In this document: piece by piece, positions 1 through 64,000 of the stretch
How the letters are laid out: each line of letters starts with the position of its first letter
Position numbering within the stretch: position 1 is the stretch's first letter
Source of the DNA: Phycisphaerales bacterium
GTDB lineage: Bacteria > Planctomycetota > Phycisphaerae > Phycisphaerales > UBA1924
Assembly: GCA_023382935.1 (NCBI GenBank)
Contig: JAHDXL010000005.1
Location: 53,717-117,716, forward strand
Direction of reading: 5' to 3'
DNA length: 64,000 bases
Program-made: the position numbers and the translations under genes
The notes under the pieces: model-generated
Databases searched by the model: none
What the model saw: the letters and a program-made list of their open reading frames with translations, nothing else
What the model was told of the DNA's origin: nothing

Positions 1-45
1 CTGGCGTCCAAGGCCAAGGATTCGGGAGGTGGCGGCAATGGCTGA
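1..45 (+). CDS. 3' end of an upstream ORF; by position possibly tssB/vipA (small sheath subunit)
   Basis: Frame 1 is open from the window edge (LASKAKDSGGGGNG*). Its TGA (43-45) overlaps the tssC ATG (ATGGCTGA). TssB normally precedes TssC. Only 14 codons are visible, so identity is positional inference only. Confidence 0.3.
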   Translation: MASKAKDSGGGGNG

Positions 46-1534
46 GAACCCTGAGATGCAGGCACAGGCCGGCCCGGCCGAGACCATGCAGGAGGGCGAG
101 TTTGCCGCTCTCCTGGAGGGCAACTTCAAGCCCAAGTCCGATCGGCAGCGTGAGGCGATCGAAGAGGGCGTGCAGACGCTGGCTGCGCAGGCGCTGTCAA
201 ACACGGCCCTGGTCAGCGATGACGTGATCAAGACCATCGAGTCGATGATCGCCGAACTGGACCGCAAACTGTCGGAGCAGATCAACCTGATCCTGCATCA
301 CCCCGACTTTCAGGCTCTGGAAGGCACCTGGCGCGGTCTGCACCATCTGGTGAGCAACACCGAGACCGACGAGATGCTCAAGATCCGCGTCCTGAACATC
401 TCCAAGAAGGATCTCGGCAAGACCATCAAGAAATTCAAGGGCACCGCGTGGGACCAGAGCCCGCTGTTCAAGAAGATGTACGAAGAGGAGTTCGGCACCC
501 CGGGTGGCGAGCCGTATGGCTGCCTGGTTGGCGACTATCACTTTGACCATTCCCCGCCGGACGTGGAGATTCTCACGGGCATGGCCCAGATCGCCGCGGC
601 CGCTCACGCGCCCTTCATCGCCGGGGCCGACCCCAAGGTGATGAACATGGACTCGTGGCAGGAACTGTCCAACCCGCGCGACCTGACCAAGATCTTCGGC
701 AGTGCCGAATATGCCCCGTGGCGCAGTCTGCGCGAGAGCGAGGACTCCAAGTACATCGGGCTTGCCATGCCGCGATTCCTCTCTCGCCTCCCGTACGGAT
801 CCAAGACGGCTCCGGTCGAGGAGTTTGCCTTTGAAGAGGACACGGAAGGGGCGGACCACAGCAAGTACACCTGGGCCAACTCGTCGTTCGCGATGGCGGT
901 CAACATCAACAAGGCTTTCAAGATGTACGGCTGGTGCAGTCGCATCCGCGGCGTGGAGTCGGGCGGCATGGTCGAGGGGTTGCCTTGCCACACCTTCCCG
1001 ACCGACGACGGCGGGGTGGACATGAAGTGCCCCACCGAAATCGCCATCACCGATCGGCGCGAAGCGGAACTGGCCAAGAACGGGTTCATGCCGCTCAGCC
1101 ACTGGAAGAACACGGACTACGCGGTATTCGTGGGGGCCCAGAGTCTGCACAAGCCGGCTGAGTATTCCGATCCCGACGCAACGGCGAACGCCAACCTGGG
1201 CGCTCGCCTGCCGTATCTCTTTGCGACGTGTCGGTTTGCGCACTTCCTCAAGTGCATCGTGCGTGACAAGATCGGCTCGTTCAAGGAGCGGGCCGACATG
1301 GAACGCTGGCTCAACAACTGGATCATGCAGTACGTCGAGCCCGACCCCGCCAACGCGACCGAAGAGGCAAAGGCCCGGCGTCCGCTGGCCGCGGCCGAGG
1401 TCGTCGTCGAAGAGGTCGAGGGCAACCCGGGGTATTACTCCTCGAAGTTCTTCCTGCGTCCGCACTACCAGTTGGAAGGCCTGACTGTTTCGCTGCGGCT
1501 GGTCTCGAAACTGCCCTCTCAGAAGGGCGGGTGA
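38..1534 (+). CDS. tssC: Type VI secretion contractile sheath large subunit TssC (VipB/ImpC family)
   Basis: About 500-aa ORF with TssC-type motifs (PRFLSRLPYG, GFMPLSHWKNTDYAVF, SSKFFLRPHYQLEGL). GGAGG lies 8 nt before ATG 38; the ORF track starts at GTG 29. Sits in a T6SS gene context. Confidence 0.95.
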   Translation: MAENPEMQAQAGPAETMQEGEFAALLEGNFKPKSDRQREAIEEGVQTLAAQALSNTALVSDDVIKTIESMIAELDRKLSEQINLILHHPDFQALEGTWRGLHHLVSNTETDEMLKIRVLNISKKDLGKTIKKFKGTAWDQSPLFKKMYEEEFGTPGGEPYGCLVGDYHFDHSPPDVEILTGMAQIAAAAHAPFIAGADPKVMNMDSWQELSNPRDLTKIFGSAEYAPWRSLRESEDSKYIGLAMPRFLSRLPYGSKTAPVEEFAFEEDTEGADHSKYTWANSSFAMAVNINKAFKMYGWCSRIRGVESGGMVEGLPCHTFPTDDGGVDMKCPTEIAITDRREAELAKNGFMPLSHWKNTDYAVFVGAQSLHKPAEYSDPDATANANLGARLPYLFATCRFAHFLKCIVRDKIGSFKERADMERWLNNWIMQYVEPDPANATEEAKARRPLAAAEVVVEEVEGNPGYYSSKFFLRPHYQLEGLTVSLRLVSKLPSQKGG

Positions 1535-1561
1535 CCGGCCGGTCGGCGTTCGATCGCAACT

Positions 1562-1604
1562 CCGCTCACGCCCCGGATTTGGGAGTGAGCGGGGTTTTTC
1601 TTTC
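1562..1604 (+). terminator. Intrinsic terminator/attenuator between tssC and hcp
   Basis: 8-bp stem CCGCTCAC (1562-1569) pairs with GTGAGCGG (1585-1592), with extra CCC/GGG pairing inside the loop. Followed by GGTTTTTCTTTC. Confidence 0.55.
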
Positions 1605-1721
1605 GCGAGGGCGTGAAAAGCGGAACGGTTCGTCGCTTTCAAACTGGGTCCGAATCGAGCGGATCCGGAGAAGGACAAACAACGGGCAAGGCCCACTCAC
1701 ACACGGTCAGGAGAATCACCA

Positions 1722-2222
1722 ATGGCATTCGACGGCTTCCTTCAGGTTCAGGGCATCAAGGGCGACAGCACGGACTCGGCACACAAGGATTGGATCGAGA
1801 TCCAGGCGTTCAGCCACGCGGTGACGCAGAGCACCGGCGGCGCCGCCAGCGCTCAGGGCACCCACGCGGGCGGCCGGGCCGACCATGCCGACTTCACCAT
1901 TGTCAAGCGCCTGGACACCGCTTCGTCTCCGTTGTTCTTGCACTGCTGCACGGCCAAGCCGATCCCCGAGATCAAGGTCCAACTCTGCCGCGCCATGGGC
2001 GAGAAGACCACGTTCATGGAGTACATCATGAAGGACGTGATCGTCTCGTCGATCCGCCCCTCGGGCTCGACCGAAGGTACTGACCTGATCCCGCTGGAAG
2101 AAGTCTCCTTCCGCTACGGCGAGATCCACCTGGCCTATACCCCGACCGACCCGCGCAGCGGCGGCAAGACTGGCCCGGCGGTCAAGGCGGCCTGGAGCAG
2201 CCTCGAGAATAAGCCCATCTGA
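1722..2222 (+). CDS. hcp: Type VI secretion tube protein Hcp (TssD)
   Basis: 166 aa. The N-terminus MAFDGFLQVQGIKGDSTDSAHKDWIEIQAFSH is the canonical Hcp1-family start. AGGAGA RBS lies upstream. Confidence 0.95.
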   Translation: MAFDGFLQVQGIKGDSTDSAHKDWIEIQAFSHAVTQSTGGAASAQGTHAGGRADHADFTIVKRLDTASSPLFLHCCTAKPIPEIKVQLCRAMGEKTTFMEYIMKDVIVSSIRPSGSTEGTDLIPLEEVSFRYGEIHLAYTPTDPRSGGKTGPAVKAAWSSLENKPI

Positions 2223-2248
2223 TCTGTCCGCTTCAGATCCGATACACT

Positions 2249-2283
2249 GCCGGCAGTGGGCCACCGCCCGCTGCCGGTTTTTT
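2249..2283 (+). terminator. Intrinsic terminator after hcp
   Basis: CCGGCAG (2250-2256) pairs with CTGCCGG (2271-2277), with inner GGG/CCC pairing. Followed by TTTTTT (2278-2283). Confidence 0.6.
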
Positions 2284-2321
2284 CGCTCCAGATCGTGGGA
2301 AGCACGTGGGGAGGTGGTGTC

Positions 2322-3173
2322 ATGGGTGCGCCTGCCAGATCAGCCGAAGAAATGCTCCGCGCGGGGCGCGTGTCCGATGCGATGTCTGCACTGCGGGAGT
2401 CGATTCGTTCCGACCCGTCGGATCCGAAAAAGCGCCTGTTTCTCTTTCAACTCAACTGCGTGCAGGGAGAGTGGGACAAGGCGCTCAACCAACTCAACGT
2501 GGCGGCCGAACTCGACCCCGGGGTGCAATTGATGGCCCGCGTTGGTCGGGCGGCCATCCAGTGCGAAGTGTTCCGGCAGGAGGTTTTCGCCGGCAAGCGT
2601 TCGCCCCTGCTGCTTGGCGAGCCAGAGCCGTGGGTCGGGATGATGCTCCAGGCGATGCAACTGTCCGGGCAGGGCAGGCACGGGCCTGCGGCCGAGTTGC
2701 GCACCCAGGCGTTTGAGAAGGCTCAGGCCCTTCCGGGCACGCTGACGGTCTCGGAGGGGGAAGTCGGCACGCCGCACAAGTTTGAGTGGCTGGCCGACGC
2801 GGACGAGCGCCTAGGCCCGATGATCGAGGCGATCGTGGAAGGGAAATACTACTGGGTGCCGTTTTCGCACATCCGTGCGATCTATCTCGAGCCTCCCAGC
2901 GACCTGCGTGACCTGGTCTGGGCGCCGGCGACGTTCCGCTGGGCCAACGGCGGTGAGATGGTTGGGCTGATTCCCACCCGTTATCCCGGCTCTGAGCGTT
3001 CGCCGGACGGGGCGATTGCTCTGGCCCGCAAGACCGATTTCAACGAGGTGGCGTCTGACACGTTTGAGCCTCTGGGCCAGCGCATGTGGGCGACCGACAT
3101 GGGTGAATATCCTGTGCTCCAGACCAGGCGCATCGAGATCGATCATCCCGACGGACCTGTGACCAATGGCTGA
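2322..3173 (+). CDS. tagJ: T6SS accessory protein TagJ (ImpE/SciE family)
   Basis: TPR-like N-terminal half and an ImpE-type C-terminus (YYWVPFSHIRAIYLEPPSDLRDLVWAPA, IPTRYPGS). GGGAGG lies 7 nt before ATG 2322; the ORF track starts at 2256. The stop overlaps the tssE start. Confidence 0.75.
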   Translation: MGAPARSAEEMLRAGRVSDAMSALRESIRSDPSDPKKRLFLFQLNCVQGEWDKALNQLNVAAELDPGVQLMARVGRAAIQCEVFRQEVFAGKRSPLLLGEPEPWVGMMLQAMQLSGQGRHGPAAELRTQAFEKAQALPGTLTVSEGEVGTPHKFEWLADADERLGPMIEAIVEGKYYWVPFSHIRAIYLEPPSDLRDLVWAPATFRWANGGEMVGLIPTRYPGSERSPDGAIALARKTDFNEVASDTFEPLGQRMWATDMGEYPVLQTRRIEIDHPDGPVTNG

Positions 3174-3672
3174 GTTGACCCCATCCGACCGGCTCCAGCC
3201 CTGCCTGCTCGACCGCCTGACCGACGACGAGCCGGACAAGCAATCGGAGAGCCGCAATCGCCGGGTGTTTTCGCTCCGGCAGATCCGCGAGGCGGTGCTG
3301 CGCGACCTTTCGTGGCTGCTCAATACGCCGGCGCGCTCGGCAACGGAAGACTTCTCGCTCTTCCCAGAGGTCGAGAAGTCGGTGCTCAACTACGGGATTG
3401 CAGACCTCGCGGGCCTGACGGCCTCGGGCGTCAACCTGAGCCAGCTCGAGGTCATGGTGGCGCGTGCCATCGAGCGCTACGAGCCGCGCGTGCTGCCCAA
3501 CACGGTCAAGGTGCGGGCGGTGGTCAGCAAGGACCAGACGGAGCGCAACACGCTGGCGTTTGAGATTTCAGGCGATCTCTGGGCCGAGCCGGTGCCCGAT
3601 CCGCTGTACCTGAAGACCGAACTGGACCTGGAAACCGGTCAGTGCACGCTGCGGGAGAGAGTCGGTGGATGA
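3166..3672 (+). CDS. tssE: T6SS baseplate subunit TssE (gp25-like)
   Basis: 168 aa. Canonical start MAELTPSDRLQPCLLDRLTDDEP. ATGGCTGA overlap with tagJ. Confidence 0.9.
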   Translation: MAELTPSDRLQPCLLDRLTDDEPDKQSESRNRRVFSLRQIREAVLRDLSWLLNTPARSATEDFSLFPEVEKSVLNYGIADLAGLTASGVNLSQLEVMVARAIERYEPRVLPNTVKVRAVVSKDQTERNTLAFEISGDLWAEPVPDPLYLKTELDLETGQCTLRERVGG

Positions 3673-5539
3673 ACGGCTGAAGCGCTATTACGAGCGTGAG
3701 TTGCGCCACGTGCGCGAGTCGGCCGGGGAGTTCGCCCGCGAGTTTCCCAAGATCGCGGCGCGCCTCAGTCTCGACGAGATGTCGTGCGCCGACCCCTACG
3801 TCGAGCGTCTGCTCGAGGGGTTTGCGTTTCTGTCGGCTCGTGTGCAACTTAAACTCGACGCCGAGTTTCCGCGCTTCACGCAGCACATGCTCGAGAGCGT
3901 CTATCCGCACTATCTGTGCCCCACGCCCTCGATGCTGGTTGCCCAGTTCAAGCCCGATCTGGAAGACAGCGGGCTGGCCAGTGGATTTGACGTGCCTCGT
4001 GGCACTGTCCTGCGCAGCAACATCGGCAAGGAAGATCAGACCGCCTGCGAATATCGCACTGCCCACGCGGTCAAACTCTTCCCGCTCGAACTCTTCGAGG
4101 CCCAGTATCACGACCGCGATCTGGCCAGCCTCGGGCTGCCGAACATTCCCGGCGTGCGGGCGGCCATCCGATTCCGTTTGCGCGCCACCGCCGGGCTTTC
4201 GCTGGCCGAGATTGCGCTGGACCGTCTGCCCATTTTCATCCGCGGGGTCGGCGACGTGGCGGTGCGCATCTACGAGCAGGTCTTTGCACACGGGCTTGGC
4301 GTGGTGGTGCGGCCAACCACCAAGCCGGCCAAGTGGCACCATCACATTCCGCAGAAGCGCGTGCGTCAACTGGGCTTTGAGCCCGAGGAGGCGCTGCTCC
4401 CGCCCGGCCCGCGCAGTTTCGACGGGTATCGCCACCTCCACGAATACTTCACCTTCCCCGAGCGATTCCTGGCGTTCGAGGTCGGCGGGCTGCGCGAGGC
4501 GATGCAGCGCGCCGACCAGACACAGATCGAACTGGTCATACTGCTCAAGCAACCCGACGTGGAACTGGAAAACGGCATTGACGCCGAGAACCTGCTGCTG
4601 CACTGCACACCGGCGATCAACCTGTTCGAGAAGCGGGCCGACCGCATCCACATTTCCGACAAGTTTCCCGAGTTTCAACTGGTGCCCGATCGCACACGTC
4701 CGCTCGATTACGAGGTCTACGACGTGCTCGACGTCACTGGCTTCGGCACCACGGCCGACGAGGAGACACGCTTCCGCCCGTTCTACGCCGCGACCGACTA
4801 TGACGAAGGCTCGCAGGCGGCTGGGGCCTACTACGCAACCAATCGCGTGCCTCGTGTGCTCTCGGCCAAGGAACGCCGCCTGGGGCGTCGCTCGCGGTAC
4901 ACGGGCAGCGAGGTCTACCTGTCGCTGGTCGATGCGCACAACGCGCCGTTCAAGTCGGACCTGAGGCAGATCGGCGCCACCACGCGCTGCACCAATCGCG
5001 ATCTGCCGCTGCGGATGCCGGTGGGGGTCGGCCGCACCGACTTCACGACCGAGGCCGGCGCCGCCGTCGAGTCGGTTCGTTGCGTTGCCGGCCCGACTCC
5101 GCCGCAGTCATCGGTGGCCGAAGGCGAGACCGCCTGGCGACTGATCAGCCACCTGTCGCTCAACTATCTCTCACTGGCCGACGAGGATGAAGTTCGCGGC
5201 GCCGGCGCGCTGCGCGAACTGCTCGCTCTTTACGGCGACCTGTCCAACTCGGCCATACGCAAGCAGATCGAGGGGGTGCGCAAGGTTGGCGCCCGCCCGG
5301 TGACGCGCCGCGTGCCGGTTCCCGGCCCCATCGCCTTCGCCCGCGGGCTGGAGGTCGCGGTGACGCTGGAGGACGCTGCGTTTCAGGGCTCGGGCCCGTT
5401 CCTGCTGGGCGCGGTGCTCGAACGCTTCTTTGCCAAGTACGTCTCGCTCAACTCGTTTGTCGAAACCTGTATCAACACCACGGAGCGTGGGGAGATCATG
5501 CGATGGCCGACGCGCATCGGTCTGAGACATACGCTCTGA
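3665..5539 (+). CDS. tssF: T6SS baseplate subunit TssF
   Basis: 624 aa. Canonical N-terminus MDERLKRYYERELRHVRESAGEFAREFPKIAARL. GTGGATGA overlap with the tssE stop. Confidence 0.93.
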   Translation: MDERLKRYYERELRHVRESAGEFAREFPKIAARLSLDEMSCADPYVERLLEGFAFLSARVQLKLDAEFPRFTQHMLESVYPHYLCPTPSMLVAQFKPDLEDSGLASGFDVPRGTVLRSNIGKEDQTACEYRTAHAVKLFPLELFEAQYHDRDLASLGLPNIPGVRAAIRFRLRATAGLSLAEIALDRLPIFIRGVGDVAVRIYEQVFAHGLGVVVRPTTKPAKWHHHIPQKRVRQLGFEPEEALLPPGPRSFDGYRHLHEYFTFPERFLAFEVGGLREAMQRADQTQIELVILLKQPDVELENGIDAENLLLHCTPAINLFEKRADRIHISDKFPEFQLVPDRTRPLDYEVYDVLDVTGFGTTADEETRFRPFYAATDYDEGSQAAGAYYATNRVPRVLSAKERRLGRRSRYTGSEVYLSLVDAHNAPFKSDLRQIGATTRCTNRDLPLRMPVGVGRTDFTTEAGAAVESVRCVAGPTPPQSSVAEGETAWRLISHLSLNYLSLADEDEVRGAGALRELLALYGDLSNSAIRKQIEGVRKVGARPVTRRVPVPGPIAFARGLEVAVTLEDAAFQGSGPFLLGAVLERFFAKYVSLNSFVETCINTTERGEIMRWPTRIGLRHTL

Positions 5540-6531
5540 TCCTGCGGCTGATGGAGAAGCCGTACGCCTTCGACTTCTTCCAGGCGGTGCGGCGGCTCGA
5601 CTGCGCGCGAACGGGCGGAGAGCCGATCGGCATCTCCACCCGCCTGAAGATGGACCCGGTGCGCTTCGCACAGAAGGTCAGCCTCGCCTTTGCGCCGTCC
5701 ACCATCGCCGGCGTCGACAAGCCGGTGGAAGGTTCCGCTCCGCGATTTGCCGTGAACTTCTTCGGGCTGCTCGGGCCAAACGGGCCCATGCCGCTGCACC
5801 TGACCGAGTACGTTCACGAGCGCGAGCACAACTACCACGATCGCACGCTGGCGCGGTTCCTTGATATCTTCCACCACCGGATGATCTCGCTGTTCTACCG
5901 CGCCTGGGCTGTCAACCAGCCCACCGCCAGTTTCGACCGGGCATTGCAGGATCCGCTCAGCGATCGGGTGGGCGCCTACGTGGGCTCGATGGCCGGGCTG
6001 GGTTCGCCCGCGCTGCGGCAGCGCGATCGCGTCAGCGATCTGGCCAAACTGCACTACATCGGGCGGCTGGCCTGCCAGACCAGGAACGCCGAGGGGCTTG
6101 AAGCGATCATCGCCGACTACTTCAAGGTGCCCGCGAGCATCATCGAGTTTGTCGGGCACTGGATGGACCTGCCCGAGGACAGCCGATGCCGTCTCGGGCA
6201 GTCGCGCCACACCGGGACGCTCGGTTCGACCACCGTGGTCGGTTCGTCGATCTGGGAAGTACAGCAGAAGTTCCGCATCCGCATCGGGCCGGTGGGCCTG
6301 CGGGCCTACGAGCGGTTCCTGCCGACCGGGCGCAGTTTCGGGCGTCTGGTCGATTGGGTTCGCAATTACGTGAGTTTCGAGTATCGTTGGGACGCCCAGT
6401 TGGTGCTCGATCGTCGCGAGGTGCCGCAGACGCGCCTCGGGCGGGCGGGACGACTGGGCTGGACGACCTGGCTGTGCACCCGGCCTCTGGAGCGTGATCC
6501 GGACGACCTGGTGCTCACGCCGCCGGAATAG
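5503..6531 (+). CDS. tssG: T6SS baseplate subunit TssG
   Basis: 342 aa. Contains the YAFDFFQAVRRLD motif typical of TssG. The start overlaps the tssF 3' end by 37 nt. Confidence 0.9.
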   Translation: MADAHRSETYALILRLMEKPYAFDFFQAVRRLDCARTGGEPIGISTRLKMDPVRFAQKVSLAFAPSTIAGVDKPVEGSAPRFAVNFFGLLGPNGPMPLHLTEYVHEREHNYHDRTLARFLDIFHHRMISLFYRAWAVNQPTASFDRALQDPLSDRVGAYVGSMAGLGSPALRQRDRVSDLAKLHYIGRLACQTRNAEGLEAIIADYFKVPASIIEFVGHWMDLPEDSRCRLGQSRHTGTLGSTTVVGSSIWEVQQKFRIRIGPVGLRAYERFLPTGRSFGRLVDWVRNYVSFEYRWDAQLVLDRREVPQTRLGRAGRLGWTTWLCTRPLERDPDDLVLTPPE

Positions 6532-6580
6532 TCTGTGCCGCGCCACGGCACGGTGTGATGGGAAAGCGGGAGGCATCGTC

Positions 6581-9331
6581 ATGGCTGAGATCAGTCTCAA
6601 GTCGCTGTTCGGGAAGATGAACAGTTTGTGCTACAAGAGCGCGGAGAGCGCCACCGTGTTCTGCAAGATGCGGGGCAACCCCCGCGTCGACGTGGTCCAC
6701 TTCATCCACCAGGTGCTGCAACTGCAGGACTCGGACCTGCACAAGATCATCCGCCACTTCCAACTCAATCCGGCCAGACTGGCCTCCGATCTGACGGCGA
6801 CGCTTGATTCCGTGCAGCGGGGCGCGTCTTCGATCGCTGGATTCTCCAGCGACCTTGAGGAGGCCGTCGAGCGGGCCTGGGTCTACGGCAGCCTGATGTT
6901 CAACGAGCGTTCGATCCGCTCGGGACATCTGGTGGTTGGCATGCTCAAGACCAAGAGCCTCTCGCGTGCGCTCATCGGCATCAGTGAAGAGTTCGCCAAG
7001 ATCCGCGTCGACGAACTGTGCGATTCCTACGAGAAGATCCTCGGCGATTCGCCCGAGTCCAAACTTGCGGCCCGCGAGAGTGGGGGAGTGGGCGGCGGCG
7101 CCGTTCCAGGTGAGGCGTCCGGCGCCATGGCCCCGGCGGAAATGGGCAAGGAAGAGGCTCTCAAACGCTTCTGCCGCGACATGACCGAGGAAGCACGCTC
7201 AGGCAAGATCGACCCGATCGTCGGTCGCGACGAGGAAACCCGTCAGGTCATCGACATTCTCATGCGCCGGCGTCAGAACAACCCGGTGCTGGTCGGCGAA
7301 GCCGGCGTCGGCAAGACCGCCGTGGCCGAGGGATTCGCCCACAAGATCGTCGAGGGCGATGTACCTCCGCCGTTGCAGGGCGTGCGCCTGCTGGAACTCG
7401 ACGTCTCGGCTCTTCAGGCCGGGGCCAGCATGAAAGGTGAGTTCGAGCAGCGCCTCAAGCAGGTCATCGAAGAGGTGCAGGCCTCGACGAGGCCGACAAT
7501 CCTTTTCATTGACGAAGTTCACCGCCTGATTGGTGCCGGCGGGCAGGCGGGTACGGGTGATGCGGCCCAGTTGCTCAAGCCGGCGCTGGCACGCGGCCTG
7601 CTGCGCACCGTCGCCGCGACGACCTGGGCCGAGTACAAGAAGCACATCGAGAAGGACCCCGCGCTGACGCGGCGATTCCAGACGGTGCTGGTCGATGAGC
7701 CGGGCGAAGAGCGTGCCATCCTCATGATGCGCAAGGTGGCCGGCATCTTTGAGAAGCATCACAAGGTGCAGATTCTCGACGAGGCGATCGAGGCCGCCGT
7801 GCGCCTCAGCCACCGGTACATCCCCGCCCGCCAGTTGCCGGACAAGGCGGTGAGTCTGCTGGATACGGCCTCGGCGCGCGTGGCCATCGGGCAGCACGCC
7901 GTGCCGGCTGAGGTGGACGACACGCGCAAACGCATCCAGGCGCTCGAGACCGAGTCGCAGATCCTCGCCCGCGAGCAGGCGGTGGGCTTTCACCACGAGA
8001 AGCGCATGCAGGAAGTGGCCGAGCATATCCGGGCCGAGCAGGAGCGCCTCGCGTCGCTCGAATCCAACTGGCAGAGGGAAAAGGAACTGGTCGAGCGTGT
8101 GCTGGGGATTCGTGCCAGACTGCGTGGTCCGACCGGCGCCGAGCACGTCGAGGGCACCGGCTCCAAGGCCGAGGCCAGGGCCGGGGCGCAGGTTGCAGCC
8201 GAAGCCGCCGCTGCCGGCAAGTCGACGCTGAGCGATGCCGAACGGGCCGCGCTGGTGGCCGAACTCGACCAGGTAAAGAAGGAACTGGCCGAGTTGCAGG
8301 GCGACAAGCCGCTGATCATACCTGACTGCGACGCCAACGCCGTTGCGGCCGTTGTCGCCGACTGGACTGGCATCCCCGTCGGGCGCATGGTCAAGAACGA
8401 GATCCAGGCGATCCTGCAACTGGCCGATACGCTCAACAAGCGCGTCATCGGCCAGCGCCACGGGCTGGAGGCCATCGCCAAGCGCATCCAGACCAACCGC
8501 GCCAGCCTCGACAATCCCAACAAGCCGATCGGCGTGTTCATGCTCGCCGGGCCCTCGGGCGTCGGAAAGACCGAAACCGCTCTCGCCCTGGCCGAGGCGC
8601 TCTACGGCGGCGAGCAGAACGTCATCACCATCAACATGTCTGAGTTCCAGGAAGCGCACACCGTCTCGACGCTCAAGGGCGCCCCTCCCGGGTACGTGGG
8701 ATACGGAGAGGGTGGTGTGCTGACCGAGGCCGTCCGGCGCAAGCCCTACTCGGTCGTTCTCCTTGACGAGGTCGAGAAGGCCCACCCCGACGTTCACGAG
8801 ATTTTCTTCCAGGTCTTCGATAAGGGGAACATGGAGGACGGCGAGGGTCGGCACATCGACTTCAAGAACACGGTCATTCTCCTCACCACCAATGTGGGCA
8901 CCGAACTGATTATGAACATGTGTAAGGATCCCGACCTGATGCCTTCGGTGGAGGGGCTTCAGAAGTCCTTGCGCGAGCCGATGCTCAAGGTTTTCCCGGC
9001 CGCGCTGCTGGGGCGCATCACGGTCATCCCGTATTTCCCGCTCGACGACAAGATGCTCAAGGAAATCGCCCGCCTGCAGTTGGGACGCATCCAGAAGCGC
9101 ATCAGCCAGAACCACGGGGCCCGTTTCGACTATGGCGAAGACGTGCTCGACCTGATCGTCAGCCGGTGCACCGAGATCGAGTCCGGCGGCCGCATGATCG
9201 ATGCCATCCTGACTCAGACCATGCTTCCGGAGATTTCGACCGCCTTCCTGAACCGGATGATGGAGGGTCGAACCATCGAGCGGGTGCAGGTGCATGTGGG
9301 AGACAACGAGTTCCGCTATGCCTTTGAGTGA
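6581..9331 (+). CDS. clpV: T6SS AAA+ ATPase ClpV (TssH)
   Basis: ClpV-type N-domain ([27 protein letters not shown]) and two AAA+ modules (Walker A GEAGVGKT and GPSGVGKT). Start taken at ATG 6581 after GGGAGG; the ORF track start 6494 lies inside tssG. Confidence 0.93.
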
Positions 9332-9396
9332 GCGGCGGGCGCGGTTGTCGCTTGAGAACTGGGTCCAGACGGGTTCCGGAAAGGACGAGGCTGTCG

Positions 9397-10218
9397 ATGT
9401 CGCTGCGACGAACACCCGGGGTCATCTGCCAATGCCAGTCGGGGACTGGGATTGATGGTGGGACCAACGCCCTGACGCTGTCGGGGCTGCCGGGTCCGAC
9501 CACCGACCTGATGAGCGCTCAGGCTGCGGCGAGGGCGATTTACGCCTCGGTGTCCAACCAGAGCCCGGTGTGCATGGATTGGGACGCCATCCGGGGAGCC
9601 GGGCAGTTGGCCCGGGCCGCGACCGCGTCCATGATTGAGTCGAACCTGCAACTATCGCTCGAGCAGGCGGTCTACGGCTTTGCCGTGCGCCAGGTGGCCG
9701 AGCAGTACCTCGATGTTCGGGAAACTGGCGGCGACAACCGGGGCGAAGAGGTCGAGGCGATGCTCGAGGGTGCCGGCGGCTCGGCGGGCATGTCGTGGTG
9801 CGCAGCCTTCGTCTCGCACTGCCACGTCGAGGCCGCCGCCCTGCTGTGCGCCGGCACGACCTGCCCGCGCACGCTCAGCGCGGTGATGATGGTCTTTCAC
9901 GGGCGCACTGCGGGCAACCTCACGTTCAGCAAGGCAAGCGTCCTGTCGGGCGCCATCATGCCCTTTGCCGGCGACGTGTTCTCGATGGTGCACCAGGGCC
10001 CGGTCAGTTCGCTCGACCCGGGCCGGCCTGCGCAGTTTCGCCGCGGGCATACCGGTATCGTCATCAGTTACAACGCGGCGACGCAAACGCTCACCACCAT
10101 CGAAGGCAACACCAATGAGGGTGGCGGACGCGAAGGCAATGGCGTGTACCTTCGCACCGACCGCATGCGCAGCGCCCGCCTGTGGGGCTTCATGCGTCCA
10201 CGCATCGTCTGGTTCTAG
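9397..10218 (+). CDS. CHAP/NlpC-P60-superfamily peptidoglycan amidase-like protein, no signal peptide
   Basis: Catalytic-type motifs in the usual order: MSWCAAFVSHC (Cys), RRGHTGIVISY (His), TTIEGNTNEG. Resembles CHAP / TIGR02594-like hydrolases. Start uncertain (ATG 9397; alternatives 9511 and 9631). Stop lies 11 nt before vgrG. Confidence 0.7.
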   Translation: MSLRRTPGVICQCQSGTGIDGGTNALTLSGLPGPTTDLMSAQAAARAIYASVSNQSPVCMDWDAIRGAGQLARAATASMIESNLQLSLEQAVYGFAVRQVAEQYLDVRETGGDNRGEEVEAMLEGAGGSAGMSWCAAFVSHCHVEAAALLCAGTTCPRTLSAVMMVFHGRTAGNLTFSKASVLSGAIMPFAGDVFSMVHQGPVSSLDPGRPAQFRRGHTGIVISYNAATQTLTTIEGNTNEGGGREGNGVYLRTDRMRSARLWGFMRPRIVWF

Positions 10219-10229
10219 GAGACACACCC

Positions 10230-12350
10230 ATGCCCGCTGGACTGCGGACTCAGGCAAACCGGACCATCGCCATCAACACACCCCTCGGTGCGGACAAGGT
10301 GGCCATTCAGTCCATCCGCGGGCAGGAGGAACTCGGGCGCCTGTTTCAGTACGAACTCGAACTGCTCAGCGAAGACGACACGCTCGTCTTCGAGGAACTG
10401 CTCGGGCAGAACGTCACCGTCCGTGTCGGCATTGGCTCGGGACCGGACGTGCGCTACATCAACGGATACATCAGCCGAATCTCTCAGCATGAGTATCGTG
10501 CCGGGCTGGCGGTCTATCGTGCCACGCTTGTTCCGTGGCTGTGGTTCCTCACCCGCCAGTCCGACTGTCGCATCTACCAGGAGATGACCTTCCCGGACAT
10601 CGTCAAGTCGGTGTGCAAGGAACTTGGTTTCACCGACATCAAGGATCAACTCGCGAGCACCTACCAGTCTCGAGACTTCTGCGTGCAGTACCGCGAGACC
10701 ACGTTCAATTTCGTCTCGCGTCTGATGGAGCAGGAGGGCATCTACTACTACTTCGCCCACGAGAACGGCAAACACGAACTCGTCCTGTGCGACGCGCCCG
10801 ACGCCCACGCCGCTCTGGCCACCGGGCTTGAAATCCCTTTCTATCCGCCCGACGGAAGCAAACGCAACGAGCAACACATTCGCGGCTGGACCGTGCAGAA
10901 GCAGATCCAGTCGCTCAAGTACGAACTGGCCGATTTCGACTTTGAGAAGCCCAACGCACCGGTCGTGAGCAACTCGCAGCAGCAGCGCGACCACGCGACC
11001 GGCCCGTGGGAGGCCATGTACGACTACCCCGGCGAGTACGTCACCGGGGAGGAGGCTCAGCACTTTTCGACCATCCGGCTCCAGGAGTTGCAGGCCCGAT
11101 ATGAGCAGATCAGCGGACAGGCCGATCATCGTGGCATTGTCGTCGGTGGCCGCTTCAAACTGACGCTGCCCGCCAAGGGCATGCGCCCCGACCAGGAGCG
11201 CGAGTACGTCGTGACGTCGACGAGTCTCCAGGCCTCGCAGGATTTGTTCGGCTCGGGCGGCGACGCGGGTAGCGAAGACCTCTTCTCGATCGCCTTCACG
11301 GTCATTCCCGCGACCGAGCACTTCCGCCCGGCTCGCACCACGCCCAAGCCCCTGATCCAGGGTCCGCAGACCGCCATCGTCGCAGGAAAGGACGGTGAGG
11401 AAATCTGGACCGACGAGTATGGGCGCGTCAAGGTGCAGTTTCACTGGGACCGCTACTCGGCCGGCGATGAGAAGAGTTCCTGCTGGTGCCGCGTGAGCCA
11501 GAACTGGGCGGGCAAGCGCTGGGGCGCCATGTTCATGCCGCGCATCGGGCAGGAGGTCATCGTCGAGTTTCTCGAGGGAGACCCCGATCGCCCAATCATC
11601 ACGGGGCGCGTCTACAACGGGCAGAACATGCCGCCCTACAAGCCCACCGAGATGGGAACCGTGAGCACCATCAAGAGCAACACCTCCAAAGGGGGGGCGG
11701 GCTTCAATGAGATCCGCTTCGAGGACAAGAAGGACGAGGAGCAGGTCTTCATCCACGCCCAGAAGAACATGGATGTCCGCGTGCTCAACGACCGCTTCGA
11801 GACCGTCGTGCACGATCGACACCTCGTCGTCGAGAACGACAAGTTCGAACACGTCAAGCACGACCGGCACCTGGTGGTGGACAACGATCGATTTGAACAC
11901 ATCAAGCGCGACGTGAACATCACGGTGGACGGCAAGCATGCCGAGGCCGTCTCCGGTTCCTATTCGCAGAAGGTCACCGGCGACGTGGCCGAGGTGTACG
12001 AGGCCAACCAGTCCACTGAGATCACCGACGACCTCTACATCAAGGCGAAAAACATCTGCTTCGAGGCCGTGGAGAACATCACCATCAAGGTCGGGAAGAC
12101 CAGCATCGCTCTGGAGACGACCGGGGTGGGGCTTGCAACCAAGGGCGACATCAAGGCCGAGGCGACCAAGAACATTGAACTCAAGGCCACCACCGAGTTC
12201 AAGGCCGAGGGTACCGCCGGCGTCGACGTGAAGGGTGCCAAGGTCGACGTGAAGGCCGACGGGATGGCAACCTTCGAGGGCACCGGTCCCACCACGGTCA
12301 AGAGCGCCGCGATCCTCACCGTGCAGGGCTCGCTGGTCAAGATCAACTGA
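10230..12350 (+). CDS. vgrG: T6SS spike protein VgrG (TssI)
   Basis: 706 aa. Canonical start (AINTPLGADKVAIQSIRGQEELGRLFQYELELLSED), gp27/gp5 core (RVSQNWAGKRWGAMFMPRIGQEVIVEFLEGDPDRPIITGRVYN) and C-terminal beta-helix repeats. AGGAG RBS before ATG 10230. No C-terminal effector extension. Confidence 0.95.
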   Translation: MPAGLRTQANRTIAINTPLGADKVAIQSIRGQEELGRLFQYELELLSEDDTLVFEELLGQNVTVRVGIGSGPDVRYINGYISRISQHEYRAGLAVYRATLVPWLWFLTRQSDCRIYQEMTFPDIVKSVCKELGFTDIKDQLASTYQSRDFCVQYRETTFNFVSRLMEQEGIYYYFAHENGKHELVLCDAPDAHAALATGLEIPFYPPDGSKRNEQHIRGWTVQKQIQSLKYELADFDFEKPNAPVVSNSQQQRDHATGPWEAMYDYPGEYVTGEEAQHFSTIRLQELQARYEQISGQADHRGIVVGGRFKLTLPAKGMRPDQEREYVVTSTSLQASQDLFGSGGDAGSEDLFSIAFTVIPATEHFRPARTTPKPLIQGPQTAIVAGKDGEEIWTDEYGRVKVQFHWDRYSAGDEKSSCWCRVSQNWAGKRWGAMFMPRIGQEVIVEFLEGDPDRPIITGRVYNGQNMPPYKPTEMGTVSTIKSNTSKGGAGFNEIRFEDKKDEEQVFIHAQKNMDVRVLNDRFETVVHDRHLVVENDKFEHVKHDRHLVVDNDRFEHIKRDVNITVDGKHAEAVSGSYSQKVTGDVAEVYEANQSTEITDDLYIKAKNICFEAVENITIKVGKTSIALETTGVGLATKGDIKAEATKNIELKATTEFKAEGTAGVDVKGAKVDVKADGMATFEGTGPTTVKSAAILTVQGSLVKIN

Positions 12351-12359
12351 GGTGTCTGC

Positions 12360-12794
12360 ATGAACCCCAAAGACGGAAAATCCTGTTCGCTTGTCGAACC
12401 GGGTGAAGCGACGGAAGCGACCGACGCCGACACCGCCGACCCCGGAAAGGTCTCGCAGATCAAGGCCCGCGAGCGCGAGAACAAGGAAGGAAAATACGGC
12501 AAGGAGACTGTCGAGCCCTTCACGCCGGCCAACGAGCCCTACGACCCCGTCGAGACCAGTTGGATCGAGATCGAACTGGTTGACGAGTCCGACAAGCCGG
12601 TCGCCGGCGCGCAATACGAGGTCACGCTGTCCGACGGGCGCGTGGCATCGGGCATGCTCAACGGCGAAGGCTGGGCACGGCTCGAGGGCATCCCGCCGGG
12701 CACCTGCAGGATCTGCTTCCCGAAACTCGACGCCGAGGCGTGGGAGTTCATCGAGTCGGTTGACGAGAAGTATCCCGCCATTCAGGTTTCCTAG
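12360..12794 (+). CDS. Hypothetical protein: acidic disordered N-terminus plus carboxypeptidase-regulatory/transthyretin-like beta-sandwich
   Basis: Starts 9 nt after the vgrG stop. GC3-rich. C-terminal segment WIEIELVDESDKPVAGAQYEVTLSDGRVASGMLNGEGWARLEGIPPGTCRICF fits the CarboxypepD_reg-like pattern and is paralogous to a segment of the next ORF. Confidence 0.6.
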   Translation: MNPKDGKSCSLVEPGEATEATDADTADPGKVSQIKARERENKEGKYGKETVEPFTPANEPYDPVETSWIEIELVDESDKPVAGAQYEVTLSDGRVASGMLNGEGWARLEGIPPGTCRICFPKLDAEAWEFIESVDEKYPAIQVS

Positions 12795-12818
12795 GTCTGC
12801 ACACAGGACGATCCGAAA

Positions 12819-13433
12819 ATGCCCATCGATCACGTGGTCAGACATGGCGAATGCCTCCTGTCGATCAGCGACAGGTACGGCTTCTTCCCCGAGACGCTCT
12901 GGAACCACGCCGACAACCGCCAACTCAAGCAGCAGCGTGAGGATCCCAACGTCCTCCAGGCCGGCGATGTCGTTCATATTCCCGATCTGAACCGCAAGGA
13001 AGAAAGCAAACCTGACAAGCAGCGTCATCGCTTTCGCCGCAAGGGCGTGCCCGGCAAACTCAGGATCCGCCTTCTGGACAACGGCCAGCCGCGCGCCCAT
13101 GTGCCCTATCGCCTCGTCATCGACGGCCACATCATCGAGGCCCAGACCGACGGCGACGGCTTTGTCGAGCAGGATCTGCCCGCCAGCGCCAGCCAGGGTG
13201 AACTGATCGTTGACCGCGACGACGGCGGCACCGATCACTACCACTTCAACTTCGGCACGGTCGATCCGATCGACACCGAGGCCGGGCAGCGCCATCGCCT
13301 GCACGACCTGGGCTACGACACCACCGAGCACCCGGAAGCCATCCGCGCCTTCCAGCGCGATCACGATCTTGAGCCCAGCGGCCAGGCGGATGATCAGACC
13401 CTGTCCAAACTGCAGGAGATCTTCGGGCAATGA
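12819..13433 (+). CDS. LysM + beta-sandwich + PG_binding_1-like domain protein, no signal peptide
   Basis: N-terminal LysM-like segment (HVVRHGECLLSISDRYGF...LQAGDVVHIPD). Middle segment KLRIRLLDNGQPRAHVPYRLVIDGHIIEAQTDGDGFVEQDLP. C-terminal LGYDTTEHPEAIRAFQRDHDLEPSGQADDQTLSKL resembles a peptidoglycan-binding helical repeat. Confidence 0.75.
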   Translation: MPIDHVVRHGECLLSISDRYGFFPETLWNHADNRQLKQQREDPNVLQAGDVVHIPDLNRKEESKPDKQRHRFRRKGVPGKLRIRLLDNGQPRAHVPYRLVIDGHIIEAQTDGDGFVEQDLPASASQGELIVDRDDGGTDHYHFNFGTVDPIDTEAGQRHRLHDLGYDTTEHPEAIRAFQRDHDLEPSGQADDQTLSKLQEIFGQ

Positions 13434-13954
13434 GCGGAGTTGTCTCTTTCATCTCGCGACTCGTACAGTCCGCCACGGCGCACAACACGATCAATCTGCC
13501 GACGGTGCCGGTGACGTTCCAGCGATCGCCGGGCGTTCCGACGGCCAATGAGCGCGGCATCTCCGACATGGACTTCCGTGTCACCTCCCTGGGGTTTGTG
13601 CTTCAGACCGGTCGCACGCCGGCCAACGGCCGCATCGATGTCCGACTCGTCGGCGGGCGTGCCACGCTCCAGTTGCTGCACAACGGCAACCCCGTGGCCG
13701 AGTACGACATTCGTGTGCACACCGCCGCAGTCGAGCCCGACTCCACCATCAACGGCATCCAGCGTCGCCTGCGCATGCTCGGGTACCAACTCGGGCACGA
13801 GGGCGCCGGGAAGGACGGCATCACCAACACCATCACCAAACTCACCGATCGCGCCATCCAGGACTTTCAGATCGACCAGAAGGTCGCCTTCGATGGCAAG
13901 GTCGACGCGGGCACCACGACGAAGATCAACGACGCCGTGGCCGCGCTGCCCTGA
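13430..13954 (+). CDS. Hypothetical protein with C-terminal PG_binding_1-like domain, no signal peptide
   Basis: ATGA overlap with the previous ORF. C-terminus INGIQRRLRMLGYQLGHEGAGKDGITNTITKLTDRAIQDFQIDQKVAFDGKVDAGTTTKI fits the PG_binding_1 pattern. Confidence 0.65.
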   Translation: MSGVVSFISRLVQSATAHNTINLPTVPVTFQRSPGVPTANERGISDMDFRVTSLGFVLQTGRTPANGRIDVRLVGGRATLQLLHNGNPVAEYDIRVHTAAVEPDSTINGIQRRLRMLGYQLGHEGAGKDGITNTITKLTDRAIQDFQIDQKVAFDGKVDAGTTTKINDAVAALP

Positions 13955-13981
13955 TCGACGACACTGCGGAAAGACTCTCCC

Positions 13982-15154
13982 ATGATCCGGATCAACGTCG
14001 CACAGAACAAGCAGGTCATCGTGCCTCTGCGTTTCCGCCGCGCCAGCGATGCCGACGCCGAACGCGAGTTTCCGGAGATCGACGATCGCGGCTACGAAAT
14101 GGGCACCCGCGCGGGCACCTGGGGGCAGTCCACCGCCCGCGGGCCCATGGTCGGGCTGACCACCGGCTTCACCGTCACGCTGCGCGTCGTGCGCGAGGAC
14201 ATCGACGCCAATGCCCCCCTGTTCGCCAGGAGCACCGATACGGCCGTGGTCAAGATCATCGAACCGGCCAACGGCGGACCCATCCCGGCTTCGGGCGACT
14301 TCAAGATCAAGGGCGTCGCCGACTTTGCCAATCGTCCCGTTTCGGTGCAACTGCGGCTGGGCGGCATTGATGGGCCGGTGCTCGGCGAGATCGAGCCTCA
14401 CATCTTCACGCCCCGGAAGATCAAACTGGTCGTGCACAACATGCGCATCGACGACGCCACGGGTCAGGGTACCCGCGCCGCTCTCCCGATCGAAGACATG
14501 GCCGCCCGCGTCCGCGCCATCTGGTGGCCCGCGGGCCTCGACATGGATTACGACCCCGTCGCCCGCCCCGACAAGAACAACGACAGCACGCTCGCCAAGA
14601 AGGACGAGGTCAAACTCTTCGGCGGCGGCTTCGGCGAGGTGCCCGGGCTGCTCCGCCAGCACAGCGTGCTCGACGACAAGATCCACCTGTTCGTCATCAA
14701 CGCCTTCACGCCCAATCCGGCCACGCCCGACCTGACCACCGTTGGGCTGGGCGTCACGCCTGATCTTGCCACGCAACTCAACTGCCCCCCGGGCATCTTC
14801 GTCACCGCGAAGGACGTCGTGGGCGACCAGGCGGAAATTGAACTCCGCTCGCGCACCATCGCACACGAGATCGGGCACTTCCTCACGCTTGAGCACGTGC
14901 ACCGCAAGAACGCGACCGAGGCGGCCGGCGACACCTACTCGCGCCGCCATCTCATGTATCCGCTCTCGAACATCGTCGAGGAGGTCACGCCCCGCACGCT
15001 CACCAGCGAGCATCGCTTCAACGACAACGGGTATGGCGAGCAGGTGCGGGGCTGGATGCTCACGCTCAAGAACCTCGATCATCACGACACCGACGATGAA
15101 GTCGCCAAGGCGCGCAAGCGTGCCCAGGCCGTGCAGGGAGGCAAGTGGAGTTGA
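13982..15154 (+). CDS. Metzincin (matrixin-like) zinc metalloprotease, no signal peptide; candidate T6SS effector
   Basis: HEIGHFLTLEH (HExxHxxxxxH, three His ligands) followed about 20 aa later by a Met-turn HLMYP (compare ALMYP of MMPs). About 280 aa of N-terminal Ig-like and catalytic-domain sequence. Same operon as vgrG. Confidence 0.75.
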   Translation: MIRINVAQNKQVIVPLRFRRASDADAEREFPEIDDRGYEMGTRAGTWGQSTARGPMVGLTTGFTVTLRVVREDIDANAPLFARSTDTAVVKIIEPANGGPIPASGDFKIKGVADFANRPVSVQLRLGGIDGPVLGEIEPHIFTPRKIKLVVHNMRIDDATGQGTRAALPIEDMAARVRAIWWPAGLDMDYDPVARPDKNNDSTLAKKDEVKLFGGGFGEVPGLLRQHSVLDDKIHLFVINAFTPNPATPDLTTVGLGVTPDLATQLNCPPGIFVTAKDVVGDQAEIELRSRTIAHEIGHFLTLEHVHRKNATEAAGDTYSRRHLMYPLSNIVEEVTPRTLTSEHRFNDNGYGEQVRGWMLTLKNLDHHDTDDEVAKARKRAQAVQGGKWS

Positions 15155-15226
15155 CGCGACCGTTGGCCTCCGGCGGAAGGCCCCGGCCATCTGCGAGTTG
15201 TCCGACCCGCCCTTGCGGAGATACCG

Positions 15227-16003
15227 ATGGACACCAGGGAACTCACCACGCTCATCCGCGCCGGGCACGACGATCGCGCCATCGACGTCGCCCGCGCCTC
15301 CGGCCCGCCCGCCTTCAACCAGGTTGAGGCGCTGCTGGCCGACCCATCGCCGCAGGTTCGTGCCATCACGTTGCGCGTCCTCGACGCGGCCGATCCGCGG
15401 CGGGCTCATCCCTTGGCCCTCAAGGCCCTCTCCGACCCGAGCGATGAAGTCCGGACGTTCGCCGTCGCGGTGCTCCGCCCCAATCCCCCCTCCGGCCACG
15501 CCTCCGAGTTGCTCGCCGCCTACAACACCTCCCATGACCCCGCACTGAGGGCCGAGATCGCGCTGCTGGCCGGGCGCGTCCAGCCACCCGAAGCGATCGA
15601 CACCTGGCGCGCCGTCTGGGCCCGCGAGGACGACCGCTACGCCAAGGCCGACGTGTGCAAGGCCCTGGCGCGCATGGGCGACCAGCCCGCCCGCGACGCC
15701 TACGTCGCCGACATGAAGCGACAGCGCGGCCGCCCCGTCTTCGATCTCATCCGCGGCACGGCCTACTTCCAGAACACCTGGGTGGTCCCCGCGCTGGCCC
15801 AGATGCTCGATCGCAAGGACGTGGCCCTGCACCTGGCCCCGGACTTCCCGGACACGCACCCCTTCCGCGTCTGCGACGTGGCGCTGGAGGCCATCCTCAC
15901 ACTCACCGGGGAGAAGGTCGAGTTCCAGGTGCCGCGCCCGACCCAGTACGCCGAGTCCGAGATCGCCACGGTCCGGGGCATCGCGCGCAGGTACGGGCCC
16001 TGA
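15227..16003 (+). CDS. HEAT-repeat protein; candidate cognate immunity/partner of the preceding protease
   Basis: Repeated HEAT/PBS-lyase-like units ([42 protein letters not shown]). GCGGAG RBS. Last gene before the C-tract. Confidence 0.75.
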
Positions 16004-16104
16004 CCCCCGGCCCCCGGACCCCCGGCCCCCCGGCCCCCCGGCCCCCCGGACCCCCGGCCCCCCGGACCCCGGCCCCCCGGACCCCGGACCCCCCCCGGAC
16101 CCCC
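16004..16104. repeat. C-tract microsatellite: 13 runs of C4-C8 separated by GG or GGA
   Basis: Read directly. Starts on the first base after the TGA of the HEAT-repeat gene. The complementary strand carries 13 G-tracts. Confidence 0.9.
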
Positions 16105-16205
16105 GTAATTCCGGCTTGTCCCCGTCGGCCTGCACGCCTCGGCCGGACTCCGCTTTTTTTGGATGCACGCGCGCGCCGTGCCGCCCGTTCGGCCGCCCCA
16201 GCGCC

Positions 16206-16390
16206 CGTGCACGCCCTCCGGACAGCCGTGCCCGCCCGCCGTGCACGGTTTCACACCCTCTGGCAACCCGTGCACGCCCGCCGTGCACGGTTTCACACCC
16301 TCTGGCAACCCGTGCACGCCCGCCGTGCACGGCTTTCCGCCCGCCGGCAACCCGTGCACGCCCGCCGTGCACGGCTTTCCGCCCGCCGGG
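16206..16390. repeat. Tandem 42-bp repeat array carrying eight copies of the palindrome CGTGCACG
   Basis: Identical units at 16240-16281 and 16282-16323, a variant unit at 16324-16365 and a truncated fourth. Palindrome copies start at 16206, 16240, 16269, 16282, 16311, 16324, 16353 and 16366. Intergenic, upstream of glnN. Confidence 0.85.
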
Positions 16391-16706
16391 CAAGGGGGAT
16401 GGCGCCCGCCCGCGTCCGCCGCGACGGCGGCGATGGATCGGGTCGGGGCGCCATCCGTCGTCCACCTGTTCAAGCGTCCCTGAAACACTCGGCCTCGGTG
16501 CTCGCGCACGCCGGCACGCCATATTTTGTGCCTCCCGTCTCCGGCCGCACTTGCCGAGGGCTCCGGGACTGCAAGAATCCATCCCGTTCGGGAACGTGCA
16601 AAATGGGCATGGATCGGAGAGAAGCGCTCTCCGTCTGCAATCACCCCACGTTTGGGTGCCATGTTTCGGTGTTTTTGGACCTCGCACGCTGAAAGGGAAT
16701 CGATCG

Positions 16707-18917
<2,211 letters not shown>

Positions 18918-18953
18918 GTTGTTCCACCGCTTCCGGCTCAGTGAAATCGCCCA

Positions 18954-18984
18954 CCGCTCCGAATCAGGAGCGGTTTTCTTGTTT
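18954..18984 (+). terminator. Intrinsic terminator after glnN
   Basis: CCGCTCC (18954-18960) pairs with GGAGCGG (18967-18973), with a 6-nt loop. Followed by TTTTCTTGTTT. Confidence 0.7.
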
Positions 18985-19064
18985 CCTTTGGCCAGTCGGC
19001 GTCACTTCTTACGTTTGAATCCGTAGGAAGGAAGGAAACCAACCTTCGCGCTGGCGTGGGCGTG

Positions 19065-19766
19065 ATGGAAGGCAACCCGCGATTGTTTGGGGCCGCTCTC
19101 GTGGCTGAGTTTGGTCCAATCGGAGTTCTTCGGGTCATTTGTCTTGATCCACACGAACTCATGCTGGCTGGTCTGGCCACGCGCCTGGGGCAGGAGGCCG
19201 ACATGGAGGTGGCCGGCCTGATAAAGGACGTTGGGAAGGTCGTGGGCGTCGTCGCTCGTGAGCGTCCGGCGGTTCTGGTCACGGAGATCGACATGGAGGG
19301 CGCGGACATCTTCGGGCTGATCGCCCGCCTCGCGCGCTACCACCCCGACACGCGCAGCGTCGTTCACACGGCTCATGCGCGACCGGCGTGCGCCCAGGCC
19401 GCGCTGGCGGCAGGCGCCATCGGCTTCTTCTCCAAGAGTGACCCGGCCGACGAACTGGTCGAGGGTGTGCGAGCCGCGCCGGCCGCCAGGTCGTGCCTGC
19501 TCGGTTCGTCGGTTCGCGCCAGCGTTGCCGGATCAGACACAACCAGGAACGGGGTGGCCGCTCCGCTGTCGCTGCTCACGAGCCGGGAGGTCGAGGTGCT
19601 GTGCCTGATCGGGCGGGGCATGTCGCGGACGGAGATTGCCAATTCCATCCGGCGCAGCCCCAAGACGGTGGACGCCCACCGCTCGTCGATCATGTCCAAA
19701 CTGGGCTTCAAGGACCGTGTGCAACTGGCGCGCTTCGCGATCCGCGAAGGCATCGTCAGCGTGTGA
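19065..19766 (+). CDS. LuxR/NarL-family response regulator with a non-canonical receiver domain
   Basis: C-terminal LuxR HTH (LTSREVEVLCLIGRGMSRTEIANSIRRSPKTVDAHRSSIMSKLG). The N-terminal receiver-like domain has Glu at the phospho-acceptor position. Start uncertain (GTG 19056, ATG 19065, GTG 19101). Confidence 0.8.
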   Translation: MEGNPRLFGAALVAEFGPIGVLRVICLDPHELMLAGLATRLGQEADMEVAGLIKDVGKVVGVVARERPAVLVTEIDMEGADIFGLIARLARYHPDTRSVVHTAHARPACAQAALAAGAIGFFSKSDPADELVEGVRAAPAARSCLLGSSVRASVAGSDTTRNGVAAPLSLLTSREVEVLCLIGRGMSRTEIANSIRRSPKTVDAHRSSIMSKLGFKDRVQLARFAIREGIVSV

Positions 19767-19798
19767 GGCGAGCGCGGCCACCAAGGCCGACGGCAGAA

Positions 19799-19873
19799 TG
19801 ACCCCGACGGGATTCGAACCCGTGTTACCAGGATGAAAACCTGGTGTCCTGGACCTGGCTAGACGACGGGGCC
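19799..19873 (-). tRNA. tRNA-Glu (anticodon UUC)
   Basis: The reverse complement GGCCCCGTCGTCTAGCCAGGTCCAGGACACCAGGTTTTCATCCTGGTAACACGGGTTCGAATCCCGTCGGGGTCA folds as a cloverleaf. Anticodon loop TTTTCAT. CCA is not encoded. Confidence 0.9.
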
Positions 19874-19933
19874 GGACAGGGCCGATTGTAGCCCCCCGAC
19901 CCGGCCCGGCCACACCCGTGGGTATCATGGCCC

Positions 19934-20743
19934 ATGCCCGGTGCCACGCCGACGCCCTTGCCAGTGCCCGTTTGTGGCGGGCGCCTCGTGCTCTTCGGGG
20001 GCTCGTTTGACCCGCCGCACCGGGCCCACCTGTTCTTCGCGCGGTTCTTGCTCGGTCGGTTCCCCGAGGCCGTGGTGCTGACGGTGCCCGCCGCCCGCTC
20101 GCCGCACAAGGCATCAGGGCCCCTTGCCAGTCCGGAGCAGCGATGCGCCATGCTCCGGCTGGGCCTGCTCGATGTCGGGCTCTGGCCCGCCGATGCTCCC
20201 GGAGCGGCCGAACCTGCCCCTGCCGGACCGAGTGCTCGCGTCGGAATCTGGACCGACGAGATCGACCGCAGCGATGGCGGTGAGGGGAGTTACTGGATCG
20301 ACACGCTGCGCCGGGCACGGGCCCTGATCCCGCCCGAGGTGTCGCTGAGTTTTGTGGTGGGCAGCGATCAACTGGCGGCCTTCGATCGCTGGCGCGAGCC
20401 GCACGAGATTCTGCGACTGGCATCGCCGATCGTGCTGGTGCGCGGCGGTGGTGCGGTGGAAGACGGGATCGAGGTGGATGAGGCGCTGGCTGAGCGCCTT
20501 CTGGAGCCGGCTCGTCTGGCTTTTCGCACGACGCAGCAAGGGGTGATGGCGCCGACGTGGTCGCCGGACGAACTGTCCCTCTTTCGAGCCGGCATTCTCA
20601 CCGGGCAGCCGACCATGGCGATTTCCTCCACGCTGGTGCGAGAGCGGCTGCGGACACAGCCCGGTTCGCTGGATCTTGAGCACTTGCTCACGCCGTCGGT
20701 GCTGGCGTTTCTGCGTCGCGAGAATCCATACGCGCGGGCGTGA
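19934..20743 (+). CDS. nadD: Nicotinate-nucleotide adenylyltransferase
   Basis: LVLFGGSFDPPHRAH nucleotidyltransferase signature near the N-terminus and a C-terminal ISST-type motif (MAISSTLVRERL). Confidence 0.85.
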   Translation: MPGATPTPLPVPVCGGRLVLFGGSFDPPHRAHLFFARFLLGRFPEAVVLTVPAARSPHKASGPLASPEQRCAMLRLGLLDVGLWPADAPGAAEPAPAGPSARVGIWTDEIDRSDGGEGSYWIDTLRRARALIPPEVSLSFVVGSDQLAAFDRWREPHEILRLASPIVLVRGGGAVEDGIEVDEALAERLLEPARLAFRTTQQGVMAPTWSPDELSLFRAGILTGQPTMAISSTLVRERLRTQPGSLDLEHLLTPSVLAFLRRENPYARA

Positions 20744-20867
20744 TGGCTGCGGTGGGCTGTGATTCTTGCCCGCACGTGAGAGAACGATCCGCGGAGAGCA
20801 GATTCATGGCGAGCCGGCTCAATGTCGGGCCGGGTTTCCACACGCTTCCCTCTCGGAGGAGTTCGCC

Positions 20868-21551
20868 ATGACCAAGCCTCTGCACGTTGCCGCGATCGCC
20901 GTTCTGGCCGTTTGTCCGGCCTCGGCGCTGGCCCAGATTCAGAACGGGAGTTTTGAACTCGGGCTGGCCTATCCGTCGGGGCTGAGCATCTTCACTGCCG
21001 GCACCCCGTCGCCGTGGTTTGCCACCAGTTTCACGCCCGACCTCTACGACAACACCGGTGTGGACGGCTGGAGTCTGGCCGGCATCCCGGCGTACAACGG
21101 CATGTTTGCCCAGATGCTCGCGTGCGACGGAAACCGCTTCATCGGCTTTGCGGCCTCGGCGACGTTCAGTGAGGCATTTGCCCAGACCACCGCACCTCTG
21201 GTGGCCGGTCAGCAGTACACCCTCGGTGCCTGCATGGCGGTCGATGACCTGGGCAAGGCGGCGCCCTTTGGCGGGCCTTACACCGGGCGCGGCGTCGTCG
21301 ACGTGTATCTCAACAGCGGCTACATCGGCTCGTTTGCGCAGAACACCGCGACCTATACCTGGGAGGCCCGCTCGATCACCTTCGTTGCCACCAGTTCGCT
21401 GCCCGCGACCTTCACCTTCGTGGCGCAGGTGGATCCGACGAACGGAGCGGCCAGTTACATGGCGCTCGACCACATCCGCCTGGTGCCGGCCCCGGGCGCG
21501 GCCGCGCTTCTCGGGCTCGGTGGAGTGATGTGCGCGCGTCGCCGGCGGTGA
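20868..21551 (+). CDS. Secreted protein with C-terminal PEP-CTERM sorting signal
   Basis: Signal peptide MTKPLHVAAIAVLAVCPASALAQ. C-terminus VPAPGAAALLGLGGVMCARRRR. GGAGGA RBS before ATG 20868. Confidence 0.8.
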   Translation: MTKPLHVAAIAVLAVCPASALAQIQNGSFELGLAYPSGLSIFTAGTPSPWFATSFTPDLYDNTGVDGWSLAGIPAYNGMFAQMLACDGNRFIGFAASATFSEAFAQTTAPLVAGQQYTLGACMAVDDLGKAAPFGGPYTGRGVVDVYLNSGYIGSFAQNTATYTWEARSITFVATSSLPATFTFVAQVDPTNGAASYMALDHIRLVPAPGAAALLGLGGVMCARRRR

Positions 21552-21653
21552 GGAAGCCGGGATGTGATGGGAGCGCGGGTTCATCTCCCCCGGTTGCGCG
21601 GGGGGGGGCCTCTTCTTTTCCCTTCCATTGCAGCAGTCGGAGCCACAAGGCAA

Positions 21654-21683
21654 CAGGGGCGCACCTCGAAAGGTGCGCCCCTG
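21654..21683. terminator. GC-rich hairpin between convergent genes (possible bidirectional terminator)
   Basis: Perfect 12-bp stem CAGGGGCGCACC / GGTGCGCCCCTG with loop TCGAAA. No clear U-run. Confidence 0.45.
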
Positions 21684-21749
21684 CCTGTACGGTTCGAGTT
21701 TCAAACGCCCGCGTGCGACTGAAACACATAGGCCGCGGACCAGTGGCGG

Positions 21750-24512
21750 CTACTCCTGTCGGATGTACGAGGCTTCGAGGGCGCGAGTGATGCGTTCGCG
21801 TGCGTCGACCAGGTGGGCCCTGGAGTAAGGATCAAGGTCTTTCTGCATGGCCTTCTCGATGTGGGAGTCGATCTGCCGCAGTTCCTGGCGTGCCAGGGAA
21901 ATGACCGTGTTGGCCGAGGCGTTGGGCCAGCGAGCGCCGGTGGCCAGTGCGATGAGCCGGTTGAGGTGCTCGCGCTGGGCGTTGCGCTGAAGGCTTGAGA
22001 TCATGGGGTTGCGGGCGGTGAACCCGTGCGACGAGCCGTTGCCGAACTTGGGGTCGAGCGAGGCCCAGACTTTGGTGCGGACTTTTTCGAGCACTTCGGG
22101 GACGGTCAGGGCGTCCTGGCCCTGCGGAGTGCGCATCTCGTTGTCGAGCACTCGGCCGAGGCGGGTTGGGTTGATGAGCATGGACATGGCCGAGGCTTGG
22201 ACGCCCAGCACGGTGTCGTGGACCGGGACGTCGGCGCGGTCGCCGCCGCGGCCGTCGAACCACTGCTCGGCGCCGAGTTTGGCGAGGATCTCGGGGGAGA
22301 GGCCGAAGGCGCGATCGTCGAAGGCGTTGTCGAGGATGAAGTCAAGAGCGCGGCGCTGGCGATCAACTTCGACCGCGATGACAGGATCGGGTGCGTTCTC
22401 ATCACCTTTCTTGAAGCGGTTGAAGTAGACGCCGCCGACCCACTTGCTGGCGATGCCGACCGCGCTGAGTTGCTTATAGAGGAGTGTGGTGTAGCCTTCG
22501 CGGGCCTTTTCCCACGACTGGCCGTCCTTGACGACCTTGTCGAGGAGTTGGCCCCGGACCTTGTGGACGTAGCGCATCTCGGCGTCGGCGAAGTCAAGGG
22601 AGTTTTCGCCCAGATCCCAGACAGTGGAGCGCGGGTCGGGCCCGCTGGAGCCCTCGTCGGAGATGAAGGCATGCTCCGGGTGCGTGCAAGCCTTCATAAC
22701 CTCATCGGGCTTGTCGGTGTAGCCCCAGGAGATGGCCCACTTGTCGTAGGGGCCGATGTCAATCTGCGCGTAATCGCCCTGGATGAGTTGTCCGTCTTCA
22801 ACCACGATGTTGGTGGGGGCGTAGTCCATGACGCTGACGAGGATGGGCTTGCGGCCCTTGAAGTCAGCGCTGTTCATCTCGGCGAACTGGTAGACGCTGG
22901 AGCCGCGCCAGTTGTGCATGAGGCCCATGGTGTGCCCGACCTCGTGCATGATCACGTCGCGGAGGAGCGGGCCGATGAAGGACTCCGGCAGTCCGTCGAG
23001 GAGGCTCTCGCCCTCGGCGGCGGGAATCTCGACCAGTCCGGAGCGAATGGCCAGGCGCATCATTTCGATGTTGGCGCTCATGGCCGGGAGCGACATGCAC
23101 ATGGCGTTTTGCTGATGCTCGCGCGGGTCGAGCCAGACGCCGGGGAGCATGGTGGGCGGAGCCAGTTCGGGGTTCGCCGAGCCGTCCTTGAGTTGGGCCA
23201 TGTAATTGAGAACGGCGGCGCGGTCCTCCGGGTCGGCCAGACGCAGGCGCGGATCCCACTCGGGGTTTTCGGCCAGCCAGTCAACGGTTTCGGGCTCCAT
23301 GTACATCATGGCGGCTGAAGCGAGGAGCGAGGACTGGTGCGCCTTGGCCCACCCGCTGATGAAGGCTTCGTCCATGACGATGTCGGCTTCGAAGATCTGG
23401 CCGGTCTCGGGGTGGGCATTGCTGGGCCCGATGGCAAAGCCCATGTGCGAGTTGGTCCAGCGGACAAACGAGTAGCGCATGTCCTCGGGGTCCTTGTCCA
23501 TGTGGGCGCCGGTTTCGGCGTCCTGCTGGTAGACCTCGATGGCGTTGACGATGCCGACCTGCTCGAAGGCCTTGTTCCACGCGAGGATGCCGTCGCGAAC
23601 CCAGCGGCGGTAGCGCACGGGTGTGGTGTGCTCGATGTAGTAGACGATGGGCTGCTTTGGCGGGCTCATCGCCAGTTTCGGTTCAGCCTTCTGAAGATTC
23701 CAACGCTCGATGTAGCGCGTCGTCTGACTTTCGCCGTCGTTGCGGCTGCGGTCCGTGAAGGCGGTGTAGAAATACCCGACGCGACGATCAGCCTCGCGGG
23801 GCTTGTACGAGGGGTCTTTCGGCGGGACGCCGATGGAGTAGTGGATGGCCGACATGATGCCGTTGGCTTGCGGAAACTCAAAGGTGGCCTCGATGTTCTG
23901 CGGGAAGGCCTTGATGCTCTTCACGGTGGAAAGGTTCATGCGCGCGCCGCGCGTGAAACCCCCGAAGAACTCGCTCGACTGGTTGAGCATGAGTTGATCG
24001 AGGTCGATGACCGGCCCCCCGCCGGGCCCGTTGGCGACGACGCGCGTCGAGAGCACGACGCGGTCGGTGTAGATACGCCCGGTGGCGGCCTTGGACTGGG
24101 CGTCGCCGGTGGCGCGGAAGTTCAGGTTGGGCTCCATCAGCGCCAGTTCATCGCCAAAACGCTTCCAGTAGACGTAGCGGGTGGGGCTGCCCACGCGATC
24201 GTGGTAGACCGAGTAGACGCCCGTTTGCGGGTCACCTCCGGCCACGGTGGCGATGATGAAGAACTTCTGTCCCTCGAAGTTGCGGGGGAGTTCGGCCAGG
24301 AGTTGCCCATCCTTTTTTTGGTGGTAGACGGTCCAGAGTGGGCTGGAACCGTCGGCCGTAGAGACCACCTTTTCATAACCCTCGGAGACCTTTTCGAATG
24401 GGGGCAGGTCGGCGGCGACGGCCAGTCCGGCTGCCGAAGCGAGCAGCACGCCCATGAGACCCGTGAATCCTGGTGACACGTGGAGATCCTCCTTGTTTGC
24501 CCGACGAGACAT
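21750..24512 (-). CDS. Large secreted zinc-dependent metalloprotease (DUF5117/DUF4953-type family)
   Basis: 920 aa. Contains IMHEVGHTMGLMHNWRGSS (HExxHxxGxxH). N-terminal hydrophobic signal (GLMGVLLASAAGLAVA). True start may be ATG 24455. Confidence 0.85.
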   Translation of the reverse strand: MSRRANKEDLHVSPGFTGLMGVLLASAAGLAVAADLPPFEKVSEGYEKVVSTADGSSPLWTVYHQKKDGQLLAELPRNFEGQKFFIIATVAGGDPQTGVYSVYHDRVGSPTRYVYWKRFGDELALMEPNLNFRATGDAQSKAATGRIYTDRVVLSTRVVANGPGGGPVIDLDQLMLNQSSEFFGGFTRGARMNLSTVKSIKAFPQNIEATFEFPQANGIMSAIHYSIGVPPKDPSYKPREADRRVGYFYTAFTDRSRNDGESQTTRYIERWNLQKAEPKLAMSPPKQPIVYYIEHTTPVRYRRWVRDGILAWNKAFEQVGIVNAIEVYQQDAETGAHMDKDPEDMRYSFVRWTNSHMGFAIGPSNAHPETGQIFEADIVMDEAFISGWAKAHQSSLLASAAMMYMEPETVDWLAENPEWDPRLRLADPEDRAAVLNYMAQLKDGSANPELAPPTMLPGVWLDPREHQQNAMCMSLPAMSANIEMMRLAIRSGLVEIPAAEGESLLDGLPESFIGPLLRDVIMHEVGHTMGLMHNWRGSSVYQFAEMNSADFKGRKPILVSVMDYAPTNIVVEDGQLIQGDYAQIDIGPYDKWAISWGYTDKPDEVMKACTHPEHAFISDEGSSGPDPRSTVWDLGENSLDFADAEMRYVHKVRGQLLDKVVKDGQSWEKAREGYTTLLYKQLSAVGIASKWVGGVYFNRFKKGDENAPDPVIAVEVDRQRRALDFILDNAFDDRAFGLSPEILAKLGAEQWFDGRGGDRADVPVHDTVLGVQASAMSMLINPTRLGRVLDNEMRTPQGQDALTVPEVLEKVRTKVWASLDPKFGNGSSHGFTARNPMISSLQRNAQREHLNRLIALATGARWPNASANTVISLARQELRQIDSHIEKAMQKDLDPYSRAHLVDARERITRALEASYIRQE

Positions 24513-24614
24513 CGGCCCGGTGGCCGGATTTGCTCCGACAATGAGTCAGAGGTCCAGACATGGTCCGCAGTTTTGGTTCGAATGGCAAGCCTGATTTTGA
24601 AAGCGGGCGAGGAT

Positions 24615-25265
24615 TCAGCCTCCGGGGGACTTGAGGGGGGAGTGCCCCCACTCGGCCCGGCGGCGGACCAGGAGGGTCCAGGCCGGGGGGTGCCTGGCGA
24701 TAAGTTTGTGTAACTGGCTGGCGGTGCAACACATGCGCGACGAGGCCTTCATGCTGTCCCAGTGGCAGGCTTCAAGAACATCGAGCGCTTCGGCCAGCAG
24801 GCTGGGATAGTCGTGATGGCTGGGATTGCACACGATGCGCCCGTCGCGACAGCGGGATTTCCAGAGATCGGACCGGATGTCGCCGACGGGGACGGGGGTG
24901 CGGATTTCCGTGGCCAGCGCCAGGCGCAGGCGACGGATGGCGACGGGGCGGTTCTCGCGGATGGTGCGGCGCTCGGAGGCGCGGGCGTGGACGCCGGTTG
25001 ACAAATGGGTCAGTTCGACGCCGGTGGAAACCTTGTTGCGGTGCTGTCCGCCGGGGCCCCCGGTGCGGCCCTGGATGTACTCGCATTGGGAGAGCAGTTC
25101 CTCGTCGGTGAGGGCGGCAGGGTGAGGGGGGCGAGAGACAGGCTTTTCAAAATCGAACACGGTGGATGATTGTTGCCCGAGTTGGTGGTCGTGGCGCCGC
25201 CGCTCTCCCGTGGGACGGACGAACGTTCGCCGGGCCATGTTTCGCAAGTTCGCGTCCAGAGGCAC
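24615..25265 (-). CDS. Peptide chain release factor-like GGQ-domain protein (no codon-recognition domains)
   Basis: GRTGGPGGQHRNKVSTGVEL is the class-I RF / ArfB peptidyl-tRNA hydrolase motif. Only about 210 aa. Alternative start at ATG 25238. Confidence 0.75.
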   Translation of the reverse strand: MPLDANLRNMARRTFVRPTGERRRHDHQLGQQSSTVFDFEKPVSRPPHPAALTDEELLSQCEYIQGRTGGPGGQHRNKVSTGVELTHLSTGVHARASERRTIRENRPVAIRRLRLALATEIRTPVPVGDIRSDLWKSRCRDGRIVCNPSHHDYPSLLAEALDVLEACHWDSMKASSRMCCTASQLHKLIARHPPAWTLLVRRRAEWGHSPLKSPGG

Positions 25266-25293
25266 AACTGCACGCGGCCTGATGACAGGAAAG

Positions 25294-25773
25294 TCAGCGG
25301 TCGAGGGCCCCCTGCAATCGGTGCATCAGCGCTGCGTCACGCCCGCTCGCGTCGGCCTTTCGCGCCGCGGCGAAGTCGTAGGCGGCGAACGGATCCATCA
25401 GCCGCTTCACCGGATCTTCATGGGCATAGCGCGGGATGACGTGCCCGTGCAGTTCGGGCACCTGGTTGCACAGCATGAGATAGTTCAGTCGCTCGCAGCC
25501 GGTGGCGGCGGCGACGGCGTCGCCGAGCAGCGCAAGATCCGTGAGAAAGGTCGCCCTGGCGCGCGGGGGCAGATCGTTGAGGTGCGCCGGCGTTGGAGGG
25601 CAGGATGAGCCTGCCAGCAGATCGGCAGGCAAGTCGGGCAGAAGCATGCAGCACCCATCGAGCGGCTGTTGATTGCCGAGAATCGCGTAGCCCGAGGTGA
25701 GGCGGGCGATGAGTTGCGGATCATGCCCGGCCTTGATGCGGGCGATGCGGGCGGAGATGGCGCCGGTGCTCAT
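25294..25773 (-). CDS. HIT-superfamily-like protein
   Basis: Histidine motif PELHGHVIPRY resembles the HIT HxHxHxx signature. Start uncertain (ATG 25773 preferred; ATG 25827 and TTG 25833 would collide with the divergent gene). Confidence 0.55.
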   Translation of the reverse strand: MSTGAISARIARIKAGHDPQLIARLTSGYAILGNQQPLDGCCMLLPDLPADLLAGSSCPPTPAHLNDLPPRARATFLTDLALLGDAVAAATGCERLNYLMLCNQVPELHGHVIPRYAHEDPVKRLMDPFAAYDFAAARKADASGRDAALMHRLQGALDR

Positions 25774-25825
25774 GGGCGATGGTAGGGGCGCGCACAGGAG
25801 GCCTGCCGTCTGGTACAGTGGCGAC

Positions 25826-26524
25826 ATGCACAAGAGATGGATGGGGTTGGTGATGTTGGGGCTTATGGTTGCGCTGCTCGGCGGGTGCGTGCCGCGGGCG
25901 ATGCGCGGGAACCCGGACTACACGTTCGTATTTATCCGCACCGGTCCGGCGACGGGGCTGAGCACGGAGCAGCAGGAGGAGGCCTTTCGCGGACACTTCT
26001 CGAACATGGCGCGCCTGGCCGGGGAGAGGAAGTTGCTGATCGCCGGGCCGTTTGGCGAGCCGCGGGCCGATGCGAGTCATCGCGGACTGTGGGTGTTCAA
26101 CACGCCGTCGGCGGCCAAGGCGCTGGAGTTGGGCGCCACCGACCCGACGGTGGAACTGGGGATTTTCGTGCTCGACGCCCATCCGCTGGCGACTGGGGCA
26201 CCGATCCGCTCGCTGCCGCGCCTGGAGGAAGAGGACGAGGCGCGCCGACTGGCCGATCCGGATGTGCCCGACGAGTGGCAGGGGCGGCGGTACGTGCTGG
26301 CGACGCACCCATGGTCGAAGAAGATGGCGAGGCGGGTGAATGGGCGTTCCGGCGTGCTGATCGCGGCGCGGCTGTATGGGCATGGCGCCGACGGGCGCGA
26401 TGAAGTGCTGGCGTGGCTGGATGCTGAGACGCCCGACGCGGCCCGGGCGATGCTGCCCGACGCCGATGCGTGGACACTTCACGGGTGGTACGGGTCGAAG
26501 ATGCTGAGCCGGATGCGCGAGTGA
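25826..26524 (+). CDS. Lipoprotein with YciI-like domain
   Basis: Lipobox LLGGC. Segment FVFIRTGP...EAFRGHFSNMARLAGERKLLIAGPFG...TDPTV fits the YciI-family pattern. Confidence 0.6.
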   Translation: MHKRWMGLVMLGLMVALLGGCVPRAMRGNPDYTFVFIRTGPATGLSTEQQEEAFRGHFSNMARLAGERKLLIAGPFGEPRADASHRGLWVFNTPSAAKALELGATDPTVELGIFVLDAHPLATGAPIRSLPRLEEEDEARRLADPDVPDEWQGRRYVLATHPWSKKMARRVNGRSGVLIAARLYGHGADGRDEVLAWLDAETPDAARAMLPDADAWTLHGWYGSKMLSRMRE

Positions 26525-26572
26525 TTGGGCACGCGGGCGGCCGGGGCGTTCGTGGCGCCGGGCGGGCCAATG

Positions 26573-26603
26573 AAAAAAGCCGCCGTCACGGAGACGGCGG
26601 CTT
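26573..26603 (-). terminator. Intrinsic terminator for the minus-strand PEP-CTERM gene (may also stop the plus-strand gene)
   Basis: Perfect 9-bp stem GCCGCCGTC (26579-26587) / GACGGCGGC (26593-26601). A U6 run follows on the minus-strand transcript (AAAAAA at 26573-26578). Confidence 0.7.
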
Positions 26604-26635
26604 CGGATTGGTGAACCGGGGGAAAGGTCGCGTGT

Positions 26636-27328
26636 TCAGCGGCGGCGACGAGCGCCCAGCACGCCTGCGCCGGCGAGCAGGGGCAGAGCCGCAGGGGCCG
26701 GCACCATTGCGGTGATTCCGGTGACGATCACGCGCTGCACGTTATTGGCGCCGTAGTCGCTGATGACGATGGAGGTCAGTGTCTCGTGCGCAAAGGCGGC
26801 GTCGAGGTCAAAGCGCTGCATGTCGAGGCGCTGGTTGCGCCCGTTGTCGAACACCTGCTGTGTGGTGGTGCCGTTGATGGTGTTGGTATACATGGGGTTC
26901 TGGTTGTAGTCGCGGATGTGAACGCCGCCGACGAGGACGAAGGTCTGGGACAGGCCGCCGGTGGCGTTGAAGGTGACGCTCGCGAGGCCGTTGGAATCGG
27001 GGTTGCCCCAGTAGGTGTTGATGAGTGTGAAGACGCTTACCACGCCATGCAGATTCACCGGGACGTCGAGGCTGACGGGGTTATCCGTCCCGCCGGCGGC
27101 GGCGTAACCCGACCAAGACCAGAATCCGGATTCGCCGGTGGTGCTCATCGCGACGGGCACTAGATTGGAGCCGTGGGTGAACATCTGGGGCCCGAAGGGC
27201 ATGGTGAAGCCGTTCACCAACGTGTTGCGAATGTCATTGAACTGGTTCGAGAAGTCAATGGTGAAATACTGGGCGCTGGCGGCGCCAGCCATTGCGGCCA
27301 CGCTGGCGATGGATGTCAAGAGACGCAT
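26636..27328 (-). CDS. Secreted protein with C-terminal PEP-CTERM sorting signal
   Basis: Signal peptide MRLLTSIASVAAMAGAASAQ. C-terminus VPAPAALPLLAGAGVLGARRRR. Confidence 0.8.
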   Translation of the reverse strand: MRLLTSIASVAAMAGAASAQYFTIDFSNQFNDIRNTLVNGFTMPFGPQMFTHGSNLVPVAMSTTGESGFWSWSGYAAAGGTDNPVSLDVPVNLHGVVSVFTLINTYWGNPDSNGLASVTFNATGGLSQTFVLVGGVHIRDYNQNPMYTNTINGTTTQQVFDNGRNQRLDMQRFDLDAAFAHETLTSIVISDYGANNVQRVIVTGITAMVPAPAALPLLAGAGVLGARRRR

Positions 27329-27611
27329 ACTTCTTCTCTCCTAGCACACGGACGTGAAACAGGGCAGGCTCACGAAACCCGACACTGCGCAAGCCGCGAT
27401 GCTGGAGAGAATTTGTCACTGAAACGGCGAATTGCAAACATTCGGGGGGTTCACTACCTGAAATCAGAAGTTCGCCTGGTTATGGGTGATCCGAACTCTG
27501 GCATCCGGTGACGGGACGTACGCATGTCGGCCGCAGTTTGCTCTATGTACGGACTGGACGCCTTGGTCAGAGTTCCGGCGATGCCGCCTCGCGGCACCCG
27601 GTTCTTGGAGG

Positions 27612-30600
27612 TCACCCGAGCATCGGCTTGAGGTACTGCCCGGTGTAACTTCCCTTGGCTTTGGCGATCTGTTCGGGTGTTCCCGCCGCGACGACGGTTC
27701 CGCCCCTGTCCCCGCCCTCGGGCCCCAGGTCGATGATCCAGTCGGCGCACTTGATGACGTCGAGGTTGTGCTCAATGACGACCAGCGTGTTGCCGGCCGC
27801 GGCCAGACGGTCGAGCACCTCGAGCAGTTTGCGGATGTCCTCGAAGTGCAGGCCCGTCGTGGGTTCGTCGAGAATGTAGAGCGTGTGCTCGGGGCTGGGC
27901 GTGCCGTCGTAGCGGACGCCCTTTCCCAGTTCGGTCGCGAGTTTGATGCGCTGGGCCTCGCCGCCGGAGAGCGTGGTCGATGGCTGGCCGAGGGTGATGT
28001 AGTCCAGCCCGACGTCGCGCAGGCACTCGGCGAAGCGCAGGATCTTGGGGTGGTTCTCGAAGAACTCGCACGCGGTTTCGACGGTCATGTCGAGCACGTC
28101 GGCGATGGAGCGCCCGCGGTAGGTGACTTCCAGCGTTTCGCGGTTGTAGCGCTTGCCGCGGCAGACTTCGCACTCGACGAAGACATCGGGGAGGAAGTGC
28201 ATTTCGATCTTCTTGAGCCCCTGTCCCTGGCAGGCTTCACAGCGCCCGCCGCCGGAGTGCGCGGGGACGTTGAAGGAGAACCGCCCCGGCTGATAGGCGC
28301 GGATCTTGGCCTCCCTCGTCTGCGTGAAGACCTTGCGGATGTCATCGAAGATGCCGGTGTAGGTGGCCGGGTTTGAACGCGGCGTGCGGCCGATGGGCGA
28401 CTGGTCCACCTCGATGATGCGGTCGACGTGCTGAAGCCCGGTGATGCGGGCGTGCTGCCCGGGTGTGGCGCGGGTGCCGAGCAGGTGCTTGCGCACCGCT
28501 TGGAGAAGGATGTCGTTGACGAGGGTGGATTTTCCCGAGCCGGAGACGCCCGTGACGCAGACGAAGCCGCCGAGCGGAATGGTGACATCAATGTTCTTGA
28601 GGTTGTTCTGGCGGGCGCCCCGGATGGTCAGGGCCTTCTTCTCGGAGAGCGCGCGGCGTCTGGCGGGGATGTCGATCCTGCGCCGCCCGGCGAGATAGTC
28701 GCCGGTGATGCTGGCGGGTGTGTCGCAGATCTGGGTGACGGTGCCCTGCGCGACAATGCGCCCGCCGTGGACCCCCGGTCCGGGTCCGACGTCGAGCACA
28801 TGGTCGGCCGAGCGGATCATGTCTTCATCGTGCTCGACGACCAGAACGGAGTTGCCGATGTCGGTGAGGTGGCGCAGGGTGCGGATGAGCCGGTCGTTGT
28901 CGCGCTGGTGCAGTCCGATGGTCGGCTCGTCGAGCACGTAGCAGGCGCCGACCAGTCCCGAGCCGACCTGCGTGGCCAGACGGATGCGCTGGGCTTCACC
29001 GCCGGAGAGCGTGGCGGTGCGCCGGTCGAGCGAGAGATACTCAAGCCCGACGCTGGTGAGAAAACGCAGGCGGTTGGTGACCTCGCGGAGAATGGGCTGG
29101 GCGATCTGCGCGTGCTCCTGCGTGAGTTTGAGTTGCTCGATGAACGCGACGGCGTCGTTGATGTTGAGCCGCGAGAGTTCAGAGATGTTGAGCATCGAGC
29201 CGTCGTGTCTGGGGCGCCCAATGACGGTGGGAGAAAAGGCGCGTTCCTTCTCGGCCTTGTGTCCGGATTCGATGAGGACGTGCAGGGCCTCGATGCGCAG
29301 TCGGTCGCCGTGGCAGGACGGGCAGATCTTCTCTGTCTGAAACTCGTGCAGGTGGTCCTTGACCCAGGTGGACTCGGTCTTCTCGAACCAGGCGTGGAGC
29401 ATGGGCAGCACGCCCGGCCACTCGACGCCGTACTTCTCTTCGTCGGCCGGTGTGGCGCCGCGGAGAAGGATGCGGCGAAGGTCGGGGTCGAGGCTGCCGA
29501 TGGGCGTGGAGCCGTGGACGTTGTAAGAACGGCAGAATCGGCGCAGGTACGAGGGGTAGATCATTCCGCCCGGCCCGTTTTTCTTCCACGGCGCGATGGC
29601 GCCCTTGAGGATCGGCAGATCCTCGTCGGGGACGACCAGGGCTTCGTCGAACTCGAGAATGGCGCCCAAGCCGTGGCAGGCCGGACAGGCGCCGGAGGGA
29701 GAGTTGAACGAGAACAGTCGCGGGGCGAGTTCTTCCAGAGCAACTTCGGGGTTGTCCGGGTCAGCGAAGTTGGTCGAGAAGGTCTGGTCGGTCCACGCAG
29801 CGCCGGTGGAACGTGCGTCCCGCGTGCTCGTCGCAGGGGCACCGGGCCCGGGCGCGGCGCCCGGGGCGTCGGCGTTCTCCGCGCTGATGATGACGGTTCC
29901 CTGGGCCAGTCGCAACGCGGCTTCGACGCTCTCGGCCAGACGCTGACGCGCGTCTGGGTGGATGGCGATGCGGTCGACGACGGCCTCGACGGTGTGCTTC
30001 TTGTGCCGGTGCAGGTTGAGCGGATTCTCGCTGCCGCTCTTGAGCGCCTCGCGCAGGTCGATCACCTCGCGGTTGACGCGGGCGCGCGTCCAGCCCTGCT
30101 TGAACAGGTCTTCGAGCACGTCCTTGTGAAACCCCTTGCGGTCGCGGACGACCGGGGCGAGAACCATGAGGCGCGTGCCCGCGGGCATGCTCATGAGAGT
30201 ATCGACGATCTGGGTCGAGGTGCTGGCCTCGATGGGGCGGCCCGAGCGCTCGAGAATGGTGCCGTCCTTCCTGGTCTTCGTGGGAGCCCAACTGCGCGGC
30301 GTGCCGCAGCGCGCGAAGAGCAATCGCAGGTAGTCGTAGATCTCGGTGGTGGTCGCCACAGTCGATCGCGGGTTGTGCGCGCTTGACCGTTGCTCGATGG
30401 CGATGGTCGGCGGGATGCCCTCGACCTCCTCGACGTCGGGCTTCTTGAGTTGGTCCAGAAACTGCCGCGCATACGCGGACAGCGACTCCATGTACTTGCG
30501 CTGCCCCTCTGCGAAAATGGTGTCGAAGGCCAGCGAACTCTTGCCCGAACCCGACAGCCCGGTGATAACGACGAGCCGGTCGCGCGGAATCTCGACGTCG

Positions 30601-30752
30601 ATGTTCTTGAGGTTGTGTTCCCTCGCCCCCCGGACGCGAATCAGTCGGTCGTCGTGGGCGGAGGAACGGTGGTAGGGCTTGGGCTCGGGCATGGGCAGGC
30701 GGTCTTCGAGCACGGCTCGGTCGACGGCCGAACTCGCAGTTTGTGGATTCAT
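27612..30752 (-). CDS. uvrA: Excinuclease ABC subunit A
   Basis: 1046 aa. Contains [16 protein letters not shown] and duplicated ABC ATPase modules ([31 protein letters not shown] twice) plus zinc-finger Cys pairs. Longer than typical because of an N-terminal extension and a low-complexity insert. Confidence 0.97.
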
Positions 30753-30832
30753 GTTCTCTCTCGGTCCAGGGTGTGCATGGTAGGTCGATGGTCGGTGGAA
30801 AATGCGCGAAACTGAGTGCTGTGTTCTCCGAG

Positions 30833-30846
30833 TTAGTATATACTAA
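30833..30846. promoter_or_regulatory. Perfect 14-bp AT-rich palindrome TTAGTATATACTAA in the uvrA divergent promoter region (candidate operator / -10 region)
   Basis: Read directly. Lies about 80 bp upstream of the uvrA ATG (30752) and 15 bp upstream of ATG 30861. Stands out against the GC-rich background. Any function is inference. Confidence 0.35.
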
Positions 30847-30860
30847 TTTGAAGGTGTGCC

Positions 30861-31214
30861 ATGAGTGAACCACCACCGGTTCGGGTGGATGCGAACGGCA
30901 CAAGGCTCGGCGCGATCGGGTGGATTCGACGCGCGGGGTTGTTGGTCTGGGCATTTGCGCTCGGCGGGCTCAGCCTGGTTTTCGGCTTCGCCGAGGCCGG
31001 CGAAGGCTGGGTCAATCTACTTGCCCACGCGATGCTGAGCGGCGCGATGGTGGCGCTGGCGTCGTCGGCGTGGTTGTGGCCCCGAGTGGGCGGAGTGCTG
31101 CTGACGGCGGCGGGCGCATGGGGCATGTGGTGCTTCCCGCACCAGTTCGCCGTCTATGCGCTTGCGCTGCCCGCGCTGATCCTCGGGCTGATCGCGCTCT
31201 TTTCAGGGAAGTGA
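30861..31214 (+). CDS. Hypothetical integral membrane protein
   Basis: 117 aa. Three to four hydrophobic helices (LLVWAFALGGLSLVFGF, AMLSGAMVALASSAWLW, VYALALPALILGLIALF). GC3-rich. No family recognised. Confidence 0.55.
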   Translation: MSEPPPVRVDANGTRLGAIGWIRRAGLLVWAFALGGLSLVFGFAEAGEGWVNLLAHAMLSGAMVALASSAWLWPRVGGVLLTAAGAWGMWCFPHQFAVYALALPALILGLIALFSGK

Positions 31215-31382
31215 CGGCGGCGCCCGCTCGGACGACCGCTGGGCAGCCGCCTGTTGCTGGGCGGCGAAGCGGCGCTGCATCTGGAACATGCCGAGCACCA
31301 CCAGCCCGATGGCGATGCCCAGGACGTAGTAGCCCAGGCGCTGTGGGAAGGTGCTGGCGGTGTCGGTCTGGAGTCGGTGCAC
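31203..31382 (-). CDS. Possible small (59-aa) single-pass membrane protein just downstream of uvrB
   Basis: Below the ORF-track size cutoff. GTG 31382 lies 8 nt after the uvrB stop. Translation is VHRLQTDTASTFPQRLGYYVLGIAIGLVVLGMFQMQRRFAAQQQAAAQRSSERAPPSLP*. Strong G/C third-position bias. Overlaps the 3' end of the convergent gene by 12 nt. Confidence 0.3.
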   Translation of the reverse strand: MHRLQTDTASTFPQRLGYYVLGIAIGLVVLGMFQMQRRFAAQQQAAAQRSSERAPPSLP

Positions 31383-31390
31383 GAGTGAGT

Positions 31391-33625
31391 TTAGCGCCCC
31401 CTGCGGCTGGGACGGGGCCTGGACTTGATTTGGCCCCCGGAGCGGCGGGGGCCGGCCTTGCGGGCAGACTGCTCTAGATCGGAGCGTCGGATGAGCACCG
31501 GGCCTTCTCCCGGATCGGCGGCGGCGACGAGTTCGCGGACCCGCTGCAACTGGTCGCGCAGGTGCGCGGCCTTCTCGAACTCCAGCGATTCGGCGGCCTC
31601 GCGCATGTCGGCTTCGAGTTCGGTGATGAGCAGATCGGCGTCGACGGCCGGCTCGTGCGTTTCGACGGCCTCGCGGGCCTTCTTGCGGGCTTTCAGTTCG
31701 GTCTCGATGCCGCGACGGATGGCCTTCTGAATGGTCTGCGGCGTGATGCCGTGGGCTTCGTTGTAGGCGATCTGCTTGGCACGGCGGCGTTCGGTCTCTT
31801 CGATGGCGGCCTGCATCGAGGGCGTCATCTGATCGGCGTACATGATGACGCTGGAGTTTGCGTTGCGCGCGGCCCGGCCCATCTGCTGGATCAGGCTGGT
31901 GGCGCTGCGGAGATATCCCTCCTTGTCGGCGTCGAGGATGCAGACCAGCGAGACTTCGGGCAGGTCAAGCCCTTCGCGCAGCAGGTTGACGCCGACGAGG
32001 ATGTCGAAGGCGCCTTCACGCAGTTCGGTGAGGATCTCGACGCGCTCGAGCGTATCGATCTCGGAGTGGAGATAGCGGACGCGCAGGCCCTGGCGATCGA
32101 GGTAGTTGGTCAGATCCTCGCACAGGCGCTTGGTAAGCGCGGTCACGAGCACGCGCTCGCCCCGGGCGGCCACATCGCGGCAACGCTCGACCAAGTCGGT
32201 GACCTGCCCGCGGGCCGGGCGCACCTCGACAGCCGGATCGACCAGACCAGTTGGGCGGATGACCTGCTCGGCGATTTCGCCGGCGCAGGCCTGGAGTTCG
32301 TAGGGCCCGGGCGTGGCGCTGACGAAGAGAATCTGCGGGACGATGGACTCGAACTCCTCGAAGCGGAGGGGTCGGTTGTCCAGAGCGCTGGGCAGGCGGA
32401 AGCCGTGCTCGACGAGCACTTCCTTGCGCGCCCGGTCGCCGTTGAACATGGCCCGGATCTGCGGGAGCGTCACGTGGGACTCGTCGATGATGAGGAGCCA
32501 GTCTCGGTAGTTGGGCCTTTGACGAAGAGATGGAGAGTCAAAGAGGCGGGGAGACGAAGTGTCGGAGTCGTGCGTCGCTTCCGCGGCGTCATGCCGGCCT
32601 GTTGTGGTTCCACTGGCGCTGTCGGCCGGGGGAGCGAAGTCGAAGTAATCGAGCAGGGTGTAGGGTCGTTCTCCGGGCTGGCGTCCGTCGAGGAAGCGCG
32701 AGTAGTTCTCGATGCCGGAACAGAAGCCGATTTCCTCGATCAGTTCCAGGTCGTACTTCGTGCGCGCGAGCAGGCGCTGGGCTTCGAGCAGTTTGCCCTG
32801 CGAGCGCAGGGCAAGGACGCGGTCATCGAGTTCGGCGCGGATGCCGGCGACGGCCGCTTGCAACTGGTCGTCGGGCATGACGTAGTGCACGGCGGGGAAA
32901 AGGAAGAACTGGCGTTCCTCGGCCAGCAGTTCGCCGCTGGTGGGGTTGACCAGTTCGAGTTGATCGATTTCGTCGCCGAAGAGTTCGATGCGGACGGCGA
33001 ACTTCTCGTAGGCGGGCCAGATGTCGATGGTGTCGCCCCGGACACGGTAGAGCCCGCGCTTCCACTCCATGTCGTTGCGCTGATACTGCATGGCGTTGAG
33101 GGAGAGGAAGAAATCGCGCCGGTTCATACGGGCGCCGCGGGTGATGGTGAGCACCTTCTGCGAGTAGGCAGTGGGGGAGCCGAGCCCGAAGATGCACGAG
33201 ACCGAGGCGATGACGACAGTGTCGCGCCGAGAGAGCAGGTTGCTGGTGGCGGCGAGACGCAACTGATCGAGGTCGTCATTCCGGCTGGCGTCCTTCTCGA
33301 TGTAGATGTCGCGGGCGGGGATGTAGGCCTCGGGCTGGTAGTAGTCGTAGTACGAGACGAAGTAGTTGACTGAGTTGTGGGGGAAGAAGGCGCGGAGTTC
33401 CTCGAACAACTGGGCGGCCAGCGTCTTGTTGTGGCTGATGATCAGCGTGGGCTTGCCAAGGGCGGCGATGACATTGGCCATCGTGAAGGTCTTGCCGGTG
33501 CCGGTTGCTCCGAGCAGACAGGCGCCCCGGGCGCCCGAGCCGAGGCGCTGGACCAGTTGTGCGATGGCCTCGGGCTGGTCGCCTGTGGGCTGAAATGGGC
33601 TGACGACCTGGAAGGACTGTGCCAC
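31391..33625 (-). CDS. uvrB: Excinuclease ABC subunit B
   Basis: 744 aa. N-terminus [15 protein letters not shown], Walker [23 protein letters not shown] motif and a C-terminal UVR domain ([12 protein letters not shown]). Confidence 0.97.
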
Positions 33626-33854
33626 GGGGCGATGATACGCAGGGGCGGGTTTGGAATCTGCGCGGGTTGTGCGGGCGGTGCCGAGCGTGGAGATGTCCGC
33701 AAGCGGAACTCGACATACGAATTCGTCGAATGGACTGATGAGGGAGGGGCGTAGTCACGCCCTTGAATGGGGTTCCGTAGAAGGAGTCGGCCCAGAATGC
33801 CCTTGAAGATGGGTTCTGGTCGGCTCGTCCGCTCACTTGGAAGGGGACTTGTCG

Positions 33855-36353
33855 ATGCGAAATCGGAATGCTGTTGTGCTCGCCTTCGCGCTGGTCGCGG
33901 GCGGGACTTGCTCGTTTTCTTCGGCCCAACTCGTGGACGGCCCGCCTGGGCTGCTCCAGGCCGAGTTGGACCAGATCATTACCAGCCAGTTGGAAGAGAT
34001 GCTTTTCGGGCGTTTGCCTCGCGAGCATCAGTCGGCGATCTTGGCGGCCTCGCCCTCGGAGTTCTGCGAGCGGTTGCCGGATGACGCGACGGTCTCGGAT
34101 GTGCGGTATGAGCACGTCAAGGGTTACATCAGCCGCGATGGCTTCGATCGGATGCGCCCCGAACACCGGCTGGCGCTGGCGACGTTGATTCGCAGCCGGA
34201 TCGACGGGATCGCGGTGCCCGCGTTGTGCTTTGAGCCGGGCAGCGTGGATGATGAAACCGCGTATGCGTTCAGCCTGGTCCTGTTCGGCGACAACGCACG
34301 CTATCAGCAGACGACGCGCTGGACTTCGACGGCATTGAGCGGGGGCGGGCTGACGCAGGGCACGCCGACGATCCTGACCTACTCGTTCGTTCCGGACGGA
34401 ACCTTCTGCCCGAACATCACGGGGTGGAGCGGGAACAGCACGTTGTTCGCGTGGCTGAACTCGCGCTACGGGAGCCAGGCCACCTGGAAGCCTCTGTTTG
34501 ACCAGGTGTTCGCGCGGTGGGCGAGCCTGACGGGCCTGAGTTACGTGTATGAGCCCAACGACGATGGTGTGACCCTGAACCAGAATCCGGGCGTGGCCGG
34601 CGTGCGTGGCGACGTGCGCATCGCGGCCATGACCCTCGATGGAAACAGCGGAGTGCTGGCGTACAACAACTTCCCGCAGGACGGGGACATGGTGCTCGAC
34701 GCCTATGACTCATTCTACAACATCACGTCGTCCAACTCGCTGCGCCTGCGCAACGTGGTGGCGCACGAGCACGGACACGGACTTGGCATGCTGCACGTGT
34801 GCCCGGCCAATGCCACCAAGTTGATGGAGCCGTACGTCTCAACATCGTATGACGGGCCGCAGACCGATGACATCCTCAACGGCAACCGGCACTACGGCGA
34901 CTACCTCGAGCACAACGACACGGCGGCCACGGCGAGCGCACTGGGTGATCCGGGCTTCGGTGTGTCGCGGACCAACGTCTCGATCGACGACAACTCGGAC
35001 GTGGACTACTACTCCTTTACGGTGGCGGAACCCAAGCAGGTGGTCGCCAGTGTGACGCCTCGAGGCGGAGAGTACCTTCAGGGCACGCAGACCAGCGCCT
35101 GCGACACCGGCACGCTGACGAACTACAACATCGTGCACAATCTGGCCATTGACCTGATCGGCACCAACGGAACGACGGTGCTGGCGACGGTGAACGACTA
35201 CGGGGTGGGCGTGGCCGAGACACTCAACGCGGTGGTCATCGATCCGGGAACGTACTACCTGCGTGTGCGAGGCGATGCGACCAACTCGTGTCAGTTGTAT
35301 GACCTGCTGGTGAGCACGCTGCCGGCGACGCCGATCGTGCTGAACACCATCACGCCGGCGCCGAGCGTCATCGCGCCAGGTTCGATCGCCTCTTTCGACG
35401 TGGAAATCATCGGCGTGACGCAGAGCATCGCAGCGGCGAATCTGCGCTATCGCGACAACGGCGGCGCGTATCAGACGATCGCGCTGTCGGGCTTGGGCGG
35501 CAACGCGTATCGTGCGACGCTGCCGGCGCCGGACTGCGGCGACGTGCCGGAGTTCTATATCGAGGCCACTGGCTCGGGCGGATACGTGGCCACTCTGCCC
35601 TCGGGCGGTGCGAGCGACCCGTACGGCGCCACGGTGGGCGTGGAGACGGTGGTGATGTACGACAACGCGGAGACCAACATCGGATGGACCGTCACGGGCA
35701 CGGCCACTGACGGGCAGTGGAGCCGCGGCGTGCCGGCGGGCGACGGAACGCGCGGCGATCCGCTCGTGGATGGCGACGGCTCGGGCGCCGCCTGGCTGAC
35801 CGACAATGTGCTCGGCAACTCGGACGTGGACAACGGAACGACGATCCTCACCAGTCCGGTGCTCGATGCATCGCACCCGGCGTCGGTTCTCTCGTACTGG
35901 ACGTGGTTCTCCAACACGGCCGGCGCGGCGCCCAACGAGGACGTGATGACGGTCGAAGTCTCGGGCAACAACGGCAGCACTTGGACGACGGTCGAGGTGA
36001 TCGGGCCGACCGGGCCCCGGGCTTCGGGCGGGTGGTACTGGACCAGCGTGAGTGTGTCCAACTACGTGACGCCTTCCAATCAGTTCCGCATTCGTTTCAC
36101 GGCCGCCGACACAGGCTCCGGCTCGGTGGTCGAGGCGGGTGTGGACGGGGTGTCCATCACCGCGTTCTCGTGCGAGCAGGAGCAGTGCCTGGCCGACTTC
36201 AACAGCGACGGCGTTCTCAACTTCTTCGACGTGCAGGCGTTCCTGGCGGCGTTCAACGCCCACAATCCTGCGGCCGACATGAACGGCGACTCCAACTTTG
36301 ACTTCTTCGACGTGCAGGCGTTCCTGTCGGCGTTTGCGGCCGGCTGCCCGTAA
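33855..36353 (+). CDS. Secreted M10-like metzincin protease with two C-terminal Cys-terminated dockerin-like repeats
   Basis: Signal peptide MRNRNAVVLAFALVAGG. VVAHEHGHGLGMLHV plus a KLMEP Met-turn. Pre-peptidase-like beta domains. C-terminus DFNSDGVLNFFDVQAFLAAF...DMNGDSNFDFFDVQAFLSAFAAGCP. ATG 33855 follows GGAAGGGGA. Confidence 0.85.
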   Translation: MRNRNAVVLAFALVAGGTCSFSSAQLVDGPPGLLQAELDQIITSQLEEMLFGRLPREHQSAILAASPSEFCERLPDDATVSDVRYEHVKGYISRDGFDRMRPEHRLALATLIRSRIDGIAVPALCFEPGSVDDETAYAFSLVLFGDNARYQQTTRWTSTALSGGGLTQGTPTILTYSFVPDGTFCPNITGWSGNSTLFAWLNSRYGSQATWKPLFDQVFARWASLTGLSYVYEPNDDGVTLNQNPGVAGVRGDVRIAAMTLDGNSGVLAYNNFPQDGDMVLDAYDSFYNITSSNSLRLRNVVAHEHGHGLGMLHVCPANATKLMEPYVSTSYDGPQTDDILNGNRHYGDYLEHNDTAATASALGDPGFGVSRTNVSIDDNSDVDYYSFTVAEPKQVVASVTPRGGEYLQGTQTSACDTGTLTNYNIVHNLAIDLIGTNGTTVLATVNDYGVGVAETLNAVVIDPGTYYLRVRGDATNSCQLYDLLVSTLPATPIVLNTITPAPSVIAPGSIASFDVEIIGVTQSIAAANLRYRDNGGAYQTIALSGLGGNAYRATLPAPDCGDVPEFYIEATGSGGYVATLPSGGASDPYGATVGVETVVMYDNAETNIGWTVTGTATDGQWSRGVPAGDGTRGDPLVDGDGSGAAWLTDNVLGNSDVDNGTTILTSPVLDASHPASVLSYWTWFSNTAGAAPNEDVMTVEVSGNNGSTWTTVEVIGPTGPRASGGWYWTSVSVSNYVTPSNQFRIRFTAADTGSGSVVEAGVDGVSITAFSCEQEQCLADFNSDGVLNFFDVQAFLAAFNAHNPAADMNGDSNFDFFDVQAFLSAFAAGCP

Positions 36354-36445
36354 AGTCGAGGCAAGACCCGAATCTGTGCAGGGGCGAGTTCGAAGGGGCT
36401 CGCCCCTGTTTGTCTTGTGACGCGGGCGGACGACTACAGTTGCCC

Positions 36446-37066
36446 ATGCGTGCAGACGGGAAGCGGTGGATGTGCGTGGTGGTGGTGGGCGGCGCGGCGG
36501 CCGGACTGATAGGCTGCGAGCGTCAGGCGGGCTCTCCGGGTGCGGCGTCAGGGGCGGGATGGCGTGAGGTGAGTGAGGAGCAACTGACACCGACTCGCAA
36601 GGTCGCCCGTGATGCGGCCTTGTCGGCGATCGACGATCTTCAGCAGACGCTGCTGGCGCAGGTCTCGGCAAGCATCCAGCAGCGCGGGCCGGCGGGCACC
36701 ATCACCGTGTGCAAGGATCTTGCTCCGGAACTGGCCGAAGAGGTGGGACGCACTCATGGCGTGCGGATCGGCCGCACGTCGCACCGGTTGCGGAACCCCC
36801 GCAACACCGGCCCGGCGTGGATGAAACCGGTGGTGGAGGCGCAGCGCGATGAGGTGGTGATGATGGCCGGCCCCGGTGACGCGGTGCGGCTGGCGATCCC
36901 GATCCATGTCGCGGCGCCTTGTCTGGCCTGTCATGGCCGGCCCGACTTGCTCGCGGCCGAGGTGGTGACGGCGCTGGGTGAGCAATATCCTGATGACGAG
37001 GCGACGGGCTTCGCCGAAGGCGACCTGCGCGGTTGGTTTTGGGTTGAAACAGTCGAAACGCCATAG
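36446..37066 (+). CDS. DUF3365-like lipoprotein with c-type haem motif
   Basis: Lipobox LIGC. Single CLACH (CxxCH). Overall pattern resembles Tll0287-like/DUF3365 proteins (ITVCKDLAPE...GRTSHRLRNPRN...GWFWVE). Confidence 0.65.
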   Translation: MRADGKRWMCVVVVGGAAAGLIGCERQAGSPGAASGAGWREVSEEQLTPTRKVARDAALSAIDDLQQTLLAQVSASIQQRGPAGTITVCKDLAPELAEEVGRTHGVRIGRTSHRLRNPRNTGPAWMKPVVEAQRDEVVMMAGPGDAVRLAIPIHVAAPCLACHGRPDLLAAEVVTALGEQYPDDEATGFAEGDLRGWFWVETVETP

Positions 37067-37097
37067 GCGCCAAGCGGCGCGACATGAGGGAAGCACG

Positions 37098-38117
37098 ATG
37101 CGTAAGTGGACGACGCTGTTTGTTTTGGCAAGTGTGTGTGCGAGCGCGTGGGCGCAGGTGATCAACCGCTACTGCCCGGTGGGCAGGGAACCGATCGACC
37201 CGGACACGCCCACGATCAAGTACCAGGGGCATGAGATCGGGTTCTGCTGCCCAGGGTGCGAGGAGATGTTCCTGGCGTGGGACCAGCAGCGGCGCGATGA
37301 GTTCGTGAAGTTGGCGCTGGCGGGCAAGGAGCCTCAGATCGAGGAGGTGAAGCGTGAAGCACCGGCCGGGGGCAAGGAGGACGCAGAGCAGGGATATCCG
37401 TACACGCTGACCACCTGCCCGGTGGCCGGTCACGAGATCGACCACGAGGGCGAGCCGGTGGTGTACGTGCACGAGGGGCGCGAGGTGAAGTTCTGCTGCG
37501 AGGATTGCGTCGAGAAGTTCAAGGCCGATCCGGGTAAGTACCTCGAGAAGATCGACCAGCAGATGATCGAGCAGCAGGCGATGCACTATCCGCTTTCGAA
37601 GTGCTTCATCTCGGGTGAGTCGCTGGTCGAGAACGGGAAGTTCACGGGTGTGAACGTAGTGTACAGGAACCGGCTGGTGCGGGTGTGCTGCAACAAGTGT
37701 GCGGCCAAACTGACGGCCGATCCGGTCACGCTGATGAACAAACTTGACCGGGCCATGATCGAGACCCAGCGGGCCGCATACCCGCTCAAGTCCTGCGTGG
37801 TGAGCGGCGAGGATCTGAGCGAAAAGGCCCAGCCGGTCGAGATGCTGTACATGAACCGGCTGGTGCGCTTCTGCTGTGAACGCTGCACCGGAAAGTTCAA
37901 CAAGAGCCCGGGTGAGTACATGGCCAAGATTGACGCGGCCTATGCCCAGGCGCAGCGGGCGGGCGCGAACACGACGTGCCCGGTGTCCGGCGAGGAATTG
38001 GATGACAGCGCGGTCGAGGTGGTGGCCGGGCAGAAACTGGTGCGATTCTGCTGCGACAAGTGCGCGGGCAAGTTGAAGAGCGAGCCGGACGCGGTGCTGT
38101 CGAAGGTGGGCGGTTGA
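37098..38117 (+). CDS. Secreted protein with five tandem TRASH/YHS-like Cys-motif repeats
   Basis: Signal peptide MRKWTTLFVLASVCASAWAQ. Five units of C-x19-24-(F/V)CC-x2-C-x2-(F/L)-x3-P (for example TCPVSGEEL...LVRFCCDKCAGKLKSEPD). GAGGGA RBS. Confidence 0.7.
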   Translation: MRKWTTLFVLASVCASAWAQVINRYCPVGREPIDPDTPTIKYQGHEIGFCCPGCEEMFLAWDQQRRDEFVKLALAGKEPQIEEVKREAPAGGKEDAEQGYPYTLTTCPVAGHEIDHEGEPVVYVHEGREVKFCCEDCVEKFKADPGKYLEKIDQQMIEQQAMHYPLSKCFISGESLVENGKFTGVNVVYRNRLVRVCCNKCAAKLTADPVTLMNKLDRAMIETQRAAYPLKSCVVSGEDLSEKAQPVEMLYMNRLVRFCCERCTGKFNKSPGEYMAKIDAAYAQAQRAGANTTCPVSGEELDDSAVEVVAGQKLVRFCCDKCAGKLKSEPDAVLSKVGG

Positions 38118-38224
38118 TGCGTGCAGCCGTGCGGTGCATGCGCCGTGCCGGAGTCACGGGTGCCCGTGCACGCCGAATGTGAGCCGTGGCGCCCGTGGAT
38201 GGCTGCGGGCATGGCGCGATGCGC

Positions 38225-39613
38225 TCACAGCACCGTCCCGCGGAGAAGGAACAGGGCGACGAGGAAGTAGATGGTCAGCCCGCTGACGTCCATCAGCGTG
38301 GCGACGAGGGGCGTGCTCGACGTGGCAGGGTCCAGGCCCACCGTCCGCAGGATGATCGGGAGCATCGAGCCGACCATCGTGGCCCAGGAAACGATGGCCA
38401 GCACGCTGAGCGCGATGGTCATTCCGATCAGCCCGGCATGTTCGGCGTGGACCAGTCCGATCCATCCGGCGATGGTGACGGTCAAGAAGCCCAGCAGCCC
38501 GAGCAGCGTTCCCAGTGACACGCCGGTGATCAGTTCGCGGCGTGCGACCGACCACCAGTCCGAGGCGGACACCTGTTGAAGTGAGAGCGCACGGACGAGG
38601 ATGGTGGCGGCCTGGCTGCCGGTGTTGCCGCCGCAACTGATGACCAGCGGGATGAACGAGGCCAGCACGACGGCGCGGTCAAGTTGATCCTCGAAGAAAC
38701 TGATGATGCCGATGGTGCCGACCTGCATGGCGAAGAGCAGCGAGAGCCAGCCGCCGCGCTTGCGGACCATGGTCGCCAGACCGACGCTGGTGTATGGCTC
38801 GTCGAAGGCCTCCACGCCAGCGAGTTTGTAGATGTCTTCGGTGAACTCCTCCTGCGCCACGTCGGCCACGTCGTCAAAGGTCACGATGCCCACCAGCACC
38901 CCGCGTGAATCGACCACCGGCAGGGCGGTGCGGTCGTAGCGGGCCATCATGCGGACCGCCTCTTCGCGGTCATCGGTGGCCTGCAGGGCGACAAACTCAT
39001 GATCCATCAGCGACTCGATGGTCTGCTCGGGATCGGCCAGCAGGATCTGCCGGATGCGGAAGTCGTCGATCAGTTGCCCAGCGTCGTTGATGACGAAAAT
39101 CCAGTGAATCGTCTCGGCGTCGTGCCCCCAGCGGCGGACGTGTTCGAGCGTCTTGGCCACCGTCCACGAGGGACGGATGCGCACGTAGTCGGGCGTCATC
39201 AGGCGCCCGACGCTCTCGGGCGGATAGTTCAGGATCGTCTGCGTGATCTTGCGCGTCTGCTCCGTCAGGCGCTGCATGATGGCCTGGCTGACGGCGCTGG
39301 GCAGTTCGTCGAGCAGGCGGGCCCGGTCGTCCGGCTCCATCTCCTCGATGACGCGGGCCGCCCGCTCGTCGCCGAGGCGGGTGATGAGTTCTTCCTGACG
39401 CTCAGGCGGAAACTCGGCGAAGACCTCGGCCGCCTCGTCGCGTGGGAGCACGCGGAAGGCCAGGGCCGAGAGCGTGTCTTCGAGTTCGTCGATCAGTTCG
39501 GCCGAGTCGGCGGGAGGGAGATGACGCAGCGCATCGCGCACGTCGCGATACTGGCCCTCCCTGAGCATCTGGGCGATGTCAGGGGCGAGGAGTTGGACGG
39601 TCGGGCTGCTCAT
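38225..39613 (-). CDS. mgtE: Magnesium transporter MgtE
   Basis: MgtE N-domain, tandem CBS region and a C-terminal TM domain with GGNTGSQAAT. Start taken at ATG 39613; the ORF track start 39655 is a TTG 4 nt after the upstream stop. Confidence 0.9.
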   Translation of the reverse strand: MSSPTVQLLAPDIAQMLREGQYRDVRDALRHLPPADSAELIDELEDTLSALAFRVLPRDEAAEVFAEFPPERQEELITRLGDERAARVIEEMEPDDRARLLDELPSAVSQAIMQRLTEQTRKITQTILNYPPESVGRLMTPDYVRIRPSWTVAKTLEHVRRWGHDAETIHWIFVINDAGQLIDDFRIRQILLADPEQTIESLMDHEFVALQATDDREEAVRMMARYDRTALPVVDSRGVLVGIVTFDDVADVAQEEFTEDIYKLAGVEAFDEPYTSVGLATMVRKRGGWLSLLFAMQVGTIGIISFFEDQLDRAVVLASFIPLVISCGGNTGSQAATILVRALSLQQVSASDWWSVARRELITGVSLGTLLGLLGFLTVTIAGWIGLVHAEHAGLIGMTIALSVLAIVSWATMVGSMLPIILRTVGLDPATSSTPLVATLMDVSGLTIYFLVALFLLRGTVL

Positions 39614-39647
39614 GCGTCGGAGTAAGGATACCCGATGCGGAGGCCGG

Positions 39648-40397
39648 TCAGGCAAGTGCGTCGAATCCGGTCAGTCCGACCGGCTCCCTAGTGAAGAAGG
39701 GTTCGCCAGCCGTTGTGCCGATGCGCGAACCGAAGTAGCGGGCGGCGCCTTCGATCCATTCGAGCACCAGCCGGTTCTTCTCGGGGATGACGAACTGGGT
39801 CTCGTAGGCGCGGATGGACGCGAGTTTGCGATCCAAACGCCCCGTGATGTCGAAGATGAAACTCGGGTCGGCTGCCTGTCGCAGGTGCGTCGCGTAGTAG
39901 TAGAAAAACCACTTGGGATAGATGGGCTCTCCGAGGAGGTGTCTCTGCCCCGTCCACTGGTCGATCGGGTCGGGCAGCTCCAGGCGCGTCAGTTTGGCGT
40001 CAAATCGCGCATCCTCGGCGATGCGGGTGACCGCCCGGTGGTCGGGGTGCGCATCCTCTGGATGCGGAGCGAAGATGACCTGACTCTGATGAGCCCGGAT
40101 GACCGCGGCCACGGCGTACCGGGCTGCGACCGTGTGCTCCACCGTGCGATTCGCCAGCCCGAGCAGCCAGCGCCGCAGGGGTCGGCCTTCGGGGTGCCAG
40201 GCGGGGTTGGGGTTGAGGATCTTCAACGCCGCGGCGGCCTCGGCCTGGCGCTTCTCCGGCGTGCCGAAAGGCGTCGGCTCGCCGTTGGTCACGTCGAGCA
40301 GCAGGACATCGTGCCCCTGCTCGGCCAGCGCGGCGATGGTGCCGCCCATGCCCAGTTCCTGATCGTCGGGATGCGGACCGATGACGAGGATGTTCAT
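39648..40397 (-). CDS. PIG-L/LmbE-family N-acetylglucosaminyl deacetylase (BshB1-like)
   Basis: N-terminus MNILVIGPHPDDQELGMGGTIAALAEQGHDVLLLDVTNGE. Later HPDH motif. Confidence 0.85.
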   Translation of the reverse strand: MNILVIGPHPDDQELGMGGTIAALAEQGHDVLLLDVTNGEPTPFGTPEKRQAEAAAALKILNPNPAWHPEGRPLRRWLLGLANRTVEHTVAARYAVAAVIRAHQSQVIFAPHPEDAHPDHRAVTRIAEDARFDAKLTRLELPDPIDQWTGQRHLLGEPIYPKWFFYYYATHLRQAADPSFIFDITGRLDRKLASIRAYETQFVIPEKNRLVLEWIEGAARYFGSRIGTTAGEPFFTREPVGLTGFDALA

Positions 40398-40474
40398 GGG
40401 GGAGGATAGGAACGCGCGGTCACCGAGCAGCGATCAGACAGGCTCCCGGTGACTGGTCGTCGATCGCGGTGCGA

Positions 40475-41425
40475 TCAGCCCGCCATCTCGTCGCGAATCT
40501 TCTCAAGTAACGTCTTGGTGGCGCGGATACCCGCGAACTCGTCGAGTTTATTGCCCTCGTACTCAATGCCGACGTACCCGTGGTAGCCCGCCTCGACCAC
40601 GATCTTCATCATGCGCCGGTAGTCGGTGTGGATCTCGTTGCCCTGCTCGTCGAAGTCGTGGCTCTTGGCGCTGACGGCCTTGGCAAAGGGCATCAGTTCC
40701 TCGACGCCTTTGTACCGGTCATACTGCTTGCCGTCGCCGAGGTTGAAGTTGCCGAAGTCGGGCAGCGTGCCCAGGTTGGGCAGGCCGACCTTCTTCATCA
40801 CCCCGGCCAGCCACTGCCCGTTGCTGCTCAGCCCGCCGTGGTTCTCGACCACGACGCTCATGTCGTGCTCGGCGGCGAACTCGGCCAGTCGCCGCAGCCC
40901 GTCGGCGGCGCGATCCTGCTGCTGTTCAAAGGTGCCCCCGCTGGCGGCGTTGACGCGGATCATCGCGCAGCCGAGATACTTGGCAGCCTCGACCCAGCGC
41001 TTGTGGTTGTCGATGGCCGAGGTGCGCTTGCCCTCGTCGGGGTCGCCCAGCGCACCTTCGCCGTCGATCATAATGAGGCGCTGGACGACGTCGAAGTCGA
41101 CCGCGCGAATCTTCATATCGAGCAGGTACTGCTTGTCGGAGTGCTTGTCAGCGAAGAACTGATTGACGTACTCGATGGCGCCGATCCCAAACTCGGTGCG
41201 GGTCAACTTCGCAAAGTCGAGGTGATCGACCTTCTTGTCGCGGATGGCGCGGTGCAGGGACCATTGCGCCAGCGATATCTCGAAGGCCGGCTCGTTCATC
41301 AGACGCGGGCGAGCCAGGGCCGGCCCGGCGGCCGCGGCGGCGAACAGGCCCGCCAGCGCCTGCCGGCGCGAAATCAGCGTGCGTCGAACCTCCACAGCGC
41401 CGGCGCGAGTCGTCAGATCGGACAT
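40475..41425 (-). CDS. Sugar phosphate isomerase/epimerase (xylose-isomerase-like TIM barrel) with Tat signal
   Basis: Twin-arginine signal [23 protein letters not shown]-barrel pattern ([16 protein letters not shown]). AAGGAG RBS 6 nt before ATG 41425. Confidence 0.8.
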
Positions 41426-41462
41426 GCGGTGCTCCTTCACGATGAGCATAGGTCAGGCGCGA

Positions 41463-42029
41463 TTACCCGCTCAGGCCCTTGATGTCGCCGACACGTCGCA
41501 GTGATTCGTATCGCGTCAGGGCACTCTCGATGATGGAGTGGGCGGCCTCGGCGGGCATGATCTCGTCGACCTCCACCTGCTTGCCTTCCAGCATCTTGTA
41601 GTCTTCGAAGAATCGCTTGAGCATCTTGAAGGTGTGGCGAGGAAAGTCCGAGGCCTTGTGATAGTCGGCGAACTCGGGGTCGTTGATGAGCACGGCCACG
41701 ATCTTGTGGTCGGGCTGCCCGTCGTCGACCATCGTCATCACGCCGACCGCCCGGGCCTCACAGATACACAGCGGCGGAATCGTCTCCGTGCAGAACACCA
41801 GCACGTCAAGCGGGTCGTTGTCCTCGGCCAGGGTCTGCGGGATGAACCCGTAGTTGGCGGGGTAGTAGACCGCGCTGGAGAGCACTCGATCCAGCCGAAG
41901 CATGCCCGACAACTTGTCCAGTTCGTACTTGTTGGACGAGCCCTTGGGGATCTCGATGACGGCCTTGAAGTTATCGGGCAGGTCAAGCCCGGGGATGCCC
42001 GGTGAAACGTGGTGCCAAGGGTGGATCAT
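41463..42029 (-). CDS. ppa: Inorganic pyrophosphatase (family I)
   Basis: Contains IEIPKGSSNKYELD and YPANYGFIPQTLAEDNDPLDVLV. Confidence 0.93.
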   Translation of the reverse strand: MIHPWHHVSPGIPGLDLPDNFKAVIEIPKGSSNKYELDKLSGMLRLDRVLSSAVYYPANYGFIPQTLAEDNDPLDVLVFCTETIPPLCICEARAVGVMTMVDDGQPDHKIVAVLINDPEFADYHKASDFPRHTFKMLKRFFEDYKMLEGKQVEVDEIMPAEAAHSIIESALTRYESLRRVGDIKGLSG

Positions 42030-42112
42030 GGTCCGTCAGGGTAGCAAGGCGCCGGACGCGCGGCGCAGCGACGCTCGCAGGGCGACTGGCCGGCCTTGCC
42101 CCAAGGCTCGAA

Positions 42113-43537
42113 TCAAGCCCGCTGGGTCATCATGAGCGATTCGATGATGATGCTCGTGGCTCGCTCCAGTTGCGTGCGTTCGATGTTGAGCGGGGGGAAG
42201 AAGACCAGGTTGACACCGCCCCCGACCTTGCACGACAGCCCGCGGGCGAGCATCTCGTACAGACACCGGTCGGCGATGTCGCGAGCCCGCGGTCCGCCCA
42301 GTTCCACCGCGACCATCAGTCCCAGGTTGCGCACGCCCCGCACCATCAGCCCCGAGGCGACCGAAGCCGCATCGGCCAGGTCGAAGAGCGCCTCGCGCAG
42401 ATCCTGAGCCCAACTGGACCCCAGCATCGCTGCACGCGCAGGCAGGGCGTCGCGCGTGAGGATCTCCAGAGTCGCCAGCGCGGCCGCAGCGCCGGCCGGA
42501 GACTTCTCATGCGTGAAGTGGCCGAGGGAGAGGTTCGCGAGACGGATGACCCCGGCGTCGTTGAGCTCGGCGCGCCCGACAATGCCCGCGATGGGAACGA
42601 TGCCCCCGCCCAGACCCTTGCCGATCACAAGTATGTCCGGCGTGACGCCGAAGTGCTCGCAGGCCCACATGCGACCGGAACGCCCCAACCCCGTGGGAAT
42701 CTCGTCGAAGATGAGCAGCGTGCCGTGGCGTGTGCAGGCCTCGCGCACGCGGCTCCAGTATGCCGGAGGGGGGACATGCACGGTCGTCGCTCGCACGGGC
42801 TCGGCGACGACGGCGGCCACGTCTCCCGCGGCCAGCAAGGCTTCCACGCGATCGGCGCATCGGCCCGTGCATAGCCCGTCACATAAGTTGCACGGCTGCG
42901 AGCAGGGTGGCTCGACATGCAGCGCGCCGGGCGGCAGAGGGCCCATGCCGCGGGTGAACAAATCCTGACCGCCGATCCAGGCTGCTTCCAGCGTGGCACC
43001 GTGAAACGAGCCGGCAAAACTGATGGTCTTATGTCGCCCGGTCACGGCCCTGGCCAGCCGCACCGCTAGCCCGACCGCAACCGCACCGCTCGGCACCAGC
43101 AGCACACGCGCGTTGCCGGCCAGTTCACCTGGCGCCAACTCGATGAGGCGCTCGGCCAGGCGCACCGCCGGTTCGTTCGTGAACCGCCGCGGGCTGAACG
43201 GGAGTGCCCGAACTGTGCGCTCGATCGCCTCGATCACCTCCGGATGCCCGTGCCCAACCTGGTGCACCGAGTTCCCATGGAAGTCGAGAATGCGGCGGCC
43301 AGCCGCGTTGATGATGAACGGACCCGCGGCTTTGATAATCGCATCCAGGCAAGGCGTCGAGAGCGACTGGTGAAAAAAGGCGCGTGCGTCGCGGTCGAGC
43401 AGGGTTCGGGCGACGCTTCCTTCCATACCGGCGGCCCATGCCGTGCGCGCTACGCCGTTGTTTGCGTCGCCCTCGACGACCTTGACTGCGAGGAGCGTTT
43501 CGGGCGTCGTGTTCTGTTGCTGGTCGAATCGGCTCAT
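42113..43537 (-). CDS. Class III (PLP-dependent) aminotransferase
   Basis: Motifs DFHGNSVHQVGHGHPEV, GSFHG, LIFDEIPTGLGRSG and VIGKGLGGG (Schiff-base Lys). ATGA overlap with the upstream gene. Confidence 0.85.
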   Translation of the reverse strand: MSRFDQQQNTTPETLLAVKVVEGDANNGVARTAWAAGMEGSVARTLLDRDARAFFHQSLSTPCLDAIIKAAGPFIINAAGRRILDFHGNSVHQVGHGHPEVIEAIERTVRALPFSPRRFTNEPAVRLAERLIELAPGELAGNARVLLVPSGAVAVGLAVRLARAVTGRHKTISFAGSFHGATLEAAWIGGQDLFTRGMGPLPPGALHVEPPCSQPCNLCDGLCTGRCADRVEALLAAGDVAAVVAEPVRATTVHVPPPAYWSRVREACTRHGTLLIFDEIPTGLGRSGRMWACEHFGVTPDILVIGKGLGGGIVPIAGIVGRAELNDAGVIRLANLSLGHFTHEKSPAGAAAALATLEILTRDALPARAAMLGSSWAQDLREALFDLADAASVASGLMVRGVRNLGLMVAVELGGPRARDIADRCLYEMLARGLSCKVGGGVNLVFFPPLNIERTQLERATSIIIESLMMTQRA

Positions 43538-44874
43538 GCGGCAGTCTCCGCGGTGGTCTTGGACGTTCCCGTTGCAGGTACACGCGAGCGCATCCAGAGG
43601 TAAGTCGCACTGAGTCCAAAGCCCAGCACATTCAGGCCCGACATCGACATCGTCAACTGTTTGAAGAAATCGAGCCTCGACTCACCGGCGGCGAATAGAT
43701 CCTTATAAATCTGGACGGCGACCGAGCCTGTGTAGCCCAGCGCGTCGGCCAGGTAGATGGCAAAGACGGCCGTGCCGCTCAGTCGAGTGGCCGCCATCAT
43801 GCGATCAAACAGCACGGACCCAAAGGGGACATACGCCAGATACGTTCCCAGCCCGAGCAGAATCATCCAGGTCAGGCCCGAAATTATGCCGGCGTCGAGC
43901 GCGATGGTTGCCCCGGCCAGAAGGGCGGATCCGAATATCATGATCCCGTGCGCCGCCAGCAGTCCAGCGCGATTACCGCGCACCAGGTTGAGCGCCGCCA
44001 GGACGATGAGCACGCCGAGAGCAACGGGCAGTTCGCTGCGAGAGAAGATGGCCGGCGCCTGCGTGTATCCGAGTTGCTCGAACATCTCGACGCCGTAGTT
44101 GTCGCGGAAGTCGCGGAATGCCGTGAGCACGAAGTACACCACCAGCAGCGGCAGCATGGATGGGAACAATTGCGTGATGAAGTTCCAGCGTTCGCGCCCA
44201 CGCATGGGCTGTCGCATTGAGCGCTCTACAACGTCTTGGGCAACGGGATCCGGCAGGTGATCCATCAGCCACACCAGAGCGATGAAGGGCAGCAGGAACA
44301 TCGCCCCTGTCGCCGCCGGCATCCACTGCTCCGGCACGCCCGAGGCGAGAAGCCATTTGCCAATGTCCTTGACCACCCCGCTGGCGAGGATGAAAGAGCA
44401 ACTCAGCGTGGCCAACAGCAGTTCGGAGGTGCGCCGTCCCTCGAGATACAGCACCACCAGCCCCCAGACCATGCCCAGCGGCAGCCCGTTGAGCAGCATG
44501 GCCGCCCAGCCCCACCTCAGCGGCAGGAGGGCGAAGAGCAGCAGAGCGCACTCGGCCCAGGCGATCAGCCCGACCAGCAGCCAAGCCCGCCCAGACCGCC
44601 TGACTTCTGAGCACACCTTGATGCCTGAATACTTCGAGATGGCGTAGCCGATGATCTGGCTGATCACTAGGAGCGTCTTGAGTTGCAACGTGCGGTCGAA
44701 ACCCGGAACGGCAACGGCGCCGCCCTCGGCGAACTGCCCGGCCGTGAACGGCTTCCGAAACGCATACATGCAGAAGTACGTGGAAAACGACGCCGAACCA
44801 GCCAGCATGACCAGCGTCCACTGGGGCAGGGCGGCCATGCGTTGCTCGATCCTGACGCTGCGCAGCATGCTCAC
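43534..44874 (-). CDS. Polytopic membrane protein (DUF5690/MFS-like putative transporter)
   Basis: 446 aa with about 12 hydrophobic segments. N-terminus SFSTYFCMYAFRKPFTAGQF resembles DUF5690. Translationally coupled to the aminotransferase. Confidence 0.65.
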   Translation of the reverse strand: MSMLRSVRIEQRMAALPQWTLVMLAGSASFSTYFCMYAFRKPFTAGQFAEGGAVAVPGFDRTLQLKTLLVISQIIGYAISKYSGIKVCSEVRRSGRAWLLVGLIAWAECALLLFALLPLRWGWAAMLLNGLPLGMVWGLVVLYLEGRRTSELLLATLSCSFILASGVVKDIGKWLLASGVPEQWMPAATGAMFLLPFIALVWLMDHLPDPVAQDVVERSMRQPMRGRERWNFITQLFPSMLPLLVVYFVLTAFRDFRDNYGVEMFEQLGYTQAPAIFSRSELPVALGVLIVLAALNLVRGNRAGLLAAHGIMIFGSALLAGATIALDAGIISGLTWMILLGLGTYLAYVPFGSVLFDRMMAATRLSGTAVFAIYLADALGYTGSVAVQIYKDLFAAGESRLDFFKQLTMSMSGLNVLGFGLSATYLWMRSRVPATGTSKTTAETAA

Positions 44875-44999
44875 TCTCCGTCTGATGAGAAGAGTGGTCT
44901 TAGCCGTCGATGGCTACCCGCGTCGGTTGCACACCGCTAAGAGCGCGCGAAGACTGGAGATGACTGCGGACGCACCAGCGGACGGGGTGCATGACGCCC

Positions 45000-45662
45000 T
45001 TACGACACGCTCGCCGACAGGAACTCGGCCAGTGGGTGCAGATCCGGCCACAGATGCGTGTGTGGGTGCGGCCTGAGTTCATCCAGCGTGTGTGTGCCAT
45101 GTCCAACGCCGACGACCACGGCCACACCGGCCGCCATGCCCGCCTGGAGATCGGAGGGCGTGTCACCTGCAACGCCGACTCTCGCCGGATCATGCACGCC
45201 AGCCCGGCGCATGCACTCGAGAATCAGGTCGGGCTGAGGACGTCCGCGGGCCACTTCGTCCGAAGCCACCAGCAGGTTGGTCGGCCAGTCCAGGGGCGTC
45301 AGCACCGCCAGCGCCGTATCGCGGCTGAAGCCGGTGGTGAAACCGATCCTGACGCCGGTCTGGCGCATCAGTTTCATGGCCTCCAGCGCCCCGCCAAGCG
45401 GAACCGGCGGATGGCGCCGCAGATCCTCGGCGATCGAGGACTCAAACAGTGATCGCAGTTCGCTCACCGTGGCCCCGCACCCTGGCACCGTGTCGATCAG
45501 TTCGGCAAACACGACGCGCTTGTCCCAGCCCATGCGGTTGCGGACCCAGTCATCGGTCGCCCTGGAGTCGATGCGGTCGGCTACGCGACGGAACGCGCGC
45601 ATCACCAACCCGTCGTCACGCACGGTCGTGCCCGCGATATCGAAGATGAACAGGTCAAGCAT
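45000..45662 (-). CDS. HAD-superfamily phosphonatase-like (PhnX-like) hydrolase
   Basis: HAD motif I in the phosphonatase form FDIAGTTV (compare LDWAGTTVD of PhnX). Also FTTGFSR and GDTPSDLQAG motifs. ATG 45662 preferred over TTG 45677. Confidence 0.7.
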   Translation of the reverse strand: MLDLFIFDIAGTTVRDDGLVMRAFRRVADRIDSRATDDWVRNRMGWDKRVVFAELIDTVPGCGATVSELRSLFESSIAEDLRRHPPVPLGGALEAMKLMRQTGVRIGFTTGFSRDTALAVLTPLDWPTNLLVASDEVARGRPQPDLILECMRRAGVHDPARVGVAGDTPSDLQAGMAAGVAVVVGVGHGTHTLDELRPHPHTHLWPDLHPLAEFLSASVS

Positions 45663-46191
45663 CACGCCCCCCCGCAATCATGCTCGGAAACTTCTGCTGC
45701 GCCCCATGGGCGGCATGCGAGCGGCATGGTACTCCTGGCCAAGGTCCGATCCGGCGCAGCAACTTGAGAAATCAGGGCGGAGGTGATTTCTGAGCGCGCT
45801 CTTCAAGTTCAGTTCACGAAGGGCACCGTTCCAGATTCGAGTGCAAGTGTCGCGGGAGCACCCGCTTGTGCGCCGATGACCGCTTCATCGATTGTAAAGC
45901 ACATCGTTGCAGTATCCCGCACAAGGGTGCTTCAAGACGGGTGTGCTGAACACGTCCTTCACACATCCGTGGAGTTGCAGTGGTACGAGGGCCGTTTAGA
46001 TTCGGATAAACCACGCGACATGCGGTCTGGCTCAGTTGCATGGGCCTTCGGGCTCGGGTTAACTGTTCCGCACAGGAGGCGGCACCGCATTCAGGCCGTG
46101 CGAAACCGCAAGCGTATGCGTTGCGTCCGCGCAGGCTGCTCTCCGTGTCATCGTGCTCGGGACTGTGGGATCCAACAACAGGAGATTGAAC

Positions 46192-47343
46192 GTGCAGGAG
46201 AGATTGAATCGCATTGCAGGGCTCGGTTTGCTCGCCGCGTGCGGGCTGGCCGTGTCGCACGCATCGGGCGGCACGCTGGTCACCCTCTACACGGAGAACT
46301 GGGAAGGTTTCACGCTCTATCCCAACATCGAAGAGGGCATCTTGACCGGCCCGGCACAGAACGTTGCGCAGGCCTTCTTCGGCGACGCCATCGACGCCAC
46401 ACCCTTCAACGGCACATGGACCGCCAACGGCTGGACGCAGACCTTCAGCCCAGCGGGCGTTGGGACGGCCGAATGGGAGGGCTGGTCTGTTGCCAATCGC
46501 GAGTTCTGGGTCAACTCCGCATTCCAGTTGCGTGAGGAGTTTACCAAGGCGCAGGGCGCCGTCGCCGTCGCGGACCCCGACGAGTGGGACGACTATGACC
46601 CCGTGCTCAGCGACCCCGAGTCGGCCGGCTTCTATGAAACCACGCTGACCAGCCCGATCATTCCGCTCGGCGGAACCACCGAAAACACCGTGGTCCTCAC
46701 GTTCGACTCGAGTTGGCGCCCAGAGGACAACCAGCAGGTCCGCCTCTCCGTCCGCTTCAACGGCGGTGGATGGCAGGAAATCCTATATTGGAACTCTTTC
46801 GAGGGCGATCCCAACTACCACCCGGATGCGACCAATGAAACGGTGAGCATCAACATCAACAACCCCGCCGGCGCCGCCGACATGCAACTCCGATGGGAGA
46901 TGTTCGAGGCCGGTAACGACTGGTGGTGGGCAATTGACAACATCGTTGTCGCTGGCGAGGGTGGTGACCCGGTCAATCCGCCGACCCCCTTCAACCTGAC
47001 CGCTGATACATTCAACCCCAACACCACGCCCACCATCTCCTGGACTCAGTCGATCAACGCCACGGGCTACGAGGTGCAGTTCGCCAACGATTCGGCCTAC
47101 GCCGACCTCGATCTGGCCGTGCTGCTCGACGCCGACACGCGGACCTACACCCCAGATGCCGGCATCCTCAATCCGGGTGTCTACTACGTCCGCGTCATCG
47201 CGCGGAACACCGTCGGCACCGCCCAAGCCGCCAAGATCATCGGCCTCGACGCTTCCTGCCAGGCCGACCTCAACGCCGACGGTGTCAAGAACTTCTTCGA
47301 CGTGCAGCGCTTTCTCGGGCAGTTCTCCCGCGGCTGCGACTAA
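46192..47343 (+). CDS. Secreted protein, paralogue A, with one C-terminal Cys-terminated dockerin-like repeat
   Basis: Signal peptide (LGLLAACGLAVSHA). Motifs EWEGWSVA, ADPDEWDDYD and NDWWWAIDNIVV. Fn3-like segment. C-terminus CQADLNADGVKNFFDVQRFLGQFSRGCD. GTG 46192 follows AGGAG. Confidence 0.75.
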   Translation: MQERLNRIAGLGLLAACGLAVSHASGGTLVTLYTENWEGFTLYPNIEEGILTGPAQNVAQAFFGDAIDATPFNGTWTANGWTQTFSPAGVGTAEWEGWSVANREFWVNSAFQLREEFTKAQGAVAVADPDEWDDYDPVLSDPESAGFYETTLTSPIIPLGGTTENTVVLTFDSSWRPEDNQQVRLSVRFNGGGWQEILYWNSFEGDPNYHPDATNETVSININNPAGAADMQLRWEMFEAGNDWWWAIDNIVVAGEGGDPVNPPTPFNLTADTFNPNTTPTISWTQSINATGYEVQFANDSAYADLDLAVLLDADTRTYTPDAGILNPGVYYVRVIARNTVGTAQAAKIIGLDASCQADLNADGVKNFFDVQRFLGQFSRGCD

Positions 47344-47410
47344 TACCAGGACCATGATCGCGTGAGCCGTTGTTTCGGCAGTGTCACAATTAACAACGGG
47401 CCGGCAACGC

Positions 47411-48604
47411 ATGGCGTGCATGGCCCCGGTCGAAAGACCACGAAAGGAACTGAGAATCAAGACTTCGAATCACATCAGCAGAATCGCCGTCGCTGGCGCC
47501 GCATTGTGCGCGCTGGCCGCCTCGGCCGCTGCACAGACCGAAAAGGTCTTCTTCGTCGAGGACTTCGAGAGCCTCCCCCTTGGACCCAACGTCGAAGAGG
47601 GCATCGTCACCGGAACCGGCGGCCCGCGCACCAACGTCTGGGCCGGGCCTGGCGTCTTCCCTCCTGGCTGGACTGCCACCTTCAGCCAGCCCGGCATCGG
47701 CGTCCTCGAGTGGCAGGGTTGGTCCGTCGCCAGCGGTGCTTGGTGGAACCTCACCTGCGGCGACCAGGATCGCAGCAACTTCACGGTCGACGCGGGGCAC
47801 CTCTCCTACGGCGCCTGCCTCATCGCAGACCCCGACGAATGGGACGACTACGACTCCAACGGCCTGAACCCCGACGGCGATGGGCGCCGCTTCAACGCCT
47901 CCATCACCACCGCTTCCTTCAGCCTCAGCGGCGCCGTGGCCGGCACCGCCGTTCTCCGCTACTTCTCCAGTTGGCGAGACGAAGACTCCATGACCGGGGT
48001 GGTCTCCGTCTCGTTCGATGGCGGGCCTTTCAACGTCCTCAAAACCTACTCCAGCGACCCCAACAGCCCCGACTTCGTCAACGACGCACCCAACGACGTC
48101 GTTGAATTTCCGCTCAACAATCCCGGCGGCGCCACCAGCGCCCAGATCCGCTTCGAACTCAACGACGCCATCAACAACTGGTGGTTCGCAGTCGACAGTA
48201 TCGTCGTCTTTGCCGAAAGCACCGGCCCCAACACTCTTCCGCCGGCTCCGTTCTTCTTCGATGTGCCGACTTTCAATCTGACCACCGCCGCTCCGATCAC
48301 CTGGCCGACGGTCGAAGGCGCCACATCCTACACCGTGCAACTCTCCAAGACCGCGGACTTTGACGCGATCGAGTATGCATTCCCCTTCAACTCCGCCGGC
48401 GCCAACCTCCCGCTTGGCGCCACGTTCCCCGGCATCTACTACGCCCGTGTCGTCGCCCACAACTCCGTGGGCTCGCGCATCTCGGAAAACACCATCCGCT
48501 TTGTCGTCGATCGCCCATGCCTCATTGACATGAACGAGGATGGCGTCACCAACTTCTTCGACGTCCAACGCTTTCTCGCACTCTTCTCGGCTCCGTGCAA
48601 CTGA
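47411..48604 (+). CDS. Secreted protein, paralogue B, with one C-terminal Cys-terminated dockerin-like repeat
   Basis: Signal peptide (IAVAGAALCALAASAAAQ). Same motif order as paralogue A (LEWQGWSVA, ADPDEWDDYD, NNWWFAVDSIVV). C-terminus CLIDMNEDGVTNFFDVQRFLALFSAPCN. Confidence 0.75.
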   Translation: MACMAPVERPRKELRIKTSNHISRIAVAGAALCALAASAAAQTEKVFFVEDFESLPLGPNVEEGIVTGTGGPRTNVWAGPGVFPPGWTATFSQPGIGVLEWQGWSVASGAWWNLTCGDQDRSNFTVDAGHLSYGACLIADPDEWDDYDSNGLNPDGDGRRFNASITTASFSLSGAVAGTAVLRYFSSWRDEDSMTGVVSVSFDGGPFNVLKTYSSDPNSPDFVNDAPNDVVEFPLNNPGGATSAQIRFELNDAINNWWFAVDSIVVFAESTGPNTLPPAPFFFDVPTFNLTTAAPITWPTVEGATSYTVQLSKTADFDAIEYAFPFNSAGANLPLGATFPGIYYARVVAHNSVGSRISENTIRFVVDRPCLIDMNEDGVTNFFDVQRFLALFSAPCN

Positions 48605-48744
48605 CTGGCTCCCGGCGCTCCTCGCGCCGGACTCCACAACTCTTCGCCGTCGACGCCAAACCGTTGGCGGCGATTTCCCACTCGCCCTGATCGAGAACGT
48701 CTCGACGGGGTGACCGCTTCCGTCTCCGACAGGAGTCTGACCTC

Positions 48745-49692
48745 ATGCTCTCCATCACGCAAGGATGCCACACCCGCCCCGCCTTCACCCTCATCGAACT
48801 CCTGGTCGTCATCGCCATCATCGCTCTGCTCATCGGCATTCTCCTGCCTGCTATGGGCAAGGCCCGCGGCACCGCCCGCACCGTCGTCTGCGCCTCCAAC
48901 CAGCGGCAGACCGATACTGCTCTGCAGACCTATCGCAACGAACATCAGGGCTGGGGCGGAGAACGCCTCAACGGCTCCAACCGCTTTGACCCCGACACTT
49001 CCACCGGCTACGGCGACTGGGGACGCCGACTGACCACCTCGCAGGAAGACCGTGTCGATGACCCATACTGGGGCATCTTCTACGACGACTACATCGGCGA
49101 TGCGCTCGATGTCTTCAACTGCCCCTCAGGCATGCTCATGGATCCTGATCCGGGTTGGCTGCCCGCCTGGGTCGGCTTCGACACCGGAAACATCCAGGAA
49201 TGGTCCAAGTGGCAGATGTGGGCCGCCAACGGCGTCTCTGGTCCGACCAACGATCTCTCCAGCGAAACCTGGAAGTGGGGCGCCTGGGGCGTCCAGACCA
49301 GGTACATCGTCAACCGCGGCGGCATTCGCATTCCCGATCGCAAGGTATTCCTTCGCCCGGCCTACCAGATCCCCTTCCTCTCCGAACTCATCGTCTTCCA
49401 GGACGGCTTCGAGCACATGATGGAGTCCGGAGGCTCCGATGCTCTCGACGGGCTCACCCAATATTCCGCAGGCGCCTGGTATGGCGGCGCGATGGCCAGT
49501 TACTGGCTCTGGGAGTACTTCCGCCACAACGGCATCTGCCAGGTCATCTTCGCCGACTCGCACCTCGGCTCCTTCAACTACAAGGACATGCGCGAGTTTG
49601 ACCCGGTCAACGGCCGCGCCCTCCAGCCCGACTGGCTCTACTTCTACACCGGAAATCCGGCTCATCGTCCCGACTTCAACCAGCAGCCCTGA
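48745..49692 (+). CDS. Prepilin-type N-terminal cleavage/methylation domain protein (DUF1559-like)
   Basis: N-terminus [30 protein letters not shown]-terminal [11 protein letters not shown] resembles the H-X9-DG-type tail of planctomycete DUF1559 proteins. AGGAG RBS. Confidence 0.8.
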
Positions 49693-49710
49693 TTGCATCG
49701 CAGAGAGCAC

Positions 49711-50037
49711 ATGGACAAGAGAACCGTCACCCTGCTCGCCGTCATCGTCGCCATCCTCCTCGGCGCGCTCCTCATTGTCCGCGCCAACTCGGGTGGGGCC
49801 TCAGGTGGGGCCAAGGCCCCCGATCGTGCCATGGTGGTCAGCCACATGGCCAACCTGCCGGTCGAGCAACTCAAGTTCACACGCGCCAAATGGGCTGCTC
49901 AACTCGACATGTATCGCCAGGCCGCAGGTGTGAAGAAGGAGACCATCGTCTCGGCCGAGCGCAACTTGGCTGAACTCGACAAGATCCTCGTGGAAAAGGG
50001 CGTCGACCCGTCCACCATCACGTCGCCCACCCCGTGA
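49711..50037 (+). CDS. Hypothetical membrane-anchored protein
   Basis: One N-terminal TM helix (VTLLAVIVAILLGALLIV). GC3-rich. Immediately downstream of the prepilin-like gene. No family recognised. Confidence 0.5.
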   Translation: MDKRTVTLLAVIVAILLGALLIVRANSGGASGGAKAPDRAMVVSHMANLPVEQLKFTRAKWAAQLDMYRQAAGVKKETIVSAERNLAELDKILVEKGVDPSTITSPTP

Positions 50038-50457
50038 CCAGCGCGGCTGGACTGGTTGCCATCTCGGCGCGCAAGCCCGGTTTCCAGGCGACCTGACATC
50101 ACGTCTCCGCGTCGATCATCTCTCCGAGCCGTTGCCGGCTTCTCGGCAGGCAACGCCGAGTCATGTGCCAGCAATTTCGGCCTTGCCAAATCGGTGCCCG
50201 AAAGCCCTCAGTTGCTCAGGCACGGACTTCCGAAGACGGATGTCGGTGGCACATGCGTCCGTGACGTCCCCGACGTCACTGGCGACGCCGCCATCGATGA
50301 ACCGGAGTGCTTCGTTGACGCCTGCCTCCCCGCGTGAAAAACCCACCCACAGGGCGGGGGTAGGCTCGCCGCAGGTCTGCACAAAACGCCGAAGCCCCGG
50401 CGTAGCCGAGGCTCCTTCCGCGTCGCGCGGGCGCCGGTGCGCCCATCCCGAGACAAG

Positions 50458-50532
50458 TGACCCCACGGGGATTCGAACCCCGGTTTTCAGGATGAGAACC
50501 TGACGTCCTGGACCTGGCTAGACGATGGGGCC
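50458..50532 (-). tRNA. tRNA-Glu (anticodon CUC)
   Basis: The reverse complement GGCCCCATCGTCTAGCCAGGTCCAGGACGTCAGGTTCTCATCCTGAAAACCGGGGTTCGAATCCCCGTGGGGTCA folds as a cloverleaf. Anticodon loop TTCTCAT. Confidence 0.9.
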
Positions 50533-50586
50533 TTCAGGACGAAACAACCGTTCAAGCGTATCCGGGCACGCTCGGCGGTCAACCGA

Positions 50587-50892
50587 TCAGGCGTACGACG
50601 TGGCCATCACGTTGCGGCGGAGTTGCGAAAGGGCGTACACAGCCGCCTCAGATTCGCTCTGTCCGACCACGGCGCCGCTCGAACTGCCGCCTCGCTCGCG
50701 CCACTCGGCGCGATAGCAGTCGAACAACTGGATGTGGCGCACTGAAAAATCGAAGCCCGCAGCCTCAAACTCATTGGTCACGCGCGAAGGCGTGGGAAAT
50801 GAGCGTCCGTCGCCGAGATGCACGCATCCGGTCGTGTCCAGTGACGACCATCCGGTCGCGTACAACTCCTCCACCGCAAATTCCAGTCCCAT
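50587..50892 (-). CDS. Hypothetical protein
   Basis: 101-aa ORF with plausible composition. No recognisable motif. Confidence 0.4.
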   Translation of the reverse strand: MGLEFAVEELYATGWSSLDTTGCVHLGDGRSFPTPSRVTNEFEAAGFDFSVRHIQLFDCYRAEWRERGGSSSGAVVGQSESEAAVYALSQLRRNVMATSYA

Positions 50893-51076
50893 GGCTCGCC
50901 CCTGTCTGCCCGTCCACCATCGACCCGTTGCCGACCGCCGGCGGCTCCCTCTCTCTCCGGCTGAGCGTCGTTACACCTATGGCGCTGACCGAACCTCACC
51001 CCTCACACAATGTATCGGATCGCCAGCCCGGGGTCCACTGCCGGGCGGAGGAGTCTACCCGGTTCCCGTTCCGAAT

Positions 51077-51862
51077 CTACCCCTGTTGTGGGGAAATAAC
51101 CGTCAGGACCAAGACATCGTACAGGGCGTGCGCCGCCACCACGATCCCAAAGCCCCGTAACAAGTAGACCGCGCCGAGATAGATCCCGGCAGCAGCGTAC
51201 AAGACAAACCAAGGAAGATGAAACCCTGTTCCGGGTATGAAATGGTAAAACGCAAAAGCGGCGGCCGAAACACCCACCGCCCCGATCGCCCCCGTCCGCT
51301 TGCTCAACCGGAAAATGTCCACCAGGACAAAGTCCACTGCCGCGATGACGACCATGCGGAACAGCAGTTCCTCGTACAGGCCGGCTCCAACGGAAATGGT
51401 CAACCGGGCGCCGAGCGGCCACGTCGAGACGTCACCGCCGTTGGATTGGGCGAGCACACCGGGCGTTAGGATCACCGCGATCATGAGCAGCGGAAAGGTC
51501 CAGACAGCCGACTCGGCGGCCATTCCGGCCAAGACGTCAAACCGGACTTTCCACGAGTCGCGTGACAGGAGGTGCCATAGAAACAGCACCGTCAGCATGG
51601 TCACAGCCGGCAGGTGCATCCCCAGCACCCCGAAACGCTCGAATGCCTCCTCGAAAAGTCGCTGGGCTCGAACCGTTTGCACGACCTGGCCCGATGGGTC
51701 GGCTAGGAAGTGCAGCGAGGCCGCCTCATAGGCGATGACGACCGGCAGAAGAAAACAGAAATTGGGCCACGGAAGGCGGGTCTGGGAAAAATAGCCAGCC
51801 GGCGCAGGGGCGCCGGTTTTTCTCGAAGCCGGAAGTTTGGATCGGGAGCGGCGACGGGACAT
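51077..51862 (-). CDS. CPBP-family intramembrane glutamic endopeptidase (CAAX protease/Abi-like)
   Basis: Multi-pass membrane protein with YEELLFR (EExxxR), FAFYHF (FxxxH) and AHALYD (HxxxD/N) motifs in order. Confidence 0.8.
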   Translation of the reverse strand: MSRRRSRSKLPASRKTGAPAPAGYFSQTRLPWPNFCFLLPVVIAYEAASLHFLADPSGQVVQTVRAQRLFEEAFERFGVLGMHLPAVTMLTVLFLWHLLSRDSWKVRFDVLAGMAAESAVWTFPLLMIAVILTPGVLAQSNGGDVSTWPLGARLTISVGAGLYEELLFRMVVIAAVDFVLVDIFRLSKRTGAIGAVGVSAAAFAFYHFIPGTGFHLPWFVLYAAAGIYLGAVYLLRGFGIVVAAHALYDVLVLTVISPQQG

Positions 51863-51895
51863 CGCGACGCGTCCCCCGGGGTCAGGCGTGCGGGC

Positions 51896-52165
51896 TCAGC
51901 CCTTGACCTTGTTCTTCAACTGGGCGTTGAGACGGCTCTTGCGACGCGAGGCCTGGTTGCGATGAATCACGCCCTTCTGGGCCGAGCGGTCGATGATGGC
52001 CGAGCACGACTTATAGGCTTCGGCGGCCTCGGCGGGCGTGCCGCTTGCCAGAGCGTTGTGGAAGCCCTTGACGGCCTCGCGCATGGTGCGAAGGCGCCAG
52101 CGATTACGGGCGCGTGCGGTGGCGTTCTGACGAACCCGCTTCTGTGCCGACTTCGAGTGAGCCAT
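51896..52165 (-). CDS. rpsT: 30S ribosomal protein S20
   Basis: 89 aa. Starts MAHSKSAQKRVRQNATARARNR and contains KGVIHRNQASRRKSRL. Confidence 0.93.
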   Translation of the reverse strand: MAHSKSAQKRVRQNATARARNRWRLRTMREAVKGFHNALASGTPAEAAEAYKSCSAIIDRSAQKGVIHRNQASRRKSRLNAQLKNKVKG

Positions 52166-52323
52166 CCCGGTTAATCCTCATCAGGCGCCCGACTTGGGCG
52201 CGGGAAGGGATCTTTGCCTCTCGGGGGCCCGAATCAAGCCCCTAGCGGGCGGAGGCTGCACGATTCCCTTTGGTCCGGCACTGGACGGGCTGCCCGACCG
52301 GGCTTACTGTTCCCCCGCGCCAC

Positions 52324-52397
52324 GCGGGCGTAGCTCAACTGGATAGAGCACCTGACTACGGATCAGGAGGTTGTGGGTTCGACTCCTACCGCCCGTG
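52324..52397 (+). tRNA. tRNA-Arg (anticodon ACG)
   Basis: GCGGGCGTAGCTCAACTGGATAGAGCACCTGACTACGGATCAGGAGGTTGTGGGTTCGACTCCTACCGCCCGTG folds as a cloverleaf with a G1-U72 wobble. Anticodon loop CTACGGA. Confidence 0.9.
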
Positions 52398-52404
52398 CTT
52401 GAAG

Positions 52405-52433
52405 ACGCCCCCGTCGGGGGCGTTTTGCTTTTT
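52405..52433 (+). terminator. Intrinsic terminator after tRNA-Arg
   Basis: ACGCCCC / GGGGCGT stem with a short loop, followed by TTTGCTTTTT. Confidence 0.7.
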
Positions 52434-52534
52434 CGGGACGCCGACTCCCCCTGCCTGGGACAAAACAACGACCTCCGAGCACCCTTGCGGATTCTCGGAG
52501 GCCGCGATGAAGTCTCAGGGCTGCTCTCCCCGGA

Positions 52535-54784
52535 TCACGGGCAGCCGGCCGAGAACTGGTTGAGGAACTCCTGCACATCGAAGAAGTTGAGCACCCCGTC
52601 GGCGACGAAGTCGGCCACCATCGAGCCACCACTGAAGGCGCTCAGGAAGGCCTGCACGTCAAAGAAGTTGAGCACTCCGTCGCCGTTGAGGTCGGCGCGG
52701 CAGGGCAGAGTGAACTCGTAGGGGCCGCGGTCGATCACGTTCGCGTAGCCGCTCGCTCCGACGCCGGAGATATCCACCACGCGGGTGCGCCCGGCCAAGT
52801 CGTAGGGCGCCTCTTCCCAGACGATGCCGTCGGCGTCGAGGTCGTAAGTGTCAGTGGGGGCGAAGGAGATCTCGCCCGAGTCGATGGCCGGTGAGCCGGC
52901 GGAGAGGCGGTAGTTGTCGTCGATCGTGCCCAGCACGTTGTCGGTGCCGTTGAAGTCGACGAAGAGCGGGTTGAGTTCATTGTTCTGGAACAACGCCGTG
53001 TTGAACGCAACTTCCATCTTCGAGCCATTCTGGACGCTGGCATGGGCGAAGGCGACGCTCGTCGGACCGTTGACCACGTCAATGGACGCCTGTCCCTCGA
53101 AGCCCGGCTCGGTCAGACTGGCCGAGTTGCCCCAGATGATCGAGTTGAGGACATATCCGTCGGCCCCGTCCCGCAACAGCACACCGGCCGAGTAGCCGGC
53201 CGCGCTGTTGTGCCCGATGGTGGTGTTGCTGAAGCGGACGTCGGCGTTCTCGCCTTCCGAATACACGGCCGCGGCGTTGAGCCCGTTGGAGTTCCCCGCG
53301 ATCAGGCAACTGCCAAACCGACTGTCCTGCCCGTTGAGAATGTGGATGGTGCTGGTCGAGCCCTGGTTGCCGAGAAAGCGGCACCCGAAGAACTCGGCGC
53401 CTGAGAATCGCAGATAGGCGGCCGCGCCCTTCTTAGAGGAGTTGGAGATGAAGTCGGTGTAGATGTAGGTGCTTCCGCCGCTGTAGTCGGCGACCGCTCC
53501 GCCCTTGCCCTCGCTGTTGCTGGCCAGCGTGTCGTTGTCCTCGAAGAGGCAGTTTTCGAAAGTCGTGCTGGCGTTGTAGAGGTAGATGGCTCCGCCTTCG
53601 CTGCCGGCCAGGTTGTTGCGGAAGATCACGTCGCGGAACACCGGTCCGTCATTGCCGAACGGATCGTTCGACTCCATCACCATCACCGCGGCGCCGCGAC
53701 CCTGGTACAGCGACACGCTGACACGCTCGTCGGCCGCGTGAGCAAAGGTCAGCCGGTCGGTGATGGTGCGGCTGGAGCACTTGTCGTAGTTGGCGAGTTT
53801 GTACGAGTTATCGCCCATGCCCGCGTTGCCGATCTCGCCGCTGATGATCGTCTGCGGAATCCCGGTGCGCTGGGCCGGGTGGGATTCGTTGCCTGAAAAC
53901 CCGCCGTACATGCTCATGCCGTCGATGATGTTGAGCCGCTCGAAGCGGGTGGGGTTCGAAGCCGAGGTTACCTTGTAGGTGCCGCCGGCGATCCACATGT
54001 CGAGGTCGACGGTGTTGTCCGTGGTCTCGGTTTCGTAGTAGTACGCGCCGTTGAGCAGTTGCATGGGCTCGATCACGCCCGCCATCGCGTTGGTCCAACT
54101 CGAGCCCGAGCGGTCGCCCGCGCCGTTCGGAGTGATGTGAATGGGCTTTCGGGTGCCATTGAGTTTGACCAGGCTGAAGCCCGCCACGTTCGCCTGCCCG
54201 CCGTTCAGCCTGGTGATCGCCATGCTCAGTTGCCCGTTGGCGGACACGTCGGCCAGCGAGAGGGTGTAGTTGGCGCCGGCCTTGAAGGTGTCGGGCGTCG
54301 AGCCTCCGGACAACTGCATCGATTGTCCCACGAATCCGCTGACATCAACCGCAGCGCCGATGCCCGAAGCGGTATTGGCAAAGTACACGTACACGAGGTA
54401 GCGTCCTTCGGTCAGGCCGTTGAACGTGTAGTGGTCGGTGTCATCCACGGTGTTGACCCGGAACCCATCGGTCATCAGGCGCCCGAAATCTCCGGTGTCC
54501 GAGTTGCCGGGCGGTACGACGACCGTGACGCCCGCCGGGCGGGTCAGCGTGACCGCAGTCATCACTCCGGCGGTGTTGACCAGCGTCGCGTCCGGCTGGG
54601 TGGTCGGCCAGATGACGTTCCACGAGCCGGCCTGGCCGCAGGCCGCAAAAGACGACGCGATCGCGCCGGATCCGGCGCCCGCCTGGGCTCCGAGGTCAAC
54701 GTTGAACGACTGACCGAAGACCGAGCCGACGGTGCACACGGTACCAGCAGTCGCAATGAGCGAAGTGATCGCGCAACGGGTCAT
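52535..54784 (-). CDS. Secreted right-handed beta-helix (pectate-lyase/Pmp-repeat-like) protein with two C-terminal Cys-terminated dockerin-like repeats
   Basis: Signal peptide MTRCAITSLIATAGTVCTVGSVFGQ. Repeated GGAIYLYNASTTFENCLFEDN-type beta-helix units. C-terminus CRADLNGDGVLNFFDVQAFLSAFSGG...DFVADGVLNFFDVQEFLNQFSAGCP. AAGGAG RBS 6 nt before ATG 54784. Confidence 0.8.
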   Translation of the reverse strand: MTRCAITSLIATAGTVCTVGSVFGQSFNVDLGAQAGAGSGAIASSFAACGQAGSWNVIWPTTQPDATLVNTAGVMTAVTLTRPAGVTVVVPPGNSDTGDFGRLMTDGFRVNTVDDTDHYTFNGLTEGRYLVYVYFANTASGIGAAVDVSGFVGQSMQLSGGSTPDTFKAGANYTLSLADVSANGQLSMAITRLNGGQANVAGFSLVKLNGTRKPIHITPNGAGDRSGSSWTNAMAGVIEPMQLLNGAYYYETETTDNTVDLDMWIAGGTYKVTSASNPTRFERLNIIDGMSMYGGFSGNESHPAQRTGIPQTIISGEIGNAGMGDNSYKLANYDKCSSRTITDRLTFAHAADERVSVSLYQGRGAAVMVMESNDPFGNDGPVFRDVIFRNNLAGSEGGAIYLYNASTTFENCLFEDNDTLASNSEGKGGAVADYSGGSTYIYTDFISNSSKKGAAAYLRFSGAEFFGCRFLGNQGSTSTIHILNGQDSRFGSCLIAGNSNGLNAAAVYSEGENADVRFSNTTIGHNSAAGYSAGVLLRDGADGYVLNSIIWGNSASLTEPGFEGQASIDVVNGPTSVAFAHASVQNGSKMEVAFNTALFQNNELNPLFVDFNGTDNVLGTIDDNYRLSAGSPAIDSGEISFAPTDTYDLDADGIVWEEAPYDLAGRTRVVDISGVGASGYANVIDRGPYEFTLPCRADLNGDGVLNFFDVQAFLSAFSGGSMVADFVADGVLNFFDVQEFLNQFSAGCP

Positions 54785-55045
54785 GGCAAACTCCTTCATC
54801 GGTGAGTTGAGTCCGGCACGAGGCCGCGAGGTTGGCGAGTGACGTGCCCACGCAGGCGTCACTCTCCCCCATCAACGCAATACCGCGGGAAGACCCTCAG
54901 GTGCACGAGCAGTTTTCCGGCAGCATATGGCCGGCTGCATCCGCAACCCCACCCTCCGAGACGCGGGTCGCTCGCGTTCGCGGTTCGTAGGCCACAAAAA
55001 GCAACAACGCCGCTCTCCTGCGGCGTCGTTGTTCTTCTGTGGTCA

Positions 55046-55687
55046 TCAGCGCCGACGACGCAGAACCACTCCGCCCAGTCCCAGCAGCGCCAGGCCCGAC
55101 GGCCCCGGCACCACAAACTGGAGGTGATCGACCTCAATCCCGCCTGACGAGTTGCGGATCCAGATCGAACTGATGCCACCCGCGTGGATCACGCCGTAGA
55201 ACCGGTCATCCCCCGTCGTTCCGGAGTACGACCCGTCCGCATGGTTGCCCACCAGCGTTCCGATTTCGTTGCCCTGCGCGTCGTAAGCGGTAAACGTAAT
55301 CGTTCCATCCCCATCCGTCCACACGATGCCCGCCTGCGTGGGCAGTTGCCCGAGCACGCCGGCATCGAAGAAGAACCGGATGCCCGTGGCCCCGTTGGGC
55401 GAGTGGAACGACCACCCGGCCGATCCGAACCCGTCGATGTTCCCGTCGTCCTCGTCCACGCTGTCGGTGATGCTGCTGGGTCCGAAGGGATTGCCCGCGC
55501 TGGCTGTCACGCCCGGAATGTTGAACACCCCGTCCTCGAAGTTCTCGAAGTACGACAGATTGCCTCCGAACAAGTCAAGCGGGGAGTCGCCCAGCCCCAG
55601 GTAGGGCGTGGGTCCGATCAGGTCGGCGCCAGCCAACTGCACCCCAAAGGCCGCCACCAGCGACCCGACGAACATGCGCCTCTGCAT
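55046..55687 (-). CDS. Secreted protein with C-terminal PEP-CTERM sorting signal
   Basis: Signal peptide MQRRMFVGSLVAAFGVQLAGA. C-terminus VPGPSGLALLGLGGVVLRRRR. GGAGGA RBS before ATG 55687. Confidence 0.8.
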   Translation of the reverse strand: MQRRMFVGSLVAAFGVQLAGADLIGPTPYLGLGDSPLDLFGGNLSYFENFEDGVFNIPGVTASAGNPFGPSSITDSVDEDDGNIDGFGSAGWSFHSPNGATGIRFFFDAGVLGQLPTQAGIVWTDGDGTITFTAYDAQGNEIGTLVGNHADGSYSGTTGDDRFYGVIHAGGISSIWIRNSSGGIEVDHLQFVVPGPSGLALLGLGGVVLRRRR

Positions 55688-55820
55688 ACAAACTCCTCCA
55701 ATCCGTTTCCCAGTGGACGCTTCGAGTATGCCCCATCGAGGGGAAAAGGCCACCGAATGCGGGAAATGAACGAGCGAGGATCAGTTTAAACTACCTGGTT
55801 AGGGTATTTTAAAGCGACTT

Positions 55821-56570
55821 TCAGGGAGTCCGCACGGCCGTCACCACCCGCGGCAGAATCTGGCTGGCCTTCCCGCGCAGGCAAATGTCCACCCGTTCGG
55901 ACATGGGCGTGGGGTCGAGGTTGATTTCCGCCGTCAGTCCATCCGACTCGCAGGCCACCTCGGTCAATCCGGCGGCCGGATACACGAGGCTGCTGGTCCC
56001 GATGACCATGTACACCTCGCACCACTGGGCCGCCCGCCAAGCCCGCTCGAGGGCTCGTTCCGGCAGCGCTTCTCCGAACCACACCACGTCCGGGCGATAA
56101 AGCGACCCGGAAGGCGAGCGGGGGGGGTACTCCGAGAATGGCTCGGGACCGGGCAGAAAGGTCCGCCCGGTGCTGGTGCACTTCCACACATGCAGCGACC
56201 CGTGCAATTCGATGGGTTCGCTGCTGCCCGCCCGCTGGTGTAGCCGGTCAATGTTCTGTGTGACCAGCGTGAACGACCCACCGCGGTCGCGGACCGTCCT
56301 CTCCAGATCGGCCAGCGCAATATGTGCGGGGTTGGGCTGGCACTTGAGGACAGAAAGCCGGCGCTCGTCGTACCACCGCGTCACCAGCGCCGGATCATCC
56401 TCGAAGGCTTCGGGGGTTGAGAGTTTGGCCGGGTCATACTTGGCCCACAACCCTTCCTGCGGGTCGCGAAAGGTTGGTACGCCGCTCTCAATGCTGATGC
56501 CCGCCCCGGTCAGCACGCACACCGAATGAGCCTTGCGGAGTGCTTCGATCAGGCGCTGTTCACCGGTCAT
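55821..56570 (-). CDS. cobB: NAD-dependent protein deacylase (Sir2/CobB family)
   Basis: Motifs GAGISIESGVPTFR, QNIDRLHQRAG, LHGSL and RPDVVWFGE. The zinc-ribbon cysteines are largely absent (see findings). Confidence 0.85.
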   Translation of the reverse strand: MTGEQRLIEALRKAHSVCVLTGAGISIESGVPTFRDPQEGLWAKYDPAKLSTPEAFEDDPALVTRWYDERRLSVLKCQPNPAHIALADLERTVRDRGGSFTLVTQNIDRLHQRAGSSEPIELHGSLHVWKCTSTGRTFLPGPEPFSEYPPRSPSGSLYRPDVVWFGEALPERALERAWRAAQWCEVYMVIGTSSLVYPAAGLTEVACESDGLTAEINLDPTPMSERVDICLRGKASQILPRVVTAVRTP

Positions 56571-56705
56571 GCCGTGAGCATAGGGGTGTGCCCGGCAACC
56601 TCGCCCCCTCGGCGCGGCCCGGTTCAGGTCACGTCAGGGGCCCAGGCGTGCGCGCGCAGGCAGGATCTGCACTTGGCGTTCTCCGCACGCCGATACAGGC
56701 TCCCG

Positions 56706-57320
56706 GTGTCGGCGTGTCTGATCATCTCGGACGGCTCTTTGCCCGGCATGGTGGCTGCTGCCATCGAGTCGGAACGCCGCGTCGACTCGCAGCCCAAGGT
56801 GTGGGCAGGCGATCCGCTCGGACAGGTTGTCGGCCCCACACGCTCCATGGCCCGGCTCGCCGTGCAATCTCAGGCCGACGCCCTCGGACTCGAACTGCTC
56901 GACCGGGATTGGATCGGATCCGACGGCACCGGCGCTGGGCAGAGCCTGGCACTGCTCAGCATCGCCCAGCAGGCCGCAGCGATGGGGGTTCGTCGGGTGG
57001 TGTGGGCCGTCCAGTATCCGCTGCTCGGCGTCGAGCCCGACCTCGACCGCATCGCGGCCACGGTGGACCGCTGCCTGCTGATTTCTCGCCTCGTGTCGCT
57101 CGACCTGTGGGACCATCCCAACCCGTCGGTGCCGGAAGTGCGGATTGAGATGCCGCTGGTGGACCTGTCTGATACCCAGATTGCCGACCTGGCGCTGGAT
57201 CTGGGAGCCCCGATCGCGTCGGCCTGGTGGATGGAAGGGGTGGGCGAGCCGGCCCAGGCCGAGCAGCGCCGATGGCTTCCGCTCCTGGCCGAACTGGGAT
57301 GGGCGGCGCAGTCGGTCTGA
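56706..57320 (+). CDS. QueC/PP-loop ATPase-like protein with degenerate nucleotide-binding and zinc motifs
   Basis: By eye, collinear with QueC: ACLIISDGSLPGMVAAA vs VVVFSGGQDSTT; GQSLALLSIAQQAAAMGVRRVVWAV vs GRNILFLTLAA...AVITGV; VRIEMPLVDLSDTQIADLALDLG vs IRFETPLMWIDKAETWALA. Start uncertain (GTG 56706; the ORF track start 56526 would overlap cobB). Confidence 0.45.
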   Translation: MSACLIISDGSLPGMVAAAIESERRVDSQPKVWAGDPLGQVVGPTRSMARLAVQSQADALGLELLDRDWIGSDGTGAGQSLALLSIAQQAAAMGVRRVVWAVQYPLLGVEPDLDRIAATVDRCLLISRLVSLDLWDHPNPSVPEVRIEMPLVDLSDTQIADLALDLGAPIASAWWMEGVGEPAQAEQRRWLPLLAELGWAAQSV

Positions 57321-57410
57321 GCCTGGCCTCGGTGTGCGGATTGACGAGCGGTGGCGGTGCACGCCGTTGAATCCGGGGCCCGACCGATCGTGGCGCCAAA
57401 CGAGCACTGA

Positions 57411-57929
57411 CTAAGTCTTGGGCGGATCGTCTGAGGGCAGTTTGCCCTTTGCGATCAACTTCTGTCGGTGTGACTCCAGAAGGTCGTCGGCGTTCTCGCC
57501 CAGCGAAGTGAGCAAGCGGTACAGGTAGGGGGCGCGCCCCAGCCACAGCCGCCAGCGGATGAAGGCGTAGACCAGCGAAGGGGGCGTGACGACCGCGGCG
57601 GCGATGATCCAGGGGCGGGTCTGGATAAAGGCCGCGTAAATCGCCACCGCCAGGCCGACACAACCGGCCAAGAACGCGAGAATCAACTGCCCCCCGTCGG
57701 AAGTGACGGCCTTTCGGATGGTCTGCTTATCACGGACGTTGAAGTAGTGGGCCTCGGGGTCGAATTCGATGTCATCGGGGGCCTGCGCGGCCGGCGCGGG
57801 CTGGGGGGAGCCGGGCTTGGCTGCCCGTGTCTCGACGTGGTCCAGCGACTGTTCGAGTTCGACGTCGGCGACCGTCTCGTCCAGGGCGGATTCGTCGATG
57901 GAAGTGTCGTCGGGGTCGATGGGCATCAT
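57411..57929 (-). CDS. Hypothetical membrane protein (acidic N-terminus, two TM helices)
   Basis: 172 aa. TM helices LILAFLAGCVGLAVAIYAAFI and WIIAAAVVTPPSLVYAFI. No family recognised. Confidence 0.55.
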   Translation of the reverse strand: MMPIDPDDTSIDESALDETVADVELEQSLDHVETRAAKPGSPQPAPAAQAPDDIEFDPEAHYFNVRDKQTIRKAVTSDGGQLILAFLAGCVGLAVAIYAAFIQTRPWIIAAAVVTPPSLVYAFIRWRLWLGRAPYLYRLLTSLGENADDLLESHRQKLIAKGKLPSDDPPKT

Positions 57930-58089
57930 GTGGATGGTTCGATTCCTGCCTCTTCAACGATTCCGGGCGACACGCGGTTGCATGAACTTCAGCAACAACA
58001 GGGTAACGGCCCGATGGATGGGGTGCCAGTGGGCGAGAACCCCGCGCTATACTTGCCGCCTGAACGGGTTACAGAGAAGGAGTTGATCC

Positions 58090-59253
58090 ATGAACAATCC
58101 GAGTTTGCTGGGTGTCGGCGCCCTGTGCGTGGCGCTGTGTAGCCCAATCGTCCTGGGGCAGGCGCCCCGCCAACCGGGTTCGGAAGCCGCACCGGCGGCT
58201 CAGCCCGTGGAGGCCCCCAAGCCCGCCCCCATCGAGCCGTTCGTCCCCAAGTGGTCCGATGAGGGCATCGCCAAGGTGGCGCAGATGCTCAGCGGCACCT
58301 GGCAGACCACCAGCCCGGTCGCCGAGATGGACTCGGAGTCGGGTGGCTCGACGCAGTTGGTGATGCAGGTCGGGGCCGTTCCGGTCGCCGGCGTTCCCAA
58401 TGCGCTGGTAGCCGAGGTTGCGCGGGCTGACGATCTGGCCAGTCCCTATCAACAGAGCATCTTCTCGCTGTATCGCTACAAGGACCAGGTCCGCTTGCGC
58501 ACCTACGAGTTTCGCGAAACGGGCAAGTTCGCCGGCGTGATGGTCGGCACCTGGGCGGCACCGGAATACTTCCCCGCCATCAGCACCAAGGATCTGGTGG
58601 CCACGCTGGACGTGGAACTCAAGCCGACGGGCACGGGCTTCGCCGGCGCGACTCCCTACCCCTATCCCACGGGCAAGGATGGCGCGGTCGAGATGACCAG
58701 CCACGTCGAACTGACCGGCAAAACGCTTTCGACCGCCGATCGCGGGTACGACGCCGACGGCAGGGTTGTGTGGGGCGCCGGCGAAGGCAGCACCTGGAAG
58801 TGGACCAAGATCGAAAACCCGGTGAAGGTCATCAAGATGGACCGCGGGGTGATCGCGCTGGAGTACAAGCATCCCGAGGGTGAGGCCATCGCGGAGAAGG
58901 ACACCGTTCACATTCACTACTCGGGCTGGACCAACGACGGCAACATGTTCGACTCCAGCCGCGGGCGCGGGCGCGCGTTCATCTTCCAGTGGCCGGCGCC
59001 CGGACGCCTGATTGACGGCTGGAACATCGGCATCACGGGGATGACCGTTGGCTCGCACCGCCGGCTCATCATCCCCAGCGAGGTGGGCTACGGTGAGCGT
59101 GGGCAGCCGCGTGCGAACATCCCGCCCAACGCCACTCTCTACTTCGAGGTCGAACTGATGCACGCCGAGAAGCCGGCGCCGGAAGAGGAATCGGGCGAGG
59201 GCGGCGAGCAGCCCTCGGCCCAGCCGGACCACGAAGGGCACGACCACGACTGA
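58090..59253 (+). CDS. Secreted FKBP-type peptidyl-prolyl cis-trans isomerase with N-terminal extra domain
   Basis: Signal peptide. C-terminal FKBP domain (VHIHYSGWTNDGNMFDSS, GWNIGITGMTVGSHRRLIIPSEVGYGERG, LYFEVELM). AAGGAG RBS. Confidence 0.85.
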   Translation: MNNPSLLGVGALCVALCSPIVLGQAPRQPGSEAAPAAQPVEAPKPAPIEPFVPKWSDEGIAKVAQMLSGTWQTTSPVAEMDSESGGSTQLVMQVGAVPVAGVPNALVAEVARADDLASPYQQSIFSLYRYKDQVRLRTYEFRETGKFAGVMVGTWAAPEYFPAISTKDLVATLDVELKPTGTGFAGATPYPYPTGKDGAVEMTSHVELTGKTLSTADRGYDADGRVVWGAGEGSTWKWTKIENPVKVIKMDRGVIALEYKHPEGEAIAEKDTVHIHYSGWTNDGNMFDSSRGRGRAFIFQWPAPGRLIDGWNIGITGMTVGSHRRLIIPSEVGYGERGQPRANIPPNATLYFEVELMHAEKPAPEEESGEGGEQPSAQPDHEGHDHD

Positions 59254-59348
59254 TCGACACGCCGAACAGATTCGGGTGTGATGCGAGTAAAATGAGCAGC
59301 GGCGCCGACATGCGCCGCTGCTCATTCGTTTGAGCGGGGGAACTCGGC

Positions 59349-60332
59349 ATGCCCGATCGCGATTTCTACGAAGTCCTCGGCCTCAAGCGAGGGGCCACCG
59401 CCGACGAGATCAAGCGCGCCTATCGCAAACTCGCCCGTCAACTTCATCCAGACGTCAACAAGGCGCCCGACGCCGCGAAACGATTCGCCGAAGTCCAGGA
59501 GGCCTACGACGTCCTCTCGGACGAAGAGCGGCGCAAGCAATACGACCTCTTCGGGCGTGCCGGCGTAGGTGGTGCCGCCGGGCGTGCGGGCGCCGCGAGC
59601 GGACCGCACGGCGCCGGATCTTGGCCTGGAGGCGTTCGCTTCGAGACGGAGATGGGCGACCTCGGTGATCTTGGTGATCTCGGCTCGGTCTTCGACGCCT
59701 TTTTCGGCCGCTCGGCCTCGGGCCCCACGCGCAGCGCCCGCGCTCACCGCGCCGCCCGCAAAGGGCGCGATGTTCGGGGGCAGATCGAGGTCGATCTCGA
59801 AACGGTGGCACTGGGCGGGCGGCGCTCGCTCCGCGTGCGCGAAGGCGATCGCGAACGCACCATCGAAGTCACCATCCCCGCTGGAGTATCTTCGGGGCAG
59901 ACGCTGCGAATGCGCGGCGAAGGCGAGCCCGGTCCCGGAGGCGAGCGCGGCGACCTGCTGGTCGAAGTCCGTGTCCGCGATCACCCGCTTTTCCGTCGCG
60001 GGCAGCCCGGCAAACCGAGCGATTCAAGCCTCGATCTCTTCTTTGATCTTCCGCTCACGATCTGGGAGGCCATGCACGGCGCCCACGTCGATGTGCCCAC
60101 GCTGGAAGGTACGGTGCAACTGACCATTCCGGGGGGGACATCAAGCGGCAAGTCGCTGCGTCTCAAGGCCCGCGGGCTCCCGGGTCGATCCGGCGAACGG
60201 GGCGACCTGTATGCTGTTGTGCAGATCGTCGTGCCCAAGGCCGATGTCCTCAGCGGCGCCGAGCAACGGGCGATCGAGAACGTGGCACGCCGGGGCCCGA
60301 AGGTGCGGAGCGGTTCTCCGTGGACCCGCTGA
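59349..60332 (+). CDS. DnaJ-family co-chaperone lacking the zinc-finger region (CbpA-like)
   Basis: J-domain DFYEVLGLKRGATADEIKRAYRKLARQLHPDVN with HPD. G-rich linker. C-terminal DnaJ_C-type domains. No CxxCxGxG repeats. Confidence 0.85.
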   Translation: MPDRDFYEVLGLKRGATADEIKRAYRKLARQLHPDVNKAPDAAKRFAEVQEAYDVLSDEERRKQYDLFGRAGVGGAAGRAGAASGPHGAGSWPGGVRFETEMGDLGDLGDLGSVFDAFFGRSASGPTRSARAHRAARKGRDVRGQIEVDLETVALGGRRSLRVREGDRERTIEVTIPAGVSSGQTLRMRGEGEPGPGGERGDLLVEVRVRDHPLFRRGQPGKPSDSSLDLFFDLPLTIWEAMHGAHVDVPTLEGTVQLTIPGGTSSGKSLRLKARGLPGRSGERGDLYAVVQIVVPKADVLSGAEQRAIENVARRGPKVRSGSPWTR

Positions 60333-60394
60333 TCCTTGATTTTCCTGCAGGTCGGGTCAGAAAGTGCTAGGGTAGGGGCAACTTCCCCGATGCG

Positions 60395-61900
60395 ATGGGG
60401 GAATCGAGAGGGTTGCGGCGCGTGCTCAAGCAGCGACATCAGATTTTCGTGGCATTGTTCGCCGCCGCTGATGCCACTGCCATTGCGGGCGCCTCATACT
60501 TGGCGTGGGTCATTCGGGTGTCGCGACGCGGCGATGCGTGGCCGGTCGAGTGGGAAGAGTTCATCAAGGGGCCGATGGTCCACGTGATCGTGCCCGTCGC
60601 GCTGTATGTCTTTTCCGTTTTCCGGCTCTACCGTCCCCGGCGTGATCGAAGTCTCTGGAACGAGCAGGGCGGGGTCATCAAGGCCTCGCTGGTCACCATC
60701 GGAGTCGTGGTCATCGCTCTGACCCTGACCGGCTCTTCCTTCATGACCCGTCCGAGCGGGACGGCGCTCGGGCCCTGGGGCTGGGCGGACACGCCGGGCA
60801 AAGTTCAACTGACCTGGCTGGCCATCCTCATGCCGGTCTGGGTGGGGTTGCAGCGCGTCGGTGTTCGCCTGACTCTGCGCTTCTTGCGTGCCCGGGGCTG
60901 GAACCTCCGCTATGTCGCGATCATCGGCACCGGACGGCTCGGGCAGATCGCCTGCCAGACCATCGCGCGGAACTCGTGGACCGGGCTGAACGTCTCCTAT
61001 TTCGTCAGCCACCACGAGCGCACCGCCCGCCGGACCTGCCTCAACCGTCCGGTGCTCGGTGGGCTGGGCGAGTTGGAGAAGGTTCTCGAGAAGCGTCCCG
61101 TGGATGCGGTGTATGTGGCCCTGCCCAGCCAGCAGGCCGGGGAACTGACCGGCCTGCTCCAGCGACTCGAACGCTTCGCCGTCGACGTGCGCATCGTCCC
61201 GGACGTCAGTCCACGCTACCTCCCGCAGAACATGTTGGTGAGCGAACTGGAGGGCATGCCGATTCTCAGTTACCGCGAGTGCCCCACCTATGGGCTGGGC
61301 GGTTTCAGCAAGCGTCTGCTCGACATGGTGGGGGCGCTGGTGGCCTCGGTAGCCTTTGCGCCGGCCATGCTGGTGATCGCGCTGCTGGTGCGGCTGAGCG
61401 GGCCGGGGCCGATTGTCTATCGCCAGCGCCGCGTCAGCCTCGGCGGCTCCACCTTCGAGATCTACAAGTTCCGCACCATGCGCGTCGAGGGCACCGACAC
61501 CCTGTCGGGCACGCTCACCCCGAATGGAATCGAGGGCTGGACTGACCGCGACGATCCGCGCATCACCCGCGTCGGGCGCTTCCTCCGCCGAACCAGCCTC
61601 GACGAACTCCCCCAACTGTGGAACGTCCTCAAGGGCGACATGTCGCTGGTCGGCCCGCGCCCGGAGCGCCCCGAACTCATCCAACGCTTCCGCGAAGACT
61701 GGCGCGGGTACATGCTCCGTCAACACGCCAAGGCCGGGATGACCGGCTGGGCCCAGGTCAACGGCCTGCGCGGGCAGACCAGCCTGCGCAAACGCCTCCA
61801 GTACGACCTGTTCTACATCCGGCACTGGTCGCTGTGGTTTGACCTGCGCATCCTCGCCATGACCATCTACCGCGGGTTCGTCCACCGCAACGCACACTAG
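60395..61900 (+). CDS. Polyprenyl-phosphate hexose-1-phosphate transferase (WcaJ/EpsB-type priming glycosyltransferase)
   Basis: N-terminal TM segments. C-terminal bacterial sugar transferase domain ([48 protein letters not shown]). Confidence 0.88.
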
Positions 61901-61951
61901 GGCCCCCTTGTGCCGACGGACCCGGGTGCCATTCGGCTCTTGTCGCGCCCT

Positions 61952-62674
61952 TTACGACGCGCTGAGGGCGAGCGTCCTTCTTCCATGTCTGCCCATCGCA
62001 AGGAAGTTGGCCAGCAGCCGCGGGCCTTCGTCGGTCAGGAAGGACTCGGGGTGAAACTGCACGCCTTCCACCGGCTGTTTCGAGGCATCGCCCCACACCC
62101 GCCGCAGTCCCATCACCACGCGGGCTTTTGTTCCGTCCGGCAGCGTGTCCTCGCACCACGCCGAGACCTCCCACCCGTCCTTCCCGGGCTCGGGTCGAGG
62201 CGGCACGGTGTCGGCCCGCACCACCAGCGAGTGATACCGCGTCGCCACCATCGGGTTGGAAATGCCCGCAAACACCCCACGCCCGTCGTGCGAGATCAGG
62301 CTGGTCTTCCCGTGCATGAGTATCGCGTGCCGCACGACTTCCATCCCATGCATGTCGGCCATGCACTGGTGCCCCAGGCACACCCCCAGCACCGGAATCC
62401 GCCCGGCAAAGTGCGCGATCATGTCGGGCGAGACGCCCGCCTCCTTCGGCGTGCAAGGCCCGGGGCTGATGATCAGGTGCGTCGGGCCCAGCCCGTCGTT
62501 GAGCCGGTCCGCCTGTTCGGGCGTGAGTTCATCCGAGCGATACACCAGCAGGTCACGACCCGGTTCGAGCGTCGGGTCGAGTTCGCCCAGCCGCTGAACC
62601 AGATTCCAGGTGAAACTGTCGTAGTTGTCGATGAGCAGGATCACGGGCAAGGGTAGGTCGGCTCTCCGAGCCAA
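61952..62674 (-). CDS. Glutamine amidotransferase component of anthranilate / aminodeoxychorismate synthase
   Basis: Motifs ILLIDNYDSFTWNLV, LIISPGPCTP, PVLGVCLGHQ (catalytic Cys) and GVQFHPES. TrpG versus PabA cannot be resolved from sequence alone. Confidence 0.88.
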   Translation of the reverse strand: MARRADLPLPVILLIDNYDSFTWNLVQRLGELDPTLEPGRDLLVYRSDELTPEQADRLNDGLGPTHLIISPGPCTPKEAGVSPDMIAHFAGRIPVLGVCLGHQCMADMHGMEVVRHAILMHGKTSLISHDGRGVFAGISNPMVATRYHSLVVRADTVPPRPEPGKDGWEVSAWCEDTLPDGTKARVVMGLRRVWGDASKQPVEGVQFHPESFLTDEGPRLLANFLAMGRHGRRTLALSAS

Positions 62675-62829
62675 CGGGGTCAGCCACGCCTCTGCGCACC
62701 GGAAATCCAGGCCCGAAGAGAAGGTAGGCTCAGTGTACCCTTGTGCAAGGCGATGAACGACGGACCCGACTACCCCGGTCAGGCGTCATTCCGTTCATCG
62801 CTCCATGGCTTGGTGTGTTTGTCCCAGCC

Positions 62830-63630
62830 TCAGGCCGCCAGTTTCCCGATCGTCCCTGCCACTCCGTCCCGCGTGACGTAGAACAGGTCCGAGCAGATCG
62901 GATACGGCAGTCGACGGTAATCTTCTTCGACGCGAGCCTGGAGGCGATCGCGGAAGGCCTGTGGGTTGGCCGAGATGGCCAGGAACATGTCCCGCGCCGG
63001 CGTGGCGACATAAAAGTCCCCACCCAGTTGCGGCGCGATTCGCTGATACAGATTGCTGAGCAGCAGCCGCGCCGCGTCATAGCCATCCTGCTCGGCCACG
63101 ATCACAGCCTTGCCCCCCTCGCGGCTCTCGACGATCTGTGTCTCAAAGTCGGGCGCGTAGGCATCCAGATTCGCCCGCGCGATATCTTCCAGTTCTTCCA
63201 TCGACATCTGCCAACGCACCGCCTGCTCGGTGGTGATGCTCACCGTCATCTGCGGCATGTCGATCACGAACACGATCACGGTGCCGTTCACGTAGGGCAC
63301 ATGGGCCACCAACTCGCGCGACAGGTGGTCGAAGATGCTCTCCGGCTGAATCCGGGGCATGATGCGCGTGCGGGCCAGATCAAACGGCAGATCAGACATG
63401 GCTGCGGCATCGGAGGCGAACAACTGGTCCAGGAAGTGTTCGACAATCTCCATGCCCCGGTTCGGCTCGTGGGCCACCATCCGGAACAGGTTCTCAAGGT
63501 CGAGCCGACGCCCGTTGACAATCAGTTCGCGAGGGCCGACCAGGTCGATGTCATACTCGGGCTGCAGACGCTTGAGTAGGATGGCGACCTGCTCGGCGAA
63601 CGCTTCGGGCTCTTCGGGCATGCGGGTCAT
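62830..63630 (-). CDS. DUF1444 (UPF0354)-like protein
   Basis: 266 aa from ATG 63630 (GGAGG 9 nt upstream). The pattern IMPRIQP...LVAHVPYVNG...ARANL...DGYDAARLLL resembles the YtpQ/DUF1444 family. The upstream part of the track ORF (to 63993) looks non-coding. Confidence 0.55.
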   Translation of the reverse strand: MTRMPEEPEAFAEQVAILLKRLQPEYDIDLVGPRELIVNGRRLDLENLFRMVAHEPNRGMEIVEHFLDQLFASDAAAMSDLPFDLARTRIMPRIQPESIFDHLSRELVAHVPYVNGTVIVFVIDMPQMTVSITTEQAVRWQMSMEELEDIARANLDAYAPDFETQIVESREGGKAVIVAEQDGYDAARLLLSNLYQRIAPQLGGDFYVATPARDMFLAISANPQAFRDRLQARVEEDYRRLPYPICSDLFYVTRDGVAGTIGKLAA

Positions 63631-63946
63631 CAACTCAACCTCCGTGTCGTCGCCGGGAACACAGCCCAAACAGGTCCATCTGGATGGGCGTTTCGGGCGG
63701 CTCTGTCGGCGCCGTCCGGCGCTGGTGCATCGGTCCGAAGGCGGGCTGCATGGAGGGTGTGAACCGGTTTGGTCGGTTGCGGAACCTCTACGGGCGGTAC
63801 AACCGGACCCTGCCCCGAGTCGGGCCTTTCCCTCCCGGATCGCGCTTGGCGGGAAACCACTCTGCGGGCTAGAATCGCGGCCAACGGGACGAGGCTGTCG
63901 ACCCGGCGTGGGAACGGATCCATGGGATCGTTGTGGAGACCAAAGC

Positions 63947-64000
63947 GTGACCGAGCAAGAAATCGAAGCAAAGGTGATTGACATCGTCGCCAATCAACTT
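63947..64000 (+). CDS. acpP: 5' end of an acyl carrier protein gene (truncated by the window edge)
   Basis: GTG 63947 lies 7 nt after GGAGA. The translation MTEQEIEAKVIDIVANQL matches the usual ACP N-terminus pattern (compare MSTIEERVKKIIGEQL). Only 18 codons are visible. Confidence 0.45.
   Translation, partial: MTEQEIEAKVIDIVANQL

Follow-up and report, generated by a model that had tools for sequence, protein, structure and literature searches.

The C-terminus of Pseudomonas aeruginosa VgrG2b is a periplasmic type VI secretion system (T6SS) metallopeptidase toxin and is paired with a periplasmic immunity protein, PA0261 (PMC6899460). Tpe1-Tpi1 of Acinetobacter baylyi belongs to the same kind of pairing, the Tpe-Tpi family of T6SS metallopeptidase effectors and immunity proteins (PMC6899460). 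Effectors are also loaded by transthyretin-like (TTR) domains that end VgrG or PAAR proteins (PMC7043769, PMC7376260, PMC6899460). Loading of the downstream-encoded effector takes place specifically at the TTR domain of the spike end; this effector is Tle1 for EAEC VgrG1 and PldA and PldB for P. aeruginosa VgrG4b and VgrG5 (PMC7043769; 6sjl).

A 2023 study catalogued the stand-alone LysM and PG_binding_1 genes of vgrG loci as effector-recruitment modules and showed that a LysM protein linked to vgrG forms a bridge between VgrG and its toxin (PMC10673891). The examples of these "effector discrimination" domains include the VgrG-LysM(Kalk_10460)-Kalk_10455-Kalk_10450 locus of Ketobacter alkanivorans and the LysM-NlpC/P60 protein of Burkholderia sp. 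RPE67 (PMC10673891). HEAT-repeat immunity proteins are already described from polymorphic toxin systems, where Imm-HEAT is encoded directly after Ntox34 or REase toxin genes (PMC3482391).

Here we describe five genes behind vgrG that probably form a spike-loaded, periplasm-acting zinc metalloprotease effector-immunity module of the T6SS. The window (the whole 64-kb stretch of DNA that was analysed) carries the spike gene vgrG (TssI) at 10230..12350 on the plus strand, with matches to TIGR03361 (9e-189), Phage_GPD, Phage_base_V and Gp5_trimer_C. The ORF list gives its frame as 10182-12350 with a TGA stop at 12348-12350, and gene calls of independent assemblies place the start at 10230 for a 706 aa product. 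The genes for TssC, TssF, TssG and ClpV lie directly 5' of vgrG. A CHAP-like ORF is present between clpV and vgrG. Five ORFs on the same strand had been reported after vgrG by a sequence-only reading, and their coordinates and spacers match the ORF list exactly. From vgrG through ORF1, ORF2, ORF3 and ORF4 to ORF5 the spacers are 9, 24, -4 (an ATGA overlap), 27 and 72 nt. A scan found no promoter-like sites within the unit, and terminator-like matches in the scanned stretch were below the shuffles (2 versus a shuffle mean of 4.6). This fits the earlier proposal of one transcription unit with vgrG, although the operon is unproven. The 100-nt C-tract said to close the unit is indeed a C-rich end, but it is a tandem array, (CCCGGACC)n, at 15998..16105 that overlaps the ORF5 stop.

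ORF4 homologues were found at 38 distinct loci, which span at least seven lineages of phylum or class rank, with the cassette present in Planctomycetota, Acidobacteriota, Thermodesulfobacteriota, Zixibacteria, Ignavibacteria, Myxococcota, and Gamma- and Betaproteobacteria. ORF3 is directly 5' of ORF4 or fused to it at 35 of 36 assessable loci, ORF5 is directly 3' at 34 of 35, and ORF2 is upstream in 25 loci. Because the identical gene order recurs in dozens of unrelated genomes, the arrangement is not due to chance. Where the flank is sufficient, the cassette adjoins a PAAR-TTR protein or a VgrG that carries an ORF1-type TTR (20 of 30 loci), and 17 loci have a PAAR gene nearby. No VgrG, PAAR or TTR gene was seen nearby in seven loci with at least 8 kb of upstream flank. 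Some copies of the cassette are orphans, and in some ORF5 is multiplied. The idea of a vgrG-linked cargo, adaptor and immunity set is supported, and in different phyla the genes keep company with VgrG or PAAR.

No PAAR is detectable by tblastn anywhere in the 64-kb window, and none of the five window proteins has a hydrophobic N-terminus. The reported lack of PAAR and signal peptides is thus true of the window, but not of the module. In close relatives a PAAR gene directly follows ORF5, at the position of the window's C-rich repeat, and ORF5 is a lipoprotein. The window strain thus lacks, as its own peculiarity, two usual elements: a PAAR gene behind ORF5 and an export signal on ORF5.

ORF1 (12360-12794, plus strand, 144 aa) consists of a charged linker (aa 1-65) followed by a TTR beta-sandwich (about aa 66-125), and is acidic, with 30 D+E versus 15 K+R. 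Domain searches gave weak CarboxypepD_reg and prealbumin-like matches. The ORF1 family profile matches the effector-loading TTR domain of EAEC VgrG1 (6sjl_A 783-834, 4.7e-5), to which it is homologous, and the C-terminal TTR of VgrG2b (6h56_A, 1.1e-4). The window vgrG ends ...VKIN-TGA, and its orthologues run on into an ORF1-like extension at the same point. The ORF1-type domain is joined to the C-terminus of VgrG in four loci and to that of PAAR in five. ORF1 is, by homology, a detached TTR-type docking domain that is elsewhere the C-terminal end of VgrG or PAAR, and the statement that no known adaptor is present is not supported. Unlike VgrG1, VgrG4b and VgrG5, the window has its TTR domain as a free protein with a conserved charged linker, and the candidate cargo is a protease complex and not a lipase. 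About 40 clusters of stand-alone ORF1-type proteins were found, and in one locus such a gene follows vgrG even without cargo.

ORF2 (12819-13433, plus strand, 204 aa) has an AF2 model (pLDDT 88.7) with a LysM-like region at 1-55, a TTR-like beta-sandwich at 79-144 and a three-helix bundle, corresponding to PG_binding_1, at 154-202. PG_binding_1 was matched at 4e-6 in the domain search, and both PF01476 and PF01471 are present in ORF2 relatives. By hhalign (95%, 3.9e-8), the sandwich in the middle of ORF2 and the ORF1 TTR are homologous. ORF3 (13430-13954, plus strand, 174 aa) is paralogous to ORF2 but has no LysM (hhalign of the family profiles 99.5%, 1e-22). It matches PG_binding_1 at 1e-5, 18 of 23 family members also match this domain, and its profile matches the PG-binding domains of the cell-wall hydrolases SleB, phiKZ gp144 and Zn DD-peptidase. 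The two proteins are thus predicted to have in common a TTR-like sandwich and a genuine peptidoglycan-binding three-helix domain, with an N-terminal LysM added in ORF2.

Paralogues of ORF2 head other effector genes in two loci. ORF2-like genes precede a C39-like peptidase and a DUF4123 gene, and in another locus one is next to an M23 peptidase. ORF2 is a candidate VgrG-effector bridging protein or co-effector. As in the Ketobacter locus, a LysM gene that stands alone is placed between vgrG and a putative toxin-immunity pair. As in the systems catalogued in PMC10673891, LysM and PG-binding domains occur both free and toxin-fused, and they are associated with wall-active toxins, here the M23 and C39-like neighbours. 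Unlike those systems, ORF2 unites LysM, a TTR-like sandwich and PG_binding_1, and has a LysM-less paralogue. In four loci, from Burkholderia, Cupriavidus, Zixibacteria and Ignavibacteria, ORF3 and ORF4 form a single protein with ORF3 on the N-terminal side. Because of these fusions, ORF3 is regarded as a detachable N-terminal module, or partner, of the protease.

ORF4 (13982-15154, plus strand, 390 aa) is the effector candidate. An Ig-like beta-sandwich (aa 16-157) makes up its N-terminal part and is followed by a metzincin catalytic domain (aa 170-390); the AF2 model of ORF4 has a pLDDT of 88.6 and a pTM of 0.90. The zinc-binding motif HEIGHFLTLEH (residues 295-305) is encoded at 14864..14896 on the plus strand. 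The Met-turn HLMYP (323-327) has its Met325 codon at 14954-14956 on the same strand. H295, E296, H299, H305 and M325 are invariant across 30 homologues, and the sequence marks ORF4 as a metzincin whose predicted active site is intact. Its profile matches adamalysins (1wni, 8.6e-8, about 140 residues), ADAMTS and ulilysin, and the homologues from Burkholderia carry the NCBI name "M12 family metallo-peptidase". The earlier label of matrixin-style protease was therefore dropped; by profile ORF4 is nearest to adamalysin/M12B, rather than to the matrixins or the Tpe gluzincins. A Foldseek search with the full-length model retrieved no metzincins; matches to the N-terminal sandwich prevailed, all with TM < 0.2. 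ORF4 has the three-His motif and Met-turn of adamalysin/reprolysin (M12B) and ulilysin (M43), although the window protein has Thr where the canonical HExxHxxGxxH has Gly, at a position that is not conserved within the ORF4 family. Unlike adamalysin and ulilysin, it is predicted to be made in the cytoplasm without a signal peptide, its genes are in T6SS loci, and DDRG and REDID are invariant motifs of its own Ig-like N-terminal domain. To our knowledge, M12-type metzincins are protein endopeptidases and none is a peptidoglycan hydrolase, which makes it uncertain what the PG-binding partners do.

ORF5 (15227-16003, plus strand, 258 aa) matches HEAT_2 at 9e-13, and 20 of 22 family members also match HEAT_2. 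Signal-peptide-like N-termini are present in 32 of 35 orthologues, 16 of them with a lipobox. The orthologues are thus predicted to be exported HEAT-repeat lipoproteins encoded directly after the protease, and these signal and lipoprotein peptides fit the presumed role of ORF5 as a periplasmic immunity protein. B. lata has three tandem ORF5 copies, a poly-immunity pattern. Against this role, the window ORF5 has no export signal, a loss that is present in four independent assemblies, and by analogy with PA0261 it should give no periplasmic protection. Its place directly after the toxin gene is that of Imm-HEAT, but the partner is a metzincin and ORF5 is normally a lipoprotein.

This cassette, VgrG2b/PA0261 and Tpe1-Tpi1 share one module order, from spike through TTR and zinc metallopeptidase to an exported immunity protein that in some species is a lipoprotein, and would also share a periplasmic site of action. 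VgrG2b is a thermolysin-like gluzincin with Glu as the third zinc ligand, whereas the metzincin ORF4 has a third His and a Met-turn, and a profile search detected no sequence similarity between ORF4 and 6h56 (the TTR part of 6h56 is matched by ORF1). Other differences are that the window modules are separate genes with two additional PG-binding proteins and that the immunity protein is HEAT-repeat, unlike PA0261. In the model that follows, all contacts between the proteins are inferred, as are secretion, toxicity and the substrate. ORF3 would bind ORF4 in the producer cytoplasm, and ORF2 (through LysM and/or TTR) and the ORF1 TTR would together attach the two proteins to the VgrG trimer's tip. 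Sheath contraction would put the loaded spike into a diderm neighbour's periplasm. There the PG_binding_1 and LysM domains may hold the protease on the target sacculus, where it would cleave an envelope protein or, less likely, peptidoglycan peptides. In sister cells ORF5 would bind and block the protease in the periplasm, giving protection.

ORF2 and ORF3 may instead be secreted co-effector subunits that act only in the target, tethering the protease to peptidoglycan or being PG-binding toxins themselves, while the ORF1 TTR alone loads the spike. We give this a small but real chance. The PG_binding_1 domains of both are of the cell-wall-hydrolase type, ORF3 must travel with the effector in the four lineages where the two are covalently joined, and the PAAR-TTR lineages drop ORF2 and retain ORF3-ORF4-ORF5. 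However, VgrG-effector binding has been shown to need a vgrG-linked LysM protein (PMC10673891), ORF2-like genes precede unrelated effectors in an adaptor-like pattern, and the TTR-like domain of ORF2 and ORF3 is the same as that of the spike extension. The co-effector and adaptor roles are also compatible with each other.

The pro-domains of matrix metalloproteinases (MMPs) share the PG_binding_1 fold and are covered by Pfam PF01471. ORF3 might therefore be a latency or chaperone module and not a wall binder, acting in trans (in cis in some lineages) to keep the metzincin inactive in the producer cytoplasm. ORF3 always adjoins the 5' end of ORF4 or is fused to its N-terminus, and such a role would explain how ORF4 is tolerated in a producer with a non-periplasmic ORF5. 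It is nevertheless improbable: at E<=1 the ORF3 profile finds no MMP pro-domain, and what it retrieves are PG-binding domains from cell-wall hydrolases of bacteria and phages, ORF3 has zero Cys and no cysteine-switch-like motif, and an Ig-like domain separates the PG-binding and catalytic domains in the fusions. It is more improbable still that the genes are not cargo but housekeeping wall-remodelling accessories of the TagX or MltE type for T6SS assembly or firing, as the several PG-binding domains and a peptidase adjoining T6SS core genes, and the CHAP-like ORF, could suggest. Export signals are absent from window ORF1-4 and from the ORF1-3 orthologue N-termini examined, so ORF1-4 cannot reach the producer periplasm via Sec/Tat. 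Fusion of the ORF1 domain to VgrG or PAAR, ORF3-4 directly behind PAAR-TTR proteins, and the orphan cassettes and multiplied ORF5 typical of toxin-immunity islands also argue against accessories.

Our literature search found no description of the cassette or of the ORF4 family, and to that extent the architecture is undescribed as first suggested. Its parts are of already described kinds, the candidate toxin family of ORF4 itself being uncharacterised. The view that the combination is unassignable is not supported, since TTR, LysM/PG_binding_1, metallopeptidase and HEAT immunity all have precedents. Public annotations of the family read "hypothetical protein" or "M12 family metallo-peptidase".

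The five genes that follow vgrG in the window form a compact unit on the forward strand. The vgrG gene itself (10182-12350; 706 aa from a start at 10230 in independent gene calls) is followed by ORF1 (12360-12794, 144 aa), ORF2 (12819-13433, 204 aa), ORF3 (13430-13954, 174 aa), ORF4 (13982-15154, 390 aa) and ORF5 (15227-16003, 258 aa). The spacers from vgrG to ORF5 are 9, 24, -4, 27 and 72 nt in gene order, and the ORF listing bears out the five-gene layout first proposed from the sequence-only reading. TssC (29-1534), TssF, TssG and ClpV/TssH are encoded 5' of the unit, each scoring far over its NCBIfam cut-off, and VgrG matches TIGR03361 with an E of 9e-189. No promoter-like sites were seen in a scan of the vgrG-ORF5 unit, and two terminator-like matches were found in the scanned stretch, fewer than the shuffle mean of 4.6. 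These scans are compatible with an operon and do not prove one. The source is a Phycisphaerales MAG (locus tags KJZ65_09615-09635), and the gene structure is identical in four independent short-read assemblies.

A full-length ORF4 homologue was located at 38 distinct loci by scanning genome and metagenome collections and by looking up exact proteins. ORF3 is immediately 5' of ORF4, or fused to it, in 35 of the 36 assessable loci; ORF5 is 3' of ORF4 in 34 of 35; and ORF2 sits 5' of ORF3-ORF4 in 25 loci. VgrG with an ORF1-type transthyretin-like (TTR) domain, free or fused, adjoins the cassette in 15 loci. A PAAR-TTR fusion immediately precedes ORF3-ORF4-ORF5 in five loci, all without ORF2. Three loci have VgrG or a VgrG fragment with no recognisable ORF1, seven have no spike gene for 8 kb or more, and in eight the contig is too short for the spike context to be assessed. 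A PAAR gene adjoins 17 loci. The hosts belong to Planctomycetota, Acidobacteriota, Thermodesulfobacteriota, Zixibacteria, Ignavibacteria, Myxococcota, Gammaproteobacteria (Alteromonadaceae, Paraglaciecola, Colwellia) and Betaproteobacteria (Burkholderia, Cupriavidus), and a Colwellia MAG has the entire five-gene order behind vgrG. ORF3 and ORF4 are a single polypeptide in B. lata (648 aa), Cupriavidus (659 aa) and two MAGs, one of Zixibacteria (553 aa, PG_binding_1 at 104-154) and one of Ignavibacteria (568 aa). The initial observation is thus real, and the cassette is conserved and linked to the T6SS.

ORF4, the presumed effector, is predicted to be a metzincin. H295, E296, H299, H305 and M325, which make up HExxHxxxxxH and the Met-turn, are invariant in 30 homologues, with little or no variation at R322 and L324; the three His, the catalytic Glu and the Met-turn of the metzincins are thus all present. 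The canonical Gly of HExxHxxGxxH is Thr in the window ORF4, at a position outside the conserved columns of the family alignment. In the AF2 model (pLDDT 88.6, pTM 0.90) an Ig-like sandwich at the N-terminus (16-157) precedes an alpha/beta catalytic domain (170-390) whose order of secondary structure fits a metzincin: a helix at 170-184, four strands, a helix at 283-300 with HExxH, and a helix at 373-385. Foldseek with the full-length two-domain model returned only sandwich matches from the PDB (TM <=0.18). The family profile matched adamalysins (1wni, 8.6e-8), ADAMTS-4/5, ulilysin and mirolysin, with the alignment to adamalysins covering the whole upper subdomain; the single sequence gave only borderline ADAMTS matches in the PDB. 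Burkholderia homologues are named 'M12 family metallo-peptidase' by NCBI. The earlier description of the protease as matrixin-style was not sustained: Pfam M10 reaches 13.9 bits where 24 is the cut-off, M43 and M12B score higher, and there is no PRCGxPD-like cysteine-switch motif. An exhaustive HMM search of 1.84 billion representatives, clustered at 50% identity, yielded 194 ORF4 clusters at E<=1e-30, rising to 335 at E<=1e-10. Among the top 150, about ten are forms of 480-650 aa with an N-terminal extension. Nothing relevant joining 'type VI secretion' with 'metzincin' was found in the literature.

ORF5, the presumed immunity protein, consists of PBS-lyase-type HEAT repeats (HEAT_2, 9e-13), with a match in 20 of 22 family members. 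Membership of TIGR02270 was rejected (25.6 bits against a cut-off of 206.8). With HEAT repeats encoded directly 3' of the putative toxin gene, ORF5 is probably an Imm-HEAT-type protein (PMC3482391) and is predicted to neutralise ORF4. A signal-peptide-like hydrophobic N-terminus is present in 32 of 35 ORF5-family proteins, 16 of which have a clear lipobox. The nearest relatives, L043 (a Phycisphaerales UBA1924 locus) and L045, bear such signals; their ORF5 proteins begin MRRVFAAAACVLMVFAGC and MRYIATVAIAAAVVLAGC, respectively. Both contain 'MDT..L..LIR.G.DDRAI' about 45 residues in, and the window ORF5 begins with this same motif. Its start at 15227 is an internal, conserved Met, and the signal and linker (about 45 codons in L043 and L045) are replaced by the 72-nt spacer at 15155-15226. 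A missed signal peptide was considered and rejected. There is no upstream in-frame start, none of the frames contains a hydrophobic stretch, and the four independent assemblies are in agreement; the signal loss is therefore real. ORF5 is likewise without a signal in L035 and L014. In the VgrG2b/PA0261 pair, removal of the signal peptide from the immunity protein abolished protection (PMC6899460). A separate observation comes from Burkholderia lata R-18110 (L016, 6059-10955), where the ORF3-ORF4 fusion (WP_174979547.1) directly follows vgrG. Next come three secreted ORF5-like paralogues in tandem, 324-345 aa long, which make up a poly-immunity array, and after them a PAAR-like match.

The nearest system in function and layout is the T6SS metallopeptidase effector-immunity family Tpe-Tpi, represented by VgrG2b (spike-TTR-metallopeptidase) with PA0261 and by Tpe1-Tpi1. 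The members are thermolysin-like gluzincins in which the third zinc ligand is Glu (PMC6899460). In contrast, the third ligand of ORF4 is His305 and is accompanied by a Met-turn, and the VgrG2b domain (6h56) is absent from the best 60 of 102 ORF4 profile matches at E<=10 (weakest listed 0.84). Tpe-Tpi immunity proteins are also exported, a feature that the window ORF5 does not share, although 32 of its 35 orthologues do. ORF4 lacks the features that define Tpe and so would be Tpe-like in its predicted working without being a member.

Searched singly, ORF1 gave only weak CarboxypepD_reg and prealbumin-like matches. Neither ORF1 nor ORF2 found anything in the PDB as a single sequence, and family profiles were required. 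A profile built from 19 homologous ORF1-type domains (A3) matched the C-terminal TTR of VgrG1 from EAEC, solved together with Tle1 (6sjl_A 783-834, E 4.7e-5), and the TTR part of VgrG2b in a crystal structure of its effector domain (6h56_A 21-48, E 1.1e-4). Within the family, Pfam reports weak CarboxypepD_reg in 9/19 members and prealbumin-like matches in 7/19. The window ORF1 is a separate ORF, 9 nt past the vgrG stop, with no covalent attachment to VgrG or PAAR. Elsewhere the same linker-plus-TTR forms the C-terminal end of VgrG (L001, L005, L012, L031) or of PAAR (L011, L019, L020, L032 and L035, plus a further copy in L012). Where the two are fused in L031, '...VNIN' at the end of VgrG continues into '...GSPCSLVSP...ADKADPGEMAQIKAEQ...', which aligns with the ORF1 N-terminus. 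Stand-alone versions of 120-150 aa make up about 40 clusters, several of them labelled 'VgrG' by IMG, and in L048 VgrG-ORF1 is present with no cargo behind it. The profile matches, the VgrG and PAAR fusions, the stand-alone versions and L048 together argue that ORF1 is a detached VgrG C-terminal extension. Extensions of this TTR type load Tle1, PldA and PldB (PMC7043769, PMC7376260, PMC6899460). ORF1 can thus be placed in the VgrG/PAAR TTR adaptor class, but as a separate polypeptide with a predicted role in effector loading.

The TGA stop of vgrG and the ATG of ORF1 (12348-12362) share a frame, 9 nt apart, and programmed read-through, if true, would restore the VgrG-TTR fusion known from other genomes. 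The frames also agree in L003, in L015 and in the L002 group. This candidate is unsupported: TGA-TAA double stops end vgrG in L002, L009 and L025, the two genes are out of frame in L008 and L036, and the count of four in-frame junctions among six independent ones has a P of about 0.1.

The AF2 model of ORF2 (pLDDT 88.7, 53-sequence alignment) has a LysM-like beta-alpha-alpha-beta module (1-55), a beta-sandwich (79-144) and a three-helix PG_binding_1 domain (154-202). Pfam LysM has no match in the window ORF2 itself at E<=1. Homologues of ORF2 carry PF01476 and/or PF01471, and several close ones with PF01476 are named 'LysM peptidoglycan-binding domain-containing protein'. From the modelled fold and PF01476 in the homologues, ORF2 probably contains a LysM domain. 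Its sandwich and the ORF1 TTR are homologous (hhalign 95%, E 3.9e-8). Foldseek of the model against the PDB and BFVD returned generic beta-sandwich matches and no solved or viral predicted analogue of the whole protein. ORF3 is a LysM-less paralogue of ORF2 (hhalign 99.5%, E 1e-22, over sandwich plus PG_binding_1). Its profile matches the PG-binding domains of a Zn amidase fusion, SleB, phiKZ gp144 and a Zn DD-peptidase, and PG_binding_1 is matched in 18 of 23 family members.

LysM genes linked to vgrG either stand alone between vgrG and the toxin gene or are fused to the toxin N-terminus, and ORF2 appears to be of the first kind. ORF2 and ORF3 fall within the LysM/PG_binding_1 classes of vgrG loci catalogued by Wang et al. 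2023, who reported PG_binding_1 only in some Gammaproteobacteria and made no link to a metzincin (PMC10673891). A vgrG-linked LysM protein was shown experimentally to be required for VgrG-toxin binding (PMC10673891). ORF2-like genes also accompany other cargo. In L001 (5064-8862 for the unrelated cargo) three copies stand ahead of a Peptidase_C39-like protein of 313 aa, which is followed by a PAAR gene, of an unknown protein of 368 aa and of the ORF3-5 set. In L012 (13325-20595) such a gene comes before one for a DUF4123 adaptor, and a TTR-containing protein is encoded there too. L012 also has an 837-aa protein with an internal PF01476 match, and a 617-aa protein of L005 has an N-terminus that is LysM-like by inspection only, with no Pfam match. 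L043, whose genomic position matches that of the window, has an extra gene pair between ORF1 and ORF2 (5405-8791). One product, of 273 aa, resembles ORF2 weakly by tblastn and matches nothing in Pfam, and the other is an 843-aa Peptidase_M23 protein with a faint Tlde1 domain. This pair suggests that the island collects several wall-directed effectors.

The model with the best support is a spike-loaded protease complex, for which we infer loading and the later steps. ORF3 would bind ORF4, as the fusions of the two suggest. ORF1 (a split-off VgrG TTR) and ORF2 (LysM, TTR) would join the protease complex to VgrG, a link drawn from the VgrG and PAAR fusions, gene position and the LysM precedent (PMC10673891). 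After firing, the PG-binding domains would keep the metzincin at the sacculus, and in kin cells ORF5 would block the protease. Exported immunity, PG-binding partners and neighbouring wall-active effectors point to the target periplasm as the site of action. ORF2 and ORF3, with their predicted wall-binding domains, could act purely as co-effectors on the target side, which we regard as unlikely. ORF3, encoded next to the protease and in places fused to it, might be an MMP-like latency module; its profile matches include no MMP pro-domains, and we judge this role quite improbable. A housekeeping set for wall remodelling is very unlikely.

The tip of the spike invites a further idea. ORF1-5 have no Pfam or NCBIfam match to PAAR, DUF4123, DUF1795 or DUF2169, and tblastn with four PAAR queries found no hidden PAAR across the 64-kb window. 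A TTR-like sandwich is common to ORF1, ORF2 and ORF3, whose genes lie one after another behind that of the trimeric spike. The three proteins might form a hetero-trimeric cap, one per VgrG protomer. Such a cap would break the three-fold symmetry, with the result that just one metzincin is loaded, and in strains like that of the window it would take the place of a PAAR tip. We hold this to be a long shot. Leaky TGA read-through giving sub-stoichiometric VgrG-TTR fusions that nucleate such a cap is a possibility.

Every part of the cassette is of a kind already known, and the initial view of an undescribed architecture with no known adaptor was overstated. What is new is how the components are combined, together with a putative family of metzincin effectors, a TTR protein encoded on its own, ORF2 and ORF3 as a paralogous pair, and an immunity variant that has no signal; a description of the cassette was not found in the literature. 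The finding overturns no current concept. It defines a putative T6SS family in which an Ig-metzincin effector is paired with a HEAT lipoprotein as immunity protein; the family has about 200-335 clusters at 50% identity and extends to phyla whose T6SS cargo is essentially unstudied (Planctomycetota, Acidobacteriota, Zixibacteria, Ignavibacteria). The natural fusions of TTR with VgrG or PAAR and of the PG-binding module with the protease are direct genomic evidence of contacts. Homologues occur in culturable hosts (Burkholderia lata, B. puraquae, Cupriavidus sp., Paraglaciecola arctica), and the loading logic (TTR, LysM and PG_binding_1) and the substrate of a T6SS metzincin are therefore directly testable.

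The unit ends at a tandem array (CCCGGACC, about 13 copies, 15998-16105) that overlaps the ORF5 stop. A second array (16210-16389) has a 42-nt unit repeated about four times and containing the palindrome GTGCAC, and a type III glutamine synthetase gene follows both. In L045, L046 and L049 a PAAR gene is immediately 3' of ORF5, where the window has the arrays. An Rfam scan of the downstream repeat region gave only chance matches to miRNA models. Short-read contigs of the same organism terminate exactly at the arrays, and L043 has a plain spacer in their place, then the glutamine synthetase III gene. Two further ORFs of the forward strand lie among the T6SS genes. A 273-aa ORF (9397-10218) between clpV and vgrG overlaps both and has weak CHAP and TIGR02594-like similarity (7.5e-5, under the Pfam cut-off). 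L043 has a 276-aa counterpart at the equivalent place. No immunity-like gene adjoins the window ORF, which may encode either an effector of the amidase type or a wall hydrolase with an accessory role. The other, a 305-aa ORF (2256-3173) between tssC and tssF, has no NCBIfam match; a homologue adjoins tssC in L015, and judged by position it may encode a TagJ/ImpE-like accessory protein.

Follow-up and report, generated by a model that had tools for sequence, protein, structure and literature searches.

Candidate spike-tip loading adaptors with transthyretin-like, LysM and PG_binding_1 domains in a planctomycetal T6SS operon

Three small genes that follow vgrG in a T6SSi operon of a Phycisphaerales bacterium (ORF1, ORF2 and ORF3) probably encode secreted spike-tip loading adaptors, or "co-effectors", that tether the product of ORF4 to VgrG, with ORF5 encoding the cytoplasmic immunity protein of ORF4 (a probability of roughly 0.6 for this reading as a whole). 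The class of spike-loading accessory proteins is already published (2023-2024), and what the locus holds is a widespread, unnamed three-domain form of it.

Operon setting and the detached spike domain

The window (the whole stretch of 64,000 nucleotides that was analyzed) begins with a series of T6SSi genes and continues with VgrG and the module of interest (Table 1). ORF calls and domain matches place ORF1, ORF2 and ORF3 at the end of this operon, where the sequence-only reading had located them. All three are conserved and lie between VgrG and ORF4 in the order VgrG, ORF1, ORF2, ORF3, ORF4 on the same strand, and about 38 loci, spread over many phyla, preserve the succession of VgrG, ORF1 and ORF2. 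No promoter-like sites were found inside the module, and its single terminator-like hairpin is a weak one on the plus strand, with shuffled sequences containing more. The lack of export signals noted earlier was also recovered, in that a crude hydropathy scan (not SignalP) of ORF1 to ORF5 detected no hydrophobic segment, either N-terminal or internal. This result bears on the idea that ORF2 and ORF3 anchor or remodel the producer's own peptidoglycan to allow T6SS assembly, in the manner of TagL/TagN/TagP or TagX. Peptidoglycan-binding folds and the location in a T6SS operon agree with such a role, but we regard it as very improbable, given that proteins with neither a signal peptide nor a membrane segment could not reach the periplasm unaided, that no hydrolase domain is present, and that the genes co-vary with cargo rather than with the core machinery.

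Table 1. Features of the T6SSi operon and the ORF1-ORF5 module, in positions of the window
Feature	Position	Strand	Evidence or context
TssC	29-1534		T6SSi operon
Hcp	1722-2222		T6SSi operon
ImpE/TagJ	2256-3173		T6SSi operon
TssE	3166-3672		T6SSi operon
TssF	3665-5539		T6SSi operon
TssG	5503-6531		T6SSi operon
ClpV	about 6578-9331		T6SSi operon
CHAP-like gene	9328-10218		T6SSi operon
VgrG spike (context)	10227-12350	+	TIGR03361, 628 bits; Phage_GPD, Phage_base_V, Gp5_trimer_C
ORF1, 144 aa, transthyretin-like beta-sandwich protein	12360-12794	+	family of 42; fusion/split loci; model
ORF2, whole gene	12819-13433	+	
ORF2 residues 1-56, LysM-like beta-alpha-alpha-beta domain	12819-12986	+	AF2 unit at residues 3-54; Pfam; PDB profiles 4uz2, 1e0g
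ORF2 residues 57-78, basic linker, near-invariant RHRFRRKGVP motif	12987-13052	+	conservation
ORF2 residues 79-146, six-strand Ig-like beta-sandwich	13053-13256	+	model strands 79-144; akin to ORF1 sandwich
ORF2 residues 147-204 and stop, three-helix PG_binding_1	13257-13433	+	PF01471; model helices 154-202
ORF3, 174 aa, conserved 40-residue N-terminal segment, sandwich and PG_binding_1	13430-13954	+	hhalign to ORF2; PF01471
ORF4, 390 aa, metzincin-like zinc peptidase, HEIGHFLTLEH at residue 295	13982-15154	+	weak HExxH-region matches
ORF5, 258 aa, HEAT-repeat protein, no signal peptide	15227-16003	+	HEAT_2, E 8.8e-13

ORF1 is the C-terminal linker and transthyretin-like (TTR) domain of other VgrGs, present here as a separate, translationally coupled gene. 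Its homologs form a C-terminal extension of VgrG in 17 loci and a separate gene in 21, including that of the window, which bears out the earlier view of ORF1 as a free-standing TTR domain of the VgrG type. In three fragments (P0111, P0121 and P0123), the end of the VgrG beta-helix continues directly into the ORF1 domain. The VgrG of the window terminates at ...SLVKIN, followed by a TGA, and carries neither a TTR extension nor a DUF2345 domain of its own (none above threshold). ORF1 starts in frame with vgrG, three codons past this TGA, and a GAGG Shine-Dalgarno sequence overlaps the stop. Programmed read-through of the TGA into ORF1 was considered and rejected: ORF1 is in frame with vgrG in 11 of the 21 split loci, including the window, but out of frame in the other 10, and the stop codons vary. 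Because of these out-of-frame loci and varied stops, together with its own ATG and Shine-Dalgarno sequence, ORF1 is taken to be a separate coupled gene.

In the structural model, the N-terminal half of ORF1, which bears a conserved ADPGK...GKYG motif, has low confidence, and residues 66-120 form a beta-sandwich with a pLDDT of about 90. The CarboxypepD_reg/TTR-like pattern first noticed in the letters is upheld by this CnaB/prealbumin-like sandwich, while the Pfam CarboxypepD_reg match itself does not reach the threshold of 32.3 bits (19.9 bits, E 1e-3). Foldseek matches comprise CnaB2, BcpA, VgrG1 (6sjl_A) and dioxygenase sandwiches, all with E-values of 5e-3 or worse; 6sjl_A, at rank 3, is the TTR-bearing VgrG1 chain in the EAEC complex of VgrG with Tle1. 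The protein is acidic, with a net charge of -15. The sandwich segment that ORF1 and ORF2 had been said to have in common was found again over the same 40 columns by profile-profile comparison (probability 75.6%, E 2.4e-5), and the equivalent comparison of ORF1 with ORF3 gave no significant similarity (probability 1.6%).

Domain structure of ORF2 and the genes that follow it

The AF2 model of ORF2 (pLDDT 90) consists of a LysM domain, an Ig-like sandwich and a PG_binding_1 domain. Conservation across the family is uneven: LysM is the most conserved domain (mean pairwise identity 0.55), ahead of PG_binding_1 (0.41) and the sandwich (0.38), and the core of the linker reaches 0.68, with H70, F72, K75, G76 and P78 invariant or almost so. 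Residues 57-86 carry a net charge of +9. The PF01471 match of ORF2 (27.3 bits) exceeds the gathering cut-off of 23, and 34 of the 36 sequences used for family domain counts match this profile. The Pfam LysM profile is matched by 15 of the same 36 (best E 5.8e-7), the ORF2 of the window having no match to it at E<=1. Among PDB profiles, the PG_binding_1 domain matches those of amidase, CtpB and SleB, and in Foldseek the sandwich matches MG, usher and FN3-like sandwiches. Foldseek found no whole-protein structural relatives, the matches being to individual domains, and E-values for the small domains of ORF1 and ORF2 are weak (3e-3 or worse).

Structure prediction had been proposed as a check on the folds and on kinship with P2 gpX and Afp/PVC LysM subunits. 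The models contain LysM, PG_binding_1 and TTR-like folds, with the VgrG 6sjl_A among the matches of ORF1. The claim that ORF2 opens with a LysM of the kind found in P2 gpX and eCIS proteins survives in part: the fold stands, with an AF2 unit at residues 3-54 and homologs recognized by Pfam, but the assignment to the gpX/eCIS kind does not. PHROG matches of ORF2 homologs are to endolysin and transglycosylase LysM domains, and structural matches are to LysM domains of cell-wall hydrolases. No Phage_tail_X, tail PHROG or tube-fold domain was found for ORF2 in Pfam, PHROGs or the AF2 model, and no gpX- or Afp7-type match in Pfam (E<=1), PHROGs, or Foldseek against PDB and BFVD. The lone tail-type match is to the LysM of a phage tail tube initiator, 9g8s_T, in the PDB profile search (E 0.59). 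Because its LysM matches the endolysin type and not the tail type, a phage or eCIS baseplate reading of ORF2 is not supported.

Judged by alignment, ORF3 is paralogous to ORF2 but lacks the LysM domain. It is homologous to ORF2 residues 88-203, comprising the sandwich and PG_binding_1 (hhalign probability 98.9%, E 3e-17), and the likeness therefore extends beyond the terminal helices. The PG_binding_1-like ends ascribed to both proteins are genuine Pfam matches, with ORF3 scoring 25.9 bits against the cut-off of 23. The start of ORF3 overlaps the stop of ORF2 (ATGA), a -4 overlap that is conserved across loci, and ORF3 is found solely with the ORF4/ORF5 pair, an ORF4 homolog always lying downstream.

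ORF4 is presumed to be the cargo toxin from its gene position and a weak HExxH match. The HExxH region gives weak Pfam matches to M43, M10 and reprolysin, as well as matches to ADAMTS catalytic domains (E 0.02-0.1), and in a scan of a length-selected set, 12 of the roughly 16 ORF4-type homologs retain the exact HExxHxxxxx[H/D] motif. In about 20 loci, ORF5 is conserved as the gene that closes the cassette, a position from which it is presumed to encode a cytoplasmic immunity protein; its lack of a signal peptide would indicate a cytoplasmic target for ORF4.

Distribution of the ORF2 family and its link to putative exported cargo

The ORF2 family is tied to the presence of a spike. In the class sample, it occurs in 9 of 20 VgrG-positive genomes and in none of the 131 VgrG-negative ones (Fisher p = 2e-9), with most copies adjoining vgrG. 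At E<=1e-30, a representative search for this protein family gave 3,347 clusters (50% identity), and loci with ORF2 relatives were searched for with a 14-sequence alignment. Family members either directly follow VgrG/ORF1 or are the first gene of orphan cassettes, some of which are far from any T6SS gene. Each genome encodes 0 to 5 paralogs, each with different cargo. The genes 3' of 103 ORF2 homologs (77 loci) belong to about 60 unrelated families, which are mostly Pfam orphans of 300-1750 aa and include some lipases, C39-like peptidases, metallophosphoesterases and MBL proteins. The ORF2 tree requires 14 changes of cargo family (minimum 7, shuffled mean 30.4) and 35 changes of host phylum (shuffled 46.6), the latter being the poorer fit.

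These data weigh against a structural baseplate or tube-initiator role for ORF2, like that of P2 gpX, T4 gp53 or Afp7/Pvc7, which had been offered earlier as one of two options. The LysM fold, the adjacent hub/spike gene, the missing signal peptide and the weak 9g8s_T match all speak for it. Nevertheless, it is a most unlikely explanation, as ORF2 has an endolysin-type LysM and lacks any Phage_tail_X, tail PHROG, tube-fold or BFVD tail LysM match, copy number varies and each copy goes with its own cargo, some cassettes are remote from T6SS genes, and the family is missing from 11 of the 20 VgrG-positive genomes in the class sample.

The other option, that the proteins leave with the spike, is the best fit: PAAR, Hcp and VgrG, each a component that is expelled, occur as fusion partners of ORF1 and ORF2 homologs. 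Three fusions (P0196, P0230 and P0268) join PAAR, ORF1 and ORF2 in the same order as the separate genes, the ORF1 part with 52% identity (E 4e-18) and the ORF2 part with 40% identity (E 2e-47); in addition, ORF2 is fused to Hcp in P0221 and to Amidase_3 in P0144. Synteny and the PAAR-ORF1-ORF2 fusions suggest that ORF1 may bind the cargo or its adaptor. Contact between ORF1 and ORF2 would not be obligatory, because each sometimes occurs without the other: in one locus (L093), ORF1 follows VgrG with no adjoining ORF2, and in another (L041), ORF2 follows VgrG with no ORF1.

The same fusions count against the view that ORF2 and ORF3 stay in the cytoplasm of the producer as chaperones or adaptors of the DUF4123, DUF1795 or DUF2169 type, stabilizing cargo and passing it to VgrG without being secreted themselves. 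The position of the genes between vgrG and cargo, their cargo specificity and their lack of signal peptides are what such chaperones would display, but homologous modules are covalently attached to PAAR, Hcp, VgrG and a toxin, and similarity to known adaptor families is lacking (no Pfam match to DUF4123, DUF1795 or DUF2169 at E<=1 in ORF1, ORF2 or ORF3), making this explanation improbable.

A somewhat stronger, though still rather unlikely, alternative is that ORF2 and ORF3 are in-trans cell-wall-targeting subunits of a multi-subunit peptidoglycan-directed toxin; their LysM and PG_binding_1 domains would attach to the prey sacculus and place ORF4 there, with VgrG docking being secondary. The endolysin- and transglycosylase-type LysM of the homologs, the amidase, CtpB and SleB matches of PG_binding_1, the joining of the module to Amidase_3 in P0144, and an orphan cargo elsewhere in the same genome that has a PG_binding_1 of its own are all consistent with it. 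However, the cargo beside ORF2 paralogs is very diverse and for the most part other than cell-wall enzymes (lipase, phosphoesterase, MBL and large orphans), the signal-less presumed immunity protein ORF5 points to a cytoplasmic target of ORF4, and the best-conserved region of ORF2 would lie towards VgrG/ORF1, which stays the same, rather than towards the cargo, which varies. Cell-wall targeting and spike loading overlap as readings and do not exclude each other.

Under the preferred reading of spike-tip loading, the N-terminal half of ORF2 (LysM and the basic RHRFRRKGVP strand) would dock on the acidic TTR domain of ORF1 through strand-to-strand and charge contacts, by analogy with the docking of the Tae17 Ig+LysM on the VgrG17 TTR. 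The variable half of ORF2 (sandwich and PG_binding_1), together with ORF3, may hold the specific cargo, and the entire assembly would be expelled together with the spike. After arrival in the periplasm of the prey, the cell-wall-binding folds may retain their affinity for peptidoglycan or may be protein-protein modules alone.

To our knowledge, T6SS effector loading is understood almost solely in Proteobacteria. We give about even odds to the broader idea that the LysM-sandwich-PG_binding_1 protein is a phylum-spanning "cargo handle" like MIX/FIX/RIX, in which cell-wall-binding folds were exapted for docking to a detachable spike-tip TTR domain. If true, the handle would point to thousands of uncharacterized T6SS effectors, most of them Pfam orphans, in Planctomycetota, Acidobacteriota, Verrucomicrobiota, Myxococcota and further phyla that have had little study. 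The ORF2 family itself offers a straightforward sequence-based flag by which effector/immunity cassettes can be located in phyla whose cargo is almost entirely without annotation. The chain leading from VgrG or PAAR through TTR to the LysM handle exists in split and fused forms, which provide a natural system for studying interchangeable-cargo recruitment at a spike tip, and which allow one to ask whether, once delivered, the peptidoglycan-binding folds retain that binding or are pure protein connectors.

Comparison with known loading systems

The sequence-only reading had called either role unusual for a T6SSi, which was overstated, since stand-alone LysM and PG_binding_1 proteins and Ig+LysM docking are already published (PMC10673891, PMC11796386). 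LysM and PG_binding_1 are among the domain families listed for vgrG loci by Wang et al. (2023, Commun Biol; PMC10673891), and a stand-alone LysM protein of Ketobacter alkanivorans, Kalk_10460, is required for co-immunoprecipitation of VgrG and effector (PMC10673891). By domains and position, the proteins described here resemble those of Wang et al. in being signal-less LysM/PG_binding_1 proteins between vgrG and a toxin, and in occurring both stand-alone and fused, to VgrG or toxins there and to PAAR, Hcp or Amidase_3 here. They differ in combining LysM and PG_binding_1 in one protein of about 205 aa with an Ig-like sandwich between them, in having a split TTR gene before them and a paralog lacking LysM after them, and in accompanying cargo that for the most part does not consist of cell-wall enzymes. 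Whereas PG_binding_1 in vgrG loci was reported as limited to gammaproteobacteria (PMC10673891), the hosts here include Planctomycetota, Acidobacteriota, Verrucomicrobiota, Myxococcota and others.

In Acinetobacter baumannii, the N-terminal Ig+LysM of Tae17 binds the C-terminal region of VgrG17, as modelled on its TTR and supported by mutagenesis (PMC11796386). In domain content, the two systems share a spike-end TTR, a cargo-side Ig-like sandwich with LysM, and a charged strand between domains, and both pair a negative VgrG end with a positive cargo module (-15 in ORF1 and +9 in the ORF2 linker here). In the Tae17 system, however, the module lies within the toxin and the TTR within VgrG, whereas both are separate proteins here, LysM precedes the sandwich, and PG_binding_1 is added. 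The DUF2345-TTR internal adaptor of EAEC VgrG1 for Tle1 (6SJL/6SK0) likewise ends the spike with a transthyretin-like sandwich, which is the cargo docking site in VgrG1. In contrast, the VgrG of the window has no DUF2345 above threshold, its TTR is a separate gene after the TGA, and cargo is probably bound via ORF2 rather than directly, unlike in VgrG1-Tle1.

The proteins here are like P2 gpX, T4 gp53 and Afp7/Pvc7 in that a LysM fold is encoded next to the gpD/gp27-like hub of a contractile injection system, but they differ in having no sequence or profile link to them, no tube domain, a variable copy number and linkage to cargo, and are not core components. The Tvp accessory complexes (PMC13373197), also considered as a candidate parallel, are DUF2169-based and unrelated. 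With MIX/FIX/RIX and the secreted adaptors known as "tethers", the ORF2 family shares the behavior of a conserved module that marks polymorphic cargo cassettes, occurs stand-alone or fused, and passes from genome to genome along with its cargo, but its fold is an unrelated one derived from cell-wall-binding domains, and its distribution lies mainly outside Proteobacteria.

Genomic setting of the type VI operon

A plus-strand T6SSi operon occupies the window's first 16 kb, and its genes include three small signal-less ones (ORF1 to ORF3), a presumed cargo toxin (ORF4) and its presumed immunity protein (ORF5). A scan of 9000-16800 found no promoter-like sites and two terminator-like sites, below the shuffle counts, one inside vgrG on the minus strand and the other a weak plus-strand hairpin at 13583 inside ORF3. 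The CHAP/TIGR02594-like gene is conserved in two related loci (L005 and L025); both of its domain matches are sub-threshold (CHAP 23.6 bits versus 26), candidate roles for its product are amidase effector and TagX-like cell-wall enzyme, and its long N-terminus suggests that the true start lies further downstream. GC-rich tandem repeats (15998-16105 and 16210-16389), built from about 12 copies of an 8/16-nt unit CCCGGACC and about 4 copies of a 42-nt unit, lie between ORF5 and a type III glutamine synthetase gene.

Genes of the T6SSi operon in the window
Gene	Coordinates	Strand	Remark
TssC	29-1534	+	T6SSi core gene
Hcp	1722-2222	+	T6SSi core gene
ImpE/TagJ	2256-3173	+	T6SSi core gene
TssE	3166-3672	+	T6SSi core gene
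TssF	3665-5539	+	T6SSi core gene
TssG	5503-6531	+	T6SSi core gene
ClpV	about 6578-9331	+	T6SSi core gene
CHAP/TIGR02594-like gene	9328-10218	+	between clpV and vgrG
VgrG	10227-12350	+	
ORF1	12360-12794	+	first of five closely packed genes 3' of vgrG
ORF2	12819-13433	+	second of five
ORF3	13430-13954	+	third of five
ORF4	13982-15154	+	fourth of five
ORF5	15227-16003	+	fifth of five

The nearest relatives are Phycisphaerae-type planctomycete MAGs. The two closest (locus L005, RHKP01000012.1, and protein P0126; 87-93% identity) carry the deposited names 'Cyanobacteria bacterium CYA' and 'Leptolyngbya sp. PLA3', which probably reflect errors of binning or naming arising from co-cultures, because the remaining relatives are all Phycisphaerae. 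The source genome (3.7 Mb, 35 contigs) encodes two VgrGs, two ORF2 copies and, elsewhere, one PAAR gene.

Domain make-up and origin of ORF1 to ORF3

PG_binding_1 exceeds the Pfam cut-off in both ORF2 and ORF3. The high-confidence model of ORF2 (pLDDT 90, pTM 0.74) has a LysM-like beta-alpha-alpha-beta unit (residues 3-54), which a linker connects to a six-strand sandwich (79-144), followed by a three-helix bundle (154-202). LysM has no Pfam match in the window's own ORF2; among 36 relatives, LysM is matched in 15 and PG_binding_1 in 34, and the family profile matches LysM and PG_binding_1 structures of cell-wall hydrolases in the PDB. ORF3 is genuinely paralogous to the sandwich and PG_binding_1 portion of ORF2 (probability 98.9%, E 3e-17), with an N-terminus of 40 conserved residues of its own. 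The ORF1 model is confident only in its sandwich (66-120), which best matches CnaB/prealbumin-like sandwiches and, at rank 3, the VgrG1 chain of the EAEC VgrG1-Tle1 complex, which bears the transthyretin-like (TTR) sandwich of some VgrG C-termini; the E-values are all weak because the domain is small. The ORF1/ORF2 sandwich alignment made by eye in the sequence-only reading reappears, across the same 40 columns, in an hhalign comparison (probability 75.6%, E 2.4e-5). A hydropathy scan found no signal-peptide-like or membrane segments in ORF1 to ORF5, and that reading's observation of LysM, PG_binding_1 and TTR-like proteins without signals in a T6SS operon is confirmed.

ORF1 is a piece of VgrG split off as its own gene. 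Some of its relatives are annotated as VgrG by JGI, three fragments carry a VgrG beta-helix end continuous with ORF1 sequence, and of the fetched loci, 17 encode the domain as part of the VgrG reading frame and 21 as a gene of its own. The window's vgrG terminates in VKIN-TGA, with a GAGG overlapping the stop 5' of ORF1, which starts in the same frame three codons on (GVC-MNPKDGK; junction at 12348-12362). Because in-frame placement holds for just 11 of the 21 split loci and the stop codons vary, we interpret the arrangement as a genuine split into two translationally coupled genes rather than obligatory read-through, while some fused VgrG-TTR might also arise from low-level read-through of the TGA. 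In locus L093 (5890-8396), an ORF1 homolog sits behind VgrG without an ORF2 next to it, so the TTR gene is able to stand alone beside vgrG, where it presumably serves cassettes encoded elsewhere.

Fusions and proposed exit with the spike

When 1.84 billion representatives were searched exhaustively with a profile, 3,347 proteins matched at E<=1e-30, and the top 150 include three PAAR-ORF1-ORF2 fusions, one Hcp-ORF2 fusion, one fusion of ORF2 with Amidase_3 and a second sandwich plus PG_binding_1, and several double-LysM forms. Domain order in the PAAR fusions equals gene order in the window; in one of them, P0230, the ORF1 part shows 52% identity (E 4e-18) and the ORF2 part 40% (E 2e-47). Since VgrG, PAAR and Hcp are all expelled, these architectures argue for an exit of ORF1 and ORF2 together with the spike. 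A non-secreted chaperone is hard to reconcile with such fusions, and producer-side peptidoglycan anchoring needs export signals, which ORF1 to ORF5 lack. Of the two roles proposed in the sequence-only reading, exit with the spike is favoured by the fusions and the baseplate or tube-initiator role is rejected, which leaves that interpretation partly supported: the LysM is of the endolysin/transglycosylase type, a tube domain is absent, copy number varies with cargo, and the family is missing from most T6SS-bearing relatives.

ORF4 carries a zinc motif (HEIGHFLTLEH, residue 295) and shows only weak similarity to metzincin families (M43, M10, reprolysin, ADAMTS), over their HExxH region; the sequences scanned include about 16 true ORF4 homologs, and 12 of these keep the exact pattern. 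ORF5, a HEAT-repeat protein, lacks a signal peptide, so that, if it is the immunity protein, ORF4 would act in the cytoplasm, which would argue against the peptidoglycan-binding folds being simple toxin-targeting domains.

Cargo cassettes, proposed docking and known adaptors

Scanning 185,579 species genomes yielded 190 relatives, and 77 loci were fetched. The order VgrG(-ORF1), ORF1, ORF2 occurs in about 38 loci, and the ORF2-ORF3-ORF4-ORF5 unit in about 20 from Planctomycetota, Acidobacteriota, Gemmatimonadota, Nitrospirota and Thermodesulfobacteriota. The five-gene module is complete, with VgrG, ORF1, ORF2, ORF3, a protein of 389 aa and a HEAT protein, on a metagenome contig that bears the label Colwellia sp. 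(L092, 5938-11739), implying inter-phylum transfer of the whole module or mis-binning. Among 151 genomes of the class, the ORF2 family occurs in 9 of 20 VgrG-positive and 0 of 131 VgrG-negative genomes (p = 2e-9), in most cases only a few kb from vgrG.

In many loci there are two or three ORF2 paralogs, with different genes 3' of each. In L056 (9612-16905), L041 (7491-14093) and L049, there are tandem series of two or three ORF1-ORF2 pairs, every pair with a large gene of its own downstream, and these look like arrays of alternative units of TTR, handle (the ORF2-type protein) and cargo. The genes 3' of 103 ORF2 homologs form about 60 unrelated clusters, mostly Pfam orphans of 300-1750 aa, with a minority of LCAT/DUF676-type lipase, C39-like peptidase, metallophosphoesterase, and MBL or amidohydrolase genes. 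On the ORF2 tree, downstream family requires 14 state changes (minimum 7, shuffled mean 30.4), the pattern expected for a cognate adaptor travelling with its cargo, whereas host phylum fits less well (35 changes versus 46.6 shuffled). The second ORF2 copy of the source genome lies far from any VgrG (G000:C2:380793-381413; L085 9788-10474, minus strand), and the next gene encodes a 773-aa protein that combines a Het-C-like domain with a PG_binding_1 at its C-terminus; the two likely form an orphan effector cassette, with no obvious immunity gene before an OPT transporter.

Mean identity within ORF2 is higher in the LysM (0.55) and the linker core RHRFRRKGVP (0.68) than in the sandwich (0.38) and PG_binding_1 (0.41). 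The ORF2 linker has a net charge of +9 and ORF1 of -15, with a near-invariant strand, WIEIELVDE. [quoted passage not shown] From this parallel and the conservation and charge of ORF2, we propose that its constant half would dock on ORF1/VgrG, and that its variable half, aided by the translationally coupled paralog ORF3 (the ATGA overlap is conserved), would hold ORF4; the contacts, secretion and toxicity of ORF1 to ORF5 are all what we infer.

The general class of ORF2-type proteins is already known, since Wang et al. 2023 screened 130,825 vgrG loci, named six domain families that occur stand-alone or fused, LysM and PG_binding_1 among them, demonstrated in co-IP experiments the bridging of VgrG and its effector by a stand-alone LysM protein, and found that T6SS LysM domains group apart from those of eCIS and phage (PMC10673891). 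In the literature, we found no description of the fixed three-domain protein or its LysM-less paralog, of the split TTR gene, of PAAR-TTR-handle or Hcp-handle fusions, or of spread across non-proteobacterial phyla. Wang et al. stated that PG_binding_1 is limited to gammaproteobacteria (PMC10673891), whereas the ORF2 family spans non-proteobacterial phyla.

Follow-up and report, generated by a model that had tools for sequence, protein, structure and literature searches.

A predicted metzincin toxin and HEAT-repeat inhibitor encoded downstream of vgrG in a Phycisphaerales bacterium

Introduction

We wanted to learn why a metalloprotease gene and a HEAT-repeat gene follow one another in a vgrG operon of a Phycisphaerales bacterium (Planctomycetota), within a 64-kb stretch of DNA that was analyzed as a whole (the window). 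A preliminary description had proposed that the two gene products form an effector-immunity pair. At this locus and at homologous loci, we analyzed sequence motifs, gene order and fusions, as well as signals for export and the selection acting on the genes. The protease and HEAT genes most likely make up an uncharacterized toxin-antidote pair for bacterial warfare, and the metzincin and its HEAT partner are predicted to be a new family among type VI secretion system (T6SS) metallopeptidase effector-immunity pairs, a kind that is already known.

Results

The protease and HEAT genes lie in a vgrG operon

T6SS-i core genes (29-9331, + strand) lie upstream of the vgrG operon. The genes of both groups are as follows.

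29-1534, + strand: TssC (Pfam, ORF list)
2256-3173, + strand: TagJ/ImpE (Pfam, ORF list)
3665-5539, + strand: TssF (Pfam, ORF list)
5503-6531, + strand: TssG (Pfam, ORF list)
6494-9331, + strand: ClpV (Pfam, ORF list)
10182-12350, + strand: VgrG spike (TssI), which opens the operon (Pfam Phage_GPD 317.8 bits, Gp5_trimer_C, Phage_base_V; NCBIfam TIGR03361 628 bits)
12360-12794, + strand: p144, small prealbumin/transthyretin-like (TTR-like) protein (weak Pfam CarboxypepD_reg, SpaA prealbumin-like)
12819-13433, + strand: LysM + beta-domain + PG_binding_1 protein of 204 aa, predicted VgrG-toxin connector (PG_binding_1 27.3 bits)
13430-13954, + strand: PGB174, beta-domain + PG_binding_1 protein (PG_binding_1 25.9 bits; 4-nt overlap with the preceding gene)
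13982-15154, + strand: MP390, predicted toxin (ORF, 390 aa)
15227-16003, + strand: HEAT258, HEAT-repeat partner, predicted cognate inhibitor or immunity protein, present here in the signal-less form only (HEAT_2 48.8 bits)

The gaps between the co-directional genes after VgrG are 9, 24, -4, 27 and 72 nt. These tight gaps and the T6SS-i genes upstream bear out the earlier placement of the protease in the vgrG operon. A scan of the operon for promoters and terminators gave nothing informative, and no PAAR gene was found in the 64-kb window. Gene calls for VgrG relatives give 701-707 aa, and the VgrG in the window may accordingly begin slightly later than shown. None of the effector-side parts of the five-gene cassette that follows vgrG carries an export signal in its ORF translation, as would be expected of T6SS cargo.

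The cassette accompanies spike proteins in many phyla

The cassette (TTR-like adaptor, LysM plus PG_binding_1 connector, PG_binding_1 module, protease, HEAT protein, in this order) recurs after VgrG or PAAR at about 20 loci in at least eight phyla. The protease family comprises about 200 clusters at 50% identity (full-length matches) and occurs in Planctomycetota, Acidobacteriota, Zixibacteria, Ignavibacteria, Myxococcota, Desulfobacterota and Proteobacteria; its cultured hosts are Burkholderia lata, B. puraquae, Cupriavidus basilensis and Paraglaciecola arctica. The protease gene is downstream of VgrG in the window and at L001, L003-L009, L012, L015-L017, L024 and L027-L031. It follows a PAAR-TTR gene at L019 and a vgrG remnant beside a Tn5 transposase at L018, and a PAAR gene comes after the HEAT gene at L003 and L027. 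One of these loci, L027, is an orphan vgrG island with the cassette, and other loci include main T6SS clusters. At L010 and L014 the cassette is present with no VgrG inside the 10-kb surroundings that were covered. Because the family travels with VgrG or PAAR both in T6SS clusters and in the orphan island, the spike-dependent delivery suggested earlier is plausible.

Metzincin-then-HEAT gene pairs of Phycicoccus (Actinobacteria; L022 and L023) resemble the family only in the catalytic core (86 columns) and in generic HEAT repeats (106 columns, 77% probability). We left them out both as family members and as T6SS-independent pairs.

The five-gene order is kept across phyla and is more uniform than that of most effector cargo, which counts against reading the cassette as a cargo effector. 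Conserved order beside VgrG, together with the presence of two proteins with peptidoglycan-binding domains plus a hydrolase, would suit an accessory of the secretion machine, that is, a peptidoglycan-binding wall-remodeling module for T6SS assembly through the producer's own sacculus, like TagX or MltE. We consider such a role very unlikely, mainly because of the missing export signals and the occurrence in orphan islands. The two peptidoglycan-binding proteins and the hydrolase have no export signal and could reach the producer's periplasm solely via the T6SS, and the cassette is found in the orphan vgrG island (L027) and away from T6SS core genes (L010, L014). In addition, its parts fuse to VgrG, to PAAR and to one another in the manner of cargo, and a dedicated inhibitor lipoprotein would be unexpected for a housekeeping enzyme.

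The genes between VgrG and the protease resemble toxin-loading modules

The LysM and PG_binding_1 families of vgrG loci have been shown experimentally to be toxin-loading modules, and the LysM protein of a vgrG locus is needed for VgrG-toxin binding, bridging the two (PMC10673891). The loader genes of the cassette are standalone in the window; elsewhere they are fused to the toxin's N-terminal end or adjoin a TTR-VgrG. At L006, L008 (iE 6.7e-33), L012 and L017 the p144 domain forms the C-terminal end of a fused VgrG, and at L012 and L019 it is joined to PAAR. We take p144 (dN/dS = 0.03-0.06) to be a detached C-terminal adaptor domain of VgrG. A LysM domain was detected in the orthologues of the 204-aa protein at L014, L010 and L012, and paralogues of this protein precede other toxins (C39-like, M23+Tlde1, Amidohydro_2). 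The PGB174 module is fused to the N-terminus of the protease at L019, L020 and L016, and PGB174 aligns to residues 37-175 of a 648-aa Burkholderia lata protein (E = 4e-4); we take PGB174 to be the toxin's own N-terminal module in detached form. The Rosetta-stone fusions of p144 with VgrG or PAAR and of PGB174 with the protease support a split-effector module.

Standalone or fused LysM and PG_binding_1 proteins have been described between vgrG and toxin genes, as here, for Kalk_10460, a LysM protein of Ketobacter alkanivorans, and BRPE67_05220 of Burkholderia sp. RPE67 (PMC10673891). Of these 'effector discrimination' domains, PG_binding_1 was reported there chiefly from gammaproteobacteria, and LysM was tied to lysozyme-like, NlpD and NlpC/P60 toxins (PMC10673891). 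In contrast, the LysM and PG_binding_1 proteins analyzed here appear to serve a metzincin, in Planctomycetota, Acidobacteriota, Zixibacteria, Ignavibacteria, Myxococcota and others.

MP390 is predicted to be a divergent metzincin

Two features of MP390 define its predicted active site.

14864-14896, + strand: zinc-binding motif HEIGHFLTLEH (H295, E296, H299, H305; direct sequence reading)
14954-14956, + strand: Met-turn methionine M325 (invariant in the homologue alignment)

Residues 294-306 of MP390 read A-HEIGHFLTLEH-V, and M325, in the context RRxLMxP, is 20 residues past the third histidine of the zinc site. In an alignment with 27 homologues (29-85% identity), A294, H295, E296, H299, H305 and M325 are invariant, indicating a conserved catalytic apparatus and no chance occurrence of HExxH. 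The complete metzincin site first noted in the 390-aa protein (HExxHxxxxxH and Met-turn) is thus a property of the whole alignment. The N-terminus of MP390, MIRINVAQNKQVIVPLRFRRASDADAERE, has no hydrophobic signal or lipobox, and this stretch is conserved throughout the aligned protease family. Both this and the signal peptides of the other two metzincins in the window (21750-24512 and 33855-36353) agree with the preliminary description. MP390 consists of an N-terminal conserved segment with an Ig-like beta-sandwich (residues ~1-155) and a divergent metzincin catalytic domain (residues ~155-390). In the clade of the window, in which the HEAT partner is signal-less, its dN/dS is 0.06-0.09, indicative of purifying selection.

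No Pfam or NCBIfam model exists for the MP390 family. The extended motif HExxHxxGxxH/D is present in its three histidines and glutamate, and the invariant M325 agrees with the Met-turn of the metzincin clan; the glycine position varies in the family (T, G, R or D) and is Thr in MP390. When the family profile was compared with PDB, the best match was to trimerelysin II (1wni; 6.6e-6); ADAMTS-5 also matched, as did ulilysin (9.5e-4). A model of full-length MP390 gave Foldseek matches mainly to Ig-like domains, from the N-terminal domain, and to StcE. Because these matches were uninformative about the catalytic domain, that domain was modeled separately (AF2, pLDDT 85.6). The top matches of this model were all metzincins (snake-venom metalloproteinases, ADAM8, TACE, ulilysin and mirolysin), with probabilities up to 0.99, low TM-scores of 0.34-0.44 and E-values of 3.7e-3 at best.

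The earlier label 'matrixin-type' does not stand. Pfam Peptidase_M10 (M10A) matched just the 20 residues surrounding the motif, at 13.9 bits (cutoff 24), and matrixins came no better than E ~0.5 in the PDB profile search. The score for the pappalysin/ulilysin group (M43) was also below threshold (Peptidase_M43 20.7 bits, cutoff 23). For the adamalysin/reprolysin group (M12B), MP390 has no Reprolysin match, and the residue after its third histidine is Val, not Asp; the Burkholderia lata homologue passes Reprolysin_3 (25.7 bits, cutoff 22.4), and adamalysins provide both the best PDB profile match (1wni) and the best structural match. The serralysin NCBIfam model scored 12.7 bits against a cutoff of 500. 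MP390 does not fit the Tpe, VgrG2b-Cter and T6EC12 type (aspzincin M35-like): it has no Aspzincin_M35 match and its third ligand is a histidine six residues after the second. VgrG2b-Cter was absent among the best 60 of 69 PDB profile matches of the family. T6EC12, which has HExxH at a similar position, was likewise set aside as a relative, being an aspzincin M35 (bioRxiv 10.64898/2026.09.28.754971). Taken together, MP390 is predicted to be a zinc-dependent peptidase of divergent metzincin type that is closest to the adamalysins and to ulilysin and has an Ig-like domain at its N-terminus.

The full zinc site of MP390 could also belong to a secreted metal binder, a proteinaceous zincophore like TseZ or YezP, in which HExxH captures zinc and no peptide is cleaved; an HExxH motif is also a feature of TseZ. 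Some of the proteins that T6SSs secrete do bind zinc (PMC8602904). We regard this use of the site as extremely unlikely, given that the general-base glutamate and the Met-turn are invariant, yet needless for a mere chelator, and that a dedicated inhibitor-like partner is present. Moreover, a search with the Burkholderia lata homologue returned only a few Burkholderia and Cupriavidus proteins and none from B. thailandensis or B. pseudomallei, and the Burkholderia and Cupriavidus relatives are named M12-family or zinc-dependent metalloproteases in their sources.

The HEAT-repeat partner is obligate and in most lineages exported

HEAT258 (258 aa) scored 48.8 bits against HEAT_2 (cutoff 27.7), and inspection of the ORF revealed no further in-frame start codon upstream of its start. 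The next gene thus encodes a signal-less HEAT-repeat protein, as had been described. In alignment A4 of the HEAT family, Y180, R214, D217 and F233 are invariant and C216 is nearly so. The dN/dS of HEAT258 in the signal-less clade is 0.06-0.19, indicating purifying selection on the short form. A HEAT-family gene lies directly downstream of the protease homologue at every locus carrying one; the protease and HEAT protein are an obligate pair.

Most HEAT partners have export signals. A lipobox is present in P0066-P0073, L001, L006, L007, L009-L013, L019, L020 and L027, and a Sec signal in L005, L008 and L015. Burkholderia lata has three tandem HEAT paralogues, all with signal peptides (hhalign: 94.7% probability, E = 6e-8, 282 columns). 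The exported partners and the Burkholderia triplicate fit a T6SS toxin that acts in the periplasm and a periplasmic immunity protein. The partners in the window and at L024, L029, L031, L003 and L014 have no export signal and are predicted to be cytoplasmic; location of the HEAT partner in the compartment that would be attacked is therefore seen in most homologues (lipoprotein or Sec) and not in these. The absence of a signal, correctly described for the window, is clade-specific. It stems from a derived loss of the lipoprotein signal, so that cytoplasmic immunity to a cytoplasmic toxin would not be the ground state of the family.

No second HEAT paralogue was found within the 64-kb window. 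With HEAT258 lacking an export signal, sister cells would be left open to a toxin that acts in the periplasm, barring another copy outside the 64 kb. Orphan HEAT copies (immunity islands), for which a search had been proposed, were not seen among 10 matches.

A putative internal start in the HEAT gene

15155-15226, + strand: 72-nt spacer between the protease and HEAT genes, holding GGAG at 15217-15220 (DNA alignment A2 with L027, L028 and L001)

The spacer stands where close relatives have 138-153 nt for the lipoprotein signal and linker. The four signal-less strains all share its GGAG (4/4), and the remaining spacer is divergent. The 258-aa HEAT forms begin precisely at an internal methionine of the long forms: HEAT258 starts, with GGAG upstream, at an ATG that is internal and in frame in those forms. 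Of 16 long forms, which come from many phyla, 15 have an in-frame ATG, GTG or TTG at the boundary of the HEAT domain. In 12 of the 16, GGAG, GAGG or AGGA precedes the internal start, compared with a background of 12%, in sequences that are not fully independent. The residues before the internal methionine are conserved as [A/V]-E-x-[T/P]-M inside an otherwise unconserved linker.

A tentative reading, which we hold to be possible with the balance somewhat against it, is that the HEAT gene is two genes in one. The first start would yield a lipoprotein that guards the periplasm, and the internal Shine-Dalgarno sequence and start would yield an isoform without a signal, which keeps the protease silent or accompanies it in the cytoplasm of the producer until it is loaded.

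We also weighed whether the HEAT protein could be a cytoplasmic chaperone or adaptor, and not immunity, that holds or stabilizes the protease and passes it on to a loading complex of VgrG and the LysM protein. This role would account for the copies without an export signal (window, L024, L029, L031, L003 and L014), for purifying selection on the signal-less form, and for an internal start with a Shine-Dalgarno core that is kept even in long forms; T6SS adaptors are typically encoded beside their effector (PMC6560169). Although it may apply to the short form, it seems unlikely to us overall, because most homologues have lipoprotein or Sec signals, which would place the main product in the periplasm, where cargo loading is impossible. 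Tandem triplication with signal peptides, as in Burkholderia lata, is typical of immunity genes and not of adaptors, and three dedicated loader-type genes are already present at these loci. We did not adopt Tla3 as a precedent for a cytoplasmic adaptor of immunity-like kind, since a resemblance of Tla3 to the immunity protein is not shown in the paper (PMC6560169).

Discussion

Our preferred reading is that MP390 is probably the catalytic subunit, and thus the toxin, in a T6SS cargo effector that is loaded onto the spike and split into several genes, with HEAT258 as its cognate inhibitor. The effector-immunity pair proposed at the outset gains from the obligate pairing, the spike linkage, the loader-family genes and the exported HEAT partners. 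It also needs revision: the effector is not a single gene, and the protease appears to be the last part of a split multi-gene module.

From the domains and fusions, we infer secretion by the following route. VgrG would carry p144, the TTR-like tip domain that is the C-terminus of VgrG in other lineages; the LysM and PG_binding_1 protein would bridge spike and toxin; and PGB174, produced as a polypeptide of its own, would act as the toxin's N-terminal module. Once fired, the zinc metzincin would be toxic by cutting a peptide or protein in the periplasm of a neighboring Gram-negative cell. HEAT258 is predicted to block the protease by binding it directly. In most lineages, the exported HEAT lipoprotein would shield the periplasm from attack by sister cells, and the HEAT gene also appears to hold a conserved internal ribosome-binding site and start codon where the folded domain begins. 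In the clade of the window, the signal-less product alone is made, and it would act only in the producer's cytoplasm, as a safety device or holder before secretion.

The target need not be bacterial. The nearest solved relatives of MP390 are extracellular-matrix and shedding proteases (adamalysins, ADAMs, ADAMTS), the inhibitor in the window is predicted to be cytoplasmic, and T6EC12, a T6SS protease of the M35 type, shows toxicity toward both yeast and bacteria (bioRxiv 10.64898/2026.09.28.754971). MP390 might then be an anti-eukaryotic or otherwise non-antibacterial effector that degrades surface proteins of a host or prey, with the HEAT protein merely silencing it in the producer. We find this quite improbable: an exported lipoprotein inhibitor makes sense chiefly for guarding a bacterial periplasm, LysM and PG_binding_1 loaders go with cell-wall toxins both in the literature and at these loci, and the hosts are environmental bacteria of many phyla.

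The closest known systems are those of the Tpe-Tpi family, which includes the VgrG2b C-terminal metallopeptidase and PA0261 of P. aeruginosa and Tpe1-Tpi1 of A. baylyi, and also T6EC12-T6IC12 of Methylocaldum. The effectors are T6SS zinc-metallopeptidase toxins, tied to VgrG via a TTR domain, that act in the periplasm; the immunity protein binds the peptidase in the envelope and is periplasmic, lipoprotein or membrane-anchored, depending on the lineage (PMC6899460; bioRxiv 10.64898/2026.09.28.754971). The MP390 family would share with them a spike-linked zinc-metallopeptidase toxin, a TTR domain and, in most lineages, an exported immunity protein. However, the third zinc ligand of these enzymes, which are of thermolysin-like or aspzincin (M35) type, is acidic, whereas MP390 is predicted to be a metzincin, with a third histidine and a Met-turn. 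The predicted immunity partner of MP390 consists of HEAT repeats and has no relation to PA0261, loading would fall to LysM and PG_binding_1 proteins with genes of their own, and the protease has an additional Ig-like domain at its N-terminus.

Serralysin-type proteases (AprA-AprI, PrtA-Inh) are comparable in that a bacterial metzincin is encoded beside a dedicated exported inhibitor that guards the producer's periplasm. Serralysins leave via a T1SS, not a T6SS, and their inhibitor is a small beta-barrel, not HEAT repeats. Imm-HEAT proteins are an established immunity class of polymorphic toxin systems (Zhang et al. 2012; PMC3482391). Their genes come directly after the toxin gene, planctomycetes included, and immunity was inferred (PMC3482391). 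They are linked to Tox-REase-7 and Ntox34, not to a metallopeptidase, and their likeness to HEAT258 is by description.

Few of the T6SS effectors described so far are protease toxins, and the characterized ones, VgrG2b-Cter, Tpe1 and T6EC12, belong to a zinc-peptidase clan other than that of MP390. The MP390 family would thus represent an uncharacterized family of metzincin effectors with a predicted HEAT-repeat lipoprotein as immunity protein, and since cultured hosts exist, it is experimentally tractable. Across the loci, the TTR domain, LysM connector, PG_binding_1 module and toxin of a single effector come both split and fused, which provides a natural set for studying how loaders of the LysM and PG_binding_1 type fix cargo to VgrG or PAAR. 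If the two-isoform reading of the HEAT gene is right, it would show a single gene protecting two compartments of the producer, and the clade of the window would be a natural experiment in which the cytoplasmic isoform alone was kept. An internal Shine-Dalgarno sequence and ATG after the signal and linker would then be a signature to seek in other immunity genes.

Gene organization of the region

The beginning of the window contains T6SS-i core genes, followed by a set of co-directional genes that ends with the flagged pair, a 390-aa protease (MP390) and a 258-aa HEAT-repeat protein (HEAT258).

Genes of the T6SS region, in window coordinates
29-1534, TssC, T6SS-i core
2256-3173, TagJ/ImpE, T6SS-i core
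3665-5539, TssF, T6SS-i core
5503-6531, TssG, T6SS-i core
6494-9331, ClpV, T6SS-i core
9328-10218 (+), CHAP-like gene, co-directional, after the T6SS core
10182-12350, VgrG, co-directional
12360-12794, p144, small transthyretin (TTR)-like protein, co-directional
12819-13433, LysM/PG_binding_1 protein, 204 aa (LysM-PGB), co-directional
13430-13954, PG_binding_1 protein, 174 aa (PGB174), co-directional
13982-15154 (+), MP390, flagged protease, 390 aa, co-directional
15227-16003 (+), HEAT258, flagged HEAT protein, 258 aa, co-directional

The intergenic gaps from VgrG through HEAT258 are 9, 24, -4, 27 and 72 nt. GC-rich tandem repeats and then type III glutamine synthetase are found downstream of HEAT258. 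The GC content of the host genome is high (62-71%), and the closest long relative is a contig labelled Phycisphaerales UBA1924. The 64-kb window contains neither a further HEAT gene nor a PAAR gene.

The CHAP/TIGR02594-like ORF between clpV and vgrG encodes 296 aa (relatives are called at 273 aa), and its position is kept in four homologous loci (L001, L024, L029, L031). No immunity-like gene adjoins this ORF, and its product could be a second effector, of the amidase type, or a wall-remodelling accessory. The region between HEAT258 and glnA (type III) has two tandem-repeat arrays, at 15998-16105 and 16210-16389. One is a CCCCGGA-type 8/16-nt repeat (~13 copies) and the other a 42-nt repeat (~4.3 copies) with a palindrome-like CCGTGCACG...CGTGCACGG in each copy; as they precede the glutamine synthetase gene, the arrays may bind a regulator. 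Farther along, an ORF at 20766-21551 (+) that matches no Pfam family has a PEP-CTERM-like sorting signal (VPAPGAAALLGLGGVMCARRRR) at its end.

MP390 is most likely a divergent metzincin

The evidence places MP390 among the metzincins as a divergent member, probably of the adamalysin/pappalysin type. The motif HEIGHFLTLEH occupies residues 295-305 (nt 14864-14896), the Met-turn methionine is M325, and A294, H295, E296, H299, H305 and M325 were invariant in 27 homologues with 29-85% identity. Pfam matches were all sub-threshold (M43, 20.7 bits with a cutoff of 23; M10, 13.9 bits with a cutoff of 24). In a search with a profile of the family, the values were 6.6e-6 for the adamalysin trimerelysin II and about 9e-4 for both ADAMTS-5 and ulilysin. 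The AF2 model is confident (pLDDT 87, pTM 0.88) and has two domains, the N-terminal half being an Ig-like sandwich. When the catalytic half was modelled alone (pLDDT 85.6), the top Foldseek PDB matches were all metzincins, with high probabilities and low TM-scores (0.34-0.44). The matrixin label given in the preliminary description was rejected, as the M10 score is below its cutoff and the protein is nearer to adamalysin and ulilysin.

The other sequence features in that description held. MP390 has no signal peptide, and conservation extends to its N-terminus. The gene that follows scores above threshold for Pfam HEAT_2 (48.8 bits; cutoff 27.7), and its upstream extension is impossible. Because the motif and Met-turn are invariant, the signal peptide is absent and the neighbor is a HEAT-repeat protein, the flagged observation is real. 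Clustered at 50% identity, the protease family numbers ~200 clusters when full-length matches with E no higher than 1e-30 are counted, and 344 when E may rise to 1e-10; no curated Pfam or NCBIfam model covers it.

The protease and HEAT genes are linked to T6SS spike genes in diverse bacteria

Protease homologues were located at 32 loci. The hosts are Planctomycetota (Phycisphaerales, Pirellulales), Terriglobales, Thermodesulfobacteriota, Desulfobulbia, Zixibacteria, Ignavibacteria, Polyangiaceae, Paraglaciecola, an Alteromonadaceae strain, Burkholderia lata and Cupriavidus. A HEAT-family gene was the immediate downstream neighbor of the protease in every traced locus, and most loci retained the order VgrG, p144, LysM-PGB, PGB174, protease, HEAT, followed in some by PAAR. 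L027 is an orphan vgrG island flanked by proS and hut genes, L019 has a PAAR-TTR protein in place of VgrG, and in L010 and L014 no VgrG lies less than 10 kb from the four-gene cassette.

Several loci had unusual arrangements. In Cupriavidus sp. YAF13 (L018, 6807-9173), a Tn5-type transposase gene adjoins a DUF2345 fragment of 209 aa, and the fused metzincin gene comes immediately after; this vgrG remnant looks like a vgrG broken by an insertion sequence. L012 (9405-11830) has two tandem protease paralogues, then one HEAT lipoprotein gene, LysM-PGB, PGB and a PAAR-TTR gene, a departure from the usual order. L010 has divergent cassettes (5306-8721, -; 8871-12102, +), each starting with a LysM-PG_binding_1 gene and leading to unknown 578-aa and 301-aa proteins in one and to PGB, protease and HEAT genes in the other, with a Ser/Thr kinase gene nearby. 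In two species of Phycicoccus (Actinobacteria; L022, 9422-11204; L023, 2822-4579), the gene for a signal-less 252-aa metzincin (HELGHFLNLSH, with an LM turn) has a HEAT-repeat gene immediately behind it. Both species are Gram-positive, and a T6SS is not expected in them. Likeness to the family is confined to the catalytic core and generic HEAT repeats, and this pairing of protease and inhibitor may be separate in origin or only very remotely related.

Gene fusions indicate which components form one unit. p144 extends the C-terminus of VgrG in four loci (L006, L008, L012, L017) and that of PAAR in two (L012, L019), and has weak prealbumin-like Pfam matches; it is therefore a tip domain of the TTR type, here encoded on its own. 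In L019 and L020, PGB174 is joined to the protease N-terminus, and it can also be aligned to the N-terminal portion of the Burkholderia lata protein (648 aa). LysM-PGB paralogues are also found ahead of different toxins, namely a C39-like peptidase, an amidohydrolase and an M23+Tlde1 protein. Experiments published in 2023 found that toxin-VgrG binding requires the LysM proteins encoded at vgrG loci, and named PG_binding_1 as a domain family of like genetic behavior (PMC10673891). Based on the fusions, the LysM-PGB paralogues and this published role, the protease is predicted to be the final piece of a split, spike-loaded effector.

The HEAT partner usually carries an export signal

A lipoprotein signal, e.g. 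MRYIATVAIAAAVVLAGC, starts all eight of the HEAT homologues of 300-326 aa found by protein search. Lipoboxes are also present on the partners in L006, L007, L009-L013, L019 and L020, and Sec signals on those in L005, L008 and L015. Burkholderia lata has three tandem HEAT paralogues, each with a signal peptide and homologous to the family over the full length (hhalign 94.7% probability, E 6e-8). Its genes (L016, 7957-10955; 324, 324 and about 322-345 aa) follow the 648-aa fused PG-binding-metzincin gene, inside a T6SS cluster between vgrG and tssL. Because it is exported, tightly linked and sometimes multiplied, the standard signature, the HEAT partner fits immunity to a periplasm-acting T6SS toxin, of which VgrG2b-Cter/PA0261 and Tpe1/Tpi1 are worked examples (PMC6899460). 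Few positions are invariant in the HEAT alignment (Y180, R214, D217, F233; C216 nearly so), and the conserved R-x-C-D loop is plausibly a zinc-capping element.

A clade without the export signal

Signal-less 258-aa HEAT proteins are common to the window, L024, L029/L030 and L031/L032. Their start methionine is exactly the one ending the low-complexity linker of the long forms, which carry an N-terminal export signal, and the window has a 72-nt spacer where relatives have 138-153 nt for signal and linker. Because the long form is present in relatives at 58-77% identity and in all distant lineages, the parsimonious reading is that the signal was lost in the window's clade, which would make HEAT258 a derived form. 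The short HEAT gene is under purifying selection, with no decay (dN/dS 0.06-0.19, dS 0.27-0.9; similar to the protease, 0.06-0.09). GGAG 5' of the ATG is retained in all four signal-less strains, and the remaining spacer diverges.

An in-frame ATG, GTG or TTG is present at the folded-domain boundary in 15 of 16 long forms, preceded by GGAG, GAGG or AGGA at 5-16 nt in 12 of the 16. The background of such SD-like cores in the same genes is 12%, giving a binomial P of about 8e-9 that is nominal only, as the 16 include paralogues and close relatives. It is possible, if on balance somewhat improbable, that the HEAT gene makes two isoforms, one exported and one signal-less. We treat this as hypothetical because the sequences are non-independent and the residues at the internal start could reflect structural constraint instead of initiation.

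Proposed mechanism and relation to known systems

What the sequences show directly is the catalytic motifs, the tie to the spike, the fusions, the partner's export signals and purifying selection. We propose that the toxin would load onto VgrG via p144 and the LysM protein, be fired into adjacent Gram-negative cells, and cleave an envelope substrate. The HEAT protein would block it through direct binding; for most lineages this would happen in the periplasm, and for the window's lineage solely in the cytoplasm.

The pair is predicted to work like Tpe-Tpi pairs, yet it is not a member of that group: the third ligand is acidic in the Tpe-Tpi enzymes, which are of thermolysin-like or aspzincin M35 type, whereas MP390 is most likely a metzincin, and their immunity proteins are unrelated to the HEAT partner. 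HEAT-repeat immunity proteins are already known for other toxins (PMC3482391), and the LysM/PG_binding_1 loader families here reach new phyla and a new toxin class. The MP390-HEAT258 pair is a real feature. It belongs to an established type of system but represents a new family, of which the searched literature gave no earlier description. The cultured Burkholderia lata strain lends itself to experiments on this family. Added interest comes from the natural signal-less clade and the candidate dual-isoform immunity gene; if true, the latter would explain how the signal-less form alone survives under selection.
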